Shown here in pieces: positions 1 to 64,000 of a DNA stretch of 64,000 nt. Positions within the stretch are counted from its first letter, which is position 1. Each line of letters begins with the position of its first letter. The notes under the pieces are model-generated. The model was not told the DNA's origin. It did not search any database and worked only from the letters and a program-made list of their open reading frames with translations. The position numbers were made by a program, and so were the translations under genes. Origin of the DNA: an uncultured Veillonella sp. (GTDB taxonomy: Bacteria; Bacillota; Negativicutes; Veillonellales; Veillonellaceae); contig CAUQIT010000012.1 in the NCBI GenBank assembly GCA_963518505.1, positions 6,858 through 70,857 on the forward strand. Reading direction: 5' to 3'.

Positions 1-1015
1 TATTCATCGTTCCTATGATTGAAAGATTAAATGGAATCCTAACTTTTTGATTTGGATCACCATATACAACATTTGCAATATTAGGATTTGTAATTCCATA
101 TTCACTAGTTCCGATTGGTAATTCATCATCATATCCATTTTCTTCAACTTTACGATCTAATAATTGGAATACTTCACCAAAGATAGCCGGTGCATTCCCT
201 CTATTAATTTCCTCTATAATCAGAACATAATCTCCTTCAGGATCCGCATAAGCATCTCGCAATATACTAGTAAATGGACCTGGTGTAAACTTATAGCTAA
301 TTTGGCCATCTTCCGCAACATTTGGCAATATCTGTCCGACAAAATCAGAATATGTGTAGTCTGGATGAAAAACTAGACGCTCCACATGACTTTCTGGAGT
401 GCAATATTCATGTTGTATGGTCCAACTTTTTCCTGAACCTGGAACACCATATAATAAAATGTTAGTACCTGTTTTTGGTCTACAATCTTCACAAGATACA
501 TCTTTTACTATATTAGATTCAACATGTGTATGCATATTTCTTAAAGCATCATCATGAATCCAATCTGTATTATTTAAATAAAAATATAATAATTCTTTTC
601 GAAAAGCACATGCAAACTCTGTTCCTTTTAATTGTTGCGCAAAACCATTCATCTTTGCCATATTAATTGTTTCATTTTTTATTTGCTTTGAAAGGGTATT
701 CTTTGCATTCGAATGTTTAACTTTAAATGTACAAATAATAGGCTCTCCGTCATCATCAGAAACTATCCCTAAAAGAACTCCTTTTTTATCTTGGAGAATC
801 TTTTCTTCTATATAATTATTTGATACACCCTTTATCTGAATTCTTTGCTCGTTACTAAGAGCCTCCCTTCCTCCAAAAGTAACTTCTTTCGCACAAACAA
901 AGTAAGTTCCATGGTTCATTGTTATAACTTCAAATATCTCACTTTCGTTATCAATTTGAGTTACAGTTGTATTCTCATCATATATATTAAATAATGATTC
1001 TAGCTTTTTTTTCAC
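1..1015 (-). CDS. McrB-like AAA+ GTPase restriction subunit (LlaJI.R1-like). The N-terminal part is present and the 3' end runs off the window.
   Basis: My own translation of the minus strand starts at GTG 1015..1013, which overlaps the upstream stop TAG by 1 nt. It stays open to position 1. It reads ...NILLYGVPGSGKSW... (Walker A), HPDYTYSDFVGQ, IIEEINRGNAPAIFGEVFQLLDR and ends ...SIIGTMN. These are the McrB-family signature blocks. The ORF is missing from the ORF track because no stop lies inside the window. Confidence 0.8.
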   Translation of the reverse strand, partial: MKKKLESLFNIYDENTTVTQIDNESEIFEVITMNHGTYFVCAKEVTFGGREALSNEQRIQIKGVSNNYIEEKILQDKKGVLLGIVSDDDGEPIICTFKVKHSNAKNTLSKQIKNETINMAKMNGFAQQLKGTEFACAFRKELLYFYLNNTDWIHDDALRNMHTHVESNIVKDVSCEDCRPKTGTNILLYGVPGSGKSWTIQHEYCTPESHVERLVFHPDYTYSDFVGQILPNVAEDGQISYKFTPGPFTSILRDAYADPEGDYVLIIEEINRGNAPAIFGEVFQLLDRKVEENGYDDELPIGTSEYGITNPNIANVVYGDPNQKVRIPFNLSIIGTMN

Positions 1016-2085
1016 TATTGTTCACCATCACTTTTTTTAAAGTATTGTTTCATAATACTGGTTGCAATTAACGCTACCATGTCAACTGGAACTGCATTTC
1101 CAACTTGTCTCCATTGGTCTTTAAAGTCACCACATATTATATACTCATCATCAAAAGTTTGAATTCTCTTAATCTCATTAATTCTTAAGAATCTATTCGT
1201 CCAATGAAATGGGCCCATATTATTGGAAAAACTAGCTTGAATAGTCCATGACGGCCTATTCGGAGATAGTTTTAATAAAAACGACCAGTATCTTGACCTC
1301 CATTTAAAAATAGGCTTAGGATATCCTCTTTTTTCTGTGAAAAACAGATAATTATCTCCTGGAGGAACTAGCTTAAGCAACTCTTTATGTCTTGAACCAG
1401 CTTGCATCTGCTCATCCTCTGGTAAAGAGTAATCCAAATCTCCAATAGCCTCCTTACAGGTAACCCAAATTTTTTTTCCATCGATACCATTTGGATATTT
1501 TTCAGGATTATAATGTGTTTCATCTGGAAATATAAACTTATCAGCAAAATCCTTTCTCACACCAATACAAATAAATCTTTCTCTAGTTTGAGGTATCCCA
1601 TAATTTGCTGTGTTAACAACCTTATATGTTATTTCATAATTAAATTCTTCTGCTTTATTTTTTAATAATTCGAATGCATCCTTATGAGGTTTATATATAA
1701 ATCCATGAACATTTTCAAAGAAAAATATCTTTGGTCTTATTTCCTCTAACGCTCTAAAATATTCAAAAAGAGTAAATGAGTTTTCATCTTCTAATGCTCT
1801 TTTTTTATCAGTTCGATAAAATCGTGACTTAGAATAAGCTGGGCAAGGAGGGCCTCCCACAAGCACATCAACATCTGTTTTTTTCATCTCAAGTTTCATA
1901 AGCTGATCTTCATAGTTAATATTTCTTATATCATCACAGACAACCAACCTCCCTACTTCATTTCTAGTTAATGTATCGCAAGCAGTTTGCCAAAAATCTG
2001 TCGAGAAACATATATCAAATCCTGCTTTTTTAAAACCACAATCGATACCACCACCACCTGAAAAAATACTTAATACATTTGGCAT
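1015..2085 (-). CDS. DNA (cytosine-5)-methyltransferase, second of a pair
   Basis: Motif I is FSGGGG, motif IV is GGPPCPAYS (PCP instead of the usual PCQ), motif VI is ENV, motif VIII is QTRER and motif X is GNAVP. The ATG at 2085 overlaps the upstream TAA by 1 nt (TAATG) and has an AAGGAG ~9 nt upstream. The track ORF extends to 2136. Confidence 0.9.
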   Translation of the reverse strand: MPNVLSIFSGGGGIDCGFKKAGFDICFSTDFWQTACDTLTRNEVGRLVVCDDIRNINYEDQLMKLEMKKTDVDVLVGGPPCPAYSKSRFYRTDKKRALEDENSFTLFEYFRALEEIRPKIFFFENVHGFIYKPHKDAFELLKNKAEEFNYEITYKVVNTANYGIPQTRERFICIGVRKDFADKFIFPDETHYNPEKYPNGIDGKKIWVTCKEAIGDLDYSLPEDEQMQAGSRHKELLKLVPPGDNYLFFTEKRGYPKPIFKWRSRYWSFLLKLSPNRPSWTIQASFSNNMGPFHWTNRFLRINEIKRIQTFDDEYIICGDFKDQWRQVGNAVPVDMVALIATSIMKQYFKKSDGEQ

Positions 2086-3143
2086 TAATCTAAACTCTCC
2101 TTTACAAACTCTATCATAGCTTTTCCCATGAGACATGGTACAGCATTACCTATTTGCTTTTGTATTGATCTCCTACTGCCACAAAACTTATACCCTTTAG
2201 GAAAAGTCTGAATTGCTGCTACTTCAGGTACTCTTAACCTTCTATTATCCCAATGAAAAGGACCCACCCAAGGTCCTGGCTGCGCACATATTGTCCATGA
2301 TGGTTGATCAGGTGATAATTTAAGCAAAAAATTCCAAAATCTTTTATCTGCAACAAATTTAGGATTAGGGTATCCAGCCCAAGCTGTTAGCGCTTTATAA
2401 TTCATACCTTGAGGCACCTCGCATAAATCATCATGGTAAGTACCACCTTTTGTTACTTCATATTCTTCAAAATATTCAGGTCCTTCATAGCCTAAAATAA
2501 CATCTCCTACATTTACATAAGGCAACAAACCTTCTTTTTCTGCGCATTCGGGCCTACCATGAGTTTTTTTTGGTTCAGCACTCTTAAATTCATTTTTTGT
2601 TCCTAATATAAACAGTCTCTTTCTTTTTTGCGGAACACCATACTCTAGCGCATTCGCACGGATAATCTTATACTTATATCCTGCCTCCTCTATAATTTCA
2701 ATAAACTTATCTACTATTACCTTATTTGATGGATGCATCAAACTTTCAACATTCTCGAAAACGAAACCGTCTGGATTTAAATCAGTAACCACTCTTAAAT
2801 ATTCATTAACTAAATTTGCTCGTGGATCATTAATCCCTTTTCTAACATTATTGGTTACCCAATATCCCGCTTTAGAAAATGGCTGACAAGGTGCTCCACC
2901 AATCACTATAAATTTATTTGGCTTCTCTTCATCCACATACATTTTAAGAGTCTCACTTTTAATTTCATGAAGGTCACCTTCTAATATTTTGGTCCCACCA
3001 AAATATTCTTCATTAGCTTTTAAAGTCTCAATACAATCATGATCAAAATCTGTACTTAAAATAACAGGAATACCAGCCATATGACTAGAAATATCTAAAC
3101 CTCCTGCTCCTGAAAATAAGCTAATTGAAACTATCTTTTTCAT
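2085..3143 (-). CDS. DNA (cytosine-5)-methyltransferase, first of a pair
   Basis: Carries the FSGAGG, GGAPCQPFS, ENV, QKRKR and GNAVP motifs of Dcm-type m5C methyltransferases. Confidence 0.92.
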   Translation of the reverse strand: MKKIVSISLFSGAGGLDISSHMAGIPVILSTDFDHDCIETLKANEEYFGGTKILEGDLHEIKSETLKMYVDEEKPNKFIVIGGAPCQPFSKAGYWVTNNVRKGINDPRANLVNEYLRVVTDLNPDGFVFENVESLMHPSNKVIVDKFIEIIEEAGYKYKIIRANALEYGVPQKRKRLFILGTKNEFKSAEPKKTHGRPECAEKEGLLPYVNVGDVILGYEGPEYFEEYEVTKGGTYHDDLCEVPQGMNYKALTAWAGYPNPKFVADKRFWNFLLKLSPDQPSWTICAQPGPWVGPFHWDNRRLRVPEVAAIQTFPKGYKFCGSRRSIQKQIGNAVPCLMGKAMIEFVKESLD

Positions 3144-3464
3144 ATATATTTTATCTCCTATAATACAAATATTTTACAGTATTACTACTTTTTTTATACA
3201 CAGTATTACCATACCTAATTGAATTAGATACATATAAATTTATTAATAAATAATCTAATATATATTCATAAATACATTCTATATTCAGTAGTGATTTAAA
3301 CATTTTTAACAAAAATATTTCTCAAAAAAAGATTCTGTGTATATGATTAATATTATCCATAGTGATTACCTCGTGATATCTTGTAATTTAGCACTATAAT
3401 CATACCACGAAATCACTATGGATTTTTTATATTCAAATATACAATTAACCTTAAGCCAGACATT

Positions 3465-4529
3465 TTATTTTATAGTCGTTTTCCTTATATATTCAAATAA
3501 ATAAGCCATAGCTTCTTCTAAACTAAAAAAATTTCTACTCTCGCTAGAAGAACGCCTACCATTATTTTTAACTACAACATTTACACTTTTTCTTTTCATC
3601 TCTATATAAATCTCTTTATTTGGTAACCCTGTAGATCTACCTATCCAATGATAATTATCAATCATATTCCAATTATATAAAAAGTGTATTTTCTCAAGAG
3701 CATTTCTCATCTCTACAGCACTATGATATCTTTTTTCAGGTAAAGGATTACAAGCCTTCTTAATTATCTTCTGAATTTTTAGTGGAACATATGGTTCTTG
3801 CTGTATTTTTCCAATTAATTTTCCCTTTCTTATAAGACTTTCAAAGTTAGGTATATTTTGCAAAAACAAACTCCAGTTTGATATGTTATTTACCATCCTG
3901 AACATCGTCATACCTAATGCAAAAATATCTGTTTCTACCGTTGCAATAGAACAGTCGACAAAAGTTTCTGGGGCAGCATGAAATCTATACCATCTCCATG
4001 GAATAATTACGCCTCCTAATGCCGTTGACAATCCAAAATCCGATAATTTAGGTATATCATTATCAAGCAAAATATTTGCAGGTTTTATATCTCTATGTAT
4101 AATACCTTTTAAATGAGAAAATTCAACTGCAAACAAGATATCCTTAATATAATGTATACTCTCAGCAATAGGGATGAATCTATTTCTAAGTAGACTTTCA
4201 AGCGAAGTTCCGTTTGCTAATTCCATATCCACAACAAAAACCAGTTCAGAATTGAAGTTGAGCAACTCACCACTATTTATTCTAATAATATTGTTATGCC
4301 GGCATTCATATGGGATTGCTGCTTCATTAAAAAGTTCATATGCTTTTCTAGGATTTGAAACTTCCAATATCTTAATAGCCTTTTCCGCATTTAAAACTCT
4401 ATCTACAGCTTTATAAACTGCACCAAATCCACCATTCCCCAACTTAGCTATTAGTTTATATTTTCCAATTTCTTCACCAGAATAATCAATTTCAATATCC
4501 ATATTACTTCCCAATCTCAAACCACGCAA
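3465..4529 (-). CDS. Soluble Hanks-type Ser/Thr protein kinase with an unassigned ~70-aa C-terminal domain
   Basis: Carries a G-loop GNGGFGAVYKA, the lysine in AIKIL, HRDIKPANILL, DFG and AAPE. I see no TM, PASTA or FHA segment. An alternative start is the ATG at 4502, 1 nt after the upstream stop (TAAtATG). Confidence 0.85.
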   Translation of the reverse strand: MRGLRLGSNMDIEIDYSGEEIGKYKLIAKLGNGGFGAVYKAVDRVLNAEKAIKILEVSNPRKAYELFNEAAIPYECRHNNIIRINSGELLNFNSELVFVVDMELANGTSLESLLRNRFIPIAESIHYIKDILFAVEFSHLKGIIHRDIKPANILLDNDIPKLSDFGLSTALGGVIIPWRWYRFHAAPETFVDCSIATVETDIFALGMTMFRMVNNISNWSLFLQNIPNFESLIRKGKLIGKIQQEPYVPLKIQKIIKKACNPLPEKRYHSAVEMRNALEKIHFLYNWNMIDNYHWIGRSTGLPNKEIYIEMKRKSVNVVVKNNGRRSSSESRNFFSLEEAMAYLFEYIRKTTIK

Positions 4530-4941
4530 TTAATGTAGCTTGCATTTCTTCATCCGTTCTAAAACGCATATCTGAAAAATGCTCCGTACAATTTATTATT
4601 TTTACTTTCTTCCCCGCTGTAATCCACTGATTGCTTCTTTCAGTAACAGCTATATTATTTTGACTACACAACAAATTTAAAACTCCAATTGAAAAGTGCA
4701 TATAAGGTATCTGCTTTATATTAACATTTAAAGATAGCTTATATACAATAGTATCAGGGTGAAATTTTGTAATTAATTCAGTAAAGATATTATGGAAATT
4801 CATCATCAATCTCCCTGTATGTGTATCTATTTGAAAACTTTGCTTTCCAGTCTCCAAAAGAACAGCAGACTCCATATTTGATCCATCAACAACAGAATAC
4901 CATAGTTCATTTTTCTTTATTGCAATACCAAGGCTTTTCAT
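4504..4941 (-). CDS. Hypothetical 145-aa protein, possibly of a non-catalytic RNase-H-like / DUF3010-like fold
   Basis: The ORF is tightly coupled to the kinase gene. The N-terminus MKSLGIAIKKNELWYSVVDG resembles the first strand-turn-strand of the RuvX/RuvC/DUF3010 layout but lacks the acidic residue. The family assignment is from memory only. Confidence 0.55.
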   Translation of the reverse strand: MKSLGIAIKKNELWYSVVDGSNMESAVLLETGKQSFQIDTHTGRLMMNFHNIFTELITKFHPDTIVYKLSLNVNIKQIPYMHFSIGVLNLLCSQNNIAVTERSNQWITAGKKVKIINCTEHFSDMRFRTDEEMQATLIAWFEIGK

Positions 4942-5242
4942 AGATTTATAACTCCTTAAATTATTTTATTACTGACATAGTAATACTTTGTTATACCAAT
5001 ATATTAAATTCTTCACTTACAAAAATAATCCATGAAGCAGAAATTTCGATAATATGTATATCAAGCTTCTCTACTAAAAACTATATCAACATTTTGTCAA
5101 CACACCCCTACTTCAATAGTCTTATCTACTCAAACTCCAAAAAGTCCTTGATTTCATGCGGTTTCCATACTATTCCCCCATCTCGATTTTAGACCATATC
5201 ACCCCTTAAAAAGCCCCATATTTACTAAAGTTTTATACACTT

Positions 5243-6625
5243 TTAATTCTGTACTTTAGTCAGCAACGCCACGGCCTCAACATGATACGTCTGCGGGAAC
5301 ATATCTACTGGTTGGACTTTCACTAATTGATAGCCATATCTCGTTAATATTTCTATATCTCGTGCCATAGAGGATGGATTACAAGATACATACACCATCC
5401 GTTCTGGCGCCATGCCAACGGCAGCGTGTAATACATCTTCTTTACAGCCTGCACGGATGGGATCAAATACGATGACATCTGGCTTGATACCTTGTTTATA
5501 CAATCTGGGCATTTCTACGGCTGCATCGCCTACGATAAATTCTGTATTACTATATCCATTTCGTTCTGCATTCTTTTTCGCATCTGCAATAGCAGGTTCA
5601 ACAATTTCAATACCGATAACATGTTTTGCTTTGTGCGCCAAGAACAAGGAAATAGTTCCTGTTCCACAATAAGCATCAATCACCGTTTCATGGCCTTTCA
5701 ATTCTGCAAATTCCAAGGCTGTATCGTATAACACGGTGGTTTGTTCTGGATTCACTTGAAAGAAAGAATGGGGTGACAACTGAAAGGATAAATCTTTAAT
5801 ATAATCTGTAATTTGGTCTTTTCCATAGATCGTACGATTCGCAGGTCCTAAGATGACATTCGTTTGTTTTGGATTGTGATTCACTACGATGGATGTTACC
5901 TTTGGTAACGCTGTTACGATACGGTCTACCAATTCTGATTCACGAGGAATATTAGCAGTCCGACTCACAAGAATAACCATCCATTCATCTTTTCCAATAC
6001 GTCCAATAACATGACGAAGAACACCTCTTCCTGTATGCTCATCATAAGGCTCGATACCTAATTCATGCGTAGACTCATAGCAAACTTTACGAATCTCATC
6101 ATTGCCCACATCTTGAATCGGGCACTGTTCATGGTTAATGATGCTATGGGATCCCTTTTGGTAAAATCCCATACGGATGTTGCCGATGGTTCCACCTACA
6201 GGCATTTGCATTTTATTACGATATCGCCAAGGCTCCTCTGGGCCTATGCAAGGTAAGACCAAATTAGGGTCACATTTGGCGATACGTTCTATTACCGATT
6301 TCACAGATTCTGTTTTCAAGTGCAATTGTTCTGCATAGGATGCATGTTGTAATTGGCAGCCCCCACAATTACCATATACCTTACATTCTGGGGCCACTCG
6401 CTCTGCTGACGGTGTGAGCACCTCTACAATATCCCCTACAGCATAATTCTTTTTGACTATGGTAATCTTCACTTGTACCGTTTCATTCGGCAATGCATAG
6501 GGTACAAATACAGTAAAGCCTTCGTATCTGCCTACCCCTTCACCACTACTGCCAGTGCCGTGAATTTCTATCGTATATGTATGTCCAACGCACACCGGTG
6601 CTTTCTGTTGTTTCTTCTCACTCAT
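5243..6625 (-). CDS. rlmD: 23S rRNA (uracil-5)-methyltransferase, RumA/RlmD family (TRAM domain, Fe-S cysteines, SAM methyltransferase)
   Basis: Has an N-terminal TRAM-like region, the CGGCQLQH cluster motif, the SAM-binding DAYCGTGT motif and a C-terminal VSCNP. Confidence 0.9.
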   Translation of the reverse strand: MSEKKQQKAPVCVGHTYTIEIHGTGSSGEGVGRYEGFTVFVPYALPNETVQVKITIVKKNYAVGDIVEVLTPSAERVAPECKVYGNCGGCQLQHASYAEQLHLKTESVKSVIERIAKCDPNLVLPCIGPEEPWRYRNKMQMPVGGTIGNIRMGFYQKGSHSIINHEQCPIQDVGNDEIRKVCYESTHELGIEPYDEHTGRGVLRHVIGRIGKDEWMVILVSRTANIPRESELVDRIVTALPKVTSIVVNHNPKQTNVILGPANRTIYGKDQITDYIKDLSFQLSPHSFFQVNPEQTTVLYDTALEFAELKGHETVIDAYCGTGTISLFLAHKAKHVIGIEIVEPAIADAKKNAERNGYSNTEFIVGDAAVEMPRLYKQGIKPDVIVFDPIRAGCKEDVLHAAVGMAPERMVYVSCNPSSMARDIEILTRYGYQLVKVQPVDMFPQTYHVEAVALLTKVQN

Positions 6626-6816
6626 CTATATATCCTTTAATCCAAGTAATTTGTTTCTATCATTATGTTATTATATCATTTTTTATCTGTTCCTAACACG
6701 TCTATATATCTCATACTACCTAGTCTAATTCCCACACATGCACACCATTTATATCATTAATCTAAGTACCTTAGTAAACGTCTATTTAGCATTTGCTGAA
6801 AATATTACTACGAAGC

Positions 6817-6869
6817 AAATAAAAAGCATATAGCCTTCATTGATGTACGACATCATGAAAACTATATGC
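6817..6869 (-). terminator. Rho-independent terminator downstream of the TerC-family gene
   Basis: Arms gcatatag / ctatatgc enclose a second inner stem. On the minus strand a TTTTTATTT tract follows. Confidence 0.45.
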
Positions 6870-7003
6870 CTATGTTATACATAAAAGCTATTTGTTGAGG
6901 TTTGTCTATTGCCATCCTCTCAAAATATAGTATAGAACTTTATTTACTGACTAGTGTCTCATATATAATAAGATATATAGAGAATACTTTTACAATCTCC
7001 AGT

Positions 7004-7666
7004 TTATTTCATCAATCGATTACGAATCATTGCCGCACCTAATACCAATACGACACATCCAATATGAAATGGTAAGCTATATGGTTCAATGTATGGCGTT
7101 GCCATTGGATCATGTTGAATCATGCTTGCAGAGACCCAACCTAAGATACCGCCACCTACATACAAAATGACAGGGAATTTATCGATTAGTTTTACAAAGA
7201 TAGTACTACCCCAAACAATGATTGGTACGGTCACTAACATCCCTGCCACCACAAGGCCGAAATGACCTTCTGCTGCTGCTACAACACCTAGCACATTATC
7301 GATGCCCATCACACCGTCTGCAATGATGATAGTAGCAATGGCACCCCAGATGTTATCTTTTGCTTCAATATTGTGTTCATTATCACCATCTTTTAATAAG
7401 GAGTAACCAATCCAAAGCAACATAATACCGCCAACGATACGTAATGCTGGAATGTTATCTAAGGCTTCGATAAAAAGAATCGCCATAATTAAGCGTAAGC
7501 CAATGGCGCCAGCGGTACCCCAAAAAATAGCGCGCTTGCGCAACGTTTCCGGCAAATTTTTCGCAGCCATGCCGATGACAATGGCATTGTCCCCTGCTAA
7601 TAATATATCAATAATAATAATTTGTAGAATTGCTAATAACCCTTGTGTTGATGTAATATCCACCAT
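7004..7666 (-). CDS. TerC/YjbE-family integral membrane protein
   Basis: A polytopic protein with the duplicated GDNAIVIG / GIDNVLGV motifs typical of the TerC family. Confidence 0.85.
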   Translation of the reverse strand: MVDITSTQGLLAILQIIIIDILLAGDNAIVIGMAAKNLPETLRKRAIFWGTAGAIGLRLIMAILFIEALDNIPALRIVGGIMLLWIGYSLLKDGDNEHNIEAKDNIWGAIATIIIADGVMGIDNVLGVVAAAEGHFGLVVAGMLVTVPIIVWGSTIFVKLIDKFPVILYVGGGILGWVSASMIQHDPMATPYIEPYSLPFHIGCVVLVLGAAMIRNRLMK

Positions 7667-7866
7667 TTCCTCCTATATATACTACTTAGAATACATTTTA
7701 TTATATCATAGAGAACATGTAAAACAAAGGATAGCCGATTCAAATGAACCGACTATCCATCTAGTATGTTAGAATCTACACAACCGTAGTTTCCTATCTT
7801 TTATTTTGTGTAACTACACTTTGCAATTAGATGTTCTTTCTGTTTTACAACAAATCAATGACTTCT

Positions 7867-8700
7867 CTAATTTAGAATATATACTTTCACTGTACGACGA
7901 CCAAATTGTATGGCCTCATCATAACTATCCATAGCCACATCGATGCGGTGACCTACAATATCGCCACCAGTATCATCTGCCACAGCATAGCCATATCCTT
8001 CTACATACACCTCTGTGCCCAATGGAATCACATTAGGATCTACCGATACATATCCTCGGCGCAATGCATGTCCTCGTGCTGTATAAGAACCTGATTCTTG
8101 ACTAGTATAAGCAGTAGCCTCCATCTCTATGGTTTTTCTATAGGATGATGGCTTGCGACCTTTTTGGAAGGTACTATGTGTTGTGTTCGATAACTTAGAC
8201 CATGTAGTAGCATCTAAGATACCAGTTTCACGTATCCCATGATACCGTTGAAAGCGAAGTAAGGCTTCTTTTGTGCCACTACCAAATACGCCATCAATGG
8301 AACCAGGAGAAAATCCACTATCTTCTAATTTACTTTGTAATTCTTCTATTTGTCGACCGCGATCACCAAACCGTGATACCTCGACAGTACGGGTATTTCG
8401 AGATGTTTGTTGCCCCTCGAATTGTTTTTGATTCTCTAGTAAAGCACGCATTGTTTCTTTGCCTACTCTACCATCTGGAGTTAACCCGTGTTCTTTCTGA
8501 AAGACGAGTACTGCGTATTCTGTATTATTCCCAAACACTCCATCTGCTGTATCAAGCAAATAGCCTTGGGCTACTAACAACGCTTGTAACTCTTCTACTT
8601 CAGCTCCACGATCTCCACGTCCCGATGTTGCCAAGGCTGTCACCATGGAACATACAAAAAGGAGAATCGCTATAAGAGTTATTTTTTTCACGATGTTCAC
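7867..8700 (-). CDS. Secreted cell-wall protein with two peptidoglycan-binding (PG_binding_1) repeats and a C-terminal 3D domain
   Basis: Has a signal peptide and a twice-repeated LQ..L...G......DG.FG..T..A...FQ motif. The C-terminus reads TAYT...VDPNVIPLGT...ADDTGG...IDV. Confidence 0.85.
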   Translation of the reverse strand: MNIVKKITLIAILLFVCSMVTALATSGRGDRGAEVEELQALLVAQGYLLDTADGVFGNNTEYAVLVFQKEHGLTPDGRVGKETMRALLENQKQFEGQQTSRNTRTVEVSRFGDRGRQIEELQSKLEDSGFSPGSIDGVFGSGTKEALLRFQRYHGIRETGILDATTWSKLSNTTHSTFQKGRKPSSYRKTIEMEATAYTSQESGSYTARGHALRRGYVSVDPNVIPLGTEVYVEGYGYAVADDTGGDIVGHRIDVAMDSYDEAIQFGRRTVKVYILN

Positions 8701-9069
8701 CTCATATCTAAATGCTTATACATTTTACCATTTTTTGGGACATACGTCAAAAAAACAGGCCTTTTTTAACACTTTAACACCACTTAGTGCCTATTTTTAA
8801 CGCATTTTTCCCACATATAGTATAAATTCCCACTCACAGGAAATACCACCTACTACATATGTACACTAAAAATGTTAGTTTCGCTCAATTTCTATGGTAA
8901 ATATGCATATACATAGGGGTACTATACTAAATTGGCATAATAAATCATTTCAATATGATATGATACAAACGTTTTACATATTAAAAATGGTCATAATAAA
9001 AAAGCTCACTAAAATAACTAATTATAATTCAAGTGAACTTTTTATGATAAATCTTTTAATATAAATTGT

Positions 9070-9327
9070 TTAAAATGCCGTAATTGTTGCTAGCAATCCA
9101 AAGATTACTCCCGGCAAGTTTGCTGCTGACAAAGGATAGTCCTTTTTTTCTTTTAAAAGTCCATAACTTGTCCATATTGCACAGTTAATCGTCGCTGCCA
9201 ACGGCTGCAGAAAAAATGTTTTATGCCCAGCCAAGTTTCCCATTATTTGTGGAACATAAGACACATACATGATGACAGAAAGTATTGTTCCAATCCATCC
9301 TACAATTTTTAAATTTTTTTCACTCAT
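9070..9327 (-). CDS. SemiSWEET (PQ-loop/MtN3) small sugar transporter
   Basis: An 85-aa protein with three TM helices and a VPQI motif. Confidence 0.75.
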   Translation of the reverse strand: MSEKNLKIVGWIGTILSVIMYVSYVPQIMGNLAGHKTFFLQPLAATINCAIWTSYGLLKEKKDYPLSAANLPGVIFGLLATITAF

Positions 9328-9590
9328 TTTATTTTCTCCTATTTTCTAAGTTCAATTAACTTGTATGTTTTAGTAGTATATCACAAAATATTAGGAAATC
9401 AACACTTACATTAAAATTTTTCTATATAATATATTCATGACATACATTATACAAGATAAACTGAAGTATATTTTTAGTAACAACAATATGATTATATGAA
9501 TTTAATTTTCTTATAAATTAAAAAAGCTGTAATGAAAGTTTCCTTTCACTACAGCTTATATAGAGCCTCTACTCTCTATGTATAATGCAA

Positions 9591-10775
9591 TTAAATATGT
9601 TGTCCTTTGATCATATCGTATTCAGACACGCTCACTTGTTGTTTACGTCCAGCAATTTTTAATACTATATATCCCAAGATACCAGATACGATAGAACCAA
9701 CGAAGATACCAACTTTTGCCATTTCTTGTGCTTCTCCTGGAGGGAATGCCAACAAGGATACAAACAAGCTCATGGTAAATCCGATACCACAGCATAAAGC
9801 GATACCATACACATGAACCCAATTGGTTTGAGCTGGCATTTCCACGAGCTTAGATTTCACTAGCAAGAACAAGGTGCCAAATACACCTACTTGTTTACCA
9901 AGTACTAAGCCTACTGCTACACCCAATACAACCGGGTGAGCAAAGCTTTCTAAGGTAAATCCATGGAAGGATACCCCTGCATTGGCAAAACCAAAGATTG
10001 GAATGATTAAGTAGGTAACCCAGTTACTCAAAGTATGCTCCCATTCAGATAAAGGAGATACATGACGTCCATCACGTATACCATGATATGGAATAAACGC
10101 TGCTAGAATAACGCCCGCTAAGGTAGCATGTAATCCAGACTTAAACACACAGAACCAAAGGCCAAAGCCTAGGGCTAAATACGGAATTGGTCGTGTATAG
10201 TTCATACGGTTTACGTATTGTAACATGAATACGATGATTGCTGCTACGAATAAGTAAAAGAAATTTAACTCCGCTGTATAGAAAAAAGCAATGATAACGA
10301 TAGCCATCAAGTCATCCATAACAGCCAAGGTAGTTAAAAATACTTTCATCGCAATGGGCACTCGATCACCTAAGAGTGAAACGATACCGATGGCAAAGGC
10401 GATATCTGTAGCGGTTGGAATCCCCCAACCATGAATAAATTCTGGATGATAACCGACAATGAAATAATAAATTAAAGCCGGCATTAAAAGACCAAAGAAT
10501 GCAGCAATACCTGGCAAAAATCGTTTTGCATTGGTATTCAATTCTCCTGCAATCATTTCTCGTTTTACTTCAAGGCCTACAAATAAAAAGAAGACCGCCA
10601 TGGCCACGTCATTAATCCATAATTCAATAGATAATGGTCCCAATTTAGCATGAAGTAAAGAGTGATACAAACTTTCTACTGGAGAGTTTGCCAATAGCAC
10701 CCCTACCACAGCAGCTACAAAGAGTAGTACTCCCCCTGCTGATGGTGATGTAAAAAAAGATACAATTCGATTCAT
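9591..10775 (-). CDS. nhaA: Na+/H+ antiporter NhaA
   Basis: Full-length similarity to NhaA, including the TDIAFA and AVMDDL motifs. Confidence 0.92.
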   Translation of the reverse strand: MNRIVSFFTSPSAGGVLLFVAAVVGVLLANSPVESLYHSLLHAKLGPLSIELWINDVAMAVFFLFVGLEVKREMIAGELNTNAKRFLPGIAAFFGLLMPALIYYFIVGYHPEFIHGWGIPTATDIAFAIGIVSLLGDRVPIAMKVFLTTLAVMDDLMAIVIIAFFYTAELNFFYLFVAAIIVFMLQYVNRMNYTRPIPYLALGFGLWFCVFKSGLHATLAGVILAAFIPYHGIRDGRHVSPLSEWEHTLSNWVTYLIIPIFGFANAGVSFHGFTLESFAHPVVLGVAVGLVLGKQVGVFGTLFLLVKSKLVEMPAQTNWVHVYGIALCCGIGFTMSLFVSLLAFPPGEAQEMAKVGIFVGSIVSGILGYIVLKIAGRKQQVSVSEYDMIKGQHI

Positions 10776-10860
10776 ATAATTACCCCTCTACTATGTAATA
10801 TATATCATTGAATAAGTAAACTATGTCTTTTGTTATTATATCACTAATTATATTCTTTAT

Positions 10861-12144
10861 CTATCGAGTTTTTTCTATATTGCACATGTATACAAAATCC
10901 AAACTAGATTTACCAATGTCCTTACGGTGTTGTTGTCCCTCAAAATCAATCATCCCCACACGTTCATAAGCATGTGCTAAGGATTGTTCTAACGTATCTC
11001 CCAATCCTACCACACCTAACACTCGACCGCCTTGTGTTACATAGTGATCCATTTCATATGCTGTACCAGAGTGAAATACCATCGATCTAGTATCCATAGT
11101 ATATACATCACCTGCGATACATCGACCTACCAATGCCTGATATGGATATCCTTCGGATGCTAAGATAACACATGACGCATACTGTTTGGACCACTCCAAG
11201 GTCATTCCCTCTAATTGTCCCGTAGCCGTGGCATACATGATAGCTCCTAGATCACTCTGTAGTAATGGCAATATCACTTGTATTTCTGGATCTCCGAAAC
11301 GAGCATTGAACTCTACTACTTTCGGTCCTTCTTCGGTAAGCATAAGACCTGTATACAAGCAACCCACATAAGGATGACCTTCTTCTGCCATGGCTTTCAC
11401 GATGGGCTTTACTATGGTGTCTACTGTGACTTGCTCCAATGTATCATCCAGTTCTGGCACCGGTGCATAGGCTCCCATACCTCCTGTATTAGGACCTGCA
11501 TCATGGTCTAACAATCGTTTATGATCCCTTGCTCCTATCATGGGCAAGACGTGGGTACCATCCACAAAGGACAACAAGGATACCTCCCGTCCTCGCATAT
11601 GTTCCTCAATTACAACGCATTCATCGGAATTACTCAGCATCTCTTGCAATACTTGTTCTGCTTCTGTGAAAGTCTCACAAATGGTGACACCTTTACCACC
11701 GCATAGGCCATCCCTCTTTAACACAATCGGTACACCCCATTGATGAATGATTCGCTTTCCTGTTTCTATATCTTGGCAGACCTCATACTTTGCTGTAGGA
11801 ATCTCATATCGACGCATTACATCTTTTGCAAACGACTTAGACCCTTCTAATCGAGACGCCTGCTGGGATGGTCCAAATACTGGAATCCCCACGGCTCGAA
11901 TTGCATCACTAAGTCCTTCTACGAGAGGCAATTCAGGTCCTATCACAACCAAATCAATCGTATAGTCCAATAACCAAGCTAATAAGGTGTCTCGGTTCTT
12001 CCAATCTAGGTTGACTATAGTGGCTATCGAAGTCATTCCTGCATTGCCTGGCACTACATAAACATCTGTTACAGAGGGACTGTGATGCAATTTCCAAGCT
12101 AATGCGTGTTCACGACCACCATTGCCAATAATACATACTTTCAT
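10861..12144 (-). CDS. purD: Phosphoribosylamine--glycine ligase
   Basis: Starts MKVCIIGNGGREHALAWKL and shows an ATP-grasp layout. Confidence 0.95.
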   Translation of the reverse strand: MKVCIIGNGGREHALAWKLHHSPSVTDVYVVPGNAGMTSIATIVNLDWKNRDTLLAWLLDYTIDLVVIGPELPLVEGLSDAIRAVGIPVFGPSQQASRLEGSKSFAKDVMRRYEIPTAKYEVCQDIETGKRIIHQWGVPIVLKRDGLCGGKGVTICETFTEAEQVLQEMLSNSDECVVIEEHMRGREVSLLSFVDGTHVLPMIGARDHKRLLDHDAGPNTGGMGAYAPVPELDDTLEQVTVDTIVKPIVKAMAEEGHPYVGCLYTGLMLTEEGPKVVEFNARFGDPEIQVILPLLQSDLGAIMYATATGQLEGMTLEWSKQYASCVILASEGYPYQALVGRCIAGDVYTMDTRSMVFHSGTAYEMDHYVTQGGRVLGVVGLGDTLEQSLAHAYERVGMIDFEGQQHRKDIGKSSLDFVYMCNIEKTR

Positions 12145-12164
12145 AGATGCCTCGCAATATTAAA

Positions 12165-12788
12165 CTATCTTATAGTAGCTTCTTTCTTAATGACAACACG
12201 AGATTCCACGATTTCCAAGGCATCCTCGCAAAATAAGCGCACCGCCTCTGGGTAGATGCGATGCTCTTCATGCAAGATTCGTGTTGATAAAGTATCCACC
12301 GTGTCATCTTCATAGACAGGTACCACCGCCTGCACAATGATAGGCCCCGTATCCATGCCTTCATCTACAAAATGAACGGTACATCCTGTGTATGTTACGC
12401 CTTTTAATAAGGCTTGCTTCTGTGCCTGTAAGCCTGTAAAAGCCGGTAATAAAGAGGGATGAATATTCAAGATTTTTCTTCTGTAGGCTTGCACAAATGT
12501 AGGTGGTAATAGACGCATATACCCAGCTAACAAGATGCCCTCCACTTCATATTCTTGTAACAAATCTAGCATAACTTGTGTCCAGGCTGCTTCAGTACCA
12601 TAGTTGGCAGGATCTGCTATGTGTACAGGAATGTGCCAAGCACGTCCCTTCACCACAATGCCCACATGGGGTCTATCACTAATAATAAGAACGATTTCAC
12701 CCTCTATGTACCCCGCTTCTATAGCCTTATAGATGGCTTCTCCATTAGACCCTCTGCCACTGCCAAATAGAGCCAATCGTTTACCCAT
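12165..12788 (-). CDS. purN: Phosphoribosylglycinamide formyltransferase
   Basis: Carries the GSGRGSN and NIHPSLLP motifs. I prefer the ATG at 12788 (GGTGAGG lies 6 nt upstream) over the TTG at 12803 used by the track. Confidence 0.92.
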   Translation of the reverse strand: MGKRLALFGSGRGSNGEAIYKAIEAGYIEGEIVLIISDRPHVGIVVKGRAWHIPVHIADPANYGTEAAWTQVMLDLLQEYEVEGILLAGYMRLLPPTFVQAYRRKILNIHPSLLPAFTGLQAQKQALLKGVTYTGCTVHFVDEGMDTGPIIVQAVVPVYEDDTVDTLSTRILHEEHRIYPEAVRLFCEDALEIVESRVVIKKEATIR

Positions 12789-13842
12789 GGAATGCCTCAC
12801 CAAGAATCGTCACATCTCCTTGCCCTTCTGTAACAAGTCCAATGGAGTACACCACTTCCCCTTGCTCTTGCAACACTTCTACGACTCGTTCTACTAACTC
12901 TGGCTTCACTACTAGCACCATACCTATGCCCATATTGAAAGTATGATACATTTCTCTCGTTTCCACATGTCCCCATTCTTGTAATAGCTTAAAAATAGGT
13001 GGTACTGGCCACGCATCACTATGAATCGTAACAGATAACCCCTTTGGTAATATGCGAGGAATATTGTCGTAGAAAGATCCTCCTGTTATATGAGCCATCC
13101 CCTTCACTAACTGTTCTTTCAGTAGTGTTAGAATAGGTTTTACATACAGTTTCGTTGGTGTTAATACTTCTTCTCCAATGGTGCAACCTAACTCGTCTAC
13201 ATAGGTATCCAATGGTATTTGTTGTTTTTCTAAGATAATATGGCGCACTAAGGAAAATCCATTGGAGTGTAAGCCTGATGAAGGTAAACCTAGTACCATA
13301 TCTCCTGCCTCGATAGAGGCTCCTGTAATGCATCTGTCCTTATCTACAATCCCCACTGCAAAGCCAGCTAAATCATAATTGCCATCGCCGTAGAAACTAG
13401 ACATTTCCGATGTTTCTCCACCGATTAAAGCACACCCACATTCTTCACAAGCCTCACCAATACCATCGATGATACTTTCAATATGATTATGTTCCAATTT
13501 ACCGACTGCAATGTAGTCTAGAAAAAATAAAGGAGTCGCCCCCTGTGCTACCACATCGTTCACACTCATAGCCACACAATCTTGACCAATCTGGCGATGC
13601 TCATTCATGAGGACGGCAAAGCGAATTTTTGTACCCACTCCATCTGTGCTTGATACTAGCACGGGTTCTTTCATGCTATGGCCTGCTAAAGAATAGAGCC
13701 CACTAAAACCACCTAGAGATCCTAGTACACCCGGTGTATAGGTGCGTTCCACACGGTGTTTAATCTTTTGAATGAGCTGGTTCCCCGCTTCTACATCCAC
13801 GCCAGCATCTAAATAAGTAACAGGTGTATTATCAACAGACAT
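12781..13842 (-). CDS. purM: Phosphoribosylformylglycinamidine cyclo-ligase (AIR synthetase)
   Basis: Carries typical PurM blocks (DGVGTK, GGET). I prefer the ATG at 13842, which has a GGGAGG RBS. The track ORF starts at 13866. Confidence 0.93.
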   Translation of the reverse strand: MSVDNTPVTYLDAGVDVEAGNQLIQKIKHRVERTYTPGVLGSLGGFSGLYSLAGHSMKEPVLVSSTDGVGTKIRFAVLMNEHRQIGQDCVAMSVNDVVAQGATPLFFLDYIAVGKLEHNHIESIIDGIGEACEECGCALIGGETSEMSSFYGDGNYDLAGFAVGIVDKDRCITGASIEAGDMVLGLPSSGLHSNGFSLVRHIILEKQQIPLDTYVDELGCTIGEEVLTPTKLYVKPILTLLKEQLVKGMAHITGGSFYDNIPRILPKGLSVTIHSDAWPVPPIFKLLQEWGHVETREMYHTFNMGIGMVLVVKPELVERVVEVLQEQGEVVYSIGLVTEGQGDVTILGEAFHG

Positions 13843-15406
13843 AAGTACCTCCCTTGGTATACTCATCCCCTACAGGACTTGGATACTCTCCAGTAAAACA
13901 AGCCACACACAAATGCGGTACTTCTAATTGTTTCATAGACTGCATCAATCCTTCATGAGACAAATAATATAAACGATCAACACCAATATATTGACTGATT
14001 TCTTCTATGGAATATCGATGCGCTAGCAACTCTTCTGCATTAGATGTATCGATACCAAAATAGCAAGGATACCGAATAGGTTCAGAAGTTAAACACAAAT
14101 AGATTTCTTTCGCTCCCGCTTGTCGTAACATGGAAACGATATATCGACTTGTGGTGCCTCGTACAATAGAGTCATCAATAAGAACTATGCGTTTACCTTT
14201 CACCACCTCAGGAATAACACTAAACTTGTTACGCACCGCTTCTTCTCGACTAATTTGGTTAGGTTCTATGAAAGTCCGCAATACCTTCGGATTCCGCACT
14301 AATCCTTCCCTATAGGGAATACCAGATTCCTCTGCATATCCCTGAGCAGACAAAGTCCCTGAATTAGGTATGGGCATAACAATATCCGCTTCATATTGTG
14401 TTTCTTTTGCCAACTGACGCCCCATAGCTACCCTTGCCTCTGATACACTTTGCCCATCGATAACGCTAGTAGGATATGCAAAATAGATATATTCAAACAC
14501 GCAAGTATGTTGTTCCACTACCGCCGGTTGTTCTACGCCTGCACTTCCTACATGTACTTGTTTTGTTTTTTCTTTATTTTCTAATCCCTCAACCTCACCT
14601 TGAGAAATAGTTCTACTCTGTATACCACCCTCAGTATTTCGGTAGTCCGAGACTTCATATCTTATACTGGAGTGATACGGTATACTGCAGAAATCTGTTC
14701 CATCAATAAGAATTATTTCACCAGGCCTTACATCACGAATGAAAGTCCCCTCTATAGCGTCTATAGCGCAACTTTCAGAGGCAAGTACATACCCATGGGC
14801 CGTACGCCCTACGCAAAGAGGCCGGTACCCATGAGGATCTCGTACACCTATCAGCATCTCATTGGCAACAATAGCCAACGAAAAGGCACCTTCTAATCGC
14901 GCACAAGCTTGCTGAATAGCACCTAGGATGGTCAATTCATTAGAGCATTTAATCAAATGGACGATGACTTCTGAATCCATTGTGGTCGTAAATACACAGC
15001 CTTGGGTTTCCAACTCACGATGTAACACTTGGGCATTCGTCAAATTCCCATTATGGGCTACTGCGAATGCACCCCACTGCGACTCCCCTACAATAGGTTG
15101 TACATCACAAGGACGCTCTATACCTGTGGTGGAATACCTCACATGCCCAATGCCTATGTGACCTTCTAAAGTAGAAACATCCTGTAAGGCCTCTTTCACG
15201 AGCCCAGGTCCTTTCACCACATCTATCTGTGATTCATGAACCACAGCAATACCTGCTCCCTCTTGTCCTCGGTGCTGTAAGGCCACAAGCCCTTCATATA
15301 TAGTTGTCCCGATGGTAGAGGACTTGTCATAGACTCCAAAGACTCCACATTCCTCACGCCATGTATCTAACACACCATCATATTTCATTATGCCCCCTAG
15401 AGTCAT
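13832..15406 (-). CDS. purF: Amidophosphoribosyltransferase (Ntn-type with propeptide, Fe-S type)
   Basis: Has the EECGVFGV processing site, the PRTase motif VLIDDSIVRGTT and the C-terminal CVACFTGEYP. An alternative start at 15388 has a GGGGG RBS. Confidence 0.93.
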   Translation of the reverse strand: MTLGGIMKYDGVLDTWREECGVFGVYDKSSTIGTTIYEGLVALQHRGQEGAGIAVVHESQIDVVKGPGLVKEALQDVSTLEGHIGIGHVRYSTTGIERPCDVQPIVGESQWGAFAVAHNGNLTNAQVLHRELETQGCVFTTTMDSEVIVHLIKCSNELTILGAIQQACARLEGAFSLAIVANEMLIGVRDPHGYRPLCVGRTAHGYVLASESCAIDAIEGTFIRDVRPGEIILIDGTDFCSIPYHSSIRYEVSDYRNTEGGIQSRTISQGEVEGLENKEKTKQVHVGSAGVEQPAVVEQHTCVFEYIYFAYPTSVIDGQSVSEARVAMGRQLAKETQYEADIVMPIPNSGTLSAQGYAEESGIPYREGLVRNPKVLRTFIEPNQISREEAVRNKFSVIPEVVKGKRIVLIDDSIVRGTTSRYIVSMLRQAGAKEIYLCLTSEPIRYPCYFGIDTSNAEELLAHRYSIEEISQYIGVDRLYYLSHEGLMQSMKQLEVPHLCVACFTGEYPSPVGDEYTKGGTYVC

Positions 15407-15620
15407 ACCCTGCTCATATCGTGCACACGGACAAATTATTAAATGTCAAACTATCTCTATTATAACTTGCTACACAGCTATCTTCAATACAAACTCAGGG
15501 AATCTACAAAAAACGTGGTATACTTAAGATACAAAAAGTCATGTATGGAACGCTAACAAACATACTATAGTATGTAGTGAGAATCCCATTACCATCCTAT
15601 TAACCTAAAGGAGGCTATGT

Positions 15621-18600
15621 ATGCACATATTCCGTCTATTTGCCACTTCTCGTACAACTACGTCACAGGAATCCGAACAATTACGTATGACCTTTGAACA
15701 AGATTTACAGATTCCTCTCACCGGCCTCACAATCTACGAACGATACGACATCTCTGGAATTACAGAATCAGAGTTTAATCATGCCAAAACTCTTATTTTT
15801 TCTGAACCTCCCATAGAAACGACCTGTACTACATTAAACCTGTCCGCCCTAGACCATCCCATTGCTATTGCACCTATGCTAGGTCAATATGACCAGCGTG
15901 CTGATGCTGCAGAGCAATGCCTCTCCATCCTGACTGGTCATGATCATAGTACTGTACGTACTGCACGAGTCTATGTATTAACTGGTCCACTCTCCAAAGT
16001 GCATCTAGATACAGCTCGGCAATACCTTTTACAATCTATCGATACTTGTGAAAGTTCCATGGAGTTACCTACAACGCTGGTCTTAGAAACACCTGTTGTT
16101 CCAGAAACTTCATACATAGAGGAGTTTATCACTCTATCGAAAACGAAATTAGAAGAGCTCCTTCAATCCATGCAATTAGCCATGACCATAGAAGACTTAT
16201 TTTGTATCCAAACATATTTCCAACAGGAACATCGAAATCCAACCATTGCTGAAATTCGTGTATTGGATACCTATTGGTCAGACCATTGTCGTCACACTAC
16301 GTTCAACACTGAACTAACAGAGATTACCTTTGATGAGTCTGCCCTTACCGAGCCAATTCAAAAAACGTATCAAACCTATCTTGAAACAAAACAACAACTG
16401 AATCCATCGAGCAATGTAGCACCCACATTAATGGACATGGCCACAATGGCTATGCAAGAACTCCGTCATCAGGACAAACTAAATCAATTAGATGTGTCGG
16501 ACGAAATCAATGCGTGCACCATCATTGTTCCGGTACAGGTAGATGGTAAAAAAGAAGAATGGCTGTTATTGTTCAAAAACGAAACCCATAATCACCCCAC
16601 TGAAATAGAACCTTTCGGTGGTGCTGCCACTTGTTTAGGTGGCTGTATCCGAGATCCTCTCAGTGGTCGTGCCTATGTATACCAAGCCATGCGTATCACT
16701 GGATCTGGTAACCCTTTAATCGCAAAAGAGCATACTTTGCCCGGTAAATTACCACAATCCTACATCACAACCACAGCTGCCAAAGGTTTTTCTTCCTACG
16801 GCAACCAAATCGGCGTTCCCACTGGGGAAGTACGTGAGTATTACCACGACTCCTACCGTGCTAAACGATTAGAGGTAGGTGCCGTCATCGGTACTGTGCC
16901 ACGATCTCATGTATATCGTAAAAAACCTGTCCCAGGTGATCTTATTATATTGCTAGGTGGTAAGACCGGCCGTGATGGCTGTGGCGGCGCTACGGGATCA
17001 TCTAAAACGCATACGAAAGACTCCCTCTCTACCTGTGGTGCAGAAGTGCAAAAAGGAAATCCTGTTACAGAACGAAAAATTCAACGCCTATTCCGCAACC
17101 AAGAGGTGATACAATGTATCAAGAGATGTAACGACTTTGGAGCAGGCGGTGTAGCCGTTGCTATAGGAGAACTCGCAGATAGCATTCATATATACCTAGA
17201 TGCGATACCTACAAAATACACTGGGATCACTGGAACAGAGCTAGCCATCTCAGAATCCCAAGAAAGAATGGCTTGCATCATTGATCCTAGCCAATGGAAA
17301 CGAATCCAATCCTATTGTGCAGAGGAAAATCTGAACGCCACTATCGTAGGCGAAGTAACAAATACTGGGCGCCTAATGATGGACTTTCGGGGAGAAATTA
17401 TCGTCAATCTACATCGACAATTCTTAGCTACAAATGGAGCTACACAAAGTACTATAGCTCATATCGTATCTCCAAGAGCAAACTATTCTCCTTCGTTTGT
17501 TACGAATCTATCTTCTCTCTCTATAACAACCAAAGCTTCCATAGAAACACGCTTTCATCAAGCCTTGCAAGATTTGAACAGTACCTCGCAAGAGGGATTA
17601 CGAGCTATGTTTGACTCTACGGTAGGTGGAAATACTGTGCTCTTTCCTTTCAGTGGAACCTATTTGAAAACTCCTGTCCAAGGGATGGTAGCAAAACTTC
17701 CTGTGATGCACGGAAGTACCACGACCACAAGTATCATGACCCATGGGTTCGATCCATACCTATCAGAATGGAGTCCCTACCACGGCGCTCAATATGCGGT
17801 ACTCCTTAGCTTAGCAAAGTTAGCCGCTATAGGAGGAGATATCTCTAAGGCCTATCTAAGTTTGCAAGAATATTTTGAAAAGCTCAACAGCCCTGTCTCC
17901 TGGGGCAAAGTCGTTTCTGCTCTATTGGGGGCCTACGAGGCGCAACGCCAATTAGGTGTGACCGCCATTGGTGGCAAAGATTCTATGAGCGGTACATTCC
18001 AAGATCTCCATGTGCCCCCTACTCTCATTTCTTTTGCTGTCACCACCGAGGATATCCATCGTATACTCTCTCCTCACTTTCATGAGGCATACCATCATAT
18101 CCTTTTTTTACATGTACCGGAGCACAGTGATGGAACACCTGATTGGGCAACCTTTACAGCACACTGTACAACCTTGCGTTCCTACAATATCACGCAACAA
18201 GTGTATAGTGCGTATGTAGTAGAACAGGACGGCATAGGTCCTGCTACTGTGAAAGCTTGTCTAGGCAATGCCATTGGCTGTGTCTACCATAAAGACGAAC
18301 TGCAAAGACTAGTTATGGCTGTATCTTCTACGCATAAAAAACGAGAACTAGACCAAACAAGCATAACTCAATCCTGCGCCAATACATCAGAAAATCATAG
18401 TTCCAATGCATCAGAGAATGATAGTCCCCATGCTGCTCTAACTCCTGAAGATATGTTGTTCTACCCCTTCCGTGGTTCCTTCCTCATAGAGGTGGATGCT
18501 GTGACAGCTCAGGCATTAAGGGACTTACCTCACATATACCATATTGGCACTACACAAGAAGACCCTTCTATTGTGATGGGGGATACCACTATCTCATTAG

Positions 18601-19574
18601 ATGACTTAACCAATTCCTATGAAAGCACCTTAGCATCTATCTTTCCTATTTACGCAAAAGAAAAAAACGTCTCAGCAGAAAATTTATCAACACTAGCAAA
18701 GTTTTCCTCAACTAACAATAAAACATTACACACTACAGAACGCAAGCCATATAGTAAGCATCCTCCCATAACTCACCCGAAAGTGCTCATTCCTGTTTTC
18801 CCTGGCACCAATTGTGAATACGAATCTGCACGGGCTTTCACAGAACAGGGTGCCAAGGTAGACACTCTTGTCATTCGCAATCGAAGTAGCCAAGACTTAC
18901 AAGAATCTATACAAGCCTTACAACGCAATATCGACAGTGCTCAAATCGTATATTTCCCTGGTGGGTTCAGTAGTGGCGATGAGCCAGCAGGTTCTGGTAA
19001 ATTCATAGCTACCCTATTTCACAATCCCTACTTACAAGAGTCTCTTGAAAATTTGTTGTACCATCGTGATGGACTAGTCCTTGGCATATGCAATGGATTT
19101 CAGGCTCTCATTAAATTAGGCCTTTTATCCACCGGACATATACAAGAATTAACTGAAAACAGCCCTACCTTAACGTACAATACAATAGGACGTCACATTT
19201 CTACCATAGTCCATACAAAGGTTGTATCCACAAATTCCCCATGGCTCAGTGCTTGCCAAATAGGCGACATCTACACAGTCCCTATTTCTCACGGAGAAGG
19301 CCGTTTCCGTGCATCCTCAGAGCAACTACACGAACTATATGTAAATGGTCAAATAGCTACGCAATACGTAGATCCTTTGGGGAATAGTAGCACCAGTCCA
19401 CGATGGAATCCAAACCAATCCATAGGTGCTGTAGAAGGCTTGCTCAGTCCTGATGGGCGTGTATTTGGAAAAATGGCACACATAGAACGTATCGGATATG
19501 GCGTTCATAAAAACATAGAAGGTCAACTTGTAATGCCGGTCTTTGCATCAGGCGTGCACTACTTTACAGACTAG
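15621..19574 (+). CDS. purL: Phosphoribosylformylglycinamidine synthase, single-chain large form
   Basis: A 1317-aa protein with FGAM synthetase domains and a C-terminal glutaminase (GICNGFQ, HGEGR). An AAAGGAGG RBS precedes the start. Confidence 0.95.
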   Translation: MHIFRLFATSRTTTSQESEQLRMTFEQDLQIPLTGLTIYERYDISGITESEFNHAKTLIFSEPPIETTCTTLNLSALDHPIAIAPMLGQYDQRADAAEQCLSILTGHDHSTVRTARVYVLTGPLSKVHLDTARQYLLQSIDTCESSMELPTTLVLETPVVPETSYIEEFITLSKTKLEELLQSMQLAMTIEDLFCIQTYFQQEHRNPTIAEIRVLDTYWSDHCRHTTFNTELTEITFDESALTEPIQKTYQTYLETKQQLNPSSNVAPTLMDMATMAMQELRHQDKLNQLDVSDEINACTIIVPVQVDGKKEEWLLLFKNETHNHPTEIEPFGGAATCLGGCIRDPLSGRAYVYQAMRITGSGNPLIAKEHTLPGKLPQSYITTTAAKGFSSYGNQIGVPTGEVREYYHDSYRAKRLEVGAVIGTVPRSHVYRKKPVPGDLIILLGGKTGRDGCGGATGSSKTHTKDSLSTCGAEVQKGNPVTERKIQRLFRNQEVIQCIKRCNDFGAGGVAVAIGELADSIHIYLDAIPTKYTGITGTELAISESQERMACIIDPSQWKRIQSYCAEENLNATIVGEVTNTGRLMMDFRGEIIVNLHRQFLATNGATQSTIAHIVSPRANYSPSFVTNLSSLSITTKASIETRFHQALQDLNSTSQEGLRAMFDSTVGGNTVLFPFSGTYLKTPVQGMVAKLPVMHGSTTTTSIMTHGFDPYLSEWSPYHGAQYAVLLSLAKLAAIGGDISKAYLSLQEYFEKLNSPVSWGKVVSALLGAYEAQRQLGVTAIGGKDSMSGTFQDLHVPPTLISFAVTTEDIHRILSPHFHEAYHHILFLHVPEHSDGTPDWATFTAHCTTLRSYNITQQVYSAYVVEQDGIGPATVKACLGNAIGCVYHKDELQRLVMAVSSTHKKRELDQTSITQSCANTSENHSSNASENDSPHAALTPEDMLFYPFRGSFLIEVDAVTAQALRDLPHIYHIGTTQEDPSIVMGDTTISLDDLTNSYESTLASIFPIYAKEKNVSAENLSTLAKFSSTNNKTLHTTERKPYSKHPPITHPKVLIPVFPGTNCEYESARAFTEQGAKVDTLVIRNRSSQDLQESIQALQRNIDSAQIVYFPGGFSSGDEPAGSGKFIATLFHNPYLQESLENLLYHRDGLVLGICNGFQALIKLGLLSTGHIQELTENSPTLTYNTIGRHISTIVHTKVVSTNSPWLSACQIGDIYTVPISHGEGRFRASSEQLHELYVNGQIATQYVDPLGNSSTSPRWNPNQSIGAVEGLLSPDGRVFGKMAHIERIGYGVHKNIEGQLVMPVFASGVHYFTD

Positions 19575-19829
19575 TACACTCATAGAGCTCTTTCACTCAA
19601 TAAGCTGAACCCCAAACTATAAAAAGGACTGACTATTTAAATAGCTAGTGCTAAGAGTCTTTTATATGAAAACCCCACTTTTGACAAAGAGGCTGAAAAA
19701 TACAAATAGAGGAAGATGGAGTAAAGGCATCCATCTTCCTCTATTGTTATATTGCTTGCCGAAAAAAGAGGCTATGACAACATGTAATACACGTATCATA
19801 GCCCTTTCCATATAATCTATGAATTATGA

Positions 19830-20363
19830 TTAACCTACTTCTGGTTCTAACAAACCATATTTACCATCATGTCGACGATATACAACGTTCATGATTTCAG
19901 TATCTTCATTGAAGAACATAAAGAAGTCATGTTCCAATAGATTCATTTGTAAAATCGCTTCTTCCACACTCATAGGACGTACAGTAAAGTTTTTGCGACG
20001 TACCACTTCTAATTCTTTTTCTTCTAGAATTGCTTCCACTGGTGTTACATCTACATGGAATCCAGTTTCTTTACGGAATCGTTTCGCTAACCTTGTTTTA
20101 TGTTTATGGATTTGACGAACAATTTTATCCACTACCAAATCAATGGCAGCGTACATATCTAAATGGCTTTCTACACCACGCAATACTACACTGTCTACAA
20201 AGCATGTTACTTCTACTTTACGCTCTTCTTTTTCCACGGATAATACAACTTGCACTGTCACTGGAGTTTCAAAATAACGAGATAACTTATCTACTCGCTT
20301 TTCAATATATTCACGTAACGCTGCTGTCACTTCAAGATTTTTGCCTCGTACTGTTAATTTCAT
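19830..20363 (-). CDS. hpf: Ribosome hibernation-promoting factor, long form
   Basis: Starts MKLTVRGKNLEVT and has the C-terminal dimerisation domain. The ATG at 20363 is preceded by GAAAGGA. The track ORF starts at 20402. Confidence 0.9.
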   Translation of the reverse strand: MKLTVRGKNLEVTAALREYIEKRVDKLSRYFETPVTVQVVLSVEKEERKVEVTCFVDSVVLRGVESHLDMYAAIDLVVDKIVRQIHKHKTRLAKRFRKETGFHVDVTPVEAILEEKELEVVRRKNFTVRPMSVEEAILQMNLLEHDFFMFFNEDTEIMNVVYRRHDGKYGLLEPEVG

Positions 20364-20539
20364 AGTGCTCATCCTTTCTGTATTACCTATAAATAAGTCC
20401 ATATTTATATAGTTCTACAGAAACCCTCAAAACCCTTTTTTATTTTCAAAAATTTTTTCTAATCTCCCTTTGTTGTACGTTTCCTTTGCCAATATATCTA
20501 CAAAATACACTTAGTACTGCTTTTGCCATTACAAATATA

Positions 20540-20581
20540 AAACAAAAAGCTTAGGATCTCCTACTAGGAATATCCTAAGCC
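20540..20581 (-). terminator. Rho-independent terminator after the cold-shock gene
   Basis: Stem gcttaggat / atcctaagc, followed on the minus strand by TTTTTGTTTT. Confidence 0.6.
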
Positions 20582-20594
20582 TTTTTTGTTTACA

Positions 20595-20792
20595 CTAAGC
20601 TTTATATACGTTAGCCGCTTGAAGACCGCGGTTGCCATCTACGACTTCAAATTCTACTTGTTGTCCTTCGGATAAAGACTTAAAGCCATCTTCTTGGATT
20701 GCAGAAAAATGAACGAATACATCGCTGCCATCTTCTCTTTCAATAAATCCATAACCTTTTTCTGCGCTGAACCATTTTACTTTCCCAAGCAT
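20595..20792 (-). CDS. Cold-shock protein (CspA family)
   Basis: Reads [18 protein letters not shown]...DVFVHFSAI. An AGGAGG RBS precedes the ATG at 20792. The track ORF is extended upstream. Confidence 0.93.
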
Positions 20793-21390
20793 GATAATTC
20801 CTCCTACCTTTAATACTGCAAGCGATTTAGAGTATCTAAATCTTGCTTTCATGTTATCACTATATATGTATGGTGTCAATCAAAATATTATTTTATTTTC
20901 AAGATTATACTAGATTGATATAATTCAACGAAATTATTAATCAATTATTTCATTTTATCCTTATAATATAAACATTTTTGATATATATCACACTTTATAT
21001 ATTCACTATATAAATCAATTTATATTCACATTATGTTTTATTTTTATGAATTTATAAAATCTATCAGTTATCAAGATTACCCAAAGCATTTTTATTCAAA
21101 TCGTTTTATTTTTCCCCTTGTATATCATTTTAATAATTATTTTTACTTACTATCAGCTATGAAAAATCACAATATTTATTCTTTTTGCATAATTTATTCA
21201 ACATACATTATACAAATACACATAGAATAGTACTCAAAACTTTTAACCTTTATACCACCTATTATTTTCTAAGATGTTAGGGCTATATATCATATTAGAG
21301 CATATAAACGCATACATATATAGCCATATATGCCAATCCATTGAAATACATCAGAATGCATTGGAAAATATTCAGAAATATAAACAACAG

Positions 21391-21443
21391 CAAACAAAAA
21401 CTACCCTACACAGGAAACTCCATAGATAGGGTAGTTGTTTTTG
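21391..21443 (-). terminator. Bidirectional-looking rho-independent terminator after the ABC operon
   Basis: Stem aactacccta / tagggtagtt, flanked by an A-tract on one side and a T-tract on the other. Confidence 0.55.
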
Positions 21444-21517
21444 CATGTTTGAAATAAAATTTCTTATAAGAGACAAACTAAATTTGTTGTTCCAAAAACC
21501 TGACAACAAACTTATAG

Positions 21518-22240
21518 TTATCGAATTACTTTTGACAAGAATGATTTTGTTCGTTCATGTTTTGGTGTATCAAATACTTCAGCTGGTGTGCCTTCTTCTA
21601 AAATCTCGCCACCATCTACAAATAATACGCGAGTAGCTACTTCTTTGGCAAAGCTCATTTCATGAGTAACGATGACCATAGTCATTCCCTCTTTTGCTAG
21701 ATCTTTCATAACATCTAATACTTCGCTAACCATTTCTGGATCTAACGCTGATGTAGGTTCATCAAAAAGCATCACTTTTGGTTTCATCGCTAAAGCTCTA
21801 GCAATGGCTACACGCTGTTGCTGACCCCCAGATAATTGTTCTGGGTACGCCTCTGCTTTATCGGATAAACCTACTTTTCCCAATAAATCACGAGCAATAC
21901 TTTCCGCTTCAGATTTTGAAAGCCCTCTAATTTTTTGTGGTGCTAAGGTAATGTTATCTAGCACTGTCATATGAGGGAATAGATTAAATCGTTGGAATAC
22001 CATGCCCACTTCAGCACGTACATTGTTGATATTTTCTTTCACATTTAAGTTCTTACCATCTACAATCACGTCACCTTGTGTTGGTTCTTCTAAATAGTTC
22101 ATGCAGCGCAATACAGTACTTTTACCAGAACCAGATGGTCCAATAATGACCACTACTTCACCAGCATCGATTTCTGTAGAAACACCTTTTAAGACATGGA
22201 GTTGTCCAAAATATTTATGTACATTCTGTAATTGAATCAT
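21518..22240 (-). CDS. Polar amino-acid ABC transporter, ATP-binding protein
   Basis: Carries Walker [10 protein letters not shown], the signature LSGGQQQR and Walker [12 protein letters not shown]. It resembles GlnQ. Confidence 0.93.
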
Positions 22241-22920
22241 TTGATATTATATTTCCTTTCTAAGTACGCTACGAGTCGGGAAATGGTTAATGTCATAATC
22301 AAGTAAATCACCGCTACGGCTGTCCAAATTTCAAAGGAACCATAGGTACGAGCGATAATTAATTGTCCTCGACGTGTCAATTCTTCAAAACCGATAACTG
22401 CCACTAAAGACGTATCTTTCAACATAGCAATAAATTCATTGCCCAATGGTGGAATAATAGCCTTGAAAGCTTGCGGCATAATCACATAGCGCATCGTTTG
22501 GAACCAAGTTAACCCTAAGGAGCGACCTGCTTCCATTTGACCTTTATTAATAGATTGGATACCGGCACGGAAAATTTCAGAAACATAAGCACCAGAGTTT
22601 ATAGAACAAGCCAAGACGGCTGCTAAATAGGGCCCAATTGGTTCTGGCGCACCATTGGCATTGACAATAGCGCCCAAAAGTTTAGGGCCACCGAAATAAA
22701 TCATGAAGATTTGTACTAATAGTGGTGTACCACGGAATAATTCTACATAACATTTTGCGATGAGACGAATCACTTTAAATCGTGATAAGTTCATCAACGC
22801 CACTACCAGTCCAATAAAGAAACCAAAGCCCACACTCATGAGGGTAATTTGAATCGTAATTCCAGCCCCTCCAATTAACAGGGGTAAAGAGTCGACAATT
22901 AACTGCCAATTAAAATCCAT
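22237..22920 (-). CDS. Polar amino-acid ABC transporter permease
   Basis: Resembles a HisM/GlnP-type permease with an EAA-loop-like region. It overlaps the ATPase gene by 4 nt. Confidence 0.9.
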
Positions 22921-22984
22921 CGTTACCTATCCATCCTTTCATTCAACACAGATAAGGAGGCACAAAGCCTCCTTATATAGTACA

Positions 22985-23797
22985 TTATTTTCCTTCATAT
23001 GTCACGGGAATATCCTTAGGCATGTCAGTTTTAAACCATGTTTGGTAAATCTTATTTAAAGTACCATCTTGTTTCATCTCTGTCAATGCTTTATTTACAC
23101 TATCTACTAGGTCTTTATTTTTTTTATTCATAGCTAAACCAAAGTATTCTTTCGTATTTGGATAAGCGATGACTGTTAAGTGTTGATCACTATGTTTAGC
23201 TACGTAATACTGTGCCACTGGCAAATCAATTAAGGCCCCTTCTACACCACCATTTTGTAGTTCTAGCAAAGCATCGCTGGTATGGTCAAAGTTTTTTACC
23301 ATAGCCCCATTAATTTTGCTTGCTAAGTCTGCCCCTGTAGTACCCATTTGTACAGCAATTGTTTTGCCTGCCAAATCATCTAAGCCTTTAATGGCACTAG
23401 TATCTTTGACAACTACAGCCATACCAGATTCATAATAAGGCATACTGAAACCAACTTTCTCCATCCGTGCTTTTGTAATAGTCATACCGGATGCGGCTAC
23501 ATCGATTTCTCCATTATCTAAGGCCGGTACTAGTGCATCGAAAGGAACATTTTTAAACTCAATAGTCTTACCCGTCCGTTTCGCAATTTCTTTGGCTACA
23601 TCGATATCAAAGCCTTGTAATTCTTCGGAACCTTCTTGCTTAAACTCGAATGGCACAAACGTTGCATTAGTGCCTATCTTTAAGACACTTTCTTTTTGTG
23701 CTTGATTCCCCCCTTGAGAACCACATCCCCCTAGCAGTGCTACAACACCTATGGCTAATAAACCAGTACATATTAGTTTTTTTACGTTTGTTTTCAT
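22985..23797 (-). CDS. Polar amino-acid ABC transporter substrate-binding lipoprotein
   Basis: Has the lipobox LLGGCGS and a family-3 solute-binding protein layout. Confidence 0.9.
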   Translation of the reverse strand: MKTNVKKLICTGLLAIGVVALLGGCGSQGGNQAQKESVLKIGTNATFVPFEFKQEGSEELQGFDIDVAKEIAKRTGKTIEFKNVPFDALVPALDNGEIDVAASGMTITKARMEKVGFSMPYYESGMAVVVKDTSAIKGLDDLAGKTIAVQMGTTGADLASKINGAMVKNFDHTSDALLELQNGGVEGALIDLPVAQYYVAKHSDQHLTVIAYPNTKEYFGLAMNKKNKDLVDSVNKALTEMKQDGTLNKIYQTWFKTDMPKDIPVTYEGK

Positions 23798-23843
23798 GAT
23801 GTCTCTCCTTTACTAAATCACTCACGTCATATTTTATGCGATA

Positions 23844-23872
23844 ATTATACATCTATATGAATATTTAGTCAA
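23844..23872 (-). promoter_or_regulatory. Sigma-70-type promoter for the ABC transporter operon
   Basis: On the minus strand I read TTGACT, a 17-nt spacer and TATAAT. It lies ~45 nt upstream of the RBS and start codon. Confidence 0.5.
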
Positions 23873-23964
23873 CATATTTTTACAAAATTTACGTATTTTT
23901 ATTAATCATTGTTATATGTACTACATTCTATTCCCTATATTCAAAGACTGTCATGCAAAAAAGC

Positions 23965-24000
23965 ATAAAAAAATACACAGCAGAACAATTTCTGCTGTGT
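23965..24000 (-). terminator. Rho-independent terminator of the small RNA gene
   Basis: A perfect 11-bp stem ACACAGCAGAA / UUCUGCUGUGU with a 4-nt loop, followed by AUUUUUUU on the minus strand. Confidence 0.8.
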
Positions 24001-24205
24001 TTCATACGGCTGACCTGGTCTTTGCCCCCACACTCGCCTGCTGGAAGGTTCGCTCTTAAGCTGTGCTCCCCACTACTACTCCTCTCGACATCTTCTGTCG
24101 GCAGGTCTTACATCTAAGCCGCACCATGCTCACAATTTCTCATTGCTTATGTGGATCGTTTCGCCTGCGACTGGCCTCGACTTTCAACCACAGACCCGTT
24201 ATGTA
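24001..24205 (-). ncRNA. ssrS: Stand-alone ~205-nt structured small RNA, most likely 6S RNA
   Basis: It has its own promoter and its own terminator, and no ORF. The 5' end (CAUAACGGGUCUGUGGUU) and 3' end (GACCAGGUCAGCCGUAUG) pair into a closing stem. The internal strings GGCCAGUC and GUGAGCAUG match strings I recall from E. coli 6S RNA. The family call is from memory and not from a covariance-model search. Confidence 0.5.
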
Positions 24206-24210
24206 CTCTT

Positions 24211-24239
24211 ATTATATCTATATTTTTTACTTTTGTCAC
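24211..24239 (-). promoter_or_regulatory. Sigma-70-type promoter of the small RNA
   Basis: On the minus strand I read GTGACA, a 17-nt spacer and TATAAT. Confidence 0.55.
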
Positions 24240-24540
24240 TGAGAAACCATCATGATTTTTTTCATTCCACTTATACTATTTTTATATAGTACATATAGAA
24301 AAAAGACTTGCTTTTTTTCACCAAATATACATCAACTTTGCTACATCCCATGCTTATCACATTCTCACTTTTCACGCCAATGATGAGAACTTTCCAGTAT
24401 ATTTTTGTCCACTCTGTAGGGTATATTCAAGGATACAAAATTATTGTATAATGTGTGTACTTAAAGTAAACGAAGAATATAAAAACGGTGGTTTTCCAAA
24501 AGAGAGTACACCGTTTCTATTAGTTAGGAAGGGTTTGCAC

Positions 24541-25143
24541 ATGTTTATGTTATCATTAATTCAAGAATCAGGAGCTTACGAACAAGATAAAAGCACCCTA
24601 GAGTTAGTTACCTTACAACTCTTACAGATGATTCAAATGAAAAGCCAAACTTTATATGTGCATTCAGTGCAAGTTGCCAATTATGCTGTAGCCATTGCTG
24701 CTAAAATGGGATTGCCAAAAGGTGAAATCGAATTGATTCGTCACGCAGCGTGTTTACACGATTTAGGCTTAATTTGCTTACCTACCACTACCTTGATGAA
24801 GTTTCCCTACTTCAACCGTCAGGAATTGTCCAAATACAAGCAACATCCTGTATTTGGGGCTAGCATGATTGAAAACTATCCATGTTGCCAACCTATTATT
24901 CCTTATATTAAATATCATCATGAGCGTTGGGATGGCACAGGCTTTCCAAAACACTTGCGAGGTGCCAATATTCCATTAGGAGCTCGCATCATAGGTATTG
25001 CTGATTACTATGTAACAGCCATCGACCCAGCTTCTGATACAAGTTTACAACCTCGTAGCGAGATTAAACAAGAACTATTTAGACACTCTGGTACGCAATT
25101 TGATCCAGATGTGGTAAAAGCATTCATAGAAATATTAGGATAA
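24541..25143 (+). CDS. HD-GYP-type (HD domain) phosphohydrolase
   Basis: Carries HAACLHDLG and HHERWDGTGFP. The ATG at 24541 is preceded by AGGAAGGG. The track ORF begins at 24451. Confidence 0.85.
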   Translation: MFMLSLIQESGAYEQDKSTLELVTLQLLQMIQMKSQTLYVHSVQVANYAVAIAAKMGLPKGEIELIRHAACLHDLGLICLPTTTLMKFPYFNRQELSKYKQHPVFGASMIENYPCCQPIIPYIKYHHERWDGTGFPKHLRGANIPLGARIIGIADYYVTAIDPASDTSLQPRSEIKQELFRHSGTQFDPDVVKAFIEILG

Positions 25144-25146
25144 TCA

Positions 25147-25800
25147 TTAGGCTCCACTTGCTAAAGTGAGAGCCTTTATGTTTGCCCTAGGCAAAACAGC
25201 ATGGATTGTCTCTGCCACTTCTAATAAGGTGGCCCCTGTCGTATAGATGTCATCCACTAGTAATATACTGATTTCTTTGTCTACATAGGCATCCACCATA
25301 GCAGGACGAACTAAGAAATGACCTTTCATATTTTTTCGCCGTTCTTCCTTCGTCAATGTCCACATAGGTTTGGATCCATCTAGTTTCACTAATAGGTCTA
25401 CCCAATGCCACCCCTGTTCTATTACCCAACCTTTAAATAGCATATCTACTTGATTATACCCCCGTTGCTTCCGTTTGCTTTCGCTAATGGGAATGGGCAC
25501 AACAATGGTTGGTACATACTGCATATCCAAACAAGTAACTGTAAAACGTTGTAAAAAAGGAGCGGCTCCTAGAGCTCGCTCCTTTTTTCTATTAAATTTT
25601 ATATCGTGTAGCATGGTTTTAATACCACCTGTGTAATCTGCTAGAATATATATACATTCTAGAGCTGAGTATTTTGGTCCCATTATACAGCGTTCATGCA
25701 TAACTACTTGCAAACATTCATCACACCACTCTCCTTGTGAATATACGTCTTTACCACAATGAATACATGTAGGTGGACAAAGTAAGTCCCAAAATCTCAT
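25147..25800 (-). CDS. comFC: ComF-family protein (ComFC, PRTase-like with an N-terminal zinc ribbon)
   Basis: Has N-terminal CxxC...CxxC pairs and the PRTase motif LLVDDIYTTGATL. Confidence 0.88.
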   Translation of the reverse strand: MRFWDLLCPPTCIHCGKDVYSQGEWCDECLQVVMHERCIMGPKYSALECIYILADYTGGIKTMLHDIKFNRKKERALGAAPFLQRFTVTCLDMQYVPTIVVPIPISESKRKQRGYNQVDMLFKGWVIEQGWHWVDLLVKLDGSKPMWTLTKEERRKNMKGHFLVRPAMVDAYVDKEISILLVDDIYTTGATLLEVAETIHAVLPRANIKALTLASGA

Positions 25801-27947
25801 TAGATCGCCCCCTCTAAGCGTTCCTTAAATAAAGTATAGCGATAGTTTGTATCTACCCGATTTACGGCCGTTTCTATAGCTGTTTCACTACCAATAATTA
25901 GCACTTTATCCTTTGCACGTGTTATAGCTGTATAGAGTAGATTTCGCTGTAACATCACATTATAAGCAGAAATAAATGGTAGAATAATGCGTTCGTATTC
26001 ACTGCCCTGTGCTTTATGAACCGTAATGGCGTAGGCAAGTGCCATTGTCATCATATCTTCTTCGTCAAGAGTCATCGATTTATCTGGAAACTTCACATGT
26101 ACTTGTTTCCCAAGTATATCTGTGATAACACCAATTTCTCCATTATAGACATCTTGGTCGTAGTTATTCTCCATTTGAATTACTTTATCACCGACGCGAT
26201 ACACCCTTCCATCTACTTTCAGCTCTTCTTGACCACTTCTTTTTGGATTCAACTCCTCTTGCAAATAGTTAGAAATCGCTGCACTGCCTATAGGCCCTTT
26301 ACGCATAGGACAAACAATTTGAATATCCAAATCAGAATCTACACGCTGTAACTCCTCTCGATAATGCTTACTAACCGCTAACAGGACACTTTCCACATCA
26401 TGAGCACTTTCAAATTGAAATTCATCACAACTAGACAAATCAGGCATCCCACCATGATTGATGGCGTACGCATTATCGATGATGCGATTCCCCTCTTGTT
26501 GACGATAAATTTGCGTCAACCCTTGATAAGGTATTACAGAACTACTCAACATATCTCGTAAAATAAAACCTGCACCAATAGGCGGCAATTGGTCCACATC
26601 CCCTACAAGCACTACATAGGCGCTAGGTGGAATCGCCTGTATCAGAGCATAGTAAAGCTCCAAATTAAGCATAGATGATTCATCTACGATAACTACATCT
26701 ACTTCTAATGGTTCATCCTGGTTACGAGCAAAGATATACGTGTTATTTTCTAATTCTGGTTCTAACAAACGATGAATAGTGAAAGCCTCCATCCCCGTCG
26801 CTTCCGACAATCGTTTTGTGGCACGTCCTGTTGGTGCACAGAGAACGATACGTTTTAAATTTCCTTGCTGGAACCCTTCTACTAAGGCTTTGATAATAGT
26901 GGTCTTTCCTGTACCTGGACCTCCAGTGATAATAGAGAATCGATGACTGAGCGCCATATGTATAGCTTTCTTTTGCTCTTCACCTAATTCCATGGAGTGT
27001 TTGATTTCGTAACTTTTACAGAAATCGTCACCGTTCAATAAAGGTAGCACATCTTCATCTAAAAAGGCGTCTGTAAACTCCACGCTATCTACTTCTGCGC
27101 GATACACCGTAGGGTGGTAAATATACAGTACATCATCGTGATCTACTTGTACATATCGTTTTGTTTCAATTAAAGTTTCTAATCTGTCTACGGTCACATC
27201 GATATAGTCATCACCTAATAGATTCGACAACTGCACCATCAATTCCTCTATAGGCATACAAGAATGTCCAGAAGATCCAATCTGTTCCATTGTAAATCGG
27301 ATACCTGCATCGATACGCTTTGGATTATCAAAGGGAAATCCTAGCTCCTCTGCAAAATAGTCCACTACATGAAATGGTAAGTTTGTATCTACCGTCAACA
27401 AATAGTACGGATTATCTTGCAACATTTCAATCACTTTTGCACCGTATATTTCATAGAGTTGCCGGCTCCAACGATTACTCATATTGTACTTAGCAAAAAA
27501 GTCATTAATTTCCTGTAGAACCCCTTCCCCAAGCAATACTTTATACAGTTCTTGCTTTGTTTTACGGGAAGGAATCGGTGCCTCTAGGATTTCTATAGGG
27601 TTCTCTTTTTTTAGAATCTCTAGTATAGAAACTCCAAAATAGTTCAACAGTTTCTCTAATGACTTTGGCCCTAAGCCTTTTACTCCAAGGCTTTCTAAAT
27701 ATCGTCTGGCTCCCGCTAAGGTATCTGGCATCACACGTTGTATGCTTTGAACGGAAATCTGCTTGCCATATTTTTTATGGATGATATGGGTACCTTTTAT
27801 TTCCACTTCTTCCCCCACCTTTGGAGGAGTAATATTACCGGTACAAGTATGGGTATCTTCTTGATAGTCTCGTAATACAAATACGCAATAATCCTCTTGA
27901 GGAGACTTATAGATGACACGGTAAACCGTTCCTAATAGTGTGATCAT
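25800..27947 (-). CDS. recD2: ATP-dependent RecD-like DNA helicase (SF1B, RecD2)
   Basis: Carries GGPGTGKTT, DESSM and the C-terminal ITVHKAQGSE. A helix-hairpin-helix region lies near the N-terminus. Confidence 0.92.
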   Translation of the reverse strand: MITLLGTVYRVIYKSPQEDYCVFVLRDYQEDTHTCTGNITPPKVGEEVEIKGTHIIHKKYGKQISVQSIQRVMPDTLAGARRYLESLGVKGLGPKSLEKLLNYFGVSILEILKKENPIEILEAPIPSRKTKQELYKVLLGEGVLQEINDFFAKYNMSNRWSRQLYEIYGAKVIEMLQDNPYYLLTVDTNLPFHVVDYFAEELGFPFDNPKRIDAGIRFTMEQIGSSGHSCMPIEELMVQLSNLLGDDYIDVTVDRLETLIETKRYVQVDHDDVLYIYHPTVYRAEVDSVEFTDAFLDEDVLPLLNGDDFCKSYEIKHSMELGEEQKKAIHMALSHRFSIITGGPGTGKTTIIKALVEGFQQGNLKRIVLCAPTGRATKRLSEATGMEAFTIHRLLEPELENNTYIFARNQDEPLEVDVVIVDESSMLNLELYYALIQAIPPSAYVVLVGDVDQLPPIGAGFILRDMLSSSVIPYQGLTQIYRQQEGNRIIDNAYAINHGGMPDLSSCDEFQFESAHDVESVLLAVSKHYREELQRVDSDLDIQIVCPMRKGPIGSAAISNYLQEELNPKRSGQEELKVDGRVYRVGDKVIQMENNYDQDVYNGEIGVITDILGKQVHVKFPDKSMTLDEEDMMTMALAYAITVHKAQGSEYERIILPFISAYNVMLQRNLLYTAITRAKDKVLIIGSETAIETAVNRVDTNYRYTLFKERLEGAI

Positions 27948-28717
27948 AGGGATGCATTAGGTAAAGCAGAAATGACAGCTTGCACCACATCTGCTACATT
28001 GCTTATATTTTCAATTTTGATGTGACTCACACGCTCGTAAATTGGTTGACGTTCTTCATATAAGCGGAAAATATATTCAATGCTTTCTTTCAATAATGGG
28101 CGAATTTCCATATCTAAATCATCAAGAATTTGTTTTACATCACGTTGAATCAATACTACATAACCAGATTCACGCATCAGTTCAGCCGTGGCATCACACA
28201 ATACCGTACCACCGCCTGTGGCAATGACACTGGCACTTTTTTTGCTCACCAAATCTTGAATGACATTAAATTCTAATTGATGGAATTCATCTTCTCCATC
28301 ATGAATAATAATATTTTGGATAGATTTTCCAGTACGCTCTTGAATTTCTGTATCTACATCAAAAAACTCTAATCCCAATGCTTGCGCTAAGGCCTTACCT
28401 ATGGTTGTTTTACCCGCCCCAGGCATACCAATTAAGAAAATATGTTGATGAATATGATTCTTTTCATAATCTTTAGAAATACGAATTACCTCATTCATAA
28501 ATTCTTTTGCATAATCCTCTAACTCAGGGTTTTCTAATGCTTGTACAGCCGACGCAAGGATTTCCTGCTCTCTTTGCACATCATGAATTTTCATATGATG
28601 TTCTTCTTTATATTTTGCAATATCTACGACGATGCTCAAACGTTCCTCAAACAATCGAATTAACTCTTTATTAATAGCATCAATTTTTTTGCGACTTTCT
28701 TGTAATTTCATAGACAT
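27944..28717 (-). CDS. Chorismate mutase (AroQ) fused to shikimate kinase
   Basis: The N-terminal ~90 aa are AroQ-like (IDAINKELIRLFEERL...REQEIL). The rest is AroK-like (LIGMPGAGKTTIGKALA, GGG). Confidence 0.85.
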   Translation of the reverse strand: MSMKLQESRKKIDAINKELIRLFEERLSIVVDIAKYKEEHHMKIHDVQREQEILASAVQALENPELEDYAKEFMNEVIRISKDYEKNHIHQHIFLIGMPGAGKTTIGKALAQALGLEFFDVDTEIQERTGKSIQNIIIHDGEDEFHQLEFNVIQDLVSKKSASVIATGGGTVLCDATAELMRESGYVVLIQRDVKQILDDLDMEIRPLLKESIEYIFRLYEERQPIYERVSHIKIENISNVADVVQAVISALPNASL

Positions 28718-28722
28718 ACTCC

Positions 28723-29664
28723 TTAGAATTTTTTATAGATGGTACTATGTAAATAGTCTAATGCAAAGGTCTTATCATCTTCCATTTGATCAATAAGGGC
28801 TTGTAGGGAATCAAATTTAACTTCTCCACGGATAAAAGCAAGAAATTCTACCGTAGCCACTTCTCCATACACATCATCGGAAAAATCAAATAAATGAGTT
28901 TCAAAGCGATGGTATTGATTGGTAAAGGTTGGATTATCTCCCATATTCCCCACTGCTCCGTACCATTTGCCTCCGATGTATACTTGATTTACATATACAC
29001 CATCAGCAGGCGCTGCCATAGTATCTGGAAAATGAAAGTTTAGCGTAGGGAATCCCAAAGTACGACCTCGTTGATCTCCTTTTACTACAATACCTGTAAA
29101 ACGATACGGGCGACCTAGCATTTGATTTGCCAATTCAATATCACCACGTAAAATGCTACTGCGTATAGCAGTGCTAGATATAGGTGCATCAATCCAATCA
29201 TAGCGTACCAATTCTTGATCATGGACTTCAATCGACGGATATAATTCTCGAATCATCTTTGAATTTCCCAAGCCCTTATATCCAAAATTAAAATTTGCAC
29301 CTACCACTATTTTCTGTACATCACGATGAGCACATAAACCATGAATAAAATCTTCCCCTGACTGAGCAACTAATTCTTGAGTCATAGGAAGTTCCAACAC
29401 ATAATCCACACCCATAGTCTTTAACATATCATACCGTTCTTCTCGTTGTAACAAACGAGGTGGTATTTGTTTTGGTTGTAATATAGTAAATGGATGGGCA
29501 TCGAAGGTAACAATCACAGAAACTCCGTGACAAGCTTTTGCGCTGTCACAGACCTTCTTAATAATCGATTGATGACCTAAGTGCAGTCCATCAAAGGTTC
29601 CCATGCCATATACTATGGGTTCCTGTATCATATCTAACTCTGACATCGTATATAAAATATTCAT
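28723..29664 (-). CDS. ribF: Bifunctional riboflavin kinase / FMN adenylyltransferase
   Basis: Carries GTFDGLHLGHQ and a C-terminal riboflavin kinase domain (GFPTLN). Confidence 0.93.
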   Translation of the reverse strand: MNILYTMSELDMIQEPIVYGMGTFDGLHLGHQSIIKKVCDSAKACHGVSVIVTFDAHPFTILQPKQIPPRLLQREERYDMLKTMGVDYVLELPMTQELVAQSGEDFIHGLCAHRDVQKIVVGANFNFGYKGLGNSKMIRELYPSIEVHDQELVRYDWIDAPISSTAIRSSILRGDIELANQMLGRPYRFTGIVVKGDQRGRTLGFPTLNFHFPDTMAAPADGVYVNQVYIGGKWYGAVGNMGDNPTFTNQYHRFETHLFDFSDDVYGEVATVEFLAFIRGEVKFDSLQALIDQMEDDKTFALDYLHSTIYKKF

Positions 29665-29916
29665 ACTAATCCTTATCTTTTGAAATATGAAATAGAACTT
29701 TTATTTCAGCGTACTCTTTATTATAACACAACCGTAGACTATAGAAAGTGTATATATGGATTTATCTGAAAGAAATACAATATCTCTACATACCGATCTA
29801 TCAGGAATCTCCTATTCACTAAGATACCCAAGATATAAGACGTTTTGTAATCAAATAGCATACACAAGAAAATGGCCAGGCTCCCTTAAGGTTCCTGACC
29901 ATTTCTTATACCTATG

Positions 29917-30819
29917 TTATATGTATATATTTTTCTCCACTTTCAATATGCTATCTAATCGTCGCAAGATACTCATAAACCCATTTGCATCATAGGCTCT
30001 TACTAATGTATCGACAGGAATTTCATCTGGTGACACACAGAACGTTCCATTCGGTTTCACTGTATGGACTGGTACTTGTTTGCCCTGTACTAATCGAGTG
30101 CGATTGATATCGTTGATATAGACAGCTGGCAAATGATCCAACAGGGTATCCACTGGTTTCACCGCTTGTTCTCCTAGTGTTTCTAGTTCTGAGATAGTCA
30201 CTGAGTGCTCGATCTGGCAAAGCCCCACTTCTGTACGACATAATTGTGTCATCATGCCACACATGCCAAGTTGCTGGCATATATCGCGTAACAAGGCACG
30301 TACATAGGTGCCCGCAGAACACCGTACACGAATGGTAAAGAATGGAAATGCATAAGCTAGCAACTCGATGTCATAGATATGAATCAACCGTGCCGGCAAT
30401 TCAAATTCCACCCCTGCACGGGCTAAATCATAGGCGCGTTGCCCATTAATTTTGATAGCAGAATACTTAGAAGGACGTTGTTCAATCGAACCTTGGAAGG
30501 ACTGCACTGCTTGTTCTAGTTCGTCCCAACTAGGAGCCTTGGAGCTTTCCATAGTCCATAGCATATTTCCTGTGCTATCTTCTGTATCAGTTTCAATACC
30601 AAATTTGCATTCTGCCACATAAGTTTTACCAATGGATTCCGTATACTCAATGGCTCTCGTCGCTTTTCCTACAAAAATAGGTAGTACTCCATACGCCAAT
30701 GGATCTAAAGTCCCACTGTGACCGATACGTCGCTCTTTCAGAATACGTCGACAAATGCCGATGGCGTCATGGCTCGTAATACCTGGTGGCTTAATTAAAG
30801 AAATAACTCCATCCATCAA
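29917..30819 (-). CDS. truB: tRNA pseudouridine(55) synthase
   Basis: Carries GHSGTLDP and the expected position in the operon. Confidence 0.93.
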   Translation of the reverse strand: MMDGVISLIKPPGITSHDAIGICRRILKERRIGHSGTLDPLAYGVLPIFVGKATRAIEYTESIGKTYVAECKFGIETDTEDSTGNMLWTMESSKAPSWDELEQAVQSFQGSIEQRPSKYSAIKINGQRAYDLARAGVEFELPARLIHIYDIELLAYAFPFFTIRVRCSAGTYVRALLRDICQQLGMCGMMTQLCRTEVGLCQIEHSVTISELETLGEQAVKPVDTLLDHLPAVYINDINRTRLVQGKQVPVHTVKPNGTFCVSPDEIPVDTLVRAYDANGFMSILRRLDSILKVEKNIYI

Positions 30820-31757
30820 TCAATCACCGCTAAAATTTGTTCCAATGCTTCATGGATAGGACTTTCGATGGAGCAACCGGCCGCTCGAATATGACCACCG
30901 CCGCCAAAGTGACTAGCAATTTGATTCGCATCTCGTACTTTGCTACGAATGCTGGCACGTGTCAAGGTTTCCGTTTTAGATTTCAACACGATAGCCACGT
31001 CCACGCCCTTGATATTTCGAATCATGTCCACAAATCCATCGGTATCATCCCCAATGCGTTCCATCAAAGGCAATGTTAACGACATAGATACCACTTGCCC
31101 AGCATGATGAAACTTTACATTGTCTAGAACTTCTTTCATCACCTCGATGCGACCTGGTTCCACCATTTCTATGGCTTCGGAAATCACATGTGGCTCTGCT
31201 CCTGCTTGTAAACATAACCCTGCCATTTCCATGGTATGGGCTGTAGTATTGGAGAATTTAAAGAACCCTGTATCTGTAGCCATAGCCATGTACAAAGCTT
31301 GTCCCATCGATTGAGTGATTTCCCAATTCCATATCTTACATAGGTACGCCACTGTTTCTCCAGTAGAAGAAAAATCAGGACGTAAATATAAGCCGTCTGC
31401 AAATTCTGTATTAGAAATATGATGGTCTATATTAAAAGTAGGTGCACTCACTCGTACACCTACTTCTCCAATTCGTTCAAATGTGCTAGCGTCCAAAATA
31501 AGTAGCATATCCGATGTATAACCGGTTTCCAAACTTTCAATAGGCTCAATCTTAGAAGATAAAGGAAGAAAAGAAAATTTTTCAGGAATCACATCATCTA
31601 CGACCATGCGGACTGCTTTTCCTTGGGCTACCAAGGTTTCATACATAGCGAGCATGGAACCAATAGCATCTCCATCAGGACTAACATGAACAGTAAGAAG
31701 AATGGAATGGGCTGTATCAATCGCGGTTTTAAGTTGATCAATACTAATTTTTGCCAT
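30816..31757 (-). CDS. nrnA: DHH/DHHA1 phosphoesterase (NrnA-type oligoribonuclease / pAp phosphatase)
   Basis: Carries the HVSPDGDAIGS, DHH and GGGH motifs. Confidence 0.88.
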   Translation of the reverse strand: MAKISIDQLKTAIDTAHSILLTVHVSPDGDAIGSMLAMYETLVAQGKAVRMVVDDVIPEKFSFLPLSSKIEPIESLETGYTSDMLLILDASTFERIGEVGVRVSAPTFNIDHHISNTEFADGLYLRPDFSSTGETVAYLCKIWNWEITQSMGQALYMAMATDTGFFKFSNTTAHTMEMAGLCLQAGAEPHVISEAIEMVEPGRIEVMKEVLDNVKFHHAGQVVSMSLTLPLMERIGDDTDGFVDMIRNIKGVDVAIVLKSKTETLTRASIRSKVRDANQIASHFGGGGHIRAAGCSIESPIHEALEQILAVID

Positions 31758-32107
31758 TATTGTTCCTCTTGTTTAATAGAATTTAATAATCCTTCGATGT
31801 GCATACTGTAATCTAAGGATGTATCTGCATCAAAGGCAATGCTAGGAATGTGGCGCAATTGGAGCACCTTTCCTAGTTCAGAACGGAAATAGCCAGCGCT
31901 TCTGCGCAAAGTCTCTAAAGACTGCTTTTTCTCCGCCTCACTGCCGAATAAGCTTACGTAAATCGTAGCTTCTCGCAAATCACCTGTCACACGCACATCG
32001 GTAACAGTAACAAATCCGATGCGAGGGTCTTTCAACCCACGCAATAAGATTTGACTTGCTTCTTGTTTAATAAACTCTTGTAATTTTCGTACACGAACTT
32101 CGCTCAT
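31757..32107 (-). CDS. rbfA: Ribosome-binding factor A
   Basis: Supported by size, position after infB and the VTVTDVRVTGDL motif. Confidence 0.92.
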   Translation of the reverse strand: MSEVRVRKLQEFIKQEASQILLRGLKDPRIGFVTVTDVRVTGDLREATIYVSLFGSEAEKKQSLETLRRSAGYFRSELGKVLQLRHIPSIAFDADTSLDYSMHIEGLLNSIKQEEQ

Positions 32108-32116
32108 GGATATCTC

Positions 32117-34726
32117 CTATAATTCTGGGGCAATTTCTTCCATTTTGTACGCTTCGATCACGTCGCCTTCTTTCACATCGCGGTAACGTTCCAAAGAAAT
32201 ACCACATTCAAAGCTTGTCGCTACTTCTTTCACTTCATCTTTGAAACGGCGCAAGGAATCAATATGACCTTCATGGATAACAATACCATCACGGATTAAG
32301 CGAATTTCAGAGTTATTTGTGATTTTACCTTCCGTTACATAAGAACCAGCTACGATAGCTTTCGGCGTAGAAATGACTTGACGAACTTCTGCACGGCCTA
32401 GGATAACTTCTTTAAATTCAGGAGTTAACATGCCTCGCATAGCGGCTTCGATTTCATTGATGGCATCGTAAATAACACGGTATGTACGAAGGTCAACACT
32501 TTCTTTTTCAGCTTCTTTACGTACATTCGCATCTGGACGTACGTTAAAGCCGATAATAATCGCACCCGATGCAGAGGCTAACATTACGTCAGATTCGTTG
32601 ATGGCACCTACTGCACTATGGATAGTATTGATGCGTACTTCTGGGTTTTTAATGCCCTCTAAAGATTGACGTAACGCTTCTACAGAACCTTGTACGTCAC
32701 CTTTAATAATAATATTTAAGTCTTTCAATTCTCCTTGTTGCATTTGGTTGAACAAATCATCAAGAGTGACTTTTGTTTTCGCATTCATTTCAGTAATGCG
32801 TTGTTTTTCAATACGTTTTTCCGCAATGGAACGAGCTTCGTTGTCATCTACAGCGAACATCACTTCACCAGCTTGTGGCACATCGGATAAACCTAAGATT
32901 TCCACAGGCATAGATGGACGAGCTACTTTCACTTTTTCCCCGCGTTCATTGGTCATGGCACGTACTTTACCATATGCCACACCAGCAAGGATTGTTTCCC
33001 CTACACGTAAGGAACCTTTTTGTACCAATACTGTACATACGGGACCACGACCTTTATCCAATTGGGCTTCGATAACGATACCTTGTGCCTTACGGTTAGG
33101 GTTCGCTTTCAATTCTTGTACTTCTGCTACCAACAAGATCGTTTCCAATAGATCTTCAATACCTTGACGTTGTTTCGCAGATACAGGAACCATGATAGTA
33201 TCGCCACCCCACTCTTCTGGCAACAAACCATGTTCGGACAATTGTTGTTTTACATGGTCAGGGTTAGCACCTGGTTTATCCATTTTATTGATGGCTACGA
33301 TAATTGGCACTTCTGCGGATTTCGCATGGTTGATAGCCTCAATAGTTTGTGGCATAACACCGTCATCAGCAGCTACGACAAGGACTGCGATATCCGTGGA
33401 TTGAGCACCACGTAAACGCATGGCTGTGAAAGCTTCATGACCTGGTGTATCAAGGAATGTAATTTTATTACCTTCATAACGAACTTGGTAGGCACCGATA
33501 TGTTGCGTAATACCGCCTGCTTCAGAGGCTGTTACATTGGTAGAGCGAATCACGTCCAATAAAGACGTTTTACCATGGTCAACGTGACCCATGATCGTAA
33601 CAACTGGAGGACGAGCTACTAAGCTTTCTGGGCTATCTTCGATTTCGATGATTTCTGTAGGATCTTGTTCAGGCTCCACTTCCACCACTTCTACACCGAA
33701 GTCTTCTGCCAATACCATAGCCGTTTCCACATCGATTTCCTGATTGATCGTAGCCATAACACCTAACATCATCAATTTTTTGATGATTTCAGAGACTTCA
33801 CGACCCATCTTTTCAGCCAATTCTTTAACAGTTAACGGACCAGATAGTTCGATAGACGTAGCAATCGCTGCTTCTGCTTTACGACGTTCTTCTTCTTTTT
33901 GTTTGATGTGTTGCTCATTACGCTGTTTAACTTTATTTTTATTTTTTTGCAACGCAGAAGACACCAAGGATTGTGTACGTTCGCCTTTTTTACCTTTTTT
34001 ATCTTTCTTATTGCGACGCTCGTTACGGTTTTCATTACGATGTTCAGACTCATAACGGCGATTTTCTTTCTGACGGTCTGCTTCACGGCTAGCTTGACGA
34101 TCACGCCCTTCTGGTTTTGCTGTCATTGCTGGGTCCACTTGTGGGATTTCCAAACGGCGTTCCCGGCGTTGTCCATCATTACGACGATCATTGTTACGAT
34201 CGTTATTACGCTCAAATCTACCACCATTGTTAGAACGATTACCGCCATTGCGGTTATCTTGACGTTGATCATTACGCCCTTCTGAACGGCGTCCATCACG
34301 GTTTTGTCCATTTCGTTGGTTAGAGCGATTGTCTCCACGGTCATTTCTGTCATTGCGGTGATCTCGCTGACCATTGTTTTTACCATCACGATTGAATGGA
34401 CGTTCGCGCTTTTCACTACGGTCATTGCGTTCTCCACGATCGTTGCGATGAGCTCTATCTTGTTTAGGCCCACGTCTTTCACCATCTTCATTGCGACGGT
34501 ATTCGTGTACTTTCTTTTGTGGTGCTTGCTGAGTTGCTTTTGGCGCTTCATTTTGTACTTGTTTAACGCCACCTGCTATCGATTGTTTAATCATAGATAC
34601 TTGTGAATCCTCCACTGTACTCATATGGCTTTTCACTTCTACATTGTGCTTTTTTAAAGCATCAATCACTACTTTATTTTCTACACCTAGGTCTTTTGCT
34701 ACTTCATATACTCTTTTTTTGGACAT
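32117..34726 (-). CDS. infB: Translation initiation factor IF-2
   Basis: Has the GTPase domain [17 protein letters not shown] and NKMD. The N-terminal region is low-complexity and rich in R, N, D and E. Confidence 0.97.
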
Positions 34727-34739
34727 CTACATTCCCCCT

Positions 34740-35051
34740 CTACTGACTTTTATCTATTTCAGCTAGCAAGGATTTAGCAAATCCAGCATCATTTACTAAT
34801 ATAACTGCTCGCATTTCTTTTCCCAATGCTCTACCTAATTCCTCTTTGGTCCCTACTAAACGAAGTGGCACCTGATGAGACTCGGCTAAGTGCATATATT
34901 TTTTAGCATTATTCTGCGCACAATCTTCCGCCATAATCAACAGCGGATAGGCTTGCCGCTTCATGGATCGTTCCACTACAAAATCGCCTGATAATAAGCG
35001 ACCTGCTCGTTGTGCTAATCCTAATATATTTAACACTTTTTCTTTATTCAT
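34740..35051 (-). CDS. L7Ae-family RNA-binding protein YlxQ
   Basis: A 103-aa protein at the conserved position between ylxR and infB. Confidence 0.8.
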   Translation of the reverse strand: MNKEKVLNILGLAQRAGRLLSGDFVVERSMKRQAYPLLIMAEDCAQNNAKKYMHLAESHQVPLRLVGTKEELGRALGKEMRAVILVNDAGFAKSLLAEIDKSQ

Positions 35052-35310
35052 GGGATATTTGTTCCTTTAAAGATTCATAAATTTCTTGTGAAACTTTATG
35101 TTTTAACGAACGCTCTAATCGTTTGGCTTTATACGCCATGTCTAGGCATTCTACTTTCATTTCCATATAGGCTCCCCGTCCAGGGGCTTTACCTGTGGGG
35201 TCAATAGAAATCTCTCCCGTTGGACTCAACACAACACGTGTTAACTCTTTCTTAGGAAGAAGTTCTCCACATCCCACACATACTCGCATAGGCTGAGACT
35301 TCTGTTTCAT
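35044..35310 (-). CDS. YlxR/RnpM (DUF448) RNA-binding protein
   Basis: Carries the MRVCVGC motif and the conserved position after nusA. I prefer the ATG at 35310, just after the nusA stop. The track ORF starts at 35334. Confidence 0.8.
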   Translation of the reverse strand: MKQKSQPMRVCVGCGELLPKKELTRVVLSPTGEISIDPTGKAPGRGAYMEMKVECLDMAYKAKRLERSLKHKVSQEIYESLKEQISHE

Positions 35311-35311
35311 A

Positions 35312-36409
35312 TTAGTCTTCATCTCCAAAAGCATCCAAGGAAATCATATCATCAGATTCCACATATTCACCGGCTTCAGCGGCTTGTGTTTCACTTTTAA
35401 TATCGATTTTCCAATTTGTTAATTTCGCTGCTAGACGAGCATTTTGACCTGCTTTACCAATAGCTAACGAAAGTTGGTAATCTGGCACCACCACAGAAGA
35501 TGTTTTTTCTTCATCACGAGCTACTACGCTTACTACTTTCGCTGGGCTTAAGGCATTGGCAATATATACCGCTGGATCTTCATCCCATTTCACAATATCG
35601 ATTTTTTCGCCATTTAGCTCATCCACGATATTTTGTACACGTTGTCCTTTAGGACCTACACACGCGCCTACTGCATCTACTTCTTCCTCCCGAGACACAA
35701 CAGCGATTTTAGAACGCATACCTGGTTCACGAGCTACCGATTTCAATTCCACTGTACCTTCTGCAATTTCTGGTACTTCTAATTCAAACAAGCGCTTTAA
35801 TAGACCTGGATGTGTACGGGAAATCATGATTTGAGGCCCTTTTGTGGTTTTTTTCACTTCCACAATGTAACATTTAATGCGGTCTCCCACGGCATAGCTT
35901 TCACTAGGAATTTGCTCAGATACAGGTAAAATCGCCTCAGTTTTTCCTAGATTAATGAATACATTTCGACCTTCAATACGTTCTACCAAACCAGTCAAAA
36001 TATCGCCTTCACGGTTGGAATATTCATCATAGACAATGTTGCGTTCTGCTTCTTTCAATCGTTGAATCAACAATTGTTTTGCCGTATGGGCTGCACTACG
36101 ACCGAAGTTTTTTGGCGTTACATCCACTTCGATAATATCGCCGATTTCCATACGTTTGTCTAATTGACGAGCATCAGCTAAAGCAATTTCTACTTCCTCG
36201 TTTTCAGGCGTGTCCACTACTGTTTTCTTAGCCAACACTTTGTAATCTCCTGTTTCACGATTGAAATAAATATATGCCTCTTGATTGGCTCCTACCTCTT
36301 TGCGATAGGCTTGTAATAATGCCACTTCAAGAGAATCAAAAATAATCTCTGGTGCCACACCTTTTTGTTTAGTAACTGCTAATACCGCTTGTACTAATTC
36401 TTGACTCAC
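35312..36409 (-). CDS. nusA: Transcription termination/antitermination factor NusA
   Basis: Shows the S1 and KH domain layout and the expected operon context. Confidence 0.96.
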   Translation of the reverse strand: MSQELVQAVLAVTKQKGVAPEIIFDSLEVALLQAYRKEVGANQEAYIYFNRETGDYKVLAKKTVVDTPENEEVEIALADARQLDKRMEIGDIIEVDVTPKNFGRSAAHTAKQLLIQRLKEAERNIVYDEYSNREGDILTGLVERIEGRNVFINLGKTEAILPVSEQIPSESYAVGDRIKCYIVEVKKTTKGPQIMISRTHPGLLKRLFELEVPEIAEGTVELKSVAREPGMRSKIAVVSREEEVDAVGACVGPKGQRVQNIVDELNGEKIDIVKWDEDPAVYIANALSPAKVVSVVARDEEKTSSVVVPDYQLSLAIGKAGQNARLAAKLTNWKIDIKSETQAAEAGEYVESDDMISLDAFGDED

Positions 36410-36421
36410 TGGTTTCCTCCC

Positions 36422-36880
36422 CTAAAAATCTAAATGTAAACGAATTTGTGCAATCGCTGCACGTTCTAGGTCAATACGTTCTTCTTGCACCTGAATGGTG
36501 ATGACTTCATCAGAATAGCCTTGCAACGATCCTGTGTATTGTTTTTTACCATCTATGGGTTTAAACAATTGAATATCTACATCACGTCCATGGTATCGAA
36601 TGAAATCTTTTTCTTTTTTCAGCACTCGATCCAATCCTGGAGAAGATACTTCTAACAAGTAATTCTCTTTGATTGGGTCTTTTGCATCCAATACTTCACT
36701 TAATTTTTCACTGACCATTTGGCAGTCATCTAAATCGATGCCTCCCTCTTTGTCTAAAAATACGCGCAAGTACCATTCCCGCTCATGCACGTATTCCACA
36801 TCCACAAGCTCTAACTCCGTAGACTCTATAATCGTTTCTACTACTTCGGACACTAATTCCTCTACGGCGTCACGTTTCAT
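36422..36880 (-). CDS. rimP: Ribosome maturation factor RimP
   Basis: Supported by size, position upstream of nusA and the EVSSPGLDR motif. Confidence 0.93.
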   Translation of the reverse strand: MKRDAVEELVSEVVETIIESTELELVDVEYVHEREWYLRVFLDKEGGIDLDDCQMVSEKLSEVLDAKDPIKENYLLEVSSPGLDRVLKKEKDFIRYHGRDVDIQLFKPIDGKKQYTGSLQGYSDEVITIQVQEERIDLERAAIAQIRLHLDF

Positions 36881-36987
36881 CTTATCCCCTCCTTGCCACA
36901 GTATAAGAGAAAGAGTGAGCCACAGCTCACTCTTTTAATAGATTCTATAAAAGTTAACTCTAGTATACCACAACTAACTAAAAATAG

Positions 36988-37356
36988 CTACAGTAAACCA
37001 TTGCGTTTTAACGCTTCTTCCCACTCTGCTTCTTTAAATCCAACAAGCACTGTATCTTCTAAGACCAAAATAGGACGTTTCACCAACATACCATTGGTTG
37101 CCAATAAAGCTAATTTTTCATCCTCTGTCATAGTTGGCAATTTATCTTTGATTCCTTCTCCACGATAAATTTGACCAGATGTATTAAAGAAAGCTTTAAT
37201 ATCTGCTTTTTTACTCTTCGGATACCATACACCTAGTTCTTCTGCTGTAGGATTTTCTTCTTTAATATCACGATGGGTATAGCCAATGCCATGGTCATCT
37301 AAATATTTTTTTGCTCGTTTACAAGTTGTACATTTCGGATATTCAATATATAACAT
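36988..37356 (-). CDS. ArsC/Spx-family thioredoxin-fold protein
   Basis: Has an N-terminal CTTC in the MLYIEYPKCTTCKRAKKYL context. Confidence 0.75.
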   Translation of the reverse strand: MLYIEYPKCTTCKRAKKYLDDHGIGYTHRDIKEENPTAEELGVWYPKSKKADIKAFFNTSGQIYRGEGIKDKLPTMTEDEKLALLATNGMLVKRPILVLEDTVLVGFKEAEWEEALKRNGLL

Positions 37357-37379
37357 AGTCTGTGTCCTTTCTATTACTC

Positions 37380-37754
37380 TTAAATCTTACTTACCTCACA
37401 GCTTTCCTTAAGCATCTGTAATAAAACTTCCGTCATATTACTAGCGGCAAATACATAGTCTTTTAATTTGCCTCGTTCTTTCGCTACTTTCATCGCCGCT
37501 ACTTCAAACGGATCTAATACCACAGAAAGTACTGGTTTTTGATCTATCTCCATAGCTTCGTCCAAATAACCGGAAACACTCTCCCCTTCAGTAGGCTCGA
37601 AACGTTCGACCTTTACAATGGGGCAATATTCATACATCAATTTGCGAAGGACTATCATAAAGTAGGCTTTATCTTTCACAAATTGTGCCGCTTCATCTTT
37701 AGTCATACTAAAAATATCTACTTTTACCCGTTCCGTTTCACCCTGTGTTGTCAT
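37380..37754 (-). CDS. Hypothetical protein (124 aa)
   Basis: A clean ORF whose start lies 4 nt after the stop of the upstream aminopeptidase gene (37759). I recognise no family. Confidence 0.6.
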   Translation of the reverse strand: MTTQGETERVKVDIFSMTKDEAAQFVKDKAYFMIVLRKLMYEYCPIVKVERFEPTEGESVSGYLDEAMEIDQKPVLSVVLDPFEVAAMKVAKERGKLKDYVFAASNMTEVLLQMLKESCEVSKI

Positions 37755-37758
37755 AGGA

Positions 37759-39144
37759 TTATTCCCCTTTCGCTGCTAAAAACGCTAGATAACAACGTTT
37801 TGCCTCATAAATATCAGCTTTGCTCGTCACTTCCCAAGGAGAGTGCATACTAAGCACAGCTACGCCACAGTCGATTACATTCATACCATAGAGAGCCATG
37901 ATATACGCAATGGTACCGCCTCCACCGAGATCTACTCGGCCTAATTCAGCCGTTTGGTAAGAAATATTATCTTGATCCATCAAATAACGGATGCGAGCCA
38001 TATATTCAGCGTTAGCATCATTAGAGCCACTTTTACCACGAGAACCAGTAAATTTGTTAAATACTACACCACGTCCCAAGAAAGCGGCGTTTTTCTTCTC
38101 AAAAGCACTTGCATATAATGGATCAAAGCCGGCGCTTACATCAGAGGACAACATATGACTATTGGATAAAGTACGTCGTACTGCTAATGGAGAAGTATGC
38201 CCCATAGCTTCCAACAATTCTGCCATGAAGTTCTCAAAGAAACGAGATTGCATGCCTGTAGCCCCAACAGAACCGATTTCTTCTTTGTCTACCAATAAAG
38301 TACAGGTAGTACGGCTTACGTTCTCAGTTTCTAACATCGCTACTAAGGATGTATACGCACATACACGGTCATCTTGTCCATAGCCGATGATCATAGAACG
38401 GTCGAATCCTAACTCTCTCGCTGCACCAGCTGGTACAATTTCAAGCTCTGCAGATAAGAAATCTTCTTCTTCAAAACCATATTGCTCTTGTAGTACTTGC
38501 AATACATAGGCTTTCACTCCATCTTTTAGTTCGCCTTTCACAGGACGGCTACCAATAAGAAGATCCAATTGTTCTCCTTCTACCACTTTGGCAGCCTTTT
38601 TCTCCATTTGTTCCTGTCCCAAATGTGGCAATAAGTCGGTTACACAAAATACTGGGTCAGTTGGGCTTTCACCAATGGCAAGATTGATGACAGTACCATC
38701 ACGTTTTACCACTACTCCATGGATCGCTAGCGGCATGGTCACCCATTGGTATTTTTTGATGCCCCCATAATAATGTGTATCTAATAGTGCTAAATCACTA
38801 TCCACATAGAATGGATTTTGTTTTACGTCTAACCGAGGCGAATCAATATGAGCCCCTAAGATATTCATCCCTTGTTCAATCGGTTCTGTACCGATATTCA
38901 CCATAGCTACCGCTTTTTTCATGTGCACATAATAGACCTTATCTCCTGCTTTCAGCGTAGCACCTTCTTTGATAACACTGTCCATATTGCGATATCCAGC
39001 TGCTTCTGCAGCCTCCACAATTTGGTCTACACATTCGCGCTCTGTTTTACCATGATCTAGAAAACGGCGATACTTCATTGCTAAAATATCAATCTCTTGT
39101 AATTGTTCTCCTGTATATTCATGCCAAGCATTTCTACGTTCCAT
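37759..39144 (-). CDS. M18-family aminopeptidase
   Basis: Carries GAHIDSPRLD and a DDR..A segment, and ends with MHSPWE. Confidence 0.85.
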   Translation of the reverse strand: MERRNAWHEYTGEQLQEIDILAMKYRRFLDHGKTERECVDQIVEAAEAAGYRNMDSVIKEGATLKAGDKVYYVHMKKAVAMVNIGTEPIEQGMNILGAHIDSPRLDVKQNPFYVDSDLALLDTHYYGGIKKYQWVTMPLAIHGVVVKRDGTVINLAIGESPTDPVFCVTDLLPHLGQEQMEKKAAKVVEGEQLDLLIGSRPVKGELKDGVKAYVLQVLQEQYGFEEEDFLSAELEIVPAGAARELGFDRSMIIGYGQDDRVCAYTSLVAMLETENVSRTTCTLLVDKEEIGSVGATGMQSRFFENFMAELLEAMGHTSPLAVRRTLSNSHMLSSDVSAGFDPLYASAFEKKNAAFLGRGVVFNKFTGSRGKSGSNDANAEYMARIRYLMDQDNISYQTAELGRVDLGGGGTIAYIMALYGMNVIDCGVAVLSMHSPWEVTSKADIYEAKRCYLAFLAAKGE

Positions 39145-39175
39145 ACTTAGCTCCTTTCTTTCTTAATCCTAATTG

Positions 39176-40087
39176 TTATTTTTTACGTGCATACAATTCC
39201 CGTAATCCTTGGGGCGCATTCGTTACCATTTTAGACACAAAATAGCGCTTCCCTAAATGTTTACTAGTAGATTTCCCTACATACCAATGGACCCCAAAGG
39301 TGCCATGTTCCTTGCAAGATCCCATTGATAAAAAGCGATGTTTTACCACCCCTACAATAGGGTCTAAATGCAATGGTTCCCTACAAACAGGGCATACAGT
39401 TTTAGCCCGATTGCTTTGCCGGAATATACGTGGCATGGTCACAATAGACTCAAAAATTTTATGTTCATGCCGTGAAAGTCCGTAAAAACACCGTTGTTTA
39501 CCATGTTTTTCTTGTCTCTTTTGTAATGCTTTTAAAAATGGATAACGCTGACACACCATAGCTGTACAGATGGCATCATGCAAGCCATTATGGGCCTGTA
39601 AGTTCGGCACCTTCACTTGCATCTCTTCCATGGCTTTTTGCAATGCATATTGCTGGCTACTATTATGCATCGTATTAGCATATATAGATTGCGCATCAAA
39701 CCAAGGGATCTCCCGAGGTACATGTACATTATGACATAGGGCATTATCTAGAAGCATTTCAATATCATCAGGCCCCCAAGATAGCAAAATACCATCAGGA
39801 CCAATAAACCGTAGAAATTTTTCACATCCACGGCGAAAAGACACCCCTTCTTTACGTAATTTATCCATAGTAATATGGGTTAACTTCTCCACCGAATGAT
39901 GCATAATAGGTAGAAATTTAGGAGTAATGAATACTTCAAATTGGTCTACAATTTGCAGACTTTCATCTAGTTTTACGGCACCTATTTGTATAATCTCACC
40001 AATGAATGGAAACCCTGAGCGTCGTATCATATTCGGTTCTAATGTATAGGGCTGGTTCCATTCCAAGTCAAATACAATATAGTGCAT
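39176..40087 (-). CDS. DEDDh-type 3'-5' exonuclease domain protein with a Cys-rich C-terminal part
   Basis: Carries FDLEWN, IIQIGAVK and HNGLHDA. A CPVC...C..H segment lies in the C-terminal third. Confidence 0.75.
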   Translation of the reverse strand: MHYIVFDLEWNQPYTLEPNMIRRSGFPFIGEIIQIGAVKLDESLQIVDQFEVFITPKFLPIMHHSVEKLTHITMDKLRKEGVSFRRGCEKFLRFIGPDGILLSWGPDDIEMLLDNALCHNVHVPREIPWFDAQSIYANTMHNSSQQYALQKAMEEMQVKVPNLQAHNGLHDAICTAMVCQRYPFLKALQKRQEKHGKQRCFYGLSRHEHKIFESIVTMPRIFRQSNRAKTVCPVCREPLHLDPIVGVVKHRFLSMGSCKEHGTFGVHWYVGKSTSKHLGKRYFVSKMVTNAPQGLRELYARKK

Positions 40088-40089
40088 CC

Positions 40090-41136
40090 TTACTTCATAC
40101 CCTTTCTCTCTAACATTGTCCGTATGCCCGTTAATACAGATTCCTCAGAAATGACAGATATCCCTTTGTACTTGCCCTCCTTCAAAACCTGTTTCATATT
40201 TTTGTTCACATCATACTGTTCCATAGATTCTAAAACTACGGACTTTTCTGTGAAAGGACCATACAAGGCTGGATTCGATGGTCCATATAGCGCTACAATC
40301 GGCACTCCTTGGCTCACTCCTACATGCATAGGACCCGAGTCATTTGTGACCAAGCAATCACATCGTTTCATGGCTGAAGCCAATTCTCCAATATTGAACT
40401 GCCCCGTTCCCTTAATGGCAGATTCTATCATCGTATCTAGTACGTCCTGTACCATCTCTTCATCCATAGGTCCACCAAAGAATACTATTTTATATCCTTC
40501 TTTTGCTAAGGTGTCTGCAACATGAGCAAATCGTTCCTTGGGCCAACGTTTTTCTGGAACCGCACTACCAATATTGAACCCAATAAGGCAATCCGTTTCC
40601 GTCACTCCGTGAGAGGCATAAAACGCTTGTACCTTTTCATCCCACTCAGGGCTAGTAAAGATTTCTAACCCTCCATATTCCACCGTATATCCTAACTGTT
40701 CTAGCACATTCATATACATCTGCGCAGCATGCACCGTTTTGCGGTTCAACCGGGTTACCTTCGTCATAAACGGACGAAACAGAAAATGACTCATCCCCGT
40801 AGTTACCTTTGCTTTCAACTTCCAAGCTAAGTAGGATGTCCGTTCATTAGGATGCAAATTGATGACTACATCCACAGGTCCTTGTTGGCGAATCTCTTTA
40901 GCAATTTGATTCAACCCACCAATGCTATTATGGATGCCTTTTTTGTCCACTTCCACTAACTCATCAATGTAAGGATTATGACGATATACATCCGCTAGCT
41001 TCTTGTCTATCACATAGGTTATATGACTGTGAGGCGCCAACTTTCTAAGAGCATGGATAAACGGTGTAGTGAGCACCACATCGCCTAAATGCATTAAAAA
41101 GGTTACCACAATCCGCTTTCCATCTAACTCTATCAT
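40090..41136 (-). CDS. Glycosyltransferase family 9 (LPS heptosyltransferase-like)
   Basis: Shows a GT9 layout with HLGDVV and the C-terminal NDSGPMH. Confidence 0.85.
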   Translation of the reverse strand: MIELDGKRIVVTFLMHLGDVVLTTPFIHALRKLAPHSHITYVIDKKLADVYRHNPYIDELVEVDKKGIHNSIGGLNQIAKEIRQQGPVDVVINLHPNERTSYLAWKLKAKVTTGMSHFLFRPFMTKVTRLNRKTVHAAQMYMNVLEQLGYTVEYGGLEIFTSPEWDEKVQAFYASHGVTETDCLIGFNIGSAVPEKRWPKERFAHVADTLAKEGYKIVFFGGPMDEEMVQDVLDTMIESAIKGTGQFNIGELASAMKRCDCLVTNDSGPMHVGVSQGVPIVALYGPSNPALYGPFTEKSVVLESMEQYDVNKNMKQVLKEGKYKGISVISEESVLTGIRTMLERKGMK

Positions 41137-42152
41137 AGGTTCCTCATTTCTTTCACTGTATCAAATACAGTGTCCACCGTAATCTGTGTCATACATTCTA
41201 AATCTTCTACCAATGGTTGTTCTAGGGTCGCCCGTGATGTAGGTGACACAATGATATGAATATGATCGCCCCCATACGGACCTGTCCGTTCTGGGCAAGT
41301 CGTCCCAAACAGAGCAATCAATGGTACTTTTAAAGCATTGGCAATATGCAGAGGACCCGTATCAGCACTGATGTACAAGGCACTATGACGAATGACCTCA
41401 ATGAGTTCTTCTAAGTTCGTATCCCCAATGAGATTCACCACATTGTCACTACCAACACCGTTCACAATAGCACGTCCTTTATCCACATCCTCTTTGGCAC
41501 CAATGAGCACCACCGTCTCACCTGCTGCCACCAATCGTTTACCAAGGTCAATAAAATGAGGAATAGGCCATTCCTTCACTGTCCAGCGTGCCCCTGGAGC
41601 CATGACAATATAAGGATTTTCGATAAAAGCCCCTCTAGCATTTAACTTCTGCGTCACCGTAGCCTCCGCCTCTATGAAAGTCGGTAAAGGGAACACGATG
41701 TCATCTACATCACAGCCCAAGGCACGAGCTGTATCTAAATAGCGCTCGATAACATGGTCCATTTTATGATCACCTACTAGAGCTGTATTCACCAGCCAAC
41801 TGCCCTCACGAAGTTCCCAGTACGCATACCGTTTCTTTGCTCCACTTAGACCCGCCACGATGGCACTTTTCGCTATGGATTGTAAATCTAAGGAAATATC
41901 AAAGTTTTTTTCATGCAATAACTTCCATAATTGTTTCCAATAGGAAAAACGTTTTAGCTTTTTCTTATCTATGATAATAATCTCATCCACCCAAGGCTTC
42001 GGAGGGATAACATCCTTAAACTGTTCATGGACGGCCCATGCAATATGCGCCTTCGGATATTGTTGACGCAACGCATAGAGTGTTGGTAAGGCATGAATAA
42101 TATCGCCTAGAGAACTCATTTTAATGATTAAAATTCGTACATCTTCTTTCAT
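41133..42152 (-). CDS. Glycosyltransferase family 9 (LPS heptosyltransferase-like)
   Basis: Carries SSLGDIIHALP and SADTGPLHIA. It overlaps the downstream GT9 gene by 4 nt. Confidence 0.85.
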   Translation of the reverse strand: MKEDVRILIIKMSSLGDIIHALPTLYALRQQYPKAHIAWAVHEQFKDVIPPKPWVDEIIIIDKKKLKRFSYWKQLWKLLHEKNFDISLDLQSIAKSAIVAGLSGAKKRYAYWELREGSWLVNTALVGDHKMDHVIERYLDTARALGCDVDDIVFPLPTFIEAEATVTQKLNARGAFIENPYIVMAPGARWTVKEWPIPHFIDLGKRLVAAGETVVLIGAKEDVDKGRAIVNGVGSDNVVNLIGDTNLEELIEVIRHSALYISADTGPLHIANALKVPLIALFGTTCPERTGPYGGDHIHIIVSPTSRATLEQPLVEDLECMTQITVDTVFDTVKEMRNL

Positions 42153-42713
42153 ATTCCATCCCTTTCATGTACCTATAACTATACTCTATTAGTATACCAT
42201 AAGATAGAAACAAAGATGATACACTATTTTGTATTTTTCTTTAGATCCTTTCATTATCTATTTCAATACTTCAAGGATATGCACCTCATATATTAAGCTT
42301 AAAGTATCTACCTGTAACAACTGCCATTCAACAGATATCCTTTCTGTAAACAGGTTTTAGTAAAGTTTTAGTAAAATATTATTAAAAATTTAGTAATTAA
42401 TTATTATATCACATGTGACGCAAACTTTATAATACAATACACACATATATTAGCCAAATTGATTCATTTATGTATATAATGTATTTTCTGTATAAAAGGT
42501 ATATAATGTCCTCATTAGGTTTACCTATTCATATCAAATATATATGATATATCAGAAATCCCCATAATCCAAGAACTTCTCTTTTTAACATTATATATAT
42601 TTGCTATGTTACTTTACAAACCGTGTCATGTATGATTAGATGAATGATTTAAATGCACGTCTAAATGATGCATATACTGTATATTATGCATAAAGGCAAG
42701 AAAGGACTTACTT

Positions 42714-43886
42714 ATGTTTTCTAAACTTTTTGATACTTTTTTAGTACACTATTTGGAACGATTTAATGATCATTGCTTCATTGTAAAAGTTGGCAATAAC
42801 GCATATACAATCGGTGAAGGAGATCCTGAGTTTACAATTATTGTCAATAAAGATATTCCCAAAAAAGATATATTAGTATCTGCCGAATTGGCACTTGGCG
42901 AAGCTTACATGCGCAAAGATATAGAAATTGAAGGCGATTTATTCAAAGCTCTTTGCGTCGTATTAGGTCATGTTAACAAAGACTCTATTAACAAAAAAGT
43001 ACTTAGTTCCCTCTTTAATATGGGGCTTAGAAAGAAAGATCAAAAACAACAAGTTTCATCCCATTATGATTTAGGGAATGATTTCTATAGTTTATGGCTC
43101 GATGAAACTATGAGTTATTCTTGTGCCTATTTCAAAAAGGAAAATGACAGTCTTAAAGATGCGCAATATCAAAAAGTACATCATATCCTTGATAAATTAC
43201 ACTTACAAGAAGGCATGACACTCCTTGATATTGGTTGCGGTTGGGGCTTCCTACTCATTGAAGCGGCCCTAACATATGGAGTCAAAGGCTATGGCTGTAC
43301 ATTATCAGAAGAGCAATGGAAAAAAGGCCAAGAGCGAATTAAACAATTTGGTCTTAAGGGTCAAGTGGAAATTGATCTAATAGATTATCGCGATGTAGCT
43401 GCCTCTGGTCGTCAGTTTGATCGTATGGTAAGTGTAGGCATGCTAGAACATGTAGGTCGCCCTAATTTACCTATATACATGGAAAATGCCTCAGCTATGC
43501 TAAAAGAAGGCGGTTTATTTTTACTTCATTATATTAGTGACCCTGCAGAAAAGGAAACCAGTGCATGGATTCGTAAATACATCTTCCCTGGTGGATCCTT
43601 GCCTTCCCTAAGAGAAATCATTGGTCTTGCCTACGAATATGATATGAATGTTCTGGATGTGGAAAATTTACGCTTTCACTATTACAAAACATTGATGTAT
43701 TGGTACAATAATTTCCAAGGTGTTCGTGACCAAGTAGAACAAGTACGGGGCACTGAATTTGTACGCATGTGGGATTTATATCTATGTGGTTGTGCCGCTG
43801 GTTTCTATATTGGTAATATGGATTTGCATCAAATTCTGATGACAAAATGCATTAACAATACCTTACCATTAACACGCTGGTACTAA
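42714..43886 (+). CDS. cfa: Cyclopropane-fatty-acyl-phospholipid synthase
   Basis: Carries the LDIGCGWG SAM motif and CFA-synthase family blocks (YSCAYF, SVGMLEHVG). Confidence 0.9.
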   Translation: MFSKLFDTFLVHYLERFNDHCFIVKVGNNAYTIGEGDPEFTIIVNKDIPKKDILVSAELALGEAYMRKDIEIEGDLFKALCVVLGHVNKDSINKKVLSSLFNMGLRKKDQKQQVSSHYDLGNDFYSLWLDETMSYSCAYFKKENDSLKDAQYQKVHHILDKLHLQEGMTLLDIGCGWGFLLIEAALTYGVKGYGCTLSEEQWKKGQERIKQFGLKGQVEIDLIDYRDVAASGRQFDRMVSVGMLEHVGRPNLPIYMENASAMLKEGGLFLLHYISDPAEKETSAWIRKYIFPGGSLPSLREIIGLAYEYDMNVLDVENLRFHYYKTLMYWYNNFQGVRDQVEQVRGTEFVRMWDLYLCGCAAGFYIGNMDLHQILMTKCINNTLPLTRWY

Positions 43887-43914
43887 GTCATATATTGTAG
43901 CATTTAATACGATA

Positions 43915-43970
43915 GGAGCTGTCATTGTATGTGTAGGATTTACTACATATGAGTGACAGCTCTTTGTTAT
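43915..43970 (+). terminator. Rho-independent terminator after cfa
   Basis: Stem ggagctgtca / tgacagctct, followed by a T-rich tract. Confidence 0.5.
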
Positions 43971-43998
43971 GTAAAAAGAGCCATTCTATGGAAATAAT

Positions 43999-44931
43999 TT
44001 ATGCCAACCCTGCCATCGATCGCATGACCAAATCAATATCCCTATTTTCCAACTCTTGAATGATATGGATATATGTTTTCTGCGTTGTGGTCATGCTTGC
44101 ATGACCTAACCGTCTAGCAACACTGGCAATGGATCCCCCTGCAAACAGCAACAACGATGCATGGGTATGTCGTAATCCGTGAACAGAAATAACGGGAATC
44201 CCTAGATTCTTGCAATATCTCTCTAACCTATCATTTACCGTTGAATTGTACACAGGACCTTTCACAAAGATTGGTTTATCCTCTGGCAAATCTCTGATTA
44301 ATTCAGAAAATTTAATAATCGTTTGCCAATCCAATTGAATCTTTCGCACAGAGGAGTTATTTTTCGTAGGCAAAAATCCACCACTCCCTTTGTAATCCCA
44401 AGTTTTATTCACAATCAGTGATTGATGTGAAAAATCAAAGTCTTTTGGCGTCAATGCTAACGCTTCTGAAAAACGCATGCCTGTCTTGGCAATAATAAAA
44501 ATAAACCAGTCCCAATTAATTTCTGGCGTAAGATGTAAATGTACCAACAACGTGTGCAACTCGAACTGATTTAAATACTTAATCTTCTTTTCTCTCGGGG
44601 TCTTTCCCTTAATGATTGCTTTTCGTGTCGGATCCCGATCAATGAAGCCCTCATCCACCGCATCTAGTACAGCTGCCTTCAATTGATGGTGAAAGTCCAT
44701 CGTTGTTTGTCGTTCATGATATACTGCATAGTCGTTTAATAATTGTTGATAGGTAATTCGATTTAACTCTGAAAGTCGTAAGTCAGGCACCAATTTCTGT
44801 AACCATACCAACGTAATCTCGTACTTCTTCATGGTTACCTCTCGAATAGCCCCTTCCTTGTACATCCGAATCCACCGTTCATAATACTTGCAAAATAATT
44901 CCGATCCTTCCTCAGCCTTTACCATATTCAC
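43999..44931 (-). CDS. Tyrosine site-specific recombinase (phage-integrase family)
   Basis: The catalytic residues appear as TGMRFSE (R), HGLRHTH (H-x-x-R), LGHAS (H) and TYIH (Y). Confidence 0.9.
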   Translation of the reverse strand: MNMVKAEEGSELFCKYYERWIRMYKEGAIREVTMKKYEITLVWLQKLVPDLRLSELNRITYQQLLNDYAVYHERQTTMDFHHQLKAAVLDAVDEGFIDRDPTRKAIIKGKTPREKKIKYLNQFELHTLLVHLHLTPEINWDWFIFIIAKTGMRFSEALALTPKDFDFSHQSLIVNKTWDYKGSGGFLPTKNNSSVRKIQLDWQTIIKFSELIRDLPEDKPIFVKGPVYNSTVNDRLERYCKNLGIPVISVHGLRHTHASLLLFAGGSIASVARRLGHASMTTTQKTYIHIIQELENRDIDLVMRSMAGLA

Positions 44932-45026
44932 ACCTCTTCATTTACATGACAACATAGAAATGGCTCTTATACATATCTTACTCGCATATTTCAAAAAAAG
45001 CATATACGGAGAGATATATTGTGTAT

Positions 45027-45665
45027 CTATCGTGTCATGTGAAAGTTGGGGAAATACTTACGCTGATGAAGGGTGATGAGGTTGTCGATGTTACTTAACG
45101 ACTCTCCAATTTTAGCTTGTTCATCATATGACTTTGGGAAAAATACGTATGTATCTTTAATAGCTCCCCTTGAAATTGAAGTCACCTTAATTCCTTGCAT
45201 TAAGGGAATTAATTGTTGATGATACGCATTAGAGTTTATATAGTACCCCATATATTTAGGTGCATACTTTTCTTTAGGACGACATGGAATCGTATGTAAA
45301 CCAGATAATACTTTTATACCGCTAGTTCCTATGATTTCGCTACATTTTCCAACTATTGAATCTTCTGCTGTATCAGCGATGATAATATCACCATCTTTTA
45401 ACAACGATCCAGTAAACCTTTTTACAATTTGCTCATCCTTTATGTATGGTAATTTATCAATAGCTACATCGATAAAATTCCCATATTTAATCAATACATC
45501 CCCATAGTGAACATTTTTTACACTCCCTACTTCAAAGTCCAATTCAGACCTTGATAATGTATTATTTTGCAATGTATCAAAGACATCAGCAAACTTACGC
45601 TGTTCCCAAGTATTTGTATGGAAGTAATAAAAAAAGAAAGCCGATACACAATCATCAGCTTTCAT
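45027..45665 (-). CDS. Truncated HsdS: a single TRD (target-recognition domain) cassette, probably a silent donor
   Basis: Its 212 aa hold one TRD bracketed by the conserved WEQRKF and NLITLHQRK segments. The ends outside these segments do not resemble HsdS. Confidence 0.8.
   Translation of the reverse strand: MKADDCVSAFFFYYFHTNTWEQRKFADVFDTLQNNTLSRSELDFEVGSVKNVHYGDVLIKYGNFIDVAIDKLPYIKDEQIVKRFTGSLLKDGDIIIADTAEDSIVGKCSEIIGTSGIKVLSGLHTIPCRPKEKYAPKYMGYYINSNAYHQQLIPLMQGIKVTSISRGAIKDTYVFFPKSYDEQAKIGESLSNIDNLITLHQRKYFPNFHMTR
45056..45086. repeat. 31-bp repeat, copy A (encodes the NLITLHQRK segment)
   Basis: acttacgctgatgaagggtgatgaggttgtc is identical to 48930..48960 and differs by one base from 49527..49557. 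All three copies are in direct orientation. Confidence 0.9.
45592..45610. repeat. 19-bp repeat, copy A (encodes the WEQRKF segment)
   Basis: aacttacgctgttcccaag is identical to 49409..49427 and in direct orientation. Confidence 0.9.
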
Positions 45666-45795
45666 TCCTAAATTATACCATACCTAATAAAACTATAGAT
45701 AGCACAATACTATCACTAGTAACATTCCACTCCCTTTTCATTTCTTCCACAAAGTAGTATTAACAGCCAACATTCACTGTCAGTACTAGTTTTTG
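45666..45795. repeat. ~130-bp direct repeat, copy 1 (downstream of rpn, abutting the hsdS-cassette start codon)
   Basis: The first 49 bp are identical to 46756..46804. The remainder is similar, including a hairpin followed by TTTTT. Confidence 0.85.
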
Positions 45796-45925
45796 TGAGT
45801 AATATAAAACCTAGATATATATCACAAATTCAAAAGCGATACAACTAGGTCTGACCCATTGTATCTCTTTATTCTTGAAAATAAGTTTTATAGCTATGCA
45901 AATAAAAGAATCTAATTCTTACTAT

Positions 45926-46741
45926 TTATAGTAATGCATTAGCCCGTCCAATCTCTTTTATTTGCTCCACTGTTAATTTTGTAAAGCGAGCAATCATTTC
46001 TAGCGACAACTTTTCTTGCAACATCTGAATGACAACTTCAGCTTTACCTTGAGCAAGTCCTTCTGCAACGCCCTCGGCCACCCCCTCTTTCCAATATTTA
46101 TAATGATCCATGGATAACATCGAGTATTCCTCCTTCCACGCTTCACAATGCTTGACCTCATATACAGCATTATCAATATCTCGCAGCAACTCATCTGTTG
46201 CTTCCTGTCCATCAATGTAGTCTAAAAACGCTTGCAACGGTTTTGACACATCATTCTGCGTTCCCTTTGTACTTAAAAATAACTTTGTAGCACCATCGTT
46301 TAAGGCAATATCATGGTCTTCGATACAAACGTTTTTGAAGGTATACTTATGACGATTGCCAGTAAACACTGGGAATGTACAAATAAAAATTACATAGGAA
46401 TCATTTAATGTCGTATACTTCTGACCTTTTTGAATATGATACATATCTAAAATACTTTGATAAAACCGTGTACGTTTTACAAGTTCTTCCATGTCCTTGC
46501 TAGTTTGCATTTCAATGTTAAACACCGTTCCTTTATCATCATTTACAAACACATCAAGACGCACACTTTTAGAATCCCACCGTACATCAAGATTTTTTTC
46601 TTCATGAATATATACAATATCTTTAATCGAAATATCTAACAACCGTTCTAATACAGCCTTACAAATGTGCTTCTTTAACATCACTTTCTGAAAGATAAAA
46701 TTGTCTTGGAACGTCAGTTCATCAAATGACTTAATGTACAT
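45926..46741 (-). CDS. Rpn-family recombination-promoting nuclease / putative transposase (PD-(D/E)XK)
   Basis: The N-terminus reads LTFQDNFIFQKVM...LDV...FNIEMQ, which is typical of the YhgA/Rpn family. The helical C-terminal tail carries a GVAEGVAEGLAQG repeat. Confidence 0.8.
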   Translation of the reverse strand: MYIKSFDELTFQDNFIFQKVMLKKHICKAVLERLLDISIKDIVYIHEEKNLDVRWDSKSVRLDVFVNDDKGTVFNIEMQTSKDMEELVKRTRFYQSILDMYHIQKGQKYTTLNDSYVIFICTFPVFTGNRHKYTFKNVCIEDHDIALNDGATKLFLSTKGTQNDVSKPLQAFLDYIDGQEATDELLRDIDNAVYEVKHCEAWKEEYSMLSMDHYKYWKEGVAEGVAEGLAQGKAEVVIQMLQEKLSLEMIARFTKLTVEQIKEIGRANALL

Positions 46742-46755
46742 GGAATACCTTCCTT

Positions 46756-46886
46756 TCCTAAATTATACCATACCTAATAAAACTATAGATAGCACAATAC
46801 TATCTACTAGCAGTATTCCATATCTTTTTTATTTTTCCCATAAACTAGCACTAACAGTCAACATTCACTGTCAGTGCTAGTTTTTA
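46756..46886. repeat. ~130-bp direct repeat, copy 2 (upstream of rpn, downstream of hsdM)
   Basis: See copy 1. On the minus strand it contains an extended -10 (TGGTATAAT) just upstream of the rpn RBS. Confidence 0.85.
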
Positions 46887-47124
46887 CACACCAGCTTTTT
46901 TATATTTTATACCCTGTTCTATACTCAATATATTAAAAAGATCCTTAATGTATTGTTAGCGTTAGGATTATCACACACACAAAATAAAAAGCCTAATGTA
47001 TTGATATTTGCGAAAGCTCTTTTCGTTAGGCATTTTCATTTGACTATTTCACAAGCAAAAACGATGCGACCAACCCTCACTAGTCGCATCATTTCCCTAT
47101 TATTTAACTATGTCAAAAAACTTT

Positions 47125-48726
47125 CTACAGTTTCACTCCCAACAGTGCTAACTGTTCTGCTATTTCTTTTTCCAATGCTGCAATGTCACGGTTATCTTGT
47201 TCAATCATGCGATTGATTTCATCAAGATCCAGTTCTTCCTCTTCTTCAAAGGTGTCCACGTAACGAGGGATATTCAAGTTATAATCATTCTCCTTGATTT
47301 CCTCTAAGCTTGCTACATGCGCGTATTTCTCTACATCCACACGGTTCCGGTAGGTGTCGATAATCTTAGCAATATTTTCTTCACTCAAGTTATTTTGGTT
47401 TTTCCCTTTTTCAAACTCGTTGCTCGCATCGATAAACAACACATCACGGTTCGTACGGTTCTTTTTGAACACTAAAATCGTGGTAGGAATGCTCGTGCCA
47501 TAGAACAAGTTCGCTGGTAATCCAATGACTGCATCCAAGTAATTTTTCTCGATGAGGGTCTCCCGGATTTTACCTTCTGCAGCGCCACGGAATAACACAC
47601 CATGTGGCAATACGATGGCCATCGTTCCTTCTGTGTTCAAATGGTACAAGCTGTGCAAGATGAAAGCATAATCTGCTTTGGACGCTGGCGCCAACTTGCC
47701 ATAATCGCTGAAACGAGGGTCTTTCAATTTACTTTCATTATTGTCCCATTTTGCAGAGTACGGAGGGTTCGCCACCACCGCATCAAAGGATCGCGGACGG
47801 TCAATGCCATCGTGGTCCACACCATCTGGCCAATCACTTTCAAGGGTATCCGCATTATGCAAATTCATGTTGTTATAGGTCACGCCGTGCATCATGAGGT
47901 TCATGCGCGCCAAATTGTACGTCACCGTATTCAGCTCTTGCCCGTAAAAGCTCACCGCCCCTTGACGGGAACCATCAGGAATCTCGTTACGCACGGTTAG
48001 CAGCAAGGAACCAGACCCCATAGTCGGGTCATACACCGTGAAAGTGTCCTCTCGGTTCTCCAAATTCGTTGTCACCAGTTTCGCCAAAATGATACTGACC
48101 TCGTGAGGCGTGTAGAATTCGCCACCTTTTTTACCCGCATTGGCTGCGAACTTGCCGATTAAATATTCATAGATTTCACCTAGAATATCTTTGCCCCTTT
48201 CATCCTTGTACTCGATTTCATCGATTTTGGACACCACCGCATTAAGCGTTTTAGAACGAGCTGTAAGCGTAGAGCCCAAACCAGAATTACCAAGATTTAC
48301 GTAGTTAAAAATACCTCTAAAATCCATAGCAGCCGCCTTATTCCGCTCAGTATTTTTATTAAAGTTTTCAAACATACGTTGATAATCACCTGCAGATACA
48401 AGACCATCATAGATGTTTTTAGTTAATGTTGCCCATGTATCTTCTGGATTGATAGCATATCCTAAAGAACTTGATATATCATCAAGGCAGTCTTCTAATC
48501 CTTCCTTCTCTACCAATGCTTTATACAGTTCATTAACAGATTTCCCCTCAGAAGAATCTACCAAACCGTTGTCCACCAAGTAATCTTCTTGATGGTTTGA
48601 CAAATACTTATAAAATAAGAAGGGAAGAATATAATCTTTGAAAGAACTTGCATCCATTGTACCACGTAAATCATTGGCAATCGCCCATAATTGATTAGAA
48701 ATCGTTTGTGCTTTTATATTTGCCAT
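47125..48726 (-). CDS. hsdM: Type I restriction-modification system methyltransferase subunit
   Basis: Has an HsdM N-terminal domain, the SAM motif DPTMGSGS and the catalytic NPPY (VVANPPYS). Confidence 0.95.
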   Translation of the reverse strand: MANIKAQTISNQLWAIANDLRGTMDASSFKDYILPFLFYKYLSNHQEDYLVDNGLVDSSEGKSVNELYKALVEKEGLEDCLDDISSSLGYAINPEDTWATLTKNIYDGLVSAGDYQRMFENFNKNTERNKAAAMDFRGIFNYVNLGNSGLGSTLTARSKTLNAVVSKIDEIEYKDERGKDILGEIYEYLIGKFAANAGKKGGEFYTPHEVSIILAKLVTTNLENREDTFTVYDPTMGSGSLLLTVRNEIPDGSRQGAVSFYGQELNTVTYNLARMNLMMHGVTYNNMNLHNADTLESDWPDGVDHDGIDRPRSFDAVVANPPYSAKWDNNESKLKDPRFSDYGKLAPASKADYAFILHSLYHLNTEGTMAIVLPHGVLFRGAAEGKIRETLIEKNYLDAVIGLPANLFYGTSIPTTILVFKKNRTNRDVLFIDASNEFEKGKNQNNLSEENIAKIIDTYRNRVDVEKYAHVASLEEIKENDYNLNIPRYVDTFEEEEELDLDEINRMIEQDNRDIAALEKEIAEQLALLGVKL

Positions 48727-48876
48727 AAAATCTCCTTTGTATATCTCTCTTATATCTAATTTTTTATATTGTGTTTTAGTTTTATGAAAGCCTCTTAAAG
48801 TAGCTCTACAGGCCTTACTGTATCAGACTCCCTATATATTACTAGTTAATTTGTGGGAAGTATCTCACTACCATCA

Positions 48877-50109
48877 CTAGACAAACATTTGCTGAAGAAG
48901 AGCCTTCTTCTGAAGTTGTAAGTGTTCTAACTTACGCTGATGAAGGGTGATGAGGTTGTCAAACTTAGATATAAATTCTCCAATTTTTGCTTGTTCTTCT
49001 ACTTTAGGTACCAAGATCTTCTCTTTAAGAAAATCAGCTGCAACAAGATTTGTCATCATTGTAGTCTTTTTCGTACAGCGTGATAATATTTTCCCCATGA
49101 TTGGTTCATAATTAATAAAATATTTCCAATAGTTTATATCATATTCAGCAATAGGTTTAAAGACCTCAAAAACATGAGACACAATCCCATCACCAATTGT
49201 ATTTTCTACAAACCTCCCGTAAGAGTACTCTTTACTTTTATTTCCCTCAAATGCTATTTCTCCATATCTAAATATATTATATGTCTTTAAGTATTCTTCA
49301 GAAGATACCTTTGCATCACTTTTATAATACATGCTAGCTACAGAAATAACTTTATCTAACTTAAAGCTCAAATCATTCTTCTCAGTAACTTTTTCATACA
49401 ATTCACTGAACTTACGCTGTTCCCAAGCATCCGTAAATCCTGGAAAACGAAGTTCTGGAAATTGCTCTCCATTTTTCGGAAACAATTTTTGAAGTAAAGC
49501 TTTTTTCTTCAATTTTAAGGATTCTAACTTACGCTGATGAAGGATGATGAGGTTGTCGAAATCAGTTAGTACCAAGCTTATTTTCTCTTGTTCTTCTTTT
49601 GATGGTATATATAATTTAAACTCTGCATACTCTTTAGAGTTCACCCCTGGCTGCCCCGATCTTTGAGACGTGATTTTTATAAATAAATCATAGTTTTCAG
49701 TTAATGTATTCTGATAAACAAATTTTGCATTATTAGATGGGTTTACATGCCCTCTAATTAAGAATCCTGCAAAATATAAATCTCCATCATTAATATCATA
49801 AAGATATGTTTTACCAACACTTGCACCAGTTCTAGCAAATAGAATATCACCTTCTTTTAGCTTATACATTTCTGTATCAGCATCCTGAAAATCTATTTTT
49901 GGCGTTGTCAGGTTTGACTTCAAAAACTTATGACTTACATCGTCAATATCTGTGATACGAATATATTTATGCACCCCATCATACTCTGTCGCTGCAGCAT
50001 TTAACCCATACTCAAATCGGTCAATTACGTCCCCCAGCTTACGCAGTTCCCAATCTCCTGTAAACCCAGGGAATCTTAATTTCGGCACCTTATGTTTTTT
50101 TCCGCTCAT
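48877..50109 (-). CDS. hsdS: Type I restriction-modification system specificity subunit (two TRDs)
   Basis: Shows a duplicated architecture. Each TRD is flanked by W-E-x-R-K and L-I-x-L-H-Q-R-K-L-E conserved segments. Confidence 0.93.
   Translation of the reverse strand: MSGKKHKVPKLRFPGFTGDWELRKLGDVIDRFEYGLNAAATEYDGVHKYIRITDIDDVSHKFLKSNLTTPKIDFQDADTEMYKLKEGDILFARTGASVGKTYLYDINDGDLYFAGFLIRGHVNPSNNAKFVYQNTLTENYDLFIKITSQRSGQPGVNSKEYAEFKLYIPSKEEQEKISLVLTDFDNLIILHQRKLESLKLKKKALLQKLFPKNGEQFPELRFPGFTDAWEQRKFSELYEKVTEKNDLSFKLDKVISVASMYYKSDAKVSSEEYLKTYNIFRYGEIAFEGNKSKEYSYGRFVENTIGDGIVSHVFEVFKPIAEYDINYWKYFINYEPIMGKILSRCTKKTTMMTNLVAADFLKEKILVPKVEEQAKIGEFISKFDNLITLHQRKLEHLQLQKKALLQQMFV
48930..48960. repeat. 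31-bp repeat, copy B (3' boundary of hsdS TRD2)
   Basis: Identical to 45056..45086. Confidence 0.9.
49409..49427. repeat. 19-bp repeat, copy B (5' boundary of hsdS TRD2)
   Basis: Identical to 45592..45610. Confidence 0.9.
49527..49557. repeat. 31-bp repeat, copy C (central conserved region of hsdS)
   Basis: Differs by one base from copies A and B. Confidence 0.85.
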
Positions 50110-50123
50110 TATATCACCATTCT

Positions 50124-53100
50124 TTATCCTTCACTGACATACTCATTCGCAAATGCATAGATGGCCTTAATTACCCCTGTTCTATATGCAAGCAAGCCCA
50201 GTTCTACTACTTTGGGATCTTTTGCCTTGCTCCTATATTCCTTTCCCGCTACCTTTTTCAATTCCGTCATACGTCCAGCATCATCGAAATCCTCTTTACC
50301 ATACTCATGACGATTAAACATATCTAAAAGTTCCTCATTAGTAATATGATCAATAATCCCCCATTGTTCCCGGAATTTATAAATCTTGTCATTCACAAGA
50401 CCTACATTAACAGTTTCAACGATATCCAAGCAATCTTTCAATTTTACTGGATATGTAATATTGCTATTAACAGGTGGGTAATCTCCATTATAAATTTCAG
50501 TCGCAGCCTTATTAATTTGTTTAGCCAAGTGCCTATCTTCTAAAGATAATGCAAAATTATTAATTTTTTCAAGGTATGAGTCAGCATCTATTTTTCGATT
50601 TTCATGGACCGCGTTCATTAAGCCCTCAATAAGTTCTGTCAGATAATCGTAATTTACTTCTACCTCTTTTACATGAACCATACGAAGTTCAATATGTGTT
50701 ACTGGAATACTTCGTGCATCTGCTAGACGTTCTTTTAAATCATTCACCAACGATGTAGTTAGCATCTCTTCTTCCTCTAGGGTCATTCCTACCATACGGA
50801 TTAAATCCTCTGGTTTATCATAATCATAACCTATGAGTGTACCATCAAGAACCTCTGCATCATATTGCTTTAATTTTCTCATTCCACTATTGTACAAACG
50901 CATAACATTAAGCATTTCTTCCTGTTTAGCTTCACTACGTGGCACTTCTGTAAAATGATCTGTCATATCTCTTAATTGGTTTACAATATATTGAACCTTT
51001 ACCAATTGTTCTTTAAATGACTCAGCCAAAATACCTGCATCTACGAGTTCTTTTGGATCTGCTTCATCCCCATCAATAAACGATTCTTGTACGTTAGCTG
51101 AATCTCTATTTGCATAGATTCCCAATGCCTCGTTCATATGCTTTTCGTTCTGAATAGGCCAACGATAATTAATAATACGACCAAAATCCTTTTTACCTAT
51201 ATTAGCAATTCGATTAGTTCTAGAATAAGCCTGAATAAGAGCAGCCCCTTTTAATGTTCGATCCACATATAAAGTATTTAATTGAGGTGCGTCAAATCCT
51301 GTTAATAATTGTTCCACGACAATAACTATATCCAAAAATTTTCCATCGCGAGCAGTCCGATTCAATCGACTCCTTACATCCTCCATATACGCGGCATCAT
51401 CTTCGATAACAAAACTAGTCCCAAACATTTCATTGTAATGTTTCATAGCGCGCTTCAATCCATCATTTGCTTCAATTTGCCCGTCATTATGGTTTGTACT
51501 TTTTCGATAAGTAATAGCAACCTTTAAAGTAAATTGTCCAAGCTTAGCTCTCTCTTTATTTACTTTTTGAAATTCATCAAAATACATCAGTGCCATAGGT
51601 ATACTAGGACTATTACCGCCTACATGTGTAGTAAACAAAGCATTGTATAAACCATCACAAGAACGATTGCGCCAGTGCTTAAAGATATCATCCACAACTA
51701 ATCGAACATGTTCTTCATTATTGTCATAAAAGCTAGGTGTTAGCATATCATCCATATCATCGGAAGTCATATTTAAAATACGTTCACGTATTTCTTCATC
51801 AGTCCAATATGGATAACATTGACGATAAAAGTTCGGAAGATATTCTTCCTTCATTGTTACTTCATCAATAGTCGTTTCAAAATCCACTTTAAATCCTAAG
51901 ACATTTTTATCTGATATAGCTTCACGAATAGTATATGCATGTAGTATATTTCCAAAAACCTCATGTGTTTTACTGCAAACGCTACCTCCCATATTATCAA
52001 ACATAGGTGTTCCAGTGTAGCCTACCCAGGCAGCGCCTTTAAATACCTTTTGTAACTCCTCAAAGCTGTCACCCCCTGTAGAGCGATGGGCTTCATCCAC
52101 AATAAAAACATAATTCTTCTTCGGTAAAACGAAATCTTTACGTTTAATAAGGTTTATTAGTTTTTGTACAGAAGTAACAATAATACCATTTCCTTTATCG
52201 CCCAGTTTTTTCTTGAGTTCTTTTATATTTTCCGTGCCACCTATCATCTCATGTTTCCGCCCATCCATATCAATACTACCTGTGGGATCATAGGCCTTAT
52301 AATTTTCTTCTGTTTGTCTTGTTAAAGCAATACGGTCTACTAAAAATACAACTTTATCTATATTAGGCATTCGACTTGCTAACCACGCTGTTTTAAAGCT
52401 AGTAATTGTTTTTCCTGATCCAGTAGTATGCCAAATATATCCCAATCTATTAATCGGCGCTTCAAAATCAGCAATTCTCAATGCTTCCAGCACTTTTTTT
52501 GTGGCATATACCTGATATGGTCGCATAACTTTCAGTACTTGATTGTTTTTACTTCCATCAAGAATTGTAAATTGCGTAGACATCTGATGGGCCATTGGAA
52601 TTGACAAAAATATGTCAGTAAATACTTTCCAATCTCGTACTACCTTTCCATCCTCTGGATCTTGCCAATAAAAAGCAAAGTCCTCATTAAACATTTCATA
52701 CGTAGTATTTGCCATATATTTAATTTGTGTAGGTTTCATTGCTACAAGAATTTGTACGGTGGAAAATATATCACTATATTGTCTTTCCTTAATATACTCT
52801 TTAATCTGATTTAATGCAGATTCTATTCGTTCTTTAGATCTTTTTTCTTCTATTTGAATGATTGGTAACCCGTTAATAAGTAATGTCGTATCAAATCTTC
52901 TATCTTGTCCATCTGGACTCTTTTTAGGACATTGTATTTGGGTCACTACCTGATATATGGTATTTCCAGCACCTATTTGTTTTTGATCAAAAATTGTCAG
53001 TATTACATGCCGTCCATCATCTAAGTCTACCTCTACTTCAGATTTCCCATTAACTCCGTATAAAAATTGCCCTGCCTGATAAGGTGTATATAACTCATTA

Positions 53101-53381
53101 ATCACTTTTTGTACTTGACCAAATTCTGTATCACTTAAAGGTACATTCAACACATCTTGATTTAATCTGTATAAAATATCTCGAAAGTTTTTCCATAAAG
53201 CTTCTATTGTTTTAATATGTGGCTCGTACTTCCATAGCTTTCTACGGAACATCTTTGTTGAATCATAATTAAAATCTTTATTTCCCCCTTCACCGATTTG
53301 ACTAATGTTCCCCCCCGTAGTAAGACGCTCAAGCAACAATGATTCAAATACTACTTCTTTCATGCCTACTGTGCATTCCAT
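50124..53381 (-). CDS. hsdR: Type I restriction enzyme endonuclease/translocase subunit
   Basis: A 1085-aa protein with SF2 motifs HTTGSGKT and VDEAH. Confidence 0.93.
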   Translation of the reverse strand: MECTVGMKEVVFESLLLERLTTGGNISQIGEGGNKDFNYDSTKMFRRKLWKYEPHIKTIEALWKNFRDILYRLNQDVLNVPLSDTEFGQVQKVINELYTPYQAGQFLYGVNGKSEVEVDLDDGRHVILTIFDQKQIGAGNTIYQVVTQIQCPKKSPDGQDRRFDTTLLINGLPIIQIEEKRSKERIESALNQIKEYIKERQYSDIFSTVQILVAMKPTQIKYMANTTYEMFNEDFAFYWQDPEDGKVVRDWKVFTDIFLSIPMAHQMSTQFTILDGSKNNQVLKVMRPYQVYATKKVLEALRIADFEAPINRLGYIWHTTGSGKTITSFKTAWLASRMPNIDKVVFLVDRIALTRQTEENYKAYDPTGSIDMDGRKHEMIGGTENIKELKKKLGDKGNGIIVTSVQKLINLIKRKDFVLPKKNYVFIVDEAHRSTGGDSFEELQKVFKGAAWVGYTGTPMFDNMGGSVCSKTHEVFGNILHAYTIREAISDKNVLGFKVDFETTIDEVTMKEEYLPNFYRQCYPYWTDEEIRERILNMTSDDMDDMLTPSFYDNNEEHVRLVVDDIFKHWRNRSCDGLYNALFTTHVGGNSPSIPMALMYFDEFQKVNKERAKLGQFTLKVAITYRKSTNHNDGQIEANDGLKRAMKHYNEMFGTSFVIEDDAAYMEDVRSRLNRTARDGKFLDIVIVVEQLLTGFDAPQLNTLYVDRTLKGAALIQAYSRTNRIANIGKKDFGRIINYRWPIQNEKHMNEALGIYANRDSANVQESFIDGDEADPKELVDAGILAESFKEQLVKVQYIVNQLRDMTDHFTEVPRSEAKQEEMLNVMRLYNSGMRKLKQYDAEVLDGTLIGYDYDKPEDLIRMVGMTLEEEEMLTTSLVNDLKERLADARSIPVTHIELRMVHVKEVEVNYDYLTELIEGLMNAVHENRKIDADSYLEKINNFALSLEDRHLAKQINKAATEIYNGDYPPVNSNITYPVKLKDCLDIVETVNVGLVNDKIYKFREQWGIIDHITNEELLDMFNRHEYGKEDFDDAGRMTELKKVAGKEYRSKAKDPKVVELGLLAYRTGVIKAIYAFANEYVSEG

Positions 53382-53384
53382 CTC

Positions 53385-53963
53385 TTACACCCCCTGTAAT
53401 TGTGCCACTCGCAATGTATACATATTATGTGCTACTCGTTGTTGCAAAGAACGCACTCGCAATTCCTTGTAATACACATCGCCGATTAATCGTTGTATTT
53501 CGAGCGTTGGTAACTTCGGCAGTTCTATGTCTTTCAATAGTTTTAAACTGTACCGAATGACTTGGCTACCTTGCAAGTTTTGTTGGAACTGGCGTTTGAT
53601 ACTTGGATGTTCATTGATGAGGAACATCATGTATTTACAGTCAATTTGTTTAGACGTAGGCACCATGCGCACATAGTTCTGTGTGAAAATATATCCTTCA
53701 TGATCTTTACCGACGATAGTCGCTTCCCCAGAGATCGTACTGAATAACAAATCGCCTTCTTCTAGTACATCTCCTGTGAAAGTCGTTTTAATTTGTTTCC
53801 GATCTTGTCGTTCACCTGGCACGCCGTGTATATCTTCATAGAGTTCATTTTGACCATATAAGGTATATATTTTTGCCTCTCCTGTAACGTCTTCATCTAA
53901 GCGATATTGAGATACCCCTGTATTGCTATGAAATAAGTCTTTGATACATACCATAGAAACCAT
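53385..53963 (-). CDS. Half-size HsdS-like protein (one TRD plus a conserved helix)
   Basis: Carries GDLLFS and an IELPKLPTLEIQRLIGDVY segment resembling the HsdS conserved region (I.LP.L.EQ..I). Its stop lies 3 nt before the hsdR start. Confidence 0.65.
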   Translation of the reverse strand: MVSMVCIKDLFHSNTGVSQYRLDEDVTGEAKIYTLYGQNELYEDIHGVPGERQDRKQIKTTFTGDVLEEGDLLFSTISGEATIVGKDHEGYIFTQNYVRMVPTSKQIDCKYMMFLINEHPSIKRQFQQNLQGSQVIRYSLKLLKDIELPKLPTLEIQRLIGDVYYKELRVRSLQQRVAHNMYTLRVAQLQGV

Positions 53964-53982
53964 CTCCTTTTCTCTAATTTTG

Positions 53983-54034
53983 CATTTTAAAAAATTACCG
54001 TGATTAACTTATGGCTTAAGTATACACGGTAATT
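53983..54034 (-). terminator. Rho-independent terminator after the HipA-like gene
   Basis: A 10-bp stem aattaccgtg / cacggtaatt, followed on the minus strand by TTTTTTAAAA. Confidence 0.5.
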
Positions 54035-54105
54035 CTAAAAAATGCAAGTATGTTATTGTAATTTTTAAAAATTATTTATACAGTTTTTTCTTTTTTCCTC
54101 TTACC

Positions 54106-55056
54106 TCATCTACCATCTCTTTGATTAATATCCTTTTGGTAATTTAGTTCATTTTTTAATGCTTTTTGAATAATCAATCTATTTCTGTTATCCAATAATT
54201 GAGTGTAAAATTCTTTTTCTACATGACTTATATAAGGAATCTCTCTAATTATTGCATGAACAATTTCGCTGTTATATTTTGGTGCTATTCGCTTAATTGC
54301 TTCCGCTATATCGTTTGAACACTCATAATTATTTTTTCTATTATCAACTAATATATGGTAATAATTCATTCTAGCATTGTTAAATTTAAATATAGAAACA
54401 GGATCATTTTTAGAAATTCTATTAAACACACTAGAATCATCAAGAAACTTCTTTTTCTCGTCTTCACTTAAAATCGGATATAAACTAGCCCCACAATCAT
54501 ATATTGGTGACATTCGTCTTATATTAGTTTCTTCATTAAATATATAGCCCCAATTATTATGATGTCTATCTGGATTTCCAATTAATGCATCTGCAACAAA
54601 CATATCCCAAAAATATCGTTCCATCTCATCAGTTTTTACAACTTCTTGTTCTTTAATAAATTGTAATGTTTTTTCTAAGGATACGCCCTTATTATCGCTA
54701 TTAATATGGTTTACCTTATTTTGTAATTCTAAGAATGAGCCTAAACTTTCTTCCTTTGACAAGAAATCTTTACATGCAACAACTAAATCATTATTATATG
54801 TGCAAAGAAATACATCTTGAACATCTAATCCAAGAGATTTAATGACTTTACATGAAATATACTCTGTAATACAAGAGTTAGCATAGCTTGTATCTCTGTT
54901 ATTTTGTCTAACTCTCTCAGGTAATTTCAATAAGTAGTATTCACCATTATCTCGTACAGAGTATTTTTTACCTGCACCACCATAAGAACGGTAACTTATT
55001 TCAATTCCATCTATATTAGAAAAATTCTCCATTGAGATTCCCCCAGTAATATTCAT
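54106..55056 (-). CDS. Short HipA-like Ser/Thr kinase (HipA C-terminal domain only)
   Basis: Carries DALIGNPDRHHNNWG (catalytic loop), SPIYDCG (Mg-binding Asp) and a YGGAGKKYS Gly-rich loop. At 316 aa it lacks the HipA N-terminal subdomain. Confidence 0.8.
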   Translation of the reverse strand: MNITGGISMENFSNIDGIEISYRSYGGAGKKYSVRDNGEYYLLKLPERVRQNNRDTSYANSCITEYISCKVIKSLGLDVQDVFLCTYNNDLVVACKDFLSKEESLGSFLELQNKVNHINSDNKGVSLEKTLQFIKEQEVVKTDEMERYFWDMFVADALIGNPDRHHNNWGYIFNEETNIRRMSPIYDCGASLYPILSEDEKKKFLDDSSVFNRISKNDPVSIFKFNNARMNYYHILVDNRKNNYECSNDIAEAIKRIAPKYNSEIVHAIIREIPYISHVEKEFYTQLLDNRNRLIIQKALKNELNYQKDINQRDGR

Positions 55057-55255
55057 TTCTTAATTCATCAGCTTCTTCTTGACTAATAACTCGATCGCAC
55101 CAAACCGAATTGATGACACTATAGATATTCATAATTTGCATTTTAAACTCAATTCTATTATTCATAGTTCGATCCTTTAAATATGTTTCTTTAGCTGTAT
55201 TTAAAGCAGCGATTTCTTCTCTTAGGAAACGATAACCCTCTGAATTTGTTTTCAT
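55016..55255 (-). CDS. Hypothetical 79-aa protein overlapping the HipA-like gene start (candidate antitoxin or regulator)
   Basis: An ORF in operon position. I recognise no HTH. It shares a C-terminal motif with the 90-aa ORF at 57405..57677. Confidence 0.5.
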   Translation of the reverse strand: MKTNSEGYRFLREEIAALNTAKETYLKDRTMNNRIEFKMQIMNIYSVINSVWCDRVISQEEADELRNEYYWGNLNGEFF

Positions 55256-55304
55256 AGTACCCTCTTTTCTATCAGCACGTTTGATGATTATAAACCCATA
55301 CCTC

Positions 55305-56021
55305 TCATCTAGTGTTCCATTCTAACTGTAATTCAGAATTGTTAATAATCTTCATTCTAGTCTGTTCTTCGTTCGACAACCGTATTCCCATATCTGGTAA
55401 TCCTTTTATATCTAGATCAGATAATAGGTTCATATATAGTTGTCTATCACTTTTATTAATAATAATAGGAGCAATCCCTTGTTGCAGACAAGAATGAACA
55501 ATTAAGGCACGCCCAGTTCTTCCATTGCCATCAGAAAATGGATGTATTCGTTCAAATCGCAAATGCTGCTCCATGATAACTTCTATTTTTTCTTCCACAG
55601 TATTAGAGAGCTGAAGTCTATATTCTAACGTATCACACCAGTTTTTTAATTCTGATTGCACTAAATAAGGTTCTGTAGTTGTAAAATCAGCCCCTATGAT
55701 TATATTATGAATCGTTTTAAATGCTCCTGCATCTTCTCTAATATCTTGTAATAAATAACTATGAGTATCTTTTATTAGTTCAATAGTAATTTCCTTGGGA
55801 CAATGATCTGTTAAAAATCCCATATATTTCTTATAGTTTTTGACTTCATAAAATTCACGTTCATGCATCGCTCTAGGAATGATACCATCTAATAAAATAC
55901 ATTTAGCTTCATATTGTGTCAGTGTATTCCCTTCAATAGCGGTACTATGGTGAGCCATTCTAACTAGCATATCATCCGCATAACTACATGAAAGTTTCAA
56001 GCTAATCATCTCCTTAATCAA
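55305..56021 (-). CDS. Fic-family protein (class II, with an N-terminal inhibitory motif)
   Basis: The Fic motif reads HPFSDGNGRTGRAL. The inhibitory (S/T)xxxE(G/N) motif appears as STAIEGN near the N-terminus. Confidence 0.88.
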   Translation of the reverse strand: MIKEMISLKLSCSYADDMLVRMAHHSTAIEGNTLTQYEAKCILLDGIIPRAMHEREFYEVKNYKKYMGFLTDHCPKEITIELIKDTHSYLLQDIREDAGAFKTIHNIIIGADFTTTEPYLVQSELKNWCDTLEYRLQLSNTVEEKIEVIMEQHLRFERIHPFSDGNGRTGRALIVHSCLQQGIAPIIINKSDRQLYMNLLSDLDIKGLPDMGIRLSNEEQTRMKIINNSELQLEWNTR

Positions 56022-56124
56022 CGCAGTTTATACACCTGTATTACGTACTCCTCTGTAGTATTAGAAGTTCCTACACTCATATTACGCTTCCCTCTATTGT
56101 ATTAGCATTTTTACAGCTCTTACA

Positions 56125-56979
56125 CTAGATGGTTGCATCTGTTTTAGACATCCACAATTTTTCAATTCCCAATCCAATAGCCACGCTTAGTGCAATAGCG
56201 CAGATTTCAAATATGGACGGTGTAATATATACTAATGGGCTACCTGTGAAAGCTGGCAATGCTTTCCCTGCCCAAGCTTTCACAATTTCTGGGATATATC
56301 CACCGAATAGGATATGCGCATTGGTTGCCACCCACCATACTGCCATGACTACGATAGCAGTCACACGAGGCCACAATGCTGTGCGACGTGGATATAAATA
56401 TAATACCATGCTACCGATAGTGGTCAACATCATAAGCACTACCCCGATGTATAGGCTAGCAATGAGTCCTGCAAAGCCCTGCGCATCTAACGATGCTTGA
56501 ATGATAGGATCCTCTAGATTGAGGTACATCACATCCCCTAAAAATAGCATCGGCAATGGCAACGCATAGGTACAAATATTCAATACTGTATCGATAAAGT
56601 AATGACGTTCTTTACGTGCCATCCAACAATCTAATAGTTTTGCTGTACCGATCATGAGTGCAACTGCAACTAGCATAGTCAATATCCAAACTAGCATGAT
56701 GTAGATTGGTTCATTTGGCAAAGTAAAGGGCAACACCCCATTGCCAAAGAAAAAGAATAAATTCCACCACAACCAAGCGTATGTATAATGGCCTTTCCCT
56801 AAGTGAAAGTCAAATTGCCCCGCCAGTCTTGGTACTGCTTTCAGCCCCAAAGGAATCCCCAAGGAGGCAATGACAAACATAATAATGCTAGATGTGTCAA
56901 ACTGCCCTAAGCTAAATACCAAGCTGAGCGGAATAATCCAGAGCATGGACCAACTGTAAAATTTTATATAACTTCTCAT
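56125..56979 (-). CDS. Hypothetical polytopic membrane protein
   Basis: Has roughly eight or more hydrophobic segments. I prefer the ATG at 56979 (AGAGGTG RBS, TAAtATG junction). I recognise no family. Confidence 0.6.
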   Translation of the reverse strand: MRSYIKFYSWSMLWIIPLSLVFSLGQFDTSSIIMFVIASLGIPLGLKAVPRLAGQFDFHLGKGHYTYAWLWWNLFFFFGNGVLPFTLPNEPIYIMLVWILTMLVAVALMIGTAKLLDCWMARKERHYFIDTVLNICTYALPLPMLFLGDVMYLNLEDPIIQASLDAQGFAGLIASLYIGVVLMMLTTIGSMVLYLYPRRTALWPRVTAIVVMAVWWVATNAHILFGGYIPEIVKAWAGKALPAFTGSPLVYITPSIFEICAIALSVAIGLGIEKLWMSKTDATI

Positions 56980-56980
56980 A

Positions 56981-57376
56981 TTACACCTCTGTATTCTTTC
57001 CACCTGCTAATGCCAATACTAAGGACAAGGTCACTTGGCAATACATGATGATGGCAAACACCACATCACGACCGATAGTCGGTAAGTTCCACAACCAAGA
57101 TAAATCTAAATTGTTGAACACCAAGAATGTACCCCCTTGTACTAGTGCCCAAGCTACTACGTACACGCAAATCGGTATTCTACGAGCCTTTGGACCAAAT
57201 CCACTTTCACTAGAACGTAAGTAGAAAATAGGAATTAATAAGGACAACACTTCATAGCTGACACCCGCTGCCATGGCGCTCATCCCCGTATGAATCGTGT
57301 AGGCCCCTAGGGGAATCAATATAAAAAATATACTCATATACATCGTGCGTTGCACTACGTCTTGTATCGTTGACAT
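56981..57376 (-). CDS. Hypothetical membrane protein (about four TM segments)
   Basis: A hydrophobic ORF coupled to the downstream membrane ORF. Confidence 0.55.
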   Translation of the reverse strand: MSTIQDVVQRTMYMSIFFILIPLGAYTIHTGMSAMAAGVSYEVLSLLIPIFYLRSSESGFGPKARRIPICVYVVAWALVQGGTFLVFNNLDLSWLWNLPTIGRDVVFAIIMYCQVTLSLVLALAGGKNTEV

Positions 57377-57404
57377 ATAATTTCCTTTCTATACCAAAAT
57401 TATT

Positions 57405-57677
57405 TCATCGATTTTTTCTATGCATAATCGCTGTATCTAACAGCTTTTTCTTCCTTTTCTCTATATATAGCTTATAAAAATCTTTATTATCACCAAATAA
57501 TTTTTCTCTTAAATAATTTGCCTCATCAATTGATATTTCATAATTATGTTGAGCTATATTGATAGATCCATAGAGTTCATCTAGCCATACATCAATATAA
57601 TCACCATTTTCCAGAGCCTTTTTCAGACCTTGTATATCATTATATAAATAAGCAGGCAACAATTCTTCATTAATCAT
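57405..57677 (-). CDS. Hypothetical 90-aa protein, paralogous to the ORF at 55016..55255
   Basis: Both share the pattern Y..IN.......IS..EA..LR....G. It has a basic C-terminal tail. Confidence 0.5.
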   Translation of the reverse strand: MINEELLPAYLYNDIQGLKKALENGDYIDVWLDELYGSINIAQHNYEISIDEANYLREKLFGDNKDFYKLYIEKRKKKLLDTAIMHRKNR

Positions 57678-57773
57678 ACAACTATGCTCCTTACTTAAAT
57701 TAATTATCTCTTCCTATAGTATAACAAACATCAGCCATCTTATAAATACATATACGGTTTCAATTTTACAAAC

Positions 57774-57800
57774 AAAAAAGCATCCTTAAGGATGCTTTTT
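57774..57800 (-). terminator. Rho-independent terminator after the P-type ATPase gene
   Basis: A stem built from aaaaagcatcc, a ttaa loop and ggatgcttttt. T-runs lie on both strands. Confidence 0.7.
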
Positions 57801-57805
57801 ATATG

Positions 57806-59935
57806 TTATGCTACAACTGCTTCTACTTCGATGCAGTCATCGTTTGTTGTTTTAGTTTTTTCCAATAATGGAGTCATGCTATACATACCCACGCCTAGTG
57901 TGAATAAGTTGTGAATCCATGCAGTGGAGCTAGGAGGCATTACTCCCAACACGCCCAATCCTACAAGGCCACCATTCACACCTACGATGGAATTATAGTT
58001 AATTTTAATACGATCCATTAATTTCATGGAAATACGACGTAAGTCAACGATGGCAGTTAAGTTATCACTGGACACTGTGACATTGGCAATTTTTTGTGCA
58101 ATTGGTGCACCTTCATTCATACCAATACCTACGTGTGCTTCAGATAATGCCAAGGAGTCGTTGATACCGTCCCCTACCATCATCACTGTGTAGCCTTCTT
58201 CTTTTGCTTTACGTACGTAATCAGCTTTGTCAGTTGGCATAACTTCTGCATGAACTTCGTCAATACCAATTTCCGCTGCTACGCGTTCTGCATTTTTACG
58301 GCTATCGCCAGTCATCATAACGATTTTCTTCACACCTAACTCATGAAGTTCGCGGATCACAGTTTTCGCTTCTTCACGCACTGGGTCTTTAATACAAATA
58401 ACCGCAGATAGGACGTTAGAAATCGCTAAATATAGATAGGAGCAACCTTCTGGAAGGCTTTCAAATTTAGCTTCTTCTCCAGCTGGAATTGTTGTTTTTT
58501 CATCTTCAAAAATGAAGTGATGGCTACCGATACGCACTTTGCGGTTACCCACTTTGGATGCAATGCCATGTGCCACAACATATTCTACTTTGGAGTGCAT
58601 TTCTTTATGTGGTAAATGATGATCTTGCGCCGCTGTCACTACTGCCTTCGCCATGGAATGAGGGAAATGCTCTTCCAAGCAAGCTGCTAATGTCAACATT
58701 TCATCTGCATCATTACCGCCAAATGGAATGATTTCTTGGAATACTGGTTCTGCTTTTGTTAAAGTACCTGTTTTATCGAAAACAATCATATCTGCTTCTG
58801 CAATGCGTTCCAAGAATTTACCACCTTTTACAGTGATGCCACGGTTGGACGCTTCTTGCATAGCGGATAATACTGCCAACGGAATGGACAATTTCAATGC
58901 GCAGGAGAAATCTACCATAACGAAAGATAAGGCTTTCATCAAATTGCGAGTTAAAGCAAAGGTAGCAAATGCACCTAAGAAACTCACCGGTACTAATTTA
59001 TCTGCCATGCGGTATGCTTTTTGTTCCATACCAGATTTCATTTGTTCAGATTCTTCGATCAAGTTTACGATTTGTTCGAAACGAGTATGTTTACATGTAG
59101 TGCGTACTTCAAAGGAACATTGACCTTCTTCTACCACAGTACCTGCATACACCGAAGTACCTGCATCACGACGAACTGGTTCAGGTTCCCCTGTCATGGA
59201 GCTTTCATTTACAAGAACTACGCCGTCCACAACTTGTCCATCCAATGGCACTACTTCGCCTTGGCGAACTACTACGATGTCGCCAACCTGTACTTCACCA
59301 ATTGGTTTGCTTACTTCTACGCCGTCTACGAGAACCCAAACTTTGTCTACGTTCAAGGACATGCTTTCAGCAAGGTTAAGCACGGATTTACGTAATGTCC
59401 ACTCTTCCAAGATTTCGCCGATGCCTAATAAGTACATCACAGCGCCAGCTGTAGAATAATCTTTTTGCAATAATGCGGCACCAATAGCTACGCCATCTAA
59501 TACTTCTACAGTCAATTTGCGTTTCCACAATGTTTTGATCGCTGTACCGATGAACTTGATACCATCGAACCAAGACCATGCTGCTGCAATAGGTGCTGGT
59601 AACACAATTTTTTTACCGATATAAAGCAATGTTTTATCGATCATTTCTTCTTTGTAACGCTTGTTGACAAGGCGAGGTGAAAGTTCATGCAATGCTGGTG
59701 CATTGGCTAAATCCAAATCTTGTAATCCGAATAAAGCAGCTTTCACAGCACTTTCATCACCAGTATGTTGGATGATGATATCACCAGAACGCGTATAGAA
59801 GTTCGCTTTGGTAATGGCTTCACAGGCCATCAATGTATCTTCGATATATTGAGCCTGTGCGTCATTAAACTTACGTCCCTCAATGCGTACATGAAGACGA
59901 CGGGACAAGCGTTGCAACATTTTAAATTGCATCAT
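57806..59935 (-). CDS. P1B-type (heavy-metal) P-type ATPase with an atypical SCA transmembrane motif
   Basis: Carries TGEPEP, DKTGTLT and GDGINDS. The usual CPC position reads FSCALKLSIP. I see no N-terminal CxxC metal-binding motif. Confidence 0.88.
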   Translation of the reverse strand: MMQFKMLQRLSRRLHVRIEGRKFNDAQAQYIEDTLMACEAITKANFYTRSGDIIIQHTGDESAVKAALFGLQDLDLANAPALHELSPRLVNKRYKEEMIDKTLLYIGKKIVLPAPIAAAWSWFDGIKFIGTAIKTLWKRKLTVEVLDGVAIGAALLQKDYSTAGAVMYLLGIGEILEEWTLRKSVLNLAESMSLNVDKVWVLVDGVEVSKPIGEVQVGDIVVVRQGEVVPLDGQVVDGVVLVNESSMTGEPEPVRRDAGTSVYAGTVVEEGQCSFEVRTTCKHTRFEQIVNLIEESEQMKSGMEQKAYRMADKLVPVSFLGAFATFALTRNLMKALSFVMVDFSCALKLSIPLAVLSAMQEASNRGITVKGGKFLERIAEADMIVFDKTGTLTKAEPVFQEIIPFGGNDADEMLTLAACLEEHFPHSMAKAVVTAAQDHHLPHKEMHSKVEYVVAHGIASKVGNRKVRIGSHHFIFEDEKTTIPAGEEAKFESLPEGCSYLYLAISNVLSAVICIKDPVREEAKTVIRELHELGVKKIVMMTGDSRKNAERVAAEIGIDEVHAEVMPTDKADYVRKAKEEGYTVMMVGDGINDSLALSEAHVGIGMNEGAPIAQKIANVTVSSDNLTAIVDLRRISMKLMDRIKINYNSIVGVNGGLVGLGVLGVMPPSSTAWIHNLFTLGVGMYSMTPLLEKTKTTNDDCIEVEAVVA

Positions 59936-59938
59936 GGA

Positions 59939-60199
59939 TTATTTTCCTTCTGTTAACACTTCTTCGTCACGAGTTTCGTTGATTTCTTGTGCTTCAGCCA
60001 AGATGCTACCAGTGGAAGCTTGTAATTTTTCAGTAGTTTTTAAGATGCTGTCTTTTGCACGAAGACCTGCTGCTACTACGTTAGCATATACTTTGCGAGC
60101 ATCTTTGGAAGTTAATACTTTTACACCTACTGTGCCTAAAGCTAAACCAGCTGCGAATACATTAGCATCTCTTAAAGTTTCTTTTTTTACGTTGAACAT
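59939..60199 (-). CDS. Hypothetical 86-aa protein immediately upstream of the ATPase gene
   Basis: The ORF stops 3 nt before the ATPase start. It has one Gly/Ala-rich hydrophobic segment. Confidence 0.55.
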   Translation of the reverse strand: MFNVKKETLRDANVFAAGLALGTVGVKVLTSKDARKVYANVVAAGLRAKDSILKTTEKLQASTGSILAEAQEINETRDEEVLTEGK

Positions 60200-60325
60200 T
60201 GTTAGTTCCTTTCTGTGAGCTCTGTCACATTAATACATGAAAATATATTAAAATTAAAAATTGTAAAGATAAGAGGGTCCCGTGTTACCGAGTCCCCTCT
60301 TACCAAACTTATGGTATCGAATTAG

Positions 60326-60529
60326 TTACTTTTCAGCTTGTTCTTCGTGACCACCACAGCCACAACCGCATCCTGATTCGGATTCAGATTCAGAAGAGGA
60401 ACCACATCCTCCACCGCATCCGCCACCACAACCGCCTGCGCTTGTTGCACTTTTATATACTCGGTATGCAACATAGAGAACAGCTAGTAAACCAATTGCG
60501 TATACAATAACACTATCCATAGTATACAC
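60326..60529 (-). CDS. FeoB-associated Cys-rich membrane protein
   Basis: Has one N-terminal TM helix followed by CGGGCGGGCG...GCGCGCGG. It lies downstream of feoB. Confidence 0.8.
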   Translation of the reverse strand: MYTMDSVIVYAIGLLAVLYVAYRVYKSATSAGGCGGGCGGGCGSSSESESESGCGCGCGGHEEQAEK

Positions 60530-60661
60530 TATCTCCTTCTCATTTTCAAGTACTTTTTAAAAATTATTTTGCGAATGCAACAAACTGCATAATATCAATG
60601 ATTTTTTGAAATAAAATTTTTCTCAATCTCAATTATATTGTTTGTTTACTATCAATATTGA

Positions 60662-63061
60662 TTAACCTAAGCCTAAGGCTCGACCAATATGAACTGCTAA
60701 GTATGCACCTACCCAAGCTAGGATACTAGTGTAAGCAAATACGGCACCGAACCATTTCCAGGAGTCAGTTTCACGTTTTAATACCGCCATAGTCGCCAAG
60801 CATGGTAAATATAGCAAGGCGAATACCATCAAGCCTAAACCGATGGCTGGTGTGAAGTCTGGATCAGTAGACAAGAATTCTTCCAAGGATTTAGAATCTG
60901 CATCACTTGCTTCGATCGCGTAAATAGTACCTAATGTACTTACCATTACTTCTTTCGCTGCTACTGCGGCTATTACGGCAATGTTCACACGCCAGTTAAA
61001 TCCAAGTGGTTCCATTATAGGTTGAATAAAACGTCCTAATTCAGCTGCATAGGATTGTTCAATTTTTTCTTTACCTTGTTGAAGATCTAATTCTTTGATT
61101 TCACCTTCTTCAACTTTATGGTTTACATATAAAGTCCAAGCCACTGGATATAATTCGTCAGCTTTTAACTCTTCAAAGTATGCAGGTTCTTCTATAGTTT
61201 CTTCTTCAATTGTTTCTGCACCATCTTGAGTTACTTCTTCTACAGTAACTTCTTCCTCTTCAGCTGGCGGGTCATCTTTATGCTCTTCGTCTAAAGCAAG
61301 CATTTGATCATAAATAGCAGCGACTTTATCTTTGTCTTCATCATTTGCTAATTGCGCTTCATCTAGAATTGTGGCAGCTGTTTGCTCATGCATAGCAGTT
61401 ACTTCTGCTTTTGCTGCATCATAATCTTGAGAGTATTCTACATCTTGTGGGAAGGATGTTAAGAACCAAATCAAGATGGATGCTGCCAAGATGAATGTAC
61501 CTGCTTTTTTAAGGTACATCACGGAACGTTCCCACATATGAATGCCTACGGAACGAAGTGTTGGCATATGGTATGGAGGCATTTCCATTACGAATGGTTC
61601 TGCTTCACCTTTAAATACATAGGTACGAAGTACTTTTGCAGTTACAACAGCTACGACGATACCCAATGTATAGATACCTAACAAGATCGTTGGTGCATCT
61701 TCTGGTGGGAAGAATGCTGATGCTAGTAATGTATATACTGGTAAACGAGCACTACAACTCATAAATGGAGATACTAAGATCGTAATCATACGGTCTCTTG
61801 GGTTGTCAAGGATACGAGCACCCATGATGGATGGTACGTTACAACCAAAGCCCAATAGCATAGGGATGAAAGATTTACCATGTAAACCTACCCCACGCAT
61901 CACACGGTCGATAACGAATGCCGCACGAGCCATGTAACCAGTATCTTCTAAGAAGGAAATAGAAACGAATAATAGAACGATGTGAGGGATAAAGCTAATA
62001 ACAGCCCCTACACCACCGATGATACCATCATTCAGCAAGGATTTTAACAAGCCATCTTCAAGATTAGCTCCGATGAAATCTGTTAATAATTTGAAAGCAC
62101 TTTCCAACCATCCTTTAGGATATTCTGCTATGTTGATAACTAAGTAGAACATAACCCACATGATGCATAAGAAGATAGGAATCCCCAACCAACGATTCGT
62201 TAAGATTTTATCGATGTTGTCGGATTTTGTATCTTCATGTTCAGGCACTACTTCTAGCACGCCGTTGAATACGTCTACTGCAAAACGATGACGGTATTCT
62301 TGGAACACGATATCCATATCAACAGATTTGTTCAATTCTGTGCGCAATGCTTCTGCTTTGCTAAGCACCACACCAGATTTGTCTAATTCTTGTACTTTTT
62401 CTAAGATATCTGTATCTTGTTCTAATAACTTGATAGCTACCCAACGATGTGGATAACGACCAGTGTCAAGTTTTGCTACTTCTGCCTCTAATTCTGCGAT
62501 AGCTGGCTCCAATACGTCGCCATAGTTAACGCGAACATTAGGAATTTTGCGTTCTTTAGATACTTTCACAATGCCACGTAGCGCACCTTCTGTACCTTTA
62601 TTAACACGGCCGATAGTTTCTACTACTGTGGAACCTGTTAATTCTTCTAATTTTTTATTATTGAACTTTAAACCCATTTCTTTTGCCACGTCTACCATGT
62701 TCAAAACAAGTAGCAATGGTTGTTCTAGTTCAATTAATTGTGCTGTTAAGTACAGGTTACGTTCTAGATTGGACGCATCCACTACATTGGCAATCAATTC
62801 TGGGTTTTCATTGATGATAACGTTACGTGCTGCCAATTCATCGAGAGAACGTGCTGTTAAGGAGTATGTACCTGGTAAGTCGATGATTTCAATGTCATGA
62901 CCATCGATTTTCGTTTCCCCAACTTTTTTCTCTACTGTAACACCGGCGTAGTTACCTACGTGTTGACGGGATCCCGTCATATTGTTAAAAATACTTGTTT
63001 TACCACAGTTAGGGTTACCCGCTAAAGCAACCTGAATCTTGGTATGTGTGTTGTCTGCCAT
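60662..63061 (-). CDS. feoB: Ferrous iron transporter FeoB
   Basis: Has the N-terminal G-domain GNPNCGKTS and DLPGTYS, followed by a polytopic permease domain. Confidence 0.95.
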   Translation of the reverse strand: MADNTHTKIQVALAGNPNCGKTSIFNNMTGSRQHVGNYAGVTVEKKVGETKIDGHDIEIIDLPGTYSLTARSLDELAARNVIINENPELIANVVDASNLERNLYLTAQLIELEQPLLLVLNMVDVAKEMGLKFNNKKLEELTGSTVVETIGRVNKGTEGALRGIVKVSKERKIPNVRVNYGDVLEPAIAELEAEVAKLDTGRYPHRWVAIKLLEQDTDILEKVQELDKSGVVLSKAEALRTELNKSVDMDIVFQEYRHRFAVDVFNGVLEVVPEHEDTKSDNIDKILTNRWLGIPIFLCIMWVMFYLVINIAEYPKGWLESAFKLLTDFIGANLEDGLLKSLLNDGIIGGVGAVISFIPHIVLLFVSISFLEDTGYMARAAFVIDRVMRGVGLHGKSFIPMLLGFGCNVPSIMGARILDNPRDRMITILVSPFMSCSARLPVYTLLASAFFPPEDAPTILLGIYTLGIVVAVVTAKVLRTYVFKGEAEPFVMEMPPYHMPTLRSVGIHMWERSVMYLKKAGTFILAASILIWFLTSFPQDVEYSQDYDAAKAEVTAMHEQTAATILDEAQLANDEDKDKVAAIYDQMLALDEEHKDDPPAEEEEVTVEEVTQDGAETIEEETIEEPAYFEELKADELYPVAWTLYVNHKVEEGEIKELDLQQGKEKIEQSYAAELGRFIQPIMEPLGFNWRVNIAVIAAVAAKEVMVSTLGTIYAIEASDADSKSLEEFLSTDPDFTPAIGLGLMVFALLYLPCLATMAVLKRETDSWKWFGAVFAYTSILAWVGAYLAVHIGRALGLG

Positions 63062-63075
63062 CTTAGCAATTCTCC

Positions 63076-63306
63076 TTATTGGACTTCAATTTCGATCATT
63101 TGTGCTTCACTTACGCGTAGTGATAATTCGAAGTTTTTCACTTTGATTTCCACTGGGTCTGCTAATGGCGCATACTTCATAACACGCACAGCCGTTCCTG
63201 GTACAACACCCATGTCCACCAAGCGATGCTTAATGTTGCCAGATCCATTGATAGCTACAACAGTACCAACTTCACCGGGCTTCATCTCGGATAATTTCTT
63301 AACCAT
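63076..63306 (-). CDS. feoA: FeoA-family protein
   Basis: An SH3-like FeoA sequence (LSEMKPGEVGTV...). An AGGAGG RBS precedes the ATG at 63306. The track ORF is extended to 63336. Confidence 0.88.
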   Translation of the reverse strand: MVKKLSEMKPGEVGTVVAINGSGNIKHRLVDMGVVPGTAVRVMKYAPLADPVEIKVKNFELSLRVSEAQMIEIEVQ

Positions 63307-63761
63307 AGTACACCTCCTACATACAAAATATAACAACCAAACCTATCATATATAATTATATGAGTAATATTTATATTATAGCACATTATAAAATATTATC
63401 AATAATTAATCTCGTTTTATTTTTATCGTTTTGTGAAATTATAAATCTATTTTTATCAAGTGTATTTTGTGCAAACAATCTATTTATCAAGAGTATATTA
63501 ATCATGCCTTTTTATTATTCTCAATTTTTTCTTTTTAATTAATAATGATATGTAAGGTATATATTTCTCATTATCTATAACTAAAAATGATTCTATAAAT
63601 ACTTATAAAGAATACCTATTTGGAGCTAATACCCTTTCCTTCACAACTAAACCATCTATTCCATGGCATTACATCACTATGTGAAAGAACTTTCACAGGT
63701 CCACCTAGCTAGAAATATGATATAATAATACTATTAAGTCATTTAGAAACGGAGATACATT

Positions 63762-64000
63762 ATGAAATCATTTCAATCCTTAGGCATCGTGCCTGAACTG
63801 ATACAAGCATTACAAAAGGTGGACGTGAAAGAACCAACGCCGATCCAAGAAAAATCGATTCCCCTCATCTTCAAAGGACAAGATGTAATCGCCAAAGCCC
63901 AAACAGGGACAGGCAAAACGCTGGCATTCTTGTTACCACTATTGCAACGCATCCACGTAGATGTGCAACAGGAGCAAGCCCTTATCATCGCCCCTACACG
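63762..64000 (+). CDS. DEAD-box ATP-dependent RNA helicase, 5' fragment (runs off the window)
   Basis: My translation reads [19 protein letters not shown]...[10 protein letters not shown]...[13 protein letters not shown], which covers the Q-motif and motif I. Confidence 0.88.

Follow-up and report, generated by a model that had tools for sequence, protein, structure and literature searches.

A two-gene module of unusual composition is encoded on the reverse strand of the Veillonella contig studied here. Its first gene encodes a protein of 145 amino acids with the fold of the Holliday-junction resolvase RuvC, and its second gene encodes a soluble Ser/Thr kinase of 345 amino acids. The two genes form an obligate, tightly coupled pair. 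In Veillonella and in other Firmicutes the pair is found among phage-defence genes, which makes it a credible candidate for a two-gene immune module. We consider the chances somewhat better than even that it is a chromosomal anti-phage module of the abortive-infection or growth-arrest type.

Kinase-based immunity in bacteria is known from few cases, namely Stk2, PD-T4-6, PglW, mad6 and the HipA-like systems. To our knowledge, the way in which defence kinases sense infection is mostly unresolved. The module described here is a compact, two-protein case, with an inactivated Holliday-junction resolvase as its putative sensor. If validated, it would represent a new class of sensor in bacterial immunity, in which a pseudo-nuclease serves as a decoy or as a reader of DNA structure, and would offer a testable model of how a Hanks kinase is switched on in defence. 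It would also mean that distinct systems are concealed by present annotation tools, which would give the kinase the generic label PD-T4-6 and pass over its partner.

The positions of the two genes and of their neighbours are given in Table 1. The window is the whole stretch of DNA that was analysed, 64,000 nucleotides in length.

Table 1. Features of the gene pair and its surroundings, in positions of the window
Feature	Position	Strand	Basis or remark
Gene 1, 145-aa RuvC-fold protein, predicted pseudo-nuclease	4504..4941	-	ORF list; stop codon included
Gene 2, 345-aa soluble Hanks-type Ser/Thr kinase with C-terminal tail domain	3465..4502	-	ORF list; stop codon included
Kinase catalytic domain, residues 12-272	3687..4469	-	Pfam residues 15-260; PADLOC and NCBIfam about 12-272
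Conserved C-terminal tail domain of the kinase, residues 273-345	3468..3686	-	Conservation and AlphaFold2 model
Translational-coupling junction TAA-T-ATG between genes 1 and 2	4500..4506	-	Read from the sequence
Shine-Dalgarno AAGGAG, 10 nt 5' of the gene 1 ATG	4952..4957	-	Read from the sequence
Inverted repeat, 20-nt arms, 85% complementary, 29-nt loop	3355..3423	.	In the 321-nt spacer from the kinase stop to the first methylase
C5 cytosine DNA methylase M1, LlaJI-type R-M	2085..3143	-	Pfam DNA_methylase E 1.4e-53; PADLOC MTase_II
C5 cytosine DNA methylase M2, 52-nt overlap with M1	1015..2136	-	Pfam DNA_methylase E 1.8e-59
LlaJI R1-type gene, 5' part (MTaX1 and AAA_5, McrB-like), runs off the window start	2..1015	-	340-codon open frame
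Core gene rlmD (TRAM and U5 methyltransferase), RlmD-like	5243..6625	-	Pfam; upstream neighbour of the gene pair

A first-pass annotation of this DNA had described two open reading frames that are 1 nt apart, or that overlap by 26 nt if a longer kinase frame is used, and both coordinates were confirmed. The TAA stop of gene 1 (4506-4504) lies 1 nt from the kinase ATG (4502-4500). The alternative start is a TTG, which gives a reverse-strand frame of 354 aa (3465-4529) overlapping gene 1 by 26 nt. Since M1, D6, Y7, S8 and G9 are near-invariant among 47 homologues, the ATG is the conserved start.

The pair had also been placed in an AT-richer block, beside an LlaJI-type restriction-modification (R-M) system and abutting rlmD. 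This is correct: GC content is 23-37% across positions 1-5000 against 39-47% in the flanking core genes, and the neighbours are methylases, an MTaX1/AAA_5 gene and an RlmD-like gene. At another locus of the family (L013), RE_LlaJI is preceded by an MTaX1/AAA_5 gene, to which the frame at the start of the window has 94% identity over 338 aa. The inverted repeat downstream of the kinase is possibly a terminator or an operator; because it has no T-run, it was not called by the terminator scan. Scanning the region for promoters and terminators gave results no better than shuffled sequence, and Rfam gave no match over positions 1-7000.

The small RuvC-fold protein

In its AlphaFold2 model (pLDDT 93) the small protein forms one compact domain that is ordered throughout. 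Its best Foldseek matches in the PDB are RuvC structures (7w8d, 7xhj, 4ld0, 6s16 and 1hjr; TM 0.75-0.82, E down to 2e-10), and the RuvC fold covers the protein over its full length. The best structural matches in BFVD are viral RuvC resolvases.

Where RuvC has Asp7, Glu66 and Asp141, the small protein has A7, K68 and A135. Because these three catalytic acids are replaced, the protein would be a pseudo-nuclease, and on its sequence and model it is a catalytically dead RuvC-fold protein. The absence of an acid at the catalytic position had already been noticed in the first-pass annotation, and the residue there is indeed Ala 7, the equivalent of Asp7 in RuvC. In the family alignments positions 7 (Ala) and 68 (Lys) are near-invariant, and at position 135 the majority of members have Ala. 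Across the wider family position 7 varies freely and is non-acidic in most members, and position 68 is Lys or Arg in most. In the last helix, where residues were mapped by eye and without structural superposition, E131 alone is conserved relative to the RuvC tetrad (D7, E66, D138 and D141 in E. coli).

The correspondence with RuvC can be traced in several ways. In the HMMER alignment to 7w8d, the sequence AYK of the small protein faces AIE of RuvC. When the family profile was compared by hhalign with an approximate E. coli RuvC sequence, the central helix alone was aligned, so the mapping rests on the HMMER alignment and the fold match. That helix is alike in sequence in the two proteins (TELITKFHPD against TEIITQFQPD). 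A link between the family and true RuvC is provided by P0270, the weakest family match, a bona fide RuvC-like protein that retains the motifs GIDTG, AYE and DAIAIAG. A further match of 929 aa, P0237, in which 13 stretches were matched, proved to be the translation of a tandem repeat and was set aside as unrelated.

The small protein had been likened to RuvX, RuvC and DUF3010. Of these likenesses, that to RuvC stands, as a fold shared over the full length, and the other two do not. The DUF3010 model (PF11215) scores 16 bits against a gathering threshold of 25 (E 0.016), with residues 1-68 aligned to a model of 137 positions, and membership was rejected; RuvX membership was rejected on a score below threshold. 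DUF3010 is matched at E <0.01 by two of the 33 members of the wider family. DUF3010 proteins have conserved active-site residues (Majorek et al. 2014, PMC3985635), whereas these residues are lost in the family described here. The NCBIfam RuvC model gives 13.4 bits against a cut-off of 163, Pfam RuvC has no match to the protein of the window, and PADLOC has no model for it. One member of its cluster is annotated automatically, in one source, as 'Holliday junction resolvasome RuvABC endonuclease subunit'. The family is basic, with a median pI of 8.5.

The kinase and its C-terminal tail

The second gene matches Pfam Pkinase (E 1.3e-37, 130 bits against a cut-off of 31.7) and has the elements that define a Hanks-type Ser/Thr kinase: the P-loop, the VAIK Lys, the alphaC Glu, HRD, DFG and APE. 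All of the catalytic Hanks motifs listed in the first-pass annotation are thus present, and they are invariant in 47 homologues (G22, G24, K44, E60, H136, D138, K140, N143, D155-F-G and A177-P-E). With its catalytic residues intact, the kinase is predicted to be active. In the AlphaFold2 model (pLDDT 91) the catalytic domain is closest to PknB (TMt 0.79). The kinase had been said to lack TM, PASTA and FHA segments, which agrees with our searches: the Pkinase domain is its only Pfam match, with PASTA and FHA absent, and its maximum 19-aa hydropathy is 1.16, which indicates that there is no TM segment.

The kinase domain also resembles kinases of named defence systems. Its best PADLOC match is mad6 (E 1e-41). 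The PD-T4-6 models match at E 1e-38 with about 91% model coverage, over residues 12-272 alone, and PADLOC would probably label the kinase PD-T4-6. In S. thermophilus, the housekeeping PASTA kinase is picked up by these models in all strains (PMC11514479), so the label is a generic one. The earlier statement that the pair matches no named defence system therefore needs amending for the kinase domain, which is matched by the mad6 and PD-T4-6 models; what stands of it is that the label is generic and that PADLOC has no model for the partner.

Family-level models from NCBIfam give 99.7 bits for MAD6 (cut-off 460), 41 bits for PglW (cut-off 990) and 124 bits for Stk1/PknB (cut-off 450). Membership of the Stk1/PknB PASTA housekeeping kinases was rejected on this score and on the lack of PASTA and TM. 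Membership of MADS or BREX was rejected on the sub-threshold MAD6 and PglW scores and on the absence of other mad or pgl/brx genes among the annotated neighbours.

The kinase domain is followed by a tail of about 70 aa that had been noted as unassignable. The tail is real, conserved and confidently folded. It consists of 73 aa, forming a beta-meander of four to five strands and a terminal helix, with a pLDDT of at least 96 in the AlphaFold2 model. Aligned homologues share the invariant positions W278, W286-G, N314-x-R316, F325 and A331, a loop motif R-[RK]-x-[ST] occurs in 38 of 47 sequences, and the tail is kept in kinases of 34-39% identity. Profile searches with the tail alone found no match in Pfam, PHROGs or PDB sequences, and the tail profile recovered three fragments, and nothing else, from a set of 5.8 billion proteins.

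Foldseek alignments that extend beyond the kinase domain were obtained for AMPK-alpha, KA1-autoinhibited MARK1, WNK3-CCT and CaMKII alone (380-460 columns, RMSD 15-23 A). Judged from the model, the tail may be an autoregulatory module like KA1 or the AMPK alpha-CTD. As in these eukaryotic CAMK-group proteins (6c9d, 4zhx), a small module of beta-sheet and helix comes immediately after the kinase domain; the tail differs from them in having no sequence similarity and in the RMSD of the alignments. The sole basis of the KA1-like reading is these long alignments of very high RMSD, and it is offered as a lead.

Pairing, distribution and genomic neighbourhood

The kinase lies immediately 3' of the small ORF in 50 of the 52 loci that have at least 1050 nt downstream of the small ORF, and the two unpaired loci carry truncated small-ORF remnants only. 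Pairing persists at identities of about 28-33% for the small protein and 34-39% for the kinase. In all lineages examined the junction is 1-5 nt long and a GGAG-like motif is present in the last codons of gene 1. Compared with the proteins of the window, the family has a mean identity of 58% in the small protein and 51% in the tail, as against 72% in the N-lobe and 67% in the C-lobe of the kinase. The small protein and the tail have thus diverged faster than the catalytic lobes, as would be expected if both face a variable trigger.

The preferred reading, an anti-phage module, can be set out as a mechanism. Translational coupling would have both proteins made in fixed proportion, and the pseudo-RuvC and the kinase would probably form a complex in which the pseudo-RuvC serves as sensor or regulator. 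It could be triggered by binding a branched or junction DNA intermediate from phage replication or recombination, or it could be engaged by a phage protein. The trigger would relieve or activate the kinase, possibly via the tail, and the active kinase would phosphorylate host or phage proteins and so halt infection, as is reported for staphylococcal Stk2. The association of the two proteins, the nature of the trigger, the activation of the kinase, its targets and any phage protection are all inferred.

A more specific version is speculative, and we regard it as improbable in its full form. The dead RuvC would sense nucleic acids in a structure-specific way, still binding junctions or branched DNA though no longer able to cleave them. 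It would switch on the Hanks kinase allosterically through the KA1-like tail, so that recognition of intermediates of phage recombination or replication leads directly to protein phosphorylation. The pathway may, in some clades, be linked with type IIG restriction enzymes into a four-gene system.

The module is rare and patchy. The family was found in 13 of 185,579 species genomes, distributed over Negativicutes, Bacilli and Clostridia, and 86 relatives were found among 1.84 billion representative proteins. Between a contig of Veillonella and one of Gemella, nucleotide identity is 92.6% over 5.25 kb. Among Veillonella of the human mouth and gut the module is common, one cluster member being present on 869 contigs, so that it is relevant to phage-host dynamics in the microbiome. 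A tblastn search of 72,556 plasmids and 50,697 phage genomes found no pair, and a scan of viral contigs with family alignment A1 found no relatives; carriage by phages or plasmids was rejected accordingly.

A different function for the same layout is that of a toxin-antitoxin or addiction module, in which the kinase is a growth-arresting toxin and the dead RuvC its stoichiometric inhibitor. Stabilisation of an island or element would then be the main role, and defence at most a by-product. The arrangement is that of a classic type II toxin-antitoxin pair, with a small upstream gene and a stop/start junction of 1-5 nt, and the pair occurs beside serine recombinase, IS transposase and integrase/MobA elements. 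At several loci (L004-6, L043, L044 and L050) the kinase alone is frameshifted, split or truncated and the small ORF is intact, as would fit a costly toxin. For HipA-type kinase toxins that have unrelated partners, a role in defence has been validated (DS-6, PMC13092281).

The small protein, however, has no recognisable DNA-binding autoregulatory domain and no disordered, labile region; with a fold that is compact and ordered throughout, it offers no obvious pointer to a labile-antitoxin mechanism. It is evolutionarily as long-lived as the kinase, and many surface-type residues are invariant in its alignment. Addiction modules are common in plasmids and phages, where this pair was absent from the collections searched. 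We therefore hold the addiction role to be unlikely, but worth keeping in sight. In part it overlaps with the anti-phage reading.

Defence genes occur within a few kb of the pair in about 18 of 23 distinct contexts, which is a plain count without background correction. Two further contexts have an integrase or IS only, and no recognisable defence neighbour is present at three loci (L014, L036 and L026). The neighbours include LlaJI, AlwI, HpaII, type I and type IIG R-M systems, AbiL, Hachiman, Lamassu LmuB, PDC-S73 and PDC-M62A, as well as Schlafen/AlbA_2 and SLFN-TIR proteins and HKD/SNF2. One context has a type I R-M system with a serine recombinase, and in another (L007) HpaII and Vsr lie on an integrase/MobA element. 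Division or cell-wall genes are near the pair in one case, FtsW/PBP past the far side of the AlwI island at L024.

The main argument for a defence role is guilt by association.

Of the findings that the first-pass annotation had named as counting against its proposal, three are computational: homologues that are not co-conserved, homologues that sit mostly in cell-wall or division operons, and a small ORF belonging to a characterised non-defence family. None of the three was found. The 50 of 52 paired loci extend down to about 30% identity, the neighbourhoods are almost solely those of defence islands or mobile elements, and the small ORF belongs to no such family.

R-M genes are the commonest immediate neighbours, often on the same strand and with gaps of -4 to about 30 nt. 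Eco57I-type IIG genes adjoin the pair at five loci (L010, L023, L037, L042 and L045), and AlwI adjoins it at two (L024 and L053). The loci are partly dependent, as three type IIG contexts are one co-diverging cassette. In this cassette, at L010, L023 and L037, an N6_N4 MTase, a type IIG enzyme, the small protein and the kinase have co-diverged to about 40% identity (39/35/41% and 52/45/51% for IIG, small protein and kinase).

Such proximity suggests that the pair could be an accessory regulator of the adjacent R-M system. A DNA-structure signal would pass through the dead RuvC to the kinase, which would phosphorylate R-M components or their regulator, in a logic like that of PglW-PglX (Pgl/BREX type 2), mad6 (MADS) and CapK-CapS. 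Besides the adjacency (Eco57I-type IIG, AlwI, HpaII, LlaJI) and the co-diverged cassette, this role would fit with the kinase's best PADLOC match, mad6, being part of a methylation-associated defence system, and with CapK/CapS as a precedent for a kinase and small partner that regulate adjacent immune operons (PMC13373217).

The R-M type, however, changes with almost every clade (LlaJI, AlwI, HpaII, type I, type IIG, HKD/SNF2), and the R-M genes are found now upstream, now downstream of the pair. At several loci the neighbours are not R-M genes (AbiL, Hachiman, Lamassu, Schlafen) or are missing altogether (L014). The kinase scores against the MAD6 and PglW models are 100 of 460 and 41 of 990 bits relative to the NCBIfam cut-offs. 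Within islands, adjacency of R-M genes to the pair is expected by chance, since no defence genes are more common than R-M systems. We judge an R-M accessory role to be distinctly unlikely.

In Veillonella the 3' flank of rlmD is the recurrent home of the pair. The gene lies directly upstream at L012-L016 and L029-L035 (the L033 contig is too short), with 65-100% identity, and at L001, with 50% identity. Use of the same flank across Veillonella species (rlmD 65-100%) is also compatible with long vertical residence.

A conserved position beside rlmD might also be expected of a housekeeping gene pair, either a signalling kinase with a recombination or repair paralogue of RuvC, or a PD-T4-6-type single-gene kinase with an irrelevant neighbour. 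The automatic RuvABC annotation of one cluster member, the structural proximity of the kinase domain to PknB and the PD-T4-6 HMM matches (E 1e-38) point the same way. The RuvC catalytic acids are gone, though, with position 7 unconserved across the wider family, and the pair is confined to 13 of the 185,579 species genomes. The kinase has no PASTA, TM or FHA and scores 124 of 450 bits for Stk1/PknB, and its neighbours are defence and mobile-element genes, bar FtsW/PBP at L024. Co-occurrence in 50 of 52 loci excludes the irrelevant-neighbour reading, and distribution together with active-site loss already largely refutes a housekeeping role, which we consider very improbable.

Comparison with known kinase-based systems

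No description of a pair of dead RuvC and kinase was found in the literature on defence kinases, on DUF3010 or on RuvC-like proteins with kinases. Several known systems nevertheless share one or more of its features.

Stk2 of Staphylococcus epidermidis is cited to Depardieu et al. 2016 in PMC9519451. It is reportedly an anti-phage kinase that phosphorylates host or phage proteins and stops infection; it is reported to be a single gene and to be activated directly by a phage protein. By analogy, the kinase described here is alike in being soluble, eukaryotic-like, accessory and borne on an island, and its expected mode would likewise be abortive infection with many targets phosphorylated. The two are set apart, on that description of Stk2, by the obligate dead-RuvC partner and the family-specific tail found here.

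PD-T4-6 is a single-gene Ser/Thr kinase defence system of E. coli. Its PADLOC models match the kinase domain (E 1e-38) but leave out the tail and the partner gene, whereas the unit described here is an obligate two-gene one. RuvC shares its full-length fold with the small protein, but has Asp7, Glu66 and Asp141 where Ala, Lys and Ala are found here. Unlike RuvC, the small protein is always beside the kinase and outside a ruvABC context.

PglW (Pgl/BREX type 2) and mad6 (MADS) are alike in being Hanks kinases linked to DNA methyltransferase and restriction genes. They are large, multidomain proteins in systems of four to eight genes; here PglY, PglZ and the other mad genes are missing and the R-M partner varies.

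In CapK-CapS, a kinase and a small partner lie beside diverse immune operons and regulate them, the signal being ssDNA (PMC13373217). The logic would be similar to that of the present pair, a kinase and small partner near diverse immune operons, with a DNA-structure signal as proposed here. The folds are unrelated: CapK is a kinase of the anti-sigma-factor type (GHKL-like), and CapS is a STAS-domain repressor.

Finally, the layout of kinase and partner as two genes is shared with HipBA and with DS-6. DS-6, from DefensePredictor, consists of a HipA-type kinase toxin and an unrelated partner; it is validated in defence and needs its kinase activity, and the DefensePredictor kinase systems are HipA-like (PMC13092281). 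HipA kinases belong to another family than the Hanks kinases, and their partners are HTH or DUF3037/DUF1829 proteins, whereas the partner described here has a RuvC fold.

The gene pair and its flanks

Both tightly coupled reading frames of the first-pass annotation were found on the minus strand (see table). The small-ORF stop TAA (4506-4504) is followed, after one base, by the kinase ATG (4502-4500). Conservation of the N-terminus MDIxxDYSG across 47 homologues identifies this ATG as the true kinase start.

The annotation had also placed the pair in an AT-richer block that adjoins rlmD and a LlaJI-type restriction-modification (R-M) system, and this description holds. GC content is 23-37% in the block from 1 to ~5000 and 39-47% in the adjoining core genes. 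Upstream of the pair lies an RlmD-type TRAM/U5-methyltransferase gene, and downstream lie two overlapping C5 cytosine methylase genes. A 340-codon frame crossing the window start shares 94% identity with the MTaX1/AAA_5 gene of the Veillonella locus L013, which precedes an RE_LlaJI gene; this confirms the LlaJI-type context.

Lacking a T-run, the inverted repeat behind the kinase does not qualify as a canonical terminator; it may serve as an operator or mark the boundary between the pair and the LlaJI module. The genes beyond rlmD are ordinary core genes, all on the minus strand. Pfam families at the near-identical locus L012 supply their TerC, PG_binding/3D and SWEET labels; the antiporter and pur labels were read from the window translations.

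Coordinates of the pair, its flanks and features of other fetched loci (L numbers)
Feature	Position	Strand	Remarks
C5 methylase genes (LlaJI-type)	window 1015-3143		52-nt overlap at 2085-2136
R1 gene (LlaJI-type system)	start adjoins M2 (methylase) stop at ~1015		cut by window start, 5' part only
Inverted repeat	window 3355-3423		20-nt arms, 85% complementary, 29-nt loop; in 321-nt spacer, kinase stop to first methylase
Kinase ORF	window 3465-4502	minus	345 aa from ATG; alternative 354 aa from TTG at 4529
Tail loop motif	window 3519-3566		kinase residues 313-328; NNGRRSSSES
Small ORF	window 4504-4941	minus	145 aa
Shine-Dalgarno AAGGAG	window 4957-4952		upstream of small ORF; good match, by sequence reading
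rlmD	window 5243-6625 (with its 3' flank 4942-6625)	minus
Core genes	window 7004-15406	minus	TerC-family membrane protein, PG_binding/3D-domain protein, SWEET-like transporter, Na+/H+ antiporter
Purine operon purD-purN-purM-purF	within 7004-15406	minus
Frameshifted kinase	L004:8439-9477		55 + 298 aa; also L005, L006, L043
Split kinase	L044:8404-9468		243 + 107 aa
Four-gene cassette	L010:3725-9035, L023:4155-9300, L037:4373-9468		also L042, L045
Shared Veillonella/Gemella stretch	L016:9900-15200, L017:255-5489		5.25 kb
DUF4268 gene	L001:9961-10887		308 aa
DUF2992 gene	L018:156-572		138 aa
Gene with weak zinc-ribbon match	L007:7407-7949		180 aa

Fold and active site of the small protein

The small protein has a RuvC fold. 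Its AlphaFold2 model (44 homologues) is confident, with pLDDT 93, and its best PDB matches are full-length RuvC resolvases (TM 0.75-0.82, E down to 2e-10). Phage RuvC resolvases are likewise the top matches in a viral structure library. Sequence models score low: 16 bits for DUF3010 against a gathering score of 25, which is below significance, and 13 against 163 for NCBIfam RuvC. Searches of PADLOC and PHROGs gave no match.

Position 7, a RuvC catalytic-acid position, is Ala, so the missing acidic residue was correctly noted. The catalytic position on strand 4 is Lys68, with "AYK" opposite "AIE" in a HMMER alignment to D. radiodurans RuvC. Mapped by eye, the C-terminal helix reads E-x-x-x-A-T-L-I-A-W against D-A-A-D-A-L-A-I-A in RuvC. 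In the wider family position 7 is free to vary, and most members have Lys or Arg at position 68. The most distant match, P0270, retains GIDTG, AYE and DAIAIAG, and Pfam RuvC matches two of the 33 sequences in the wider-family alignment (best E 3e-11); together these bridge the family to true RuvC. Another match, P0237 (929 aa, 13 matched stretches), is an artefact, being a translated tandem repeat of ~70 aa, and no relative.

Judged by sequence and model, the small protein is an inactivated RuvC whose catalytic acids are gone, and the earlier label "RNase-H/DUF3010-like" should be sharpened accordingly. Membership of DUF3010 was rejected: only two of the 33 family members touch its model, and DUF3010 is described as keeping its active-site residues (PMC3985635), which the small protein does not.

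The family is small but real. It comprises 65 clusters at 90% identity among 5.8 billion proteins, 86 relatives among 1.84 billion representative proteins, and occurs in 13 of 185,579 species genomes. So narrow a distribution, and the loss of the active site, leave little room for a housekeeping role of the pair, which is very improbable.

The kinase, its tail and the pairing

Every Hanks catalytic residue is invariant across 47 homologues. Pkinase is the sole domain found and a hydrophobic segment is absent, in keeping with the earlier description of an intact kinase lacking a transmembrane or sensor module. In the model (pLDDT 91) the catalytic domain is nearest PknB.

The ~70-aa tail, which had defied assignment, has no sequence match in Pfam, PHROG or PDB and proves to be a conserved folded domain. 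Residues 273-345 form a compact unit of four to five strands and a terminal helix (pLDDT at least 96), with W278, W286, R316 and F325 invariant, and the tail is kept even in kinases only 34-39% identical. Foldseek alignments past the kinase domain involve only AMPK-alpha, KA1-autoinhibited MARK1, WNK3-CCT and CaMKII, at very high RMSD. The modelled tail may be an autoregulatory or partner-binding module, a lead rather than a finding. In 38/47 sequences a loop of the tail bears a basophilic motif, R-[RK]-x-[ST] or R-[RK]-[ST], which could be a pseudosubstrate or autophosphorylation site.

Pairing is obligate. Among 57 fetched loci, 52 have at least 1050 nt downstream, and the kinase lies directly 3' of the small ORF in 50 of these; in the other two the small ORF is itself only a truncated remnant. 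Co-conservation extends to the distant family tier, and the junction measures 1-5 nt across all lineages examined. As a two-gene module the pair is real, sharply bounded and co-evolving.

Divergence is faster in the small protein (mean identity to the window 58%) and the tail (51%) than in the two lobes of the kinase (72% and 67%). Against the window, L013 is 94% identical in the small protein and 74% in the tail, and L015 74% and 85%; this discordance suggests that Veillonella lineages have recombined within the module.

At six loci the kinase alone is damaged beside an intact small ORF: frameshifted next to an IS rve transposase (L004-6, L043; Congzhengia-type contigs from several independent assemblies), split (L044) or truncated (L050). 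Such pseudogenes fit a costly or toxic kinase. With the gene layout, they also favour an addiction module of kinase toxin and RuvC-like antitoxin, on balance an unlikely explanation.

Genomic neighbourhoods and known systems

Of ~23 distinct contexts, about 18 have recognised defence genes no more than a few kb away; two have only an integrase or IS element and three no defence neighbour. Searches of viral contigs (2.9 million), phage records (50,697) and plasmids (72,556) turned up no relative.

Neighbours of the pair
Neighbour	Loci
LlaJI R-M	window, L013
Serine recombinase + DUF4268 + Phd + type I R-M	L001 vs L002/3 (one island, two different chromosomal sites)
IS transposase only	L004-6
HpaII R-M + Vsr, on integrase/MobA element	L007
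N6_N4 MTase + Eco57I-type IIG	L010 (large island holding Schlafen and MmeI)
C5 methylase	L015
HKD/SNF2 + DUF4391 + MTase	L016, L017
PDC-S73	L018
AbiL, directly upstream	L019
Hachiman	L020
Schlafen/AlbA_2 and SLFN-TIR	L021, L046, L049
AlwI R-M	L024, L053
Lamassu LmuB	L031
PDC-M62A-like ATPase	L048
No defence neighbour seen	L014, L036, L026

In the window and in the Veillonella loci L012-L016 and L029-L035 whose contigs extend far enough upstream, the pair always lies at the 3' flank of rlmD. This is a recurrent variable region, where the cargo past the pair is LlaJI, a lone C5 methylase, HKD/SNF2 + DUF4391 + MTase, Lamassu LmuB, or nothing. Veillonella and Gemella MAG contigs (L016, L017) share the pair and a 1078-aa HKD/SNF2 helicase gene at 92.6% nucleotide identity, explained either by DNA passing recently between oral bacteria of different classes or by misbinning in the MAG. 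The DUF4268, DUF2992 and 180-aa neighbours are uncharacterised and recur next to the pair in certain lineages; none is conserved across the family.

One clade carries a four-gene cassette of N6_N4 methylase, ~915-aa Eco57I-type IIG enzyme, RuvC-like protein and kinase. Its gene gaps are -4 to ~30 nt, and it has co-diverged to ~40% identity (IIG/small/kinase 39/35/41% and 52/45/51%); it could represent a kinase-linked R-M subtype of its own. This cassette, and mad6 as best kinase match, favour an accessory regulator of the adjoining R-M systems. That role is weakened by the variety of partner systems and by loci without any R-M, and is rather improbable.

The most likely reading, held with some reserve, is that the two genes form a defence module of the abortive-infection type, in which the dead RuvC would be sensor or regulator and the kinase, by analogy with Stk2, the effector. 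The analysis demonstrates the RuvC fold, the loss of its active site, the integrity of the kinase, the obligate pairing and the genomic context; we infer that the proteins form a complex, as well as the trigger, the kinase targets and any phage protection.

The claim that no named defence system fits stands in part. PADLOC matches the kinase to PD-T4-6 (E 1e-38) and mad6 (E 1e-41), over residues 12-272 only. Its scores for MAD6, PglW and Stk1 fall far under the NCBIfam equivalog cut-offs, and membership of these was rejected. The PD-T4-6 label says little, since in S. thermophilus its models pick out the housekeeping PASTA kinase of every strain as well (PMC11514479). No description of a RuvC-like protein paired with a Hanks kinase was found in the literature searched. 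The pair is a strong candidate for a variant of kinase-based immunity not yet described. With CapK/CapS (PMC13373217) it has its logic in common, but not its folds.

Follow-up and report, generated by a model that had tools for sequence, protein, structure and literature searches.

A CtkA-family kinase gene coupled to a conserved partner gene of predicted three-helix fold, next to a Fic gene, in a Veillonella genome

Kinases of the HipA superfamily serve as a model for toxin–antitoxin biology, for persistence and, lately, for phage defence, and their classification rests on the partner protein. HipA-family kinases with partners other than HipB have been validated as phage-defence systems (PMC13092281). 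The short kinases of Hip main clade XI are paired as HipG/HipR, HipM/HipP, HipI/HipN and HipJ/HipS (Gerdes et al. 2021, PMC8262856), and PDC-M03 of the PADLOC collection pairs its kinase with a HIRAN protein (PMC13245101). A further family is represented by CtkA of Helicobacter pylori (JHP0940; PDB entries 3AKJ, 3AKK and 3AKL), which is its sole studied member and has been described as a host-directed kinase, its C-terminal KRRR tail being regarded as a likely T4SS signal (PMC5536186).

The DNA analysed here, referred to as the window, is a stretch of 64,000 nucleotides from an uncultured Veillonella sp. (contig CAUQIT010000012.1). Three of its open reading frames follow one another on the minus strand: a Fic gene, then, after a gap of 49 nt, an ORF of 79 codons, and then an overlapping gene for a HipA_C kinase, beyond which lies a hairpin. 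A terminator scan revealed no terminator-like site between the Fic gene and the 79-aa ORF, and the scan together with RNA folding gave none before the kinase stop codon. The sole strong hairpin lies 3' of the kinase (53980..54047, minus strand; −28.9 kcal/mol, z = −7.67, with 0 of 200 shuffled sequences equally stable); it is terminator-like, with a U run 3' of its G+C core, and would close the Fic–partner–kinase transcription unit. The terminator that the sequence-only reading had placed at 53983..54034 is therefore well founded, and a simple terminator scan had overlooked it because of its long loop. A type I restriction–modification system follows directly downstream (47125..53963, minus strand), with Pfam and PADLOC matches to a half HsdS (53385–53963), HsdR (50124–53381), HsdS (48877–50109) and HsdM (47125–48726), all on the same strand. 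A search for an hsdS shufflon found no inverted repeats of 30 nt or longer. The region is best explained as two adjacent modules within a defence or toxin–antitoxin hot spot of a Veillonella-like chromosome. One would be a toxin–antitoxin-like or abortive-infection kinase module with an undescribed class of partner, in which the kinase would be toxic and the partner would neutralize it, and the Fic protein would be the other. We assign this reading a probability of about 0.6.

The kinase gene (54106..55032, minus strand) encodes a protein of 308 residues that belongs to the CtkA family of Ser/Thr kinases, a short form within the HipA superfamily. In a phmmer search against the PDB it matches CtkA (PDB entry 3AKJ, chain 3akj_A; E = 1.8e-56), with residues 15–292 of the query aligned to 15–287 of the chain, and it is approximately 37% identical to the H. 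pylori protein; the Pfam match to HipA_C has an E value of 3e-15. All 38 residues that are invariant in a 24-sequence family alignment are present, the conserved positions including G19, K36, D155, R156, H157, N160 and D179. The Gly-rich loop and the catalytic motifs GN.DRH..NWG and DCG are also conserved. As a member of this family the protein would have Ser/Thr kinase activity and would autophosphorylate. The gene evolves with a dN/dS of 0.16–0.17. The longest ORF starts at 55056; the ATG at 55032, which gives 308 residues, is the more likely start, as a GGGGGA Shine–Dalgarno sequence lies 6 nt upstream of it and homologues of 87–89% identity are called at 308 residues. From this start the overlap with the 79-aa ORF is 17 nt and not 41 nt. 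The sequence-only reading had described a truncated, HipT-like kinase of 316 residues that overlaps the small ORF and carries HipA-type catalytic motifs. The overlap and the motifs stand, whereas 308 residues is the likelier length and the identity as a truncated HipA or a HipT gives way to membership of the CtkA family: the alignment with CtkA shows a protein of the full length expected in that family, and 'truncated' is misleading.

The 79-aa ORF (55016..55255, minus strand) is positioned 49 nt from the Fic gene as originally read, and likewise without a recognizable HTH, since neither the family searches nor the fold search with its model gave an HTH match. It is under purifying selection (dN/dS of 0.11–0.23) and, judged from its sequence, is a real gene. 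The AF2 model (pLDDT 89, pTM 0.77) has helices at residues 6–27, 31–53 and 59–71, and the protein is predicted to be an all-α three-helix bundle. There was no match to the ORF in Pfam, NCBIfam, PADLOC, PHROG or the PDB. HipS and HipB had been named as the proteins with which to compare it; by the AF2 model and by fold and sequence searches it resembles neither. The fold search gave no significant match, the best being the flagellar export chaperone FliS (E = 0.21).

The FliS match bears on a highly improbable alternative in which the kinase would be exported as an effector directed at a host or competitor, as described for H. pylori CtkA, and the small protein would be its secretion chaperone. 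Small helical chaperones commonly adjoin effector genes, and a dependence on the Tfs3 T4SS has been reported for H. pylori CtkA (PMC5536186). However, the fold match falls short of significance, and it is the H. pylori protein that has no partner. The KRRR tail of that protein, described as peculiar to H. pylori (PMC5536186), is absent from the window kinase, which ends in ...NQRDGR. Moreover, the flanks of the locus hold no secretion genes, and the HTH fusions found in half of the partner family (see below) do not fit a chaperone.

A word-index search with the 79-aa ORF alone returned Veillonella copies only, an outcome that on its own would have pointed wrongly to a lineage-specific orphan. 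A leave-out profile of a domain of approximately 65 residues, built without sequences of the orf79 type, matches the window ORF with an E value of 3.2e-10 (34.8 bits), and two of the 479 ORFs in the window match it, the 79-aa ORF and a 90-aa ORF, orf90. BLASTP detected nothing between these two, and their kinship became apparent only through bridging sequences and profiles; against the upstream ORFs of unrelated kinase loci, BLASTP of the 79-aa ORF gave E values down to 1.6e-5. On these matches the 79-aa ORF is assigned as a divergent member of an unnamed family defined by the ~65-residue domain.

Seeded with the kinase, a scan of 185,579 species genomes gave 80 loci, 79 of them testable. Of these 79 loci, 76 have a single ORF carrying the partner domain on the same strand immediately upstream of the kinase gene, mostly with a spacing of between −17 and +18 nt, and three kinases have no partner; the same arrangement is present in ten of 14 loci on viral contigs. 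The pairing spans Firmicutes, Campylobacterota, spirochaetes, Bacteroidota, plasmids and prophage-like contigs, with relatives of the pair also found on an ICE and on viral contigs. At 50% identity the partner family resolves into approximately 790 clusters. It has no entry in Pfam, NCBIfam, PADLOC, PHROGs or the PDB and is almost obligatorily coupled to CtkA-type kinases. The sequence-only reading had suggested a new kind of antitoxin or adaptor for the kinase. The upstream position in 76 loci and the leave-out match support a dedicated partner, the ORF is conserved beside homologous kinases and, far from being peculiar to the window locus, it belongs to a large family. The domain tracks kinases and not Fic genes, which neighbour ~8% of the loci, and the 79-aa protein was accordingly rejected as a candidate Fic antitoxin. 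The distance matrices of partner and kinase are correlated (r = 0.85; Mantel 0/2000). Correlated trees of the two proteins are expected from adjacency alone.

An N-terminal Cro/C1 HTH (PF13443, with E values of about 1e-9 to 1e-10) is fused to 40 of the 76 partners, while 33 consist of the domain only; the window ORF is of this HTH-less form. Natural fusions of partner and kinase were sought among the long kinase hits, but the additional residues of these proteins are C-terminal tails and do not correspond to the partner. Fusion to a Cro/C1 HTH is the usual architecture of an antitoxin. A DNA-binding domain in so many partners would also suit a signalling switch, in which the small protein would be a substrate or regulator of the kinase, acting in its long forms as an HTH repressor, and phosphorylation would control the transcription of neighbouring genes such as those for Fic or restriction–modification, in the manner of CapK–CapS. 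We consider this rather unlikely. A kinase–repressor pair of this kind upstream of immune operons has been documented (PMC13373217), the module in the window lies between the Fic gene and the type I restriction–modification system and no terminator precedes the stop codon of the kinase gene, and H. pylori tolerates CtkA in the absence of a partner. However, CapK belongs to the anti-sigma-type kinases and has no relation to HipA, a DNA-binding domain is lacking from the domain-only partners, among them the window copy, and the neighbours vary by locus, so that there is no constant regulated operon. The repeated loss of the kinase with retention of the partner is also more readily explained by a costly toxin than by a regulator.

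One such loss is recorded in the window. Its orf90 (57405..57677, minus strand; leave-out HMM E = 1.2e-22) is the scar of a second, paralogous partner–kinase module and consists of a 62-aa partner gene that runs in frame into the remnant of a second kinase gene, kin2, of which all but the last ~26 codons have been deleted; the tail DFYKLYIEKRKKKLLDTAIMHRKNR matches the kin2 C-terminus. At the same position loci L005 and L006 carry the partner together with kin2, which is intact in L006 (294 residues) and is called at 261 residues in L005, without the first 33 codons and the Gly-rich loop. The first kinase, kin1, is 32% identical to kin2, and the match between the L006 homologue of the 79-aa protein (86% identical) and the 62-aa partner of L010 is weak (39% identity over 28 residues, E = 0.035). 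Comparison of these sequences indicates that the Veillonella locus once held two diverged partner–kinase pairs. In L005–L009 kin1 is deleted from 54994 to 54097 and its partner is intact. The loss of kin1 in these loci represents one shared event and not several.

Altogether, a deleted or truncated kinase accompanies an intact partner in orf90 of the window, in L005–L009, in L005 for kin2, in L010–14, in L118 and in L123, and orphan partners are present in L001–4 and L114. The tandem orphan partner genes of L001 would be just as consistent with a role of the domain that does not involve the kinase. No intact kinase was found in four of eight partner-seeded clusters, a small sample selected for long contigs, compared with no partner for three of 79 kinases (Fisher p = 0.001). 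Kinases are thus often deleted while the partner survives, and the reverse is rare. The population variants of Veillonella amount to a natural deletion series.

The Fic gene (55305..56021, minus strand) encodes a class II (self-inhibited) Fic-domain protein of 231–238 residues depending on the start codon, which may be TTG at 56021, ATG at 56009 or TTG at 56000; AAGGAG lies 9 nt before the last of these. The protein matches PF02661 in Pfam (E = 3.5e-17) and, over nearly its full length, PADLOC PDC-S04 (E = 2.5e-76). Its translation contains the active-site motif HPFSDGNGRTGR, in agreement with HxFx(D/E)GNGRxxR, and, N-terminal to this in the same chain, the inhibitory motif HHSTAIEGN (residues ~24–32 of the 238-aa ORF), which fits (S/T)xxxE(G/N) and so places the protein in class II. 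Both motifs, and the class, are as the sequence-only reading had them. The likeness to PDC-S04 and SoFic lies in this combination of a canonical active site and an N-terminal inhibitory motif in one chain, with SoFic the weaker match (33.6 bits against the NCBIfam SoFic model, which has a cut-off of 550). PDC-S04 is an unvalidated, single-gene PADLOC candidate, and when one such Fic gene was deleted in its native host no effect on defence was seen (bioRxiv 10.1101/2024.12.20.629700).

A two-effector linkage of Fic and kinase had been proposed for the window. A Fic-family gene does occur beside the kinase pair elsewhere, at ~8% of genome loci (six of 78 testable loci outside Veillonella, a frequency that has no matched random-locus baseline) and on two plasmids. 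The loci with a Fic gene within 5 kb of a CtkA-type kinase are L025, where the genes overlap, L026, L051, L086, L093 and L094. On pCfviMP1 of C. fetus the order is partner–kinase–Fic with a 1-nt gap and the Fic motif is degenerate; on a Megamonas plasmid the Fic protein near the CtkA-type kinase is of class I, with VbhA. The kinase-neighbouring Fic proteins are only 22–43% identical to each other, from which it follows that the association arose several times, and their differing subfamilies make the linkage recurrent but facultative. At ~92% of the partner–kinase loci there is no Fic gene within 5 kb. The linkage therefore recurs, as proposed, but a fixed trio is not the general rule: set side by side, the co-occurrence counts are 76 of 79 for partner and kinase and six of 78 for Fic.

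These observations also bear on a single three-component, two-effector system made up of Fic, the 79-aa protein and the kinase, which would act, for example, through release of Fic auto-inhibition by the kinase or its partner, or through AMPylation of either of these by Fic. The co-directional genes, the 49 nt between Fic and partner, a hairpin found only after the kinase and the repeated origin of the association at the six loci and two plasmids would all suit such a system. We nevertheless regard it as decidedly unlikely, given the absence of Fic from most loci, the varying gene order and Fic class (class II here, class I/VbhA in Megamonas, degenerate in C. fetus) and the full-length match of the Fic protein to a single-gene PADLOC candidate. 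In H. pylori, moreover, one variable ICE region carries ctkA and fic as alternative cargo genes (PMC5536186, PMC12443045). The Fic gene is an adjacent, separable module and an occasional neighbour of the kinase pair.

The partner–kinase pair is thus probably toxin–antitoxin-like, with a new kind of partner, a reading that draws indirect support from the coupling of the two genes, the HTH fusions and the asymmetric decay. In the mechanism that we propose, the first module would be a translationally coupled two-gene pair of a three-helix protein and a CtkA-family kinase, in which the small protein would bind the kinase and hold it inactive. Loss, titration or displacement of the partner, for example during phage infection, would free the kinase, which would halt growth by phosphorylating an essential component of the cell, perhaps, as the examples of HipA and HipT suggest, an aminoacyl-tRNA synthetase. 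In the approximately half of relatives with an N-terminal Cro/C1 HTH, this domain would autoregulate the operon. The second module would be the self-inhibited class II Fic protein, probably co-transcribed with the first and acting alone. As H. pylori CtkA and the kinases of L064 and L087 have no partner, the kinase is not always lethal alone. A more far-reaching scheme, which we offer as speculation and think unlikely as a whole, would make the three-helix domain a new class of kinase-neutralizing antitoxin, and possibly a phage sensor as well, that serves the entire CtkA family. Under this scheme H. pylori CtkA would be an exapted toxin that has shed its partner and acquired a secretion tail, the recurrent recruitment of Fic would reflect cooperation between phosphorylation and AMPylation in one defence module, and orphan partners would confer immunity to incoming kinases.

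Several described systems share features with the locus. The window kinase matches the PADLOC PDC-M03A models (E = 1.2e-37), but membership of PDC-M03 was rejected because its B partner is a HIRAN protein (PMC13245101) and the B models gave no match at E ≤ 1 to the 79-aa ORF or seven of its relatives; at the window locus there was no match to a HIRAN protein or to any of the PADLOC partner models. PDC-M03 and clade XI have in common with the locus short HipA-homologous kinases (279–321 residues), bicistronic operons and unusual partners (PMC8262856). The clade XI partners described there are Stl-like, resolvase-like, HipS-like or HipS-HIRAN, descriptions that set the window partner apart; HipR, an HTH two-domain protein, could by its description be the counterpart of the partner's long form. 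The survey does not mention CtkA or Helicobacter, and the portion of its Table S1 that excludes clade XI contains no CtkA-type motif (PMC8262856).

HipBST of Escherichia coli O127 likewise has a short kinase that lacks N-subdomain 1 and a non-HTH small protein, here the presumed neutralizer. It differs in having three genes rather than two, the window operon containing no third small HTH gene, and in that HipS mimics N-subdomain 1 of HipA, whereas the window partner is a predicted three-helix bundle; PDB sequence and fold searches gave no match to HipS or HipT. HipBA of E. coli K-12 shares a HipA-superfamily kinase 3' of a small, tightly coupled gene, a HipB-like Cro/C1 HTH in the 40 upstream proteins that carry one and the same proposed logic of kinase toxin and neutralizer. 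However, the window kinase lacks N-terminal subdomain 1 and the Couple_hipA domain, has 308 rather than ~440 residues and matches HipA weakly (E = 0.09, HipA residues 178–340), and its partner has, instead of an HTH, a helical domain of ~65 residues that is not found in HipB.

H. pylori CtkA belongs to the same kinase family, aligns over the full length and shares the conserved catalytic motifs. In the tfs3 ICE of H. pylori a Fic gene, the product of which is 43% identical to the window Fic protein, lies ~1 kb from ctkA. The difference is that the window kinase has an upstream partner gene and H. pylori CtkA does not. Virulence-associated CtkA thereby becomes the partner-less exception in a family of intracellular two-gene modules, and the CtkA family acquires a cellular role that can be tested, together with a candidate for its inhibitor.

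The 79-aa ORF (orf79; 55016-55255, minus strand) follows a Fic gene (55305-56021, minus strand; PF02661 match) after a 49-nt spacer and is overlapped by a minus-strand ORF for a HipA_C-domain kinase (kin1), the longest form of which spans 54106-55056. A hairpin on the same strand (53980-54047; RNA folding -28.9 kcal/mol, z = -7.7) is followed by U residues. The second ATG of the kinase, at 55032, has a GGGGGA ribosome-binding site in front of it and homologues of 87-89% identity are annotated with a length of 308 aa; the product is therefore likely to comprise 308 residues, with a 17-nt overlap between the two genes. The three genes and hairpin of the earlier sequence-only reading were thus recovered with small corrections to the kinase start and the overlap. 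The nearest proteins are from Veillonella. Directly downstream of the kinase lies a type I restriction-modification (R-M) system (half HsdS, HsdR, HsdS and HsdM genes). This system includes two extra half-length hsdS genes (53385-53963 and 45027-45665), and a tyrosine recombinase gene (43999-44931) and a PD-(D/E)XK transposase-like gene (45926-46741) also lie within the R-M region (43999-53963), which suggests switching of R-M specificity; a search for inverted repeats of at least 30 nt found none.

The kinase aligns over its whole length with Helicobacter pylori CtkA among PDB sequences (E = 1.8e-56; residues 15-292 against 15-287), whereas HipA aligns in the catalytic core alone (E = 0.09). 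The kinase is thus not a truncated HipA. Its sequence includes GNPDRHHNNWG and IYDCG. Of the 38 positions that are invariant in an alignment of 24 family sequences it keeps every one, and a homologue of 38% identity carries the name 'CtkA family protein' in one database source. It is also matched by generic short-kinase models that belong to PDC-M03, a PADLOC candidate (E = 1.2e-37).

orf79 belongs to a widespread and apparently undescribed family of partners of CtkA-type kinases. As sole query it found Veillonella proteins alone (81-97% identity), and no library searched gave a family match. A scan with the kinase alignment, taking one genome per species, yielded 80 loci, mostly from Firmicutes but also from H. 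pylori, Campylobacter, one Treponemataceae MAG and two Bacteroidota. At 76 of the 79 judgeable loci the kinase gene is directly preceded, on its own strand, by a single ORF with the ~65-aa partner domain, mostly with gaps of -17 to +18 nt. A profile from which all orf79-type sequences had been left out matched orf79 with E = 3.2e-10, the only other matching ORF in the window being a 90-aa scar (orf90, described below). Clustering at 90% identity gives at least 700 family clusters, and clustering at 50% about 790; none has a Pfam domain, and the few that are named are all termed 'hypothetical protein'. An N-terminal Cro/C1 HTH precedes the partner domain in 40 of the 76 partners; 33 are domain-only, as in the window. 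At L074:82-1473, upstream of a CtkA-type kinase, an ORF of 463 aa combines another HipA-like kinase domain (..MDRHTKNYG..) with a C-terminal partner domain; the fusion may be genuine, or may stem from an assembly error or a frameshift.

The AlphaFold2 model of orf79 (57-sequence alignment; pLDDT 89, pTM 0.77) is a three-helix bundle. Neither structure nor sequence gave a significant PDB match (best Foldseek E = 0.21), and orf79 is therefore not of the HipB or the HipS kind. The dN/dS values of the 79-aa gene (0.11-0.23) indicate purifying selection and those of the kinase gene are similar (0.16-0.17). The idea of a new kind of kinase partner thus holds as regards conservation next to the kinase, but the partner is not confined to the window; the finding is real and more general than was supposed, with one family spanning many CtkA-type kinases.

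Some Veillonella strains carry an extra upstream module, in which a small protein of 62 or 83 aa precedes a second kinase (kin2; 32% identical to kin1). The 62-aa protein and orf79 have the common motif Y.(S/G)(S/V)IN......(I/V)(S/T)..EA..LR..Y.W. In the window, orf90 (57405-57677, minus strand) joins the 62-aa partner gene, in frame, to the final ~26 codons of kin2 and is the deletion scar of this module. At the same position kin2 is intact in L006 (294 aa); it is N-terminally shortened in L005, lacking the Gly-rich loop, and cleanly removed in L010-14 with the partner kept. In L005-L009 it is kin1 that is deleted, from 22 nt past the partner stop to 9 nt past the kinase stop (54994 to 54097 in window coordinates); most of Fic is lost too, but the 79-aa gene remains whole. 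The two modules are separated by genes for two predicted membrane proteins (292 and 131 aa; 56125-57376, minus strand), which are without a match in Pfam, NCBIfam or PADLOC and are encoded in all locus variants examined. A hairpin at 57775-57800 (perfect 11-bp stem, terminator-like on both strands), just past a P-type ATPase gene, probably marks the start of a transcription unit running down to the kinase. Other Veillonella genomes (L001-L004) have a tandem of orphan partner-family genes, the first of 79 aa and the second of 60 aa (L001:6001-6440). The tandem is flanked by a DedA/VTT gene and a metallophosphatase/PNPase region, and neither kinase nor Fic accompanies it.

With its small upstream gene, translational coupling and frequent HTH fusion, the pair has the layout of a type II toxin-antitoxin (TA) operon. 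Partner and kinase distances are correlated (r = 0.85; Mantel test, 0 of 2000), and the divergent kin1 goes with the divergent orf79 as the mainstream kin2 goes with the mainstream 62-aa partner, which is how insulated paralogous pairs would look. Pairing has exceptions: at L127:1501-2216 an unrelated 166-aa ORF comes after a partner-family gene and overlaps it by 4 nt, and on a Megamonas plasmid (L110:2585-3969) a divergent CtkA-type kinase lies behind a 136-aa protein that lacks the partner domain. In unrelated bacteria the kinase behind the partner gene is reduced to a C-terminal fragment (L118, L123) or is absent (L114, L127), as it is for the Veillonella tandem orphans in L001-4. The orphan partner of L123 (L123:1501-3264), with its ~67-aa kinase remnant, has a canonical hipBA-type pair (HTH_3 plus Couple_hipA/HipA_C) ~1 kb away. 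Partner-less kinases occur at 3 of 79 loci, against four of the eight clusters seeded with the partner that have no intact kinase (Fisher p = 0.001). Such asymmetric decay is the pattern expected if the kinase were costly or toxic without its partner; it is indirect evidence from small samples, and the kin1 deletion in L005-L009 is one shared event. An important exception to the pairing is H. pylori CtkA, which has no partner gene and which PMC5536186 describes as host-directed and dependent on a T4SS. We consider it reasonably probable (roughly 60%) that orf79 and its kinase act as a TA-like or abortive-infection pair. Phage defence by HipA-family kinases whose partner is not HipB has lately been validated (PMC13092281), which makes such a role plausible, and the pair is directly testable by experiment.

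The Fic protein (PF02661, E = 3.5e-17) is of class II as first read, with an intact active-site motif (HPFSDGNGRTGR) and, near the N-terminus, STAIEG fitting the (S/T)xxxE(G/N) inhibitory motif. It matches the unvalidated PADLOC single-gene candidate PDC-S04 across its length (E = 2.5e-76), for which one test in a native host showed no defence (bioRxiv 10.1101/2024.12.20.629700). Fic and the kinase had been suggested as a possible two-effector module, and co-occurrence elsewhere was counted within 5 kb of CtkA-type kinases. Outside Veillonella it was found at 6 of 78 testable genome loci (~8%): L025, where Fic overlaps the kinase stop, L026 (H. pylori tfs3 ICE; 43% identical to the window Fic), L051, L086, L093 and L094. 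By our estimate this is well above the expectation for a random 10-kb window. Two plasmids add to these, C. fetus pCfviMP1 (L109:2754-4741; 68-aa partner, kinase and Fic with 1-nt gaps) and a Megamonas plasmid (VbhA-Fic-VbhA-136 aa-kinase). The pCfviMP1 Fic has a degenerate active-site motif (YFEDCNKRTAR) and may not be an AMP-transferase. The linked Fic proteins are of different classes and 22-43% identical, and the association therefore arose repeatedly, yet it is facultative. One variable ICE region of H. pylori carries ctkA and fic as alternative cargo, together with AbiE-type TA genes (PMC5536186, PMC12443045). At L026:4908-7703, a locus that lacks the partner gene, CtkA and the Fic near it end in a common tail of ~25 residues (...NEY..PKRRR), a putative T4SS signal in the literature. 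Real functional coupling of Fic to the partner-kinase pair is improbable. Since the association is facultative and the H. pylori genes are alternative cargo, Fic is read as a neighbouring, sometimes associated module in a TA/defence hot spot.

CtkA is the closest known kinase. Among known systems, those nearest to the window pair are HipBA, HipBST and the short-kinase Hip families of Gerdes et al. (2021; PMC8262856). What defines each of them is its partner, which may be HTH, HipS, Stl-like HipR, resolvase-like HipP or HipS-HIRAN HipN. The window pair lacks the defining features of HipBA, HipBST and PDC-M03, the last of which couples its kinase with a HIRAN protein (PMC13245101) that is absent from the window. 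The survey of Gerdes et al. (2021) makes no mention of CtkA or Helicobacter; its HipR is an HTH two-domain protein found in only five hipRG modules (PMC8262856) and, judged by this description, might be a long form of the partner family.
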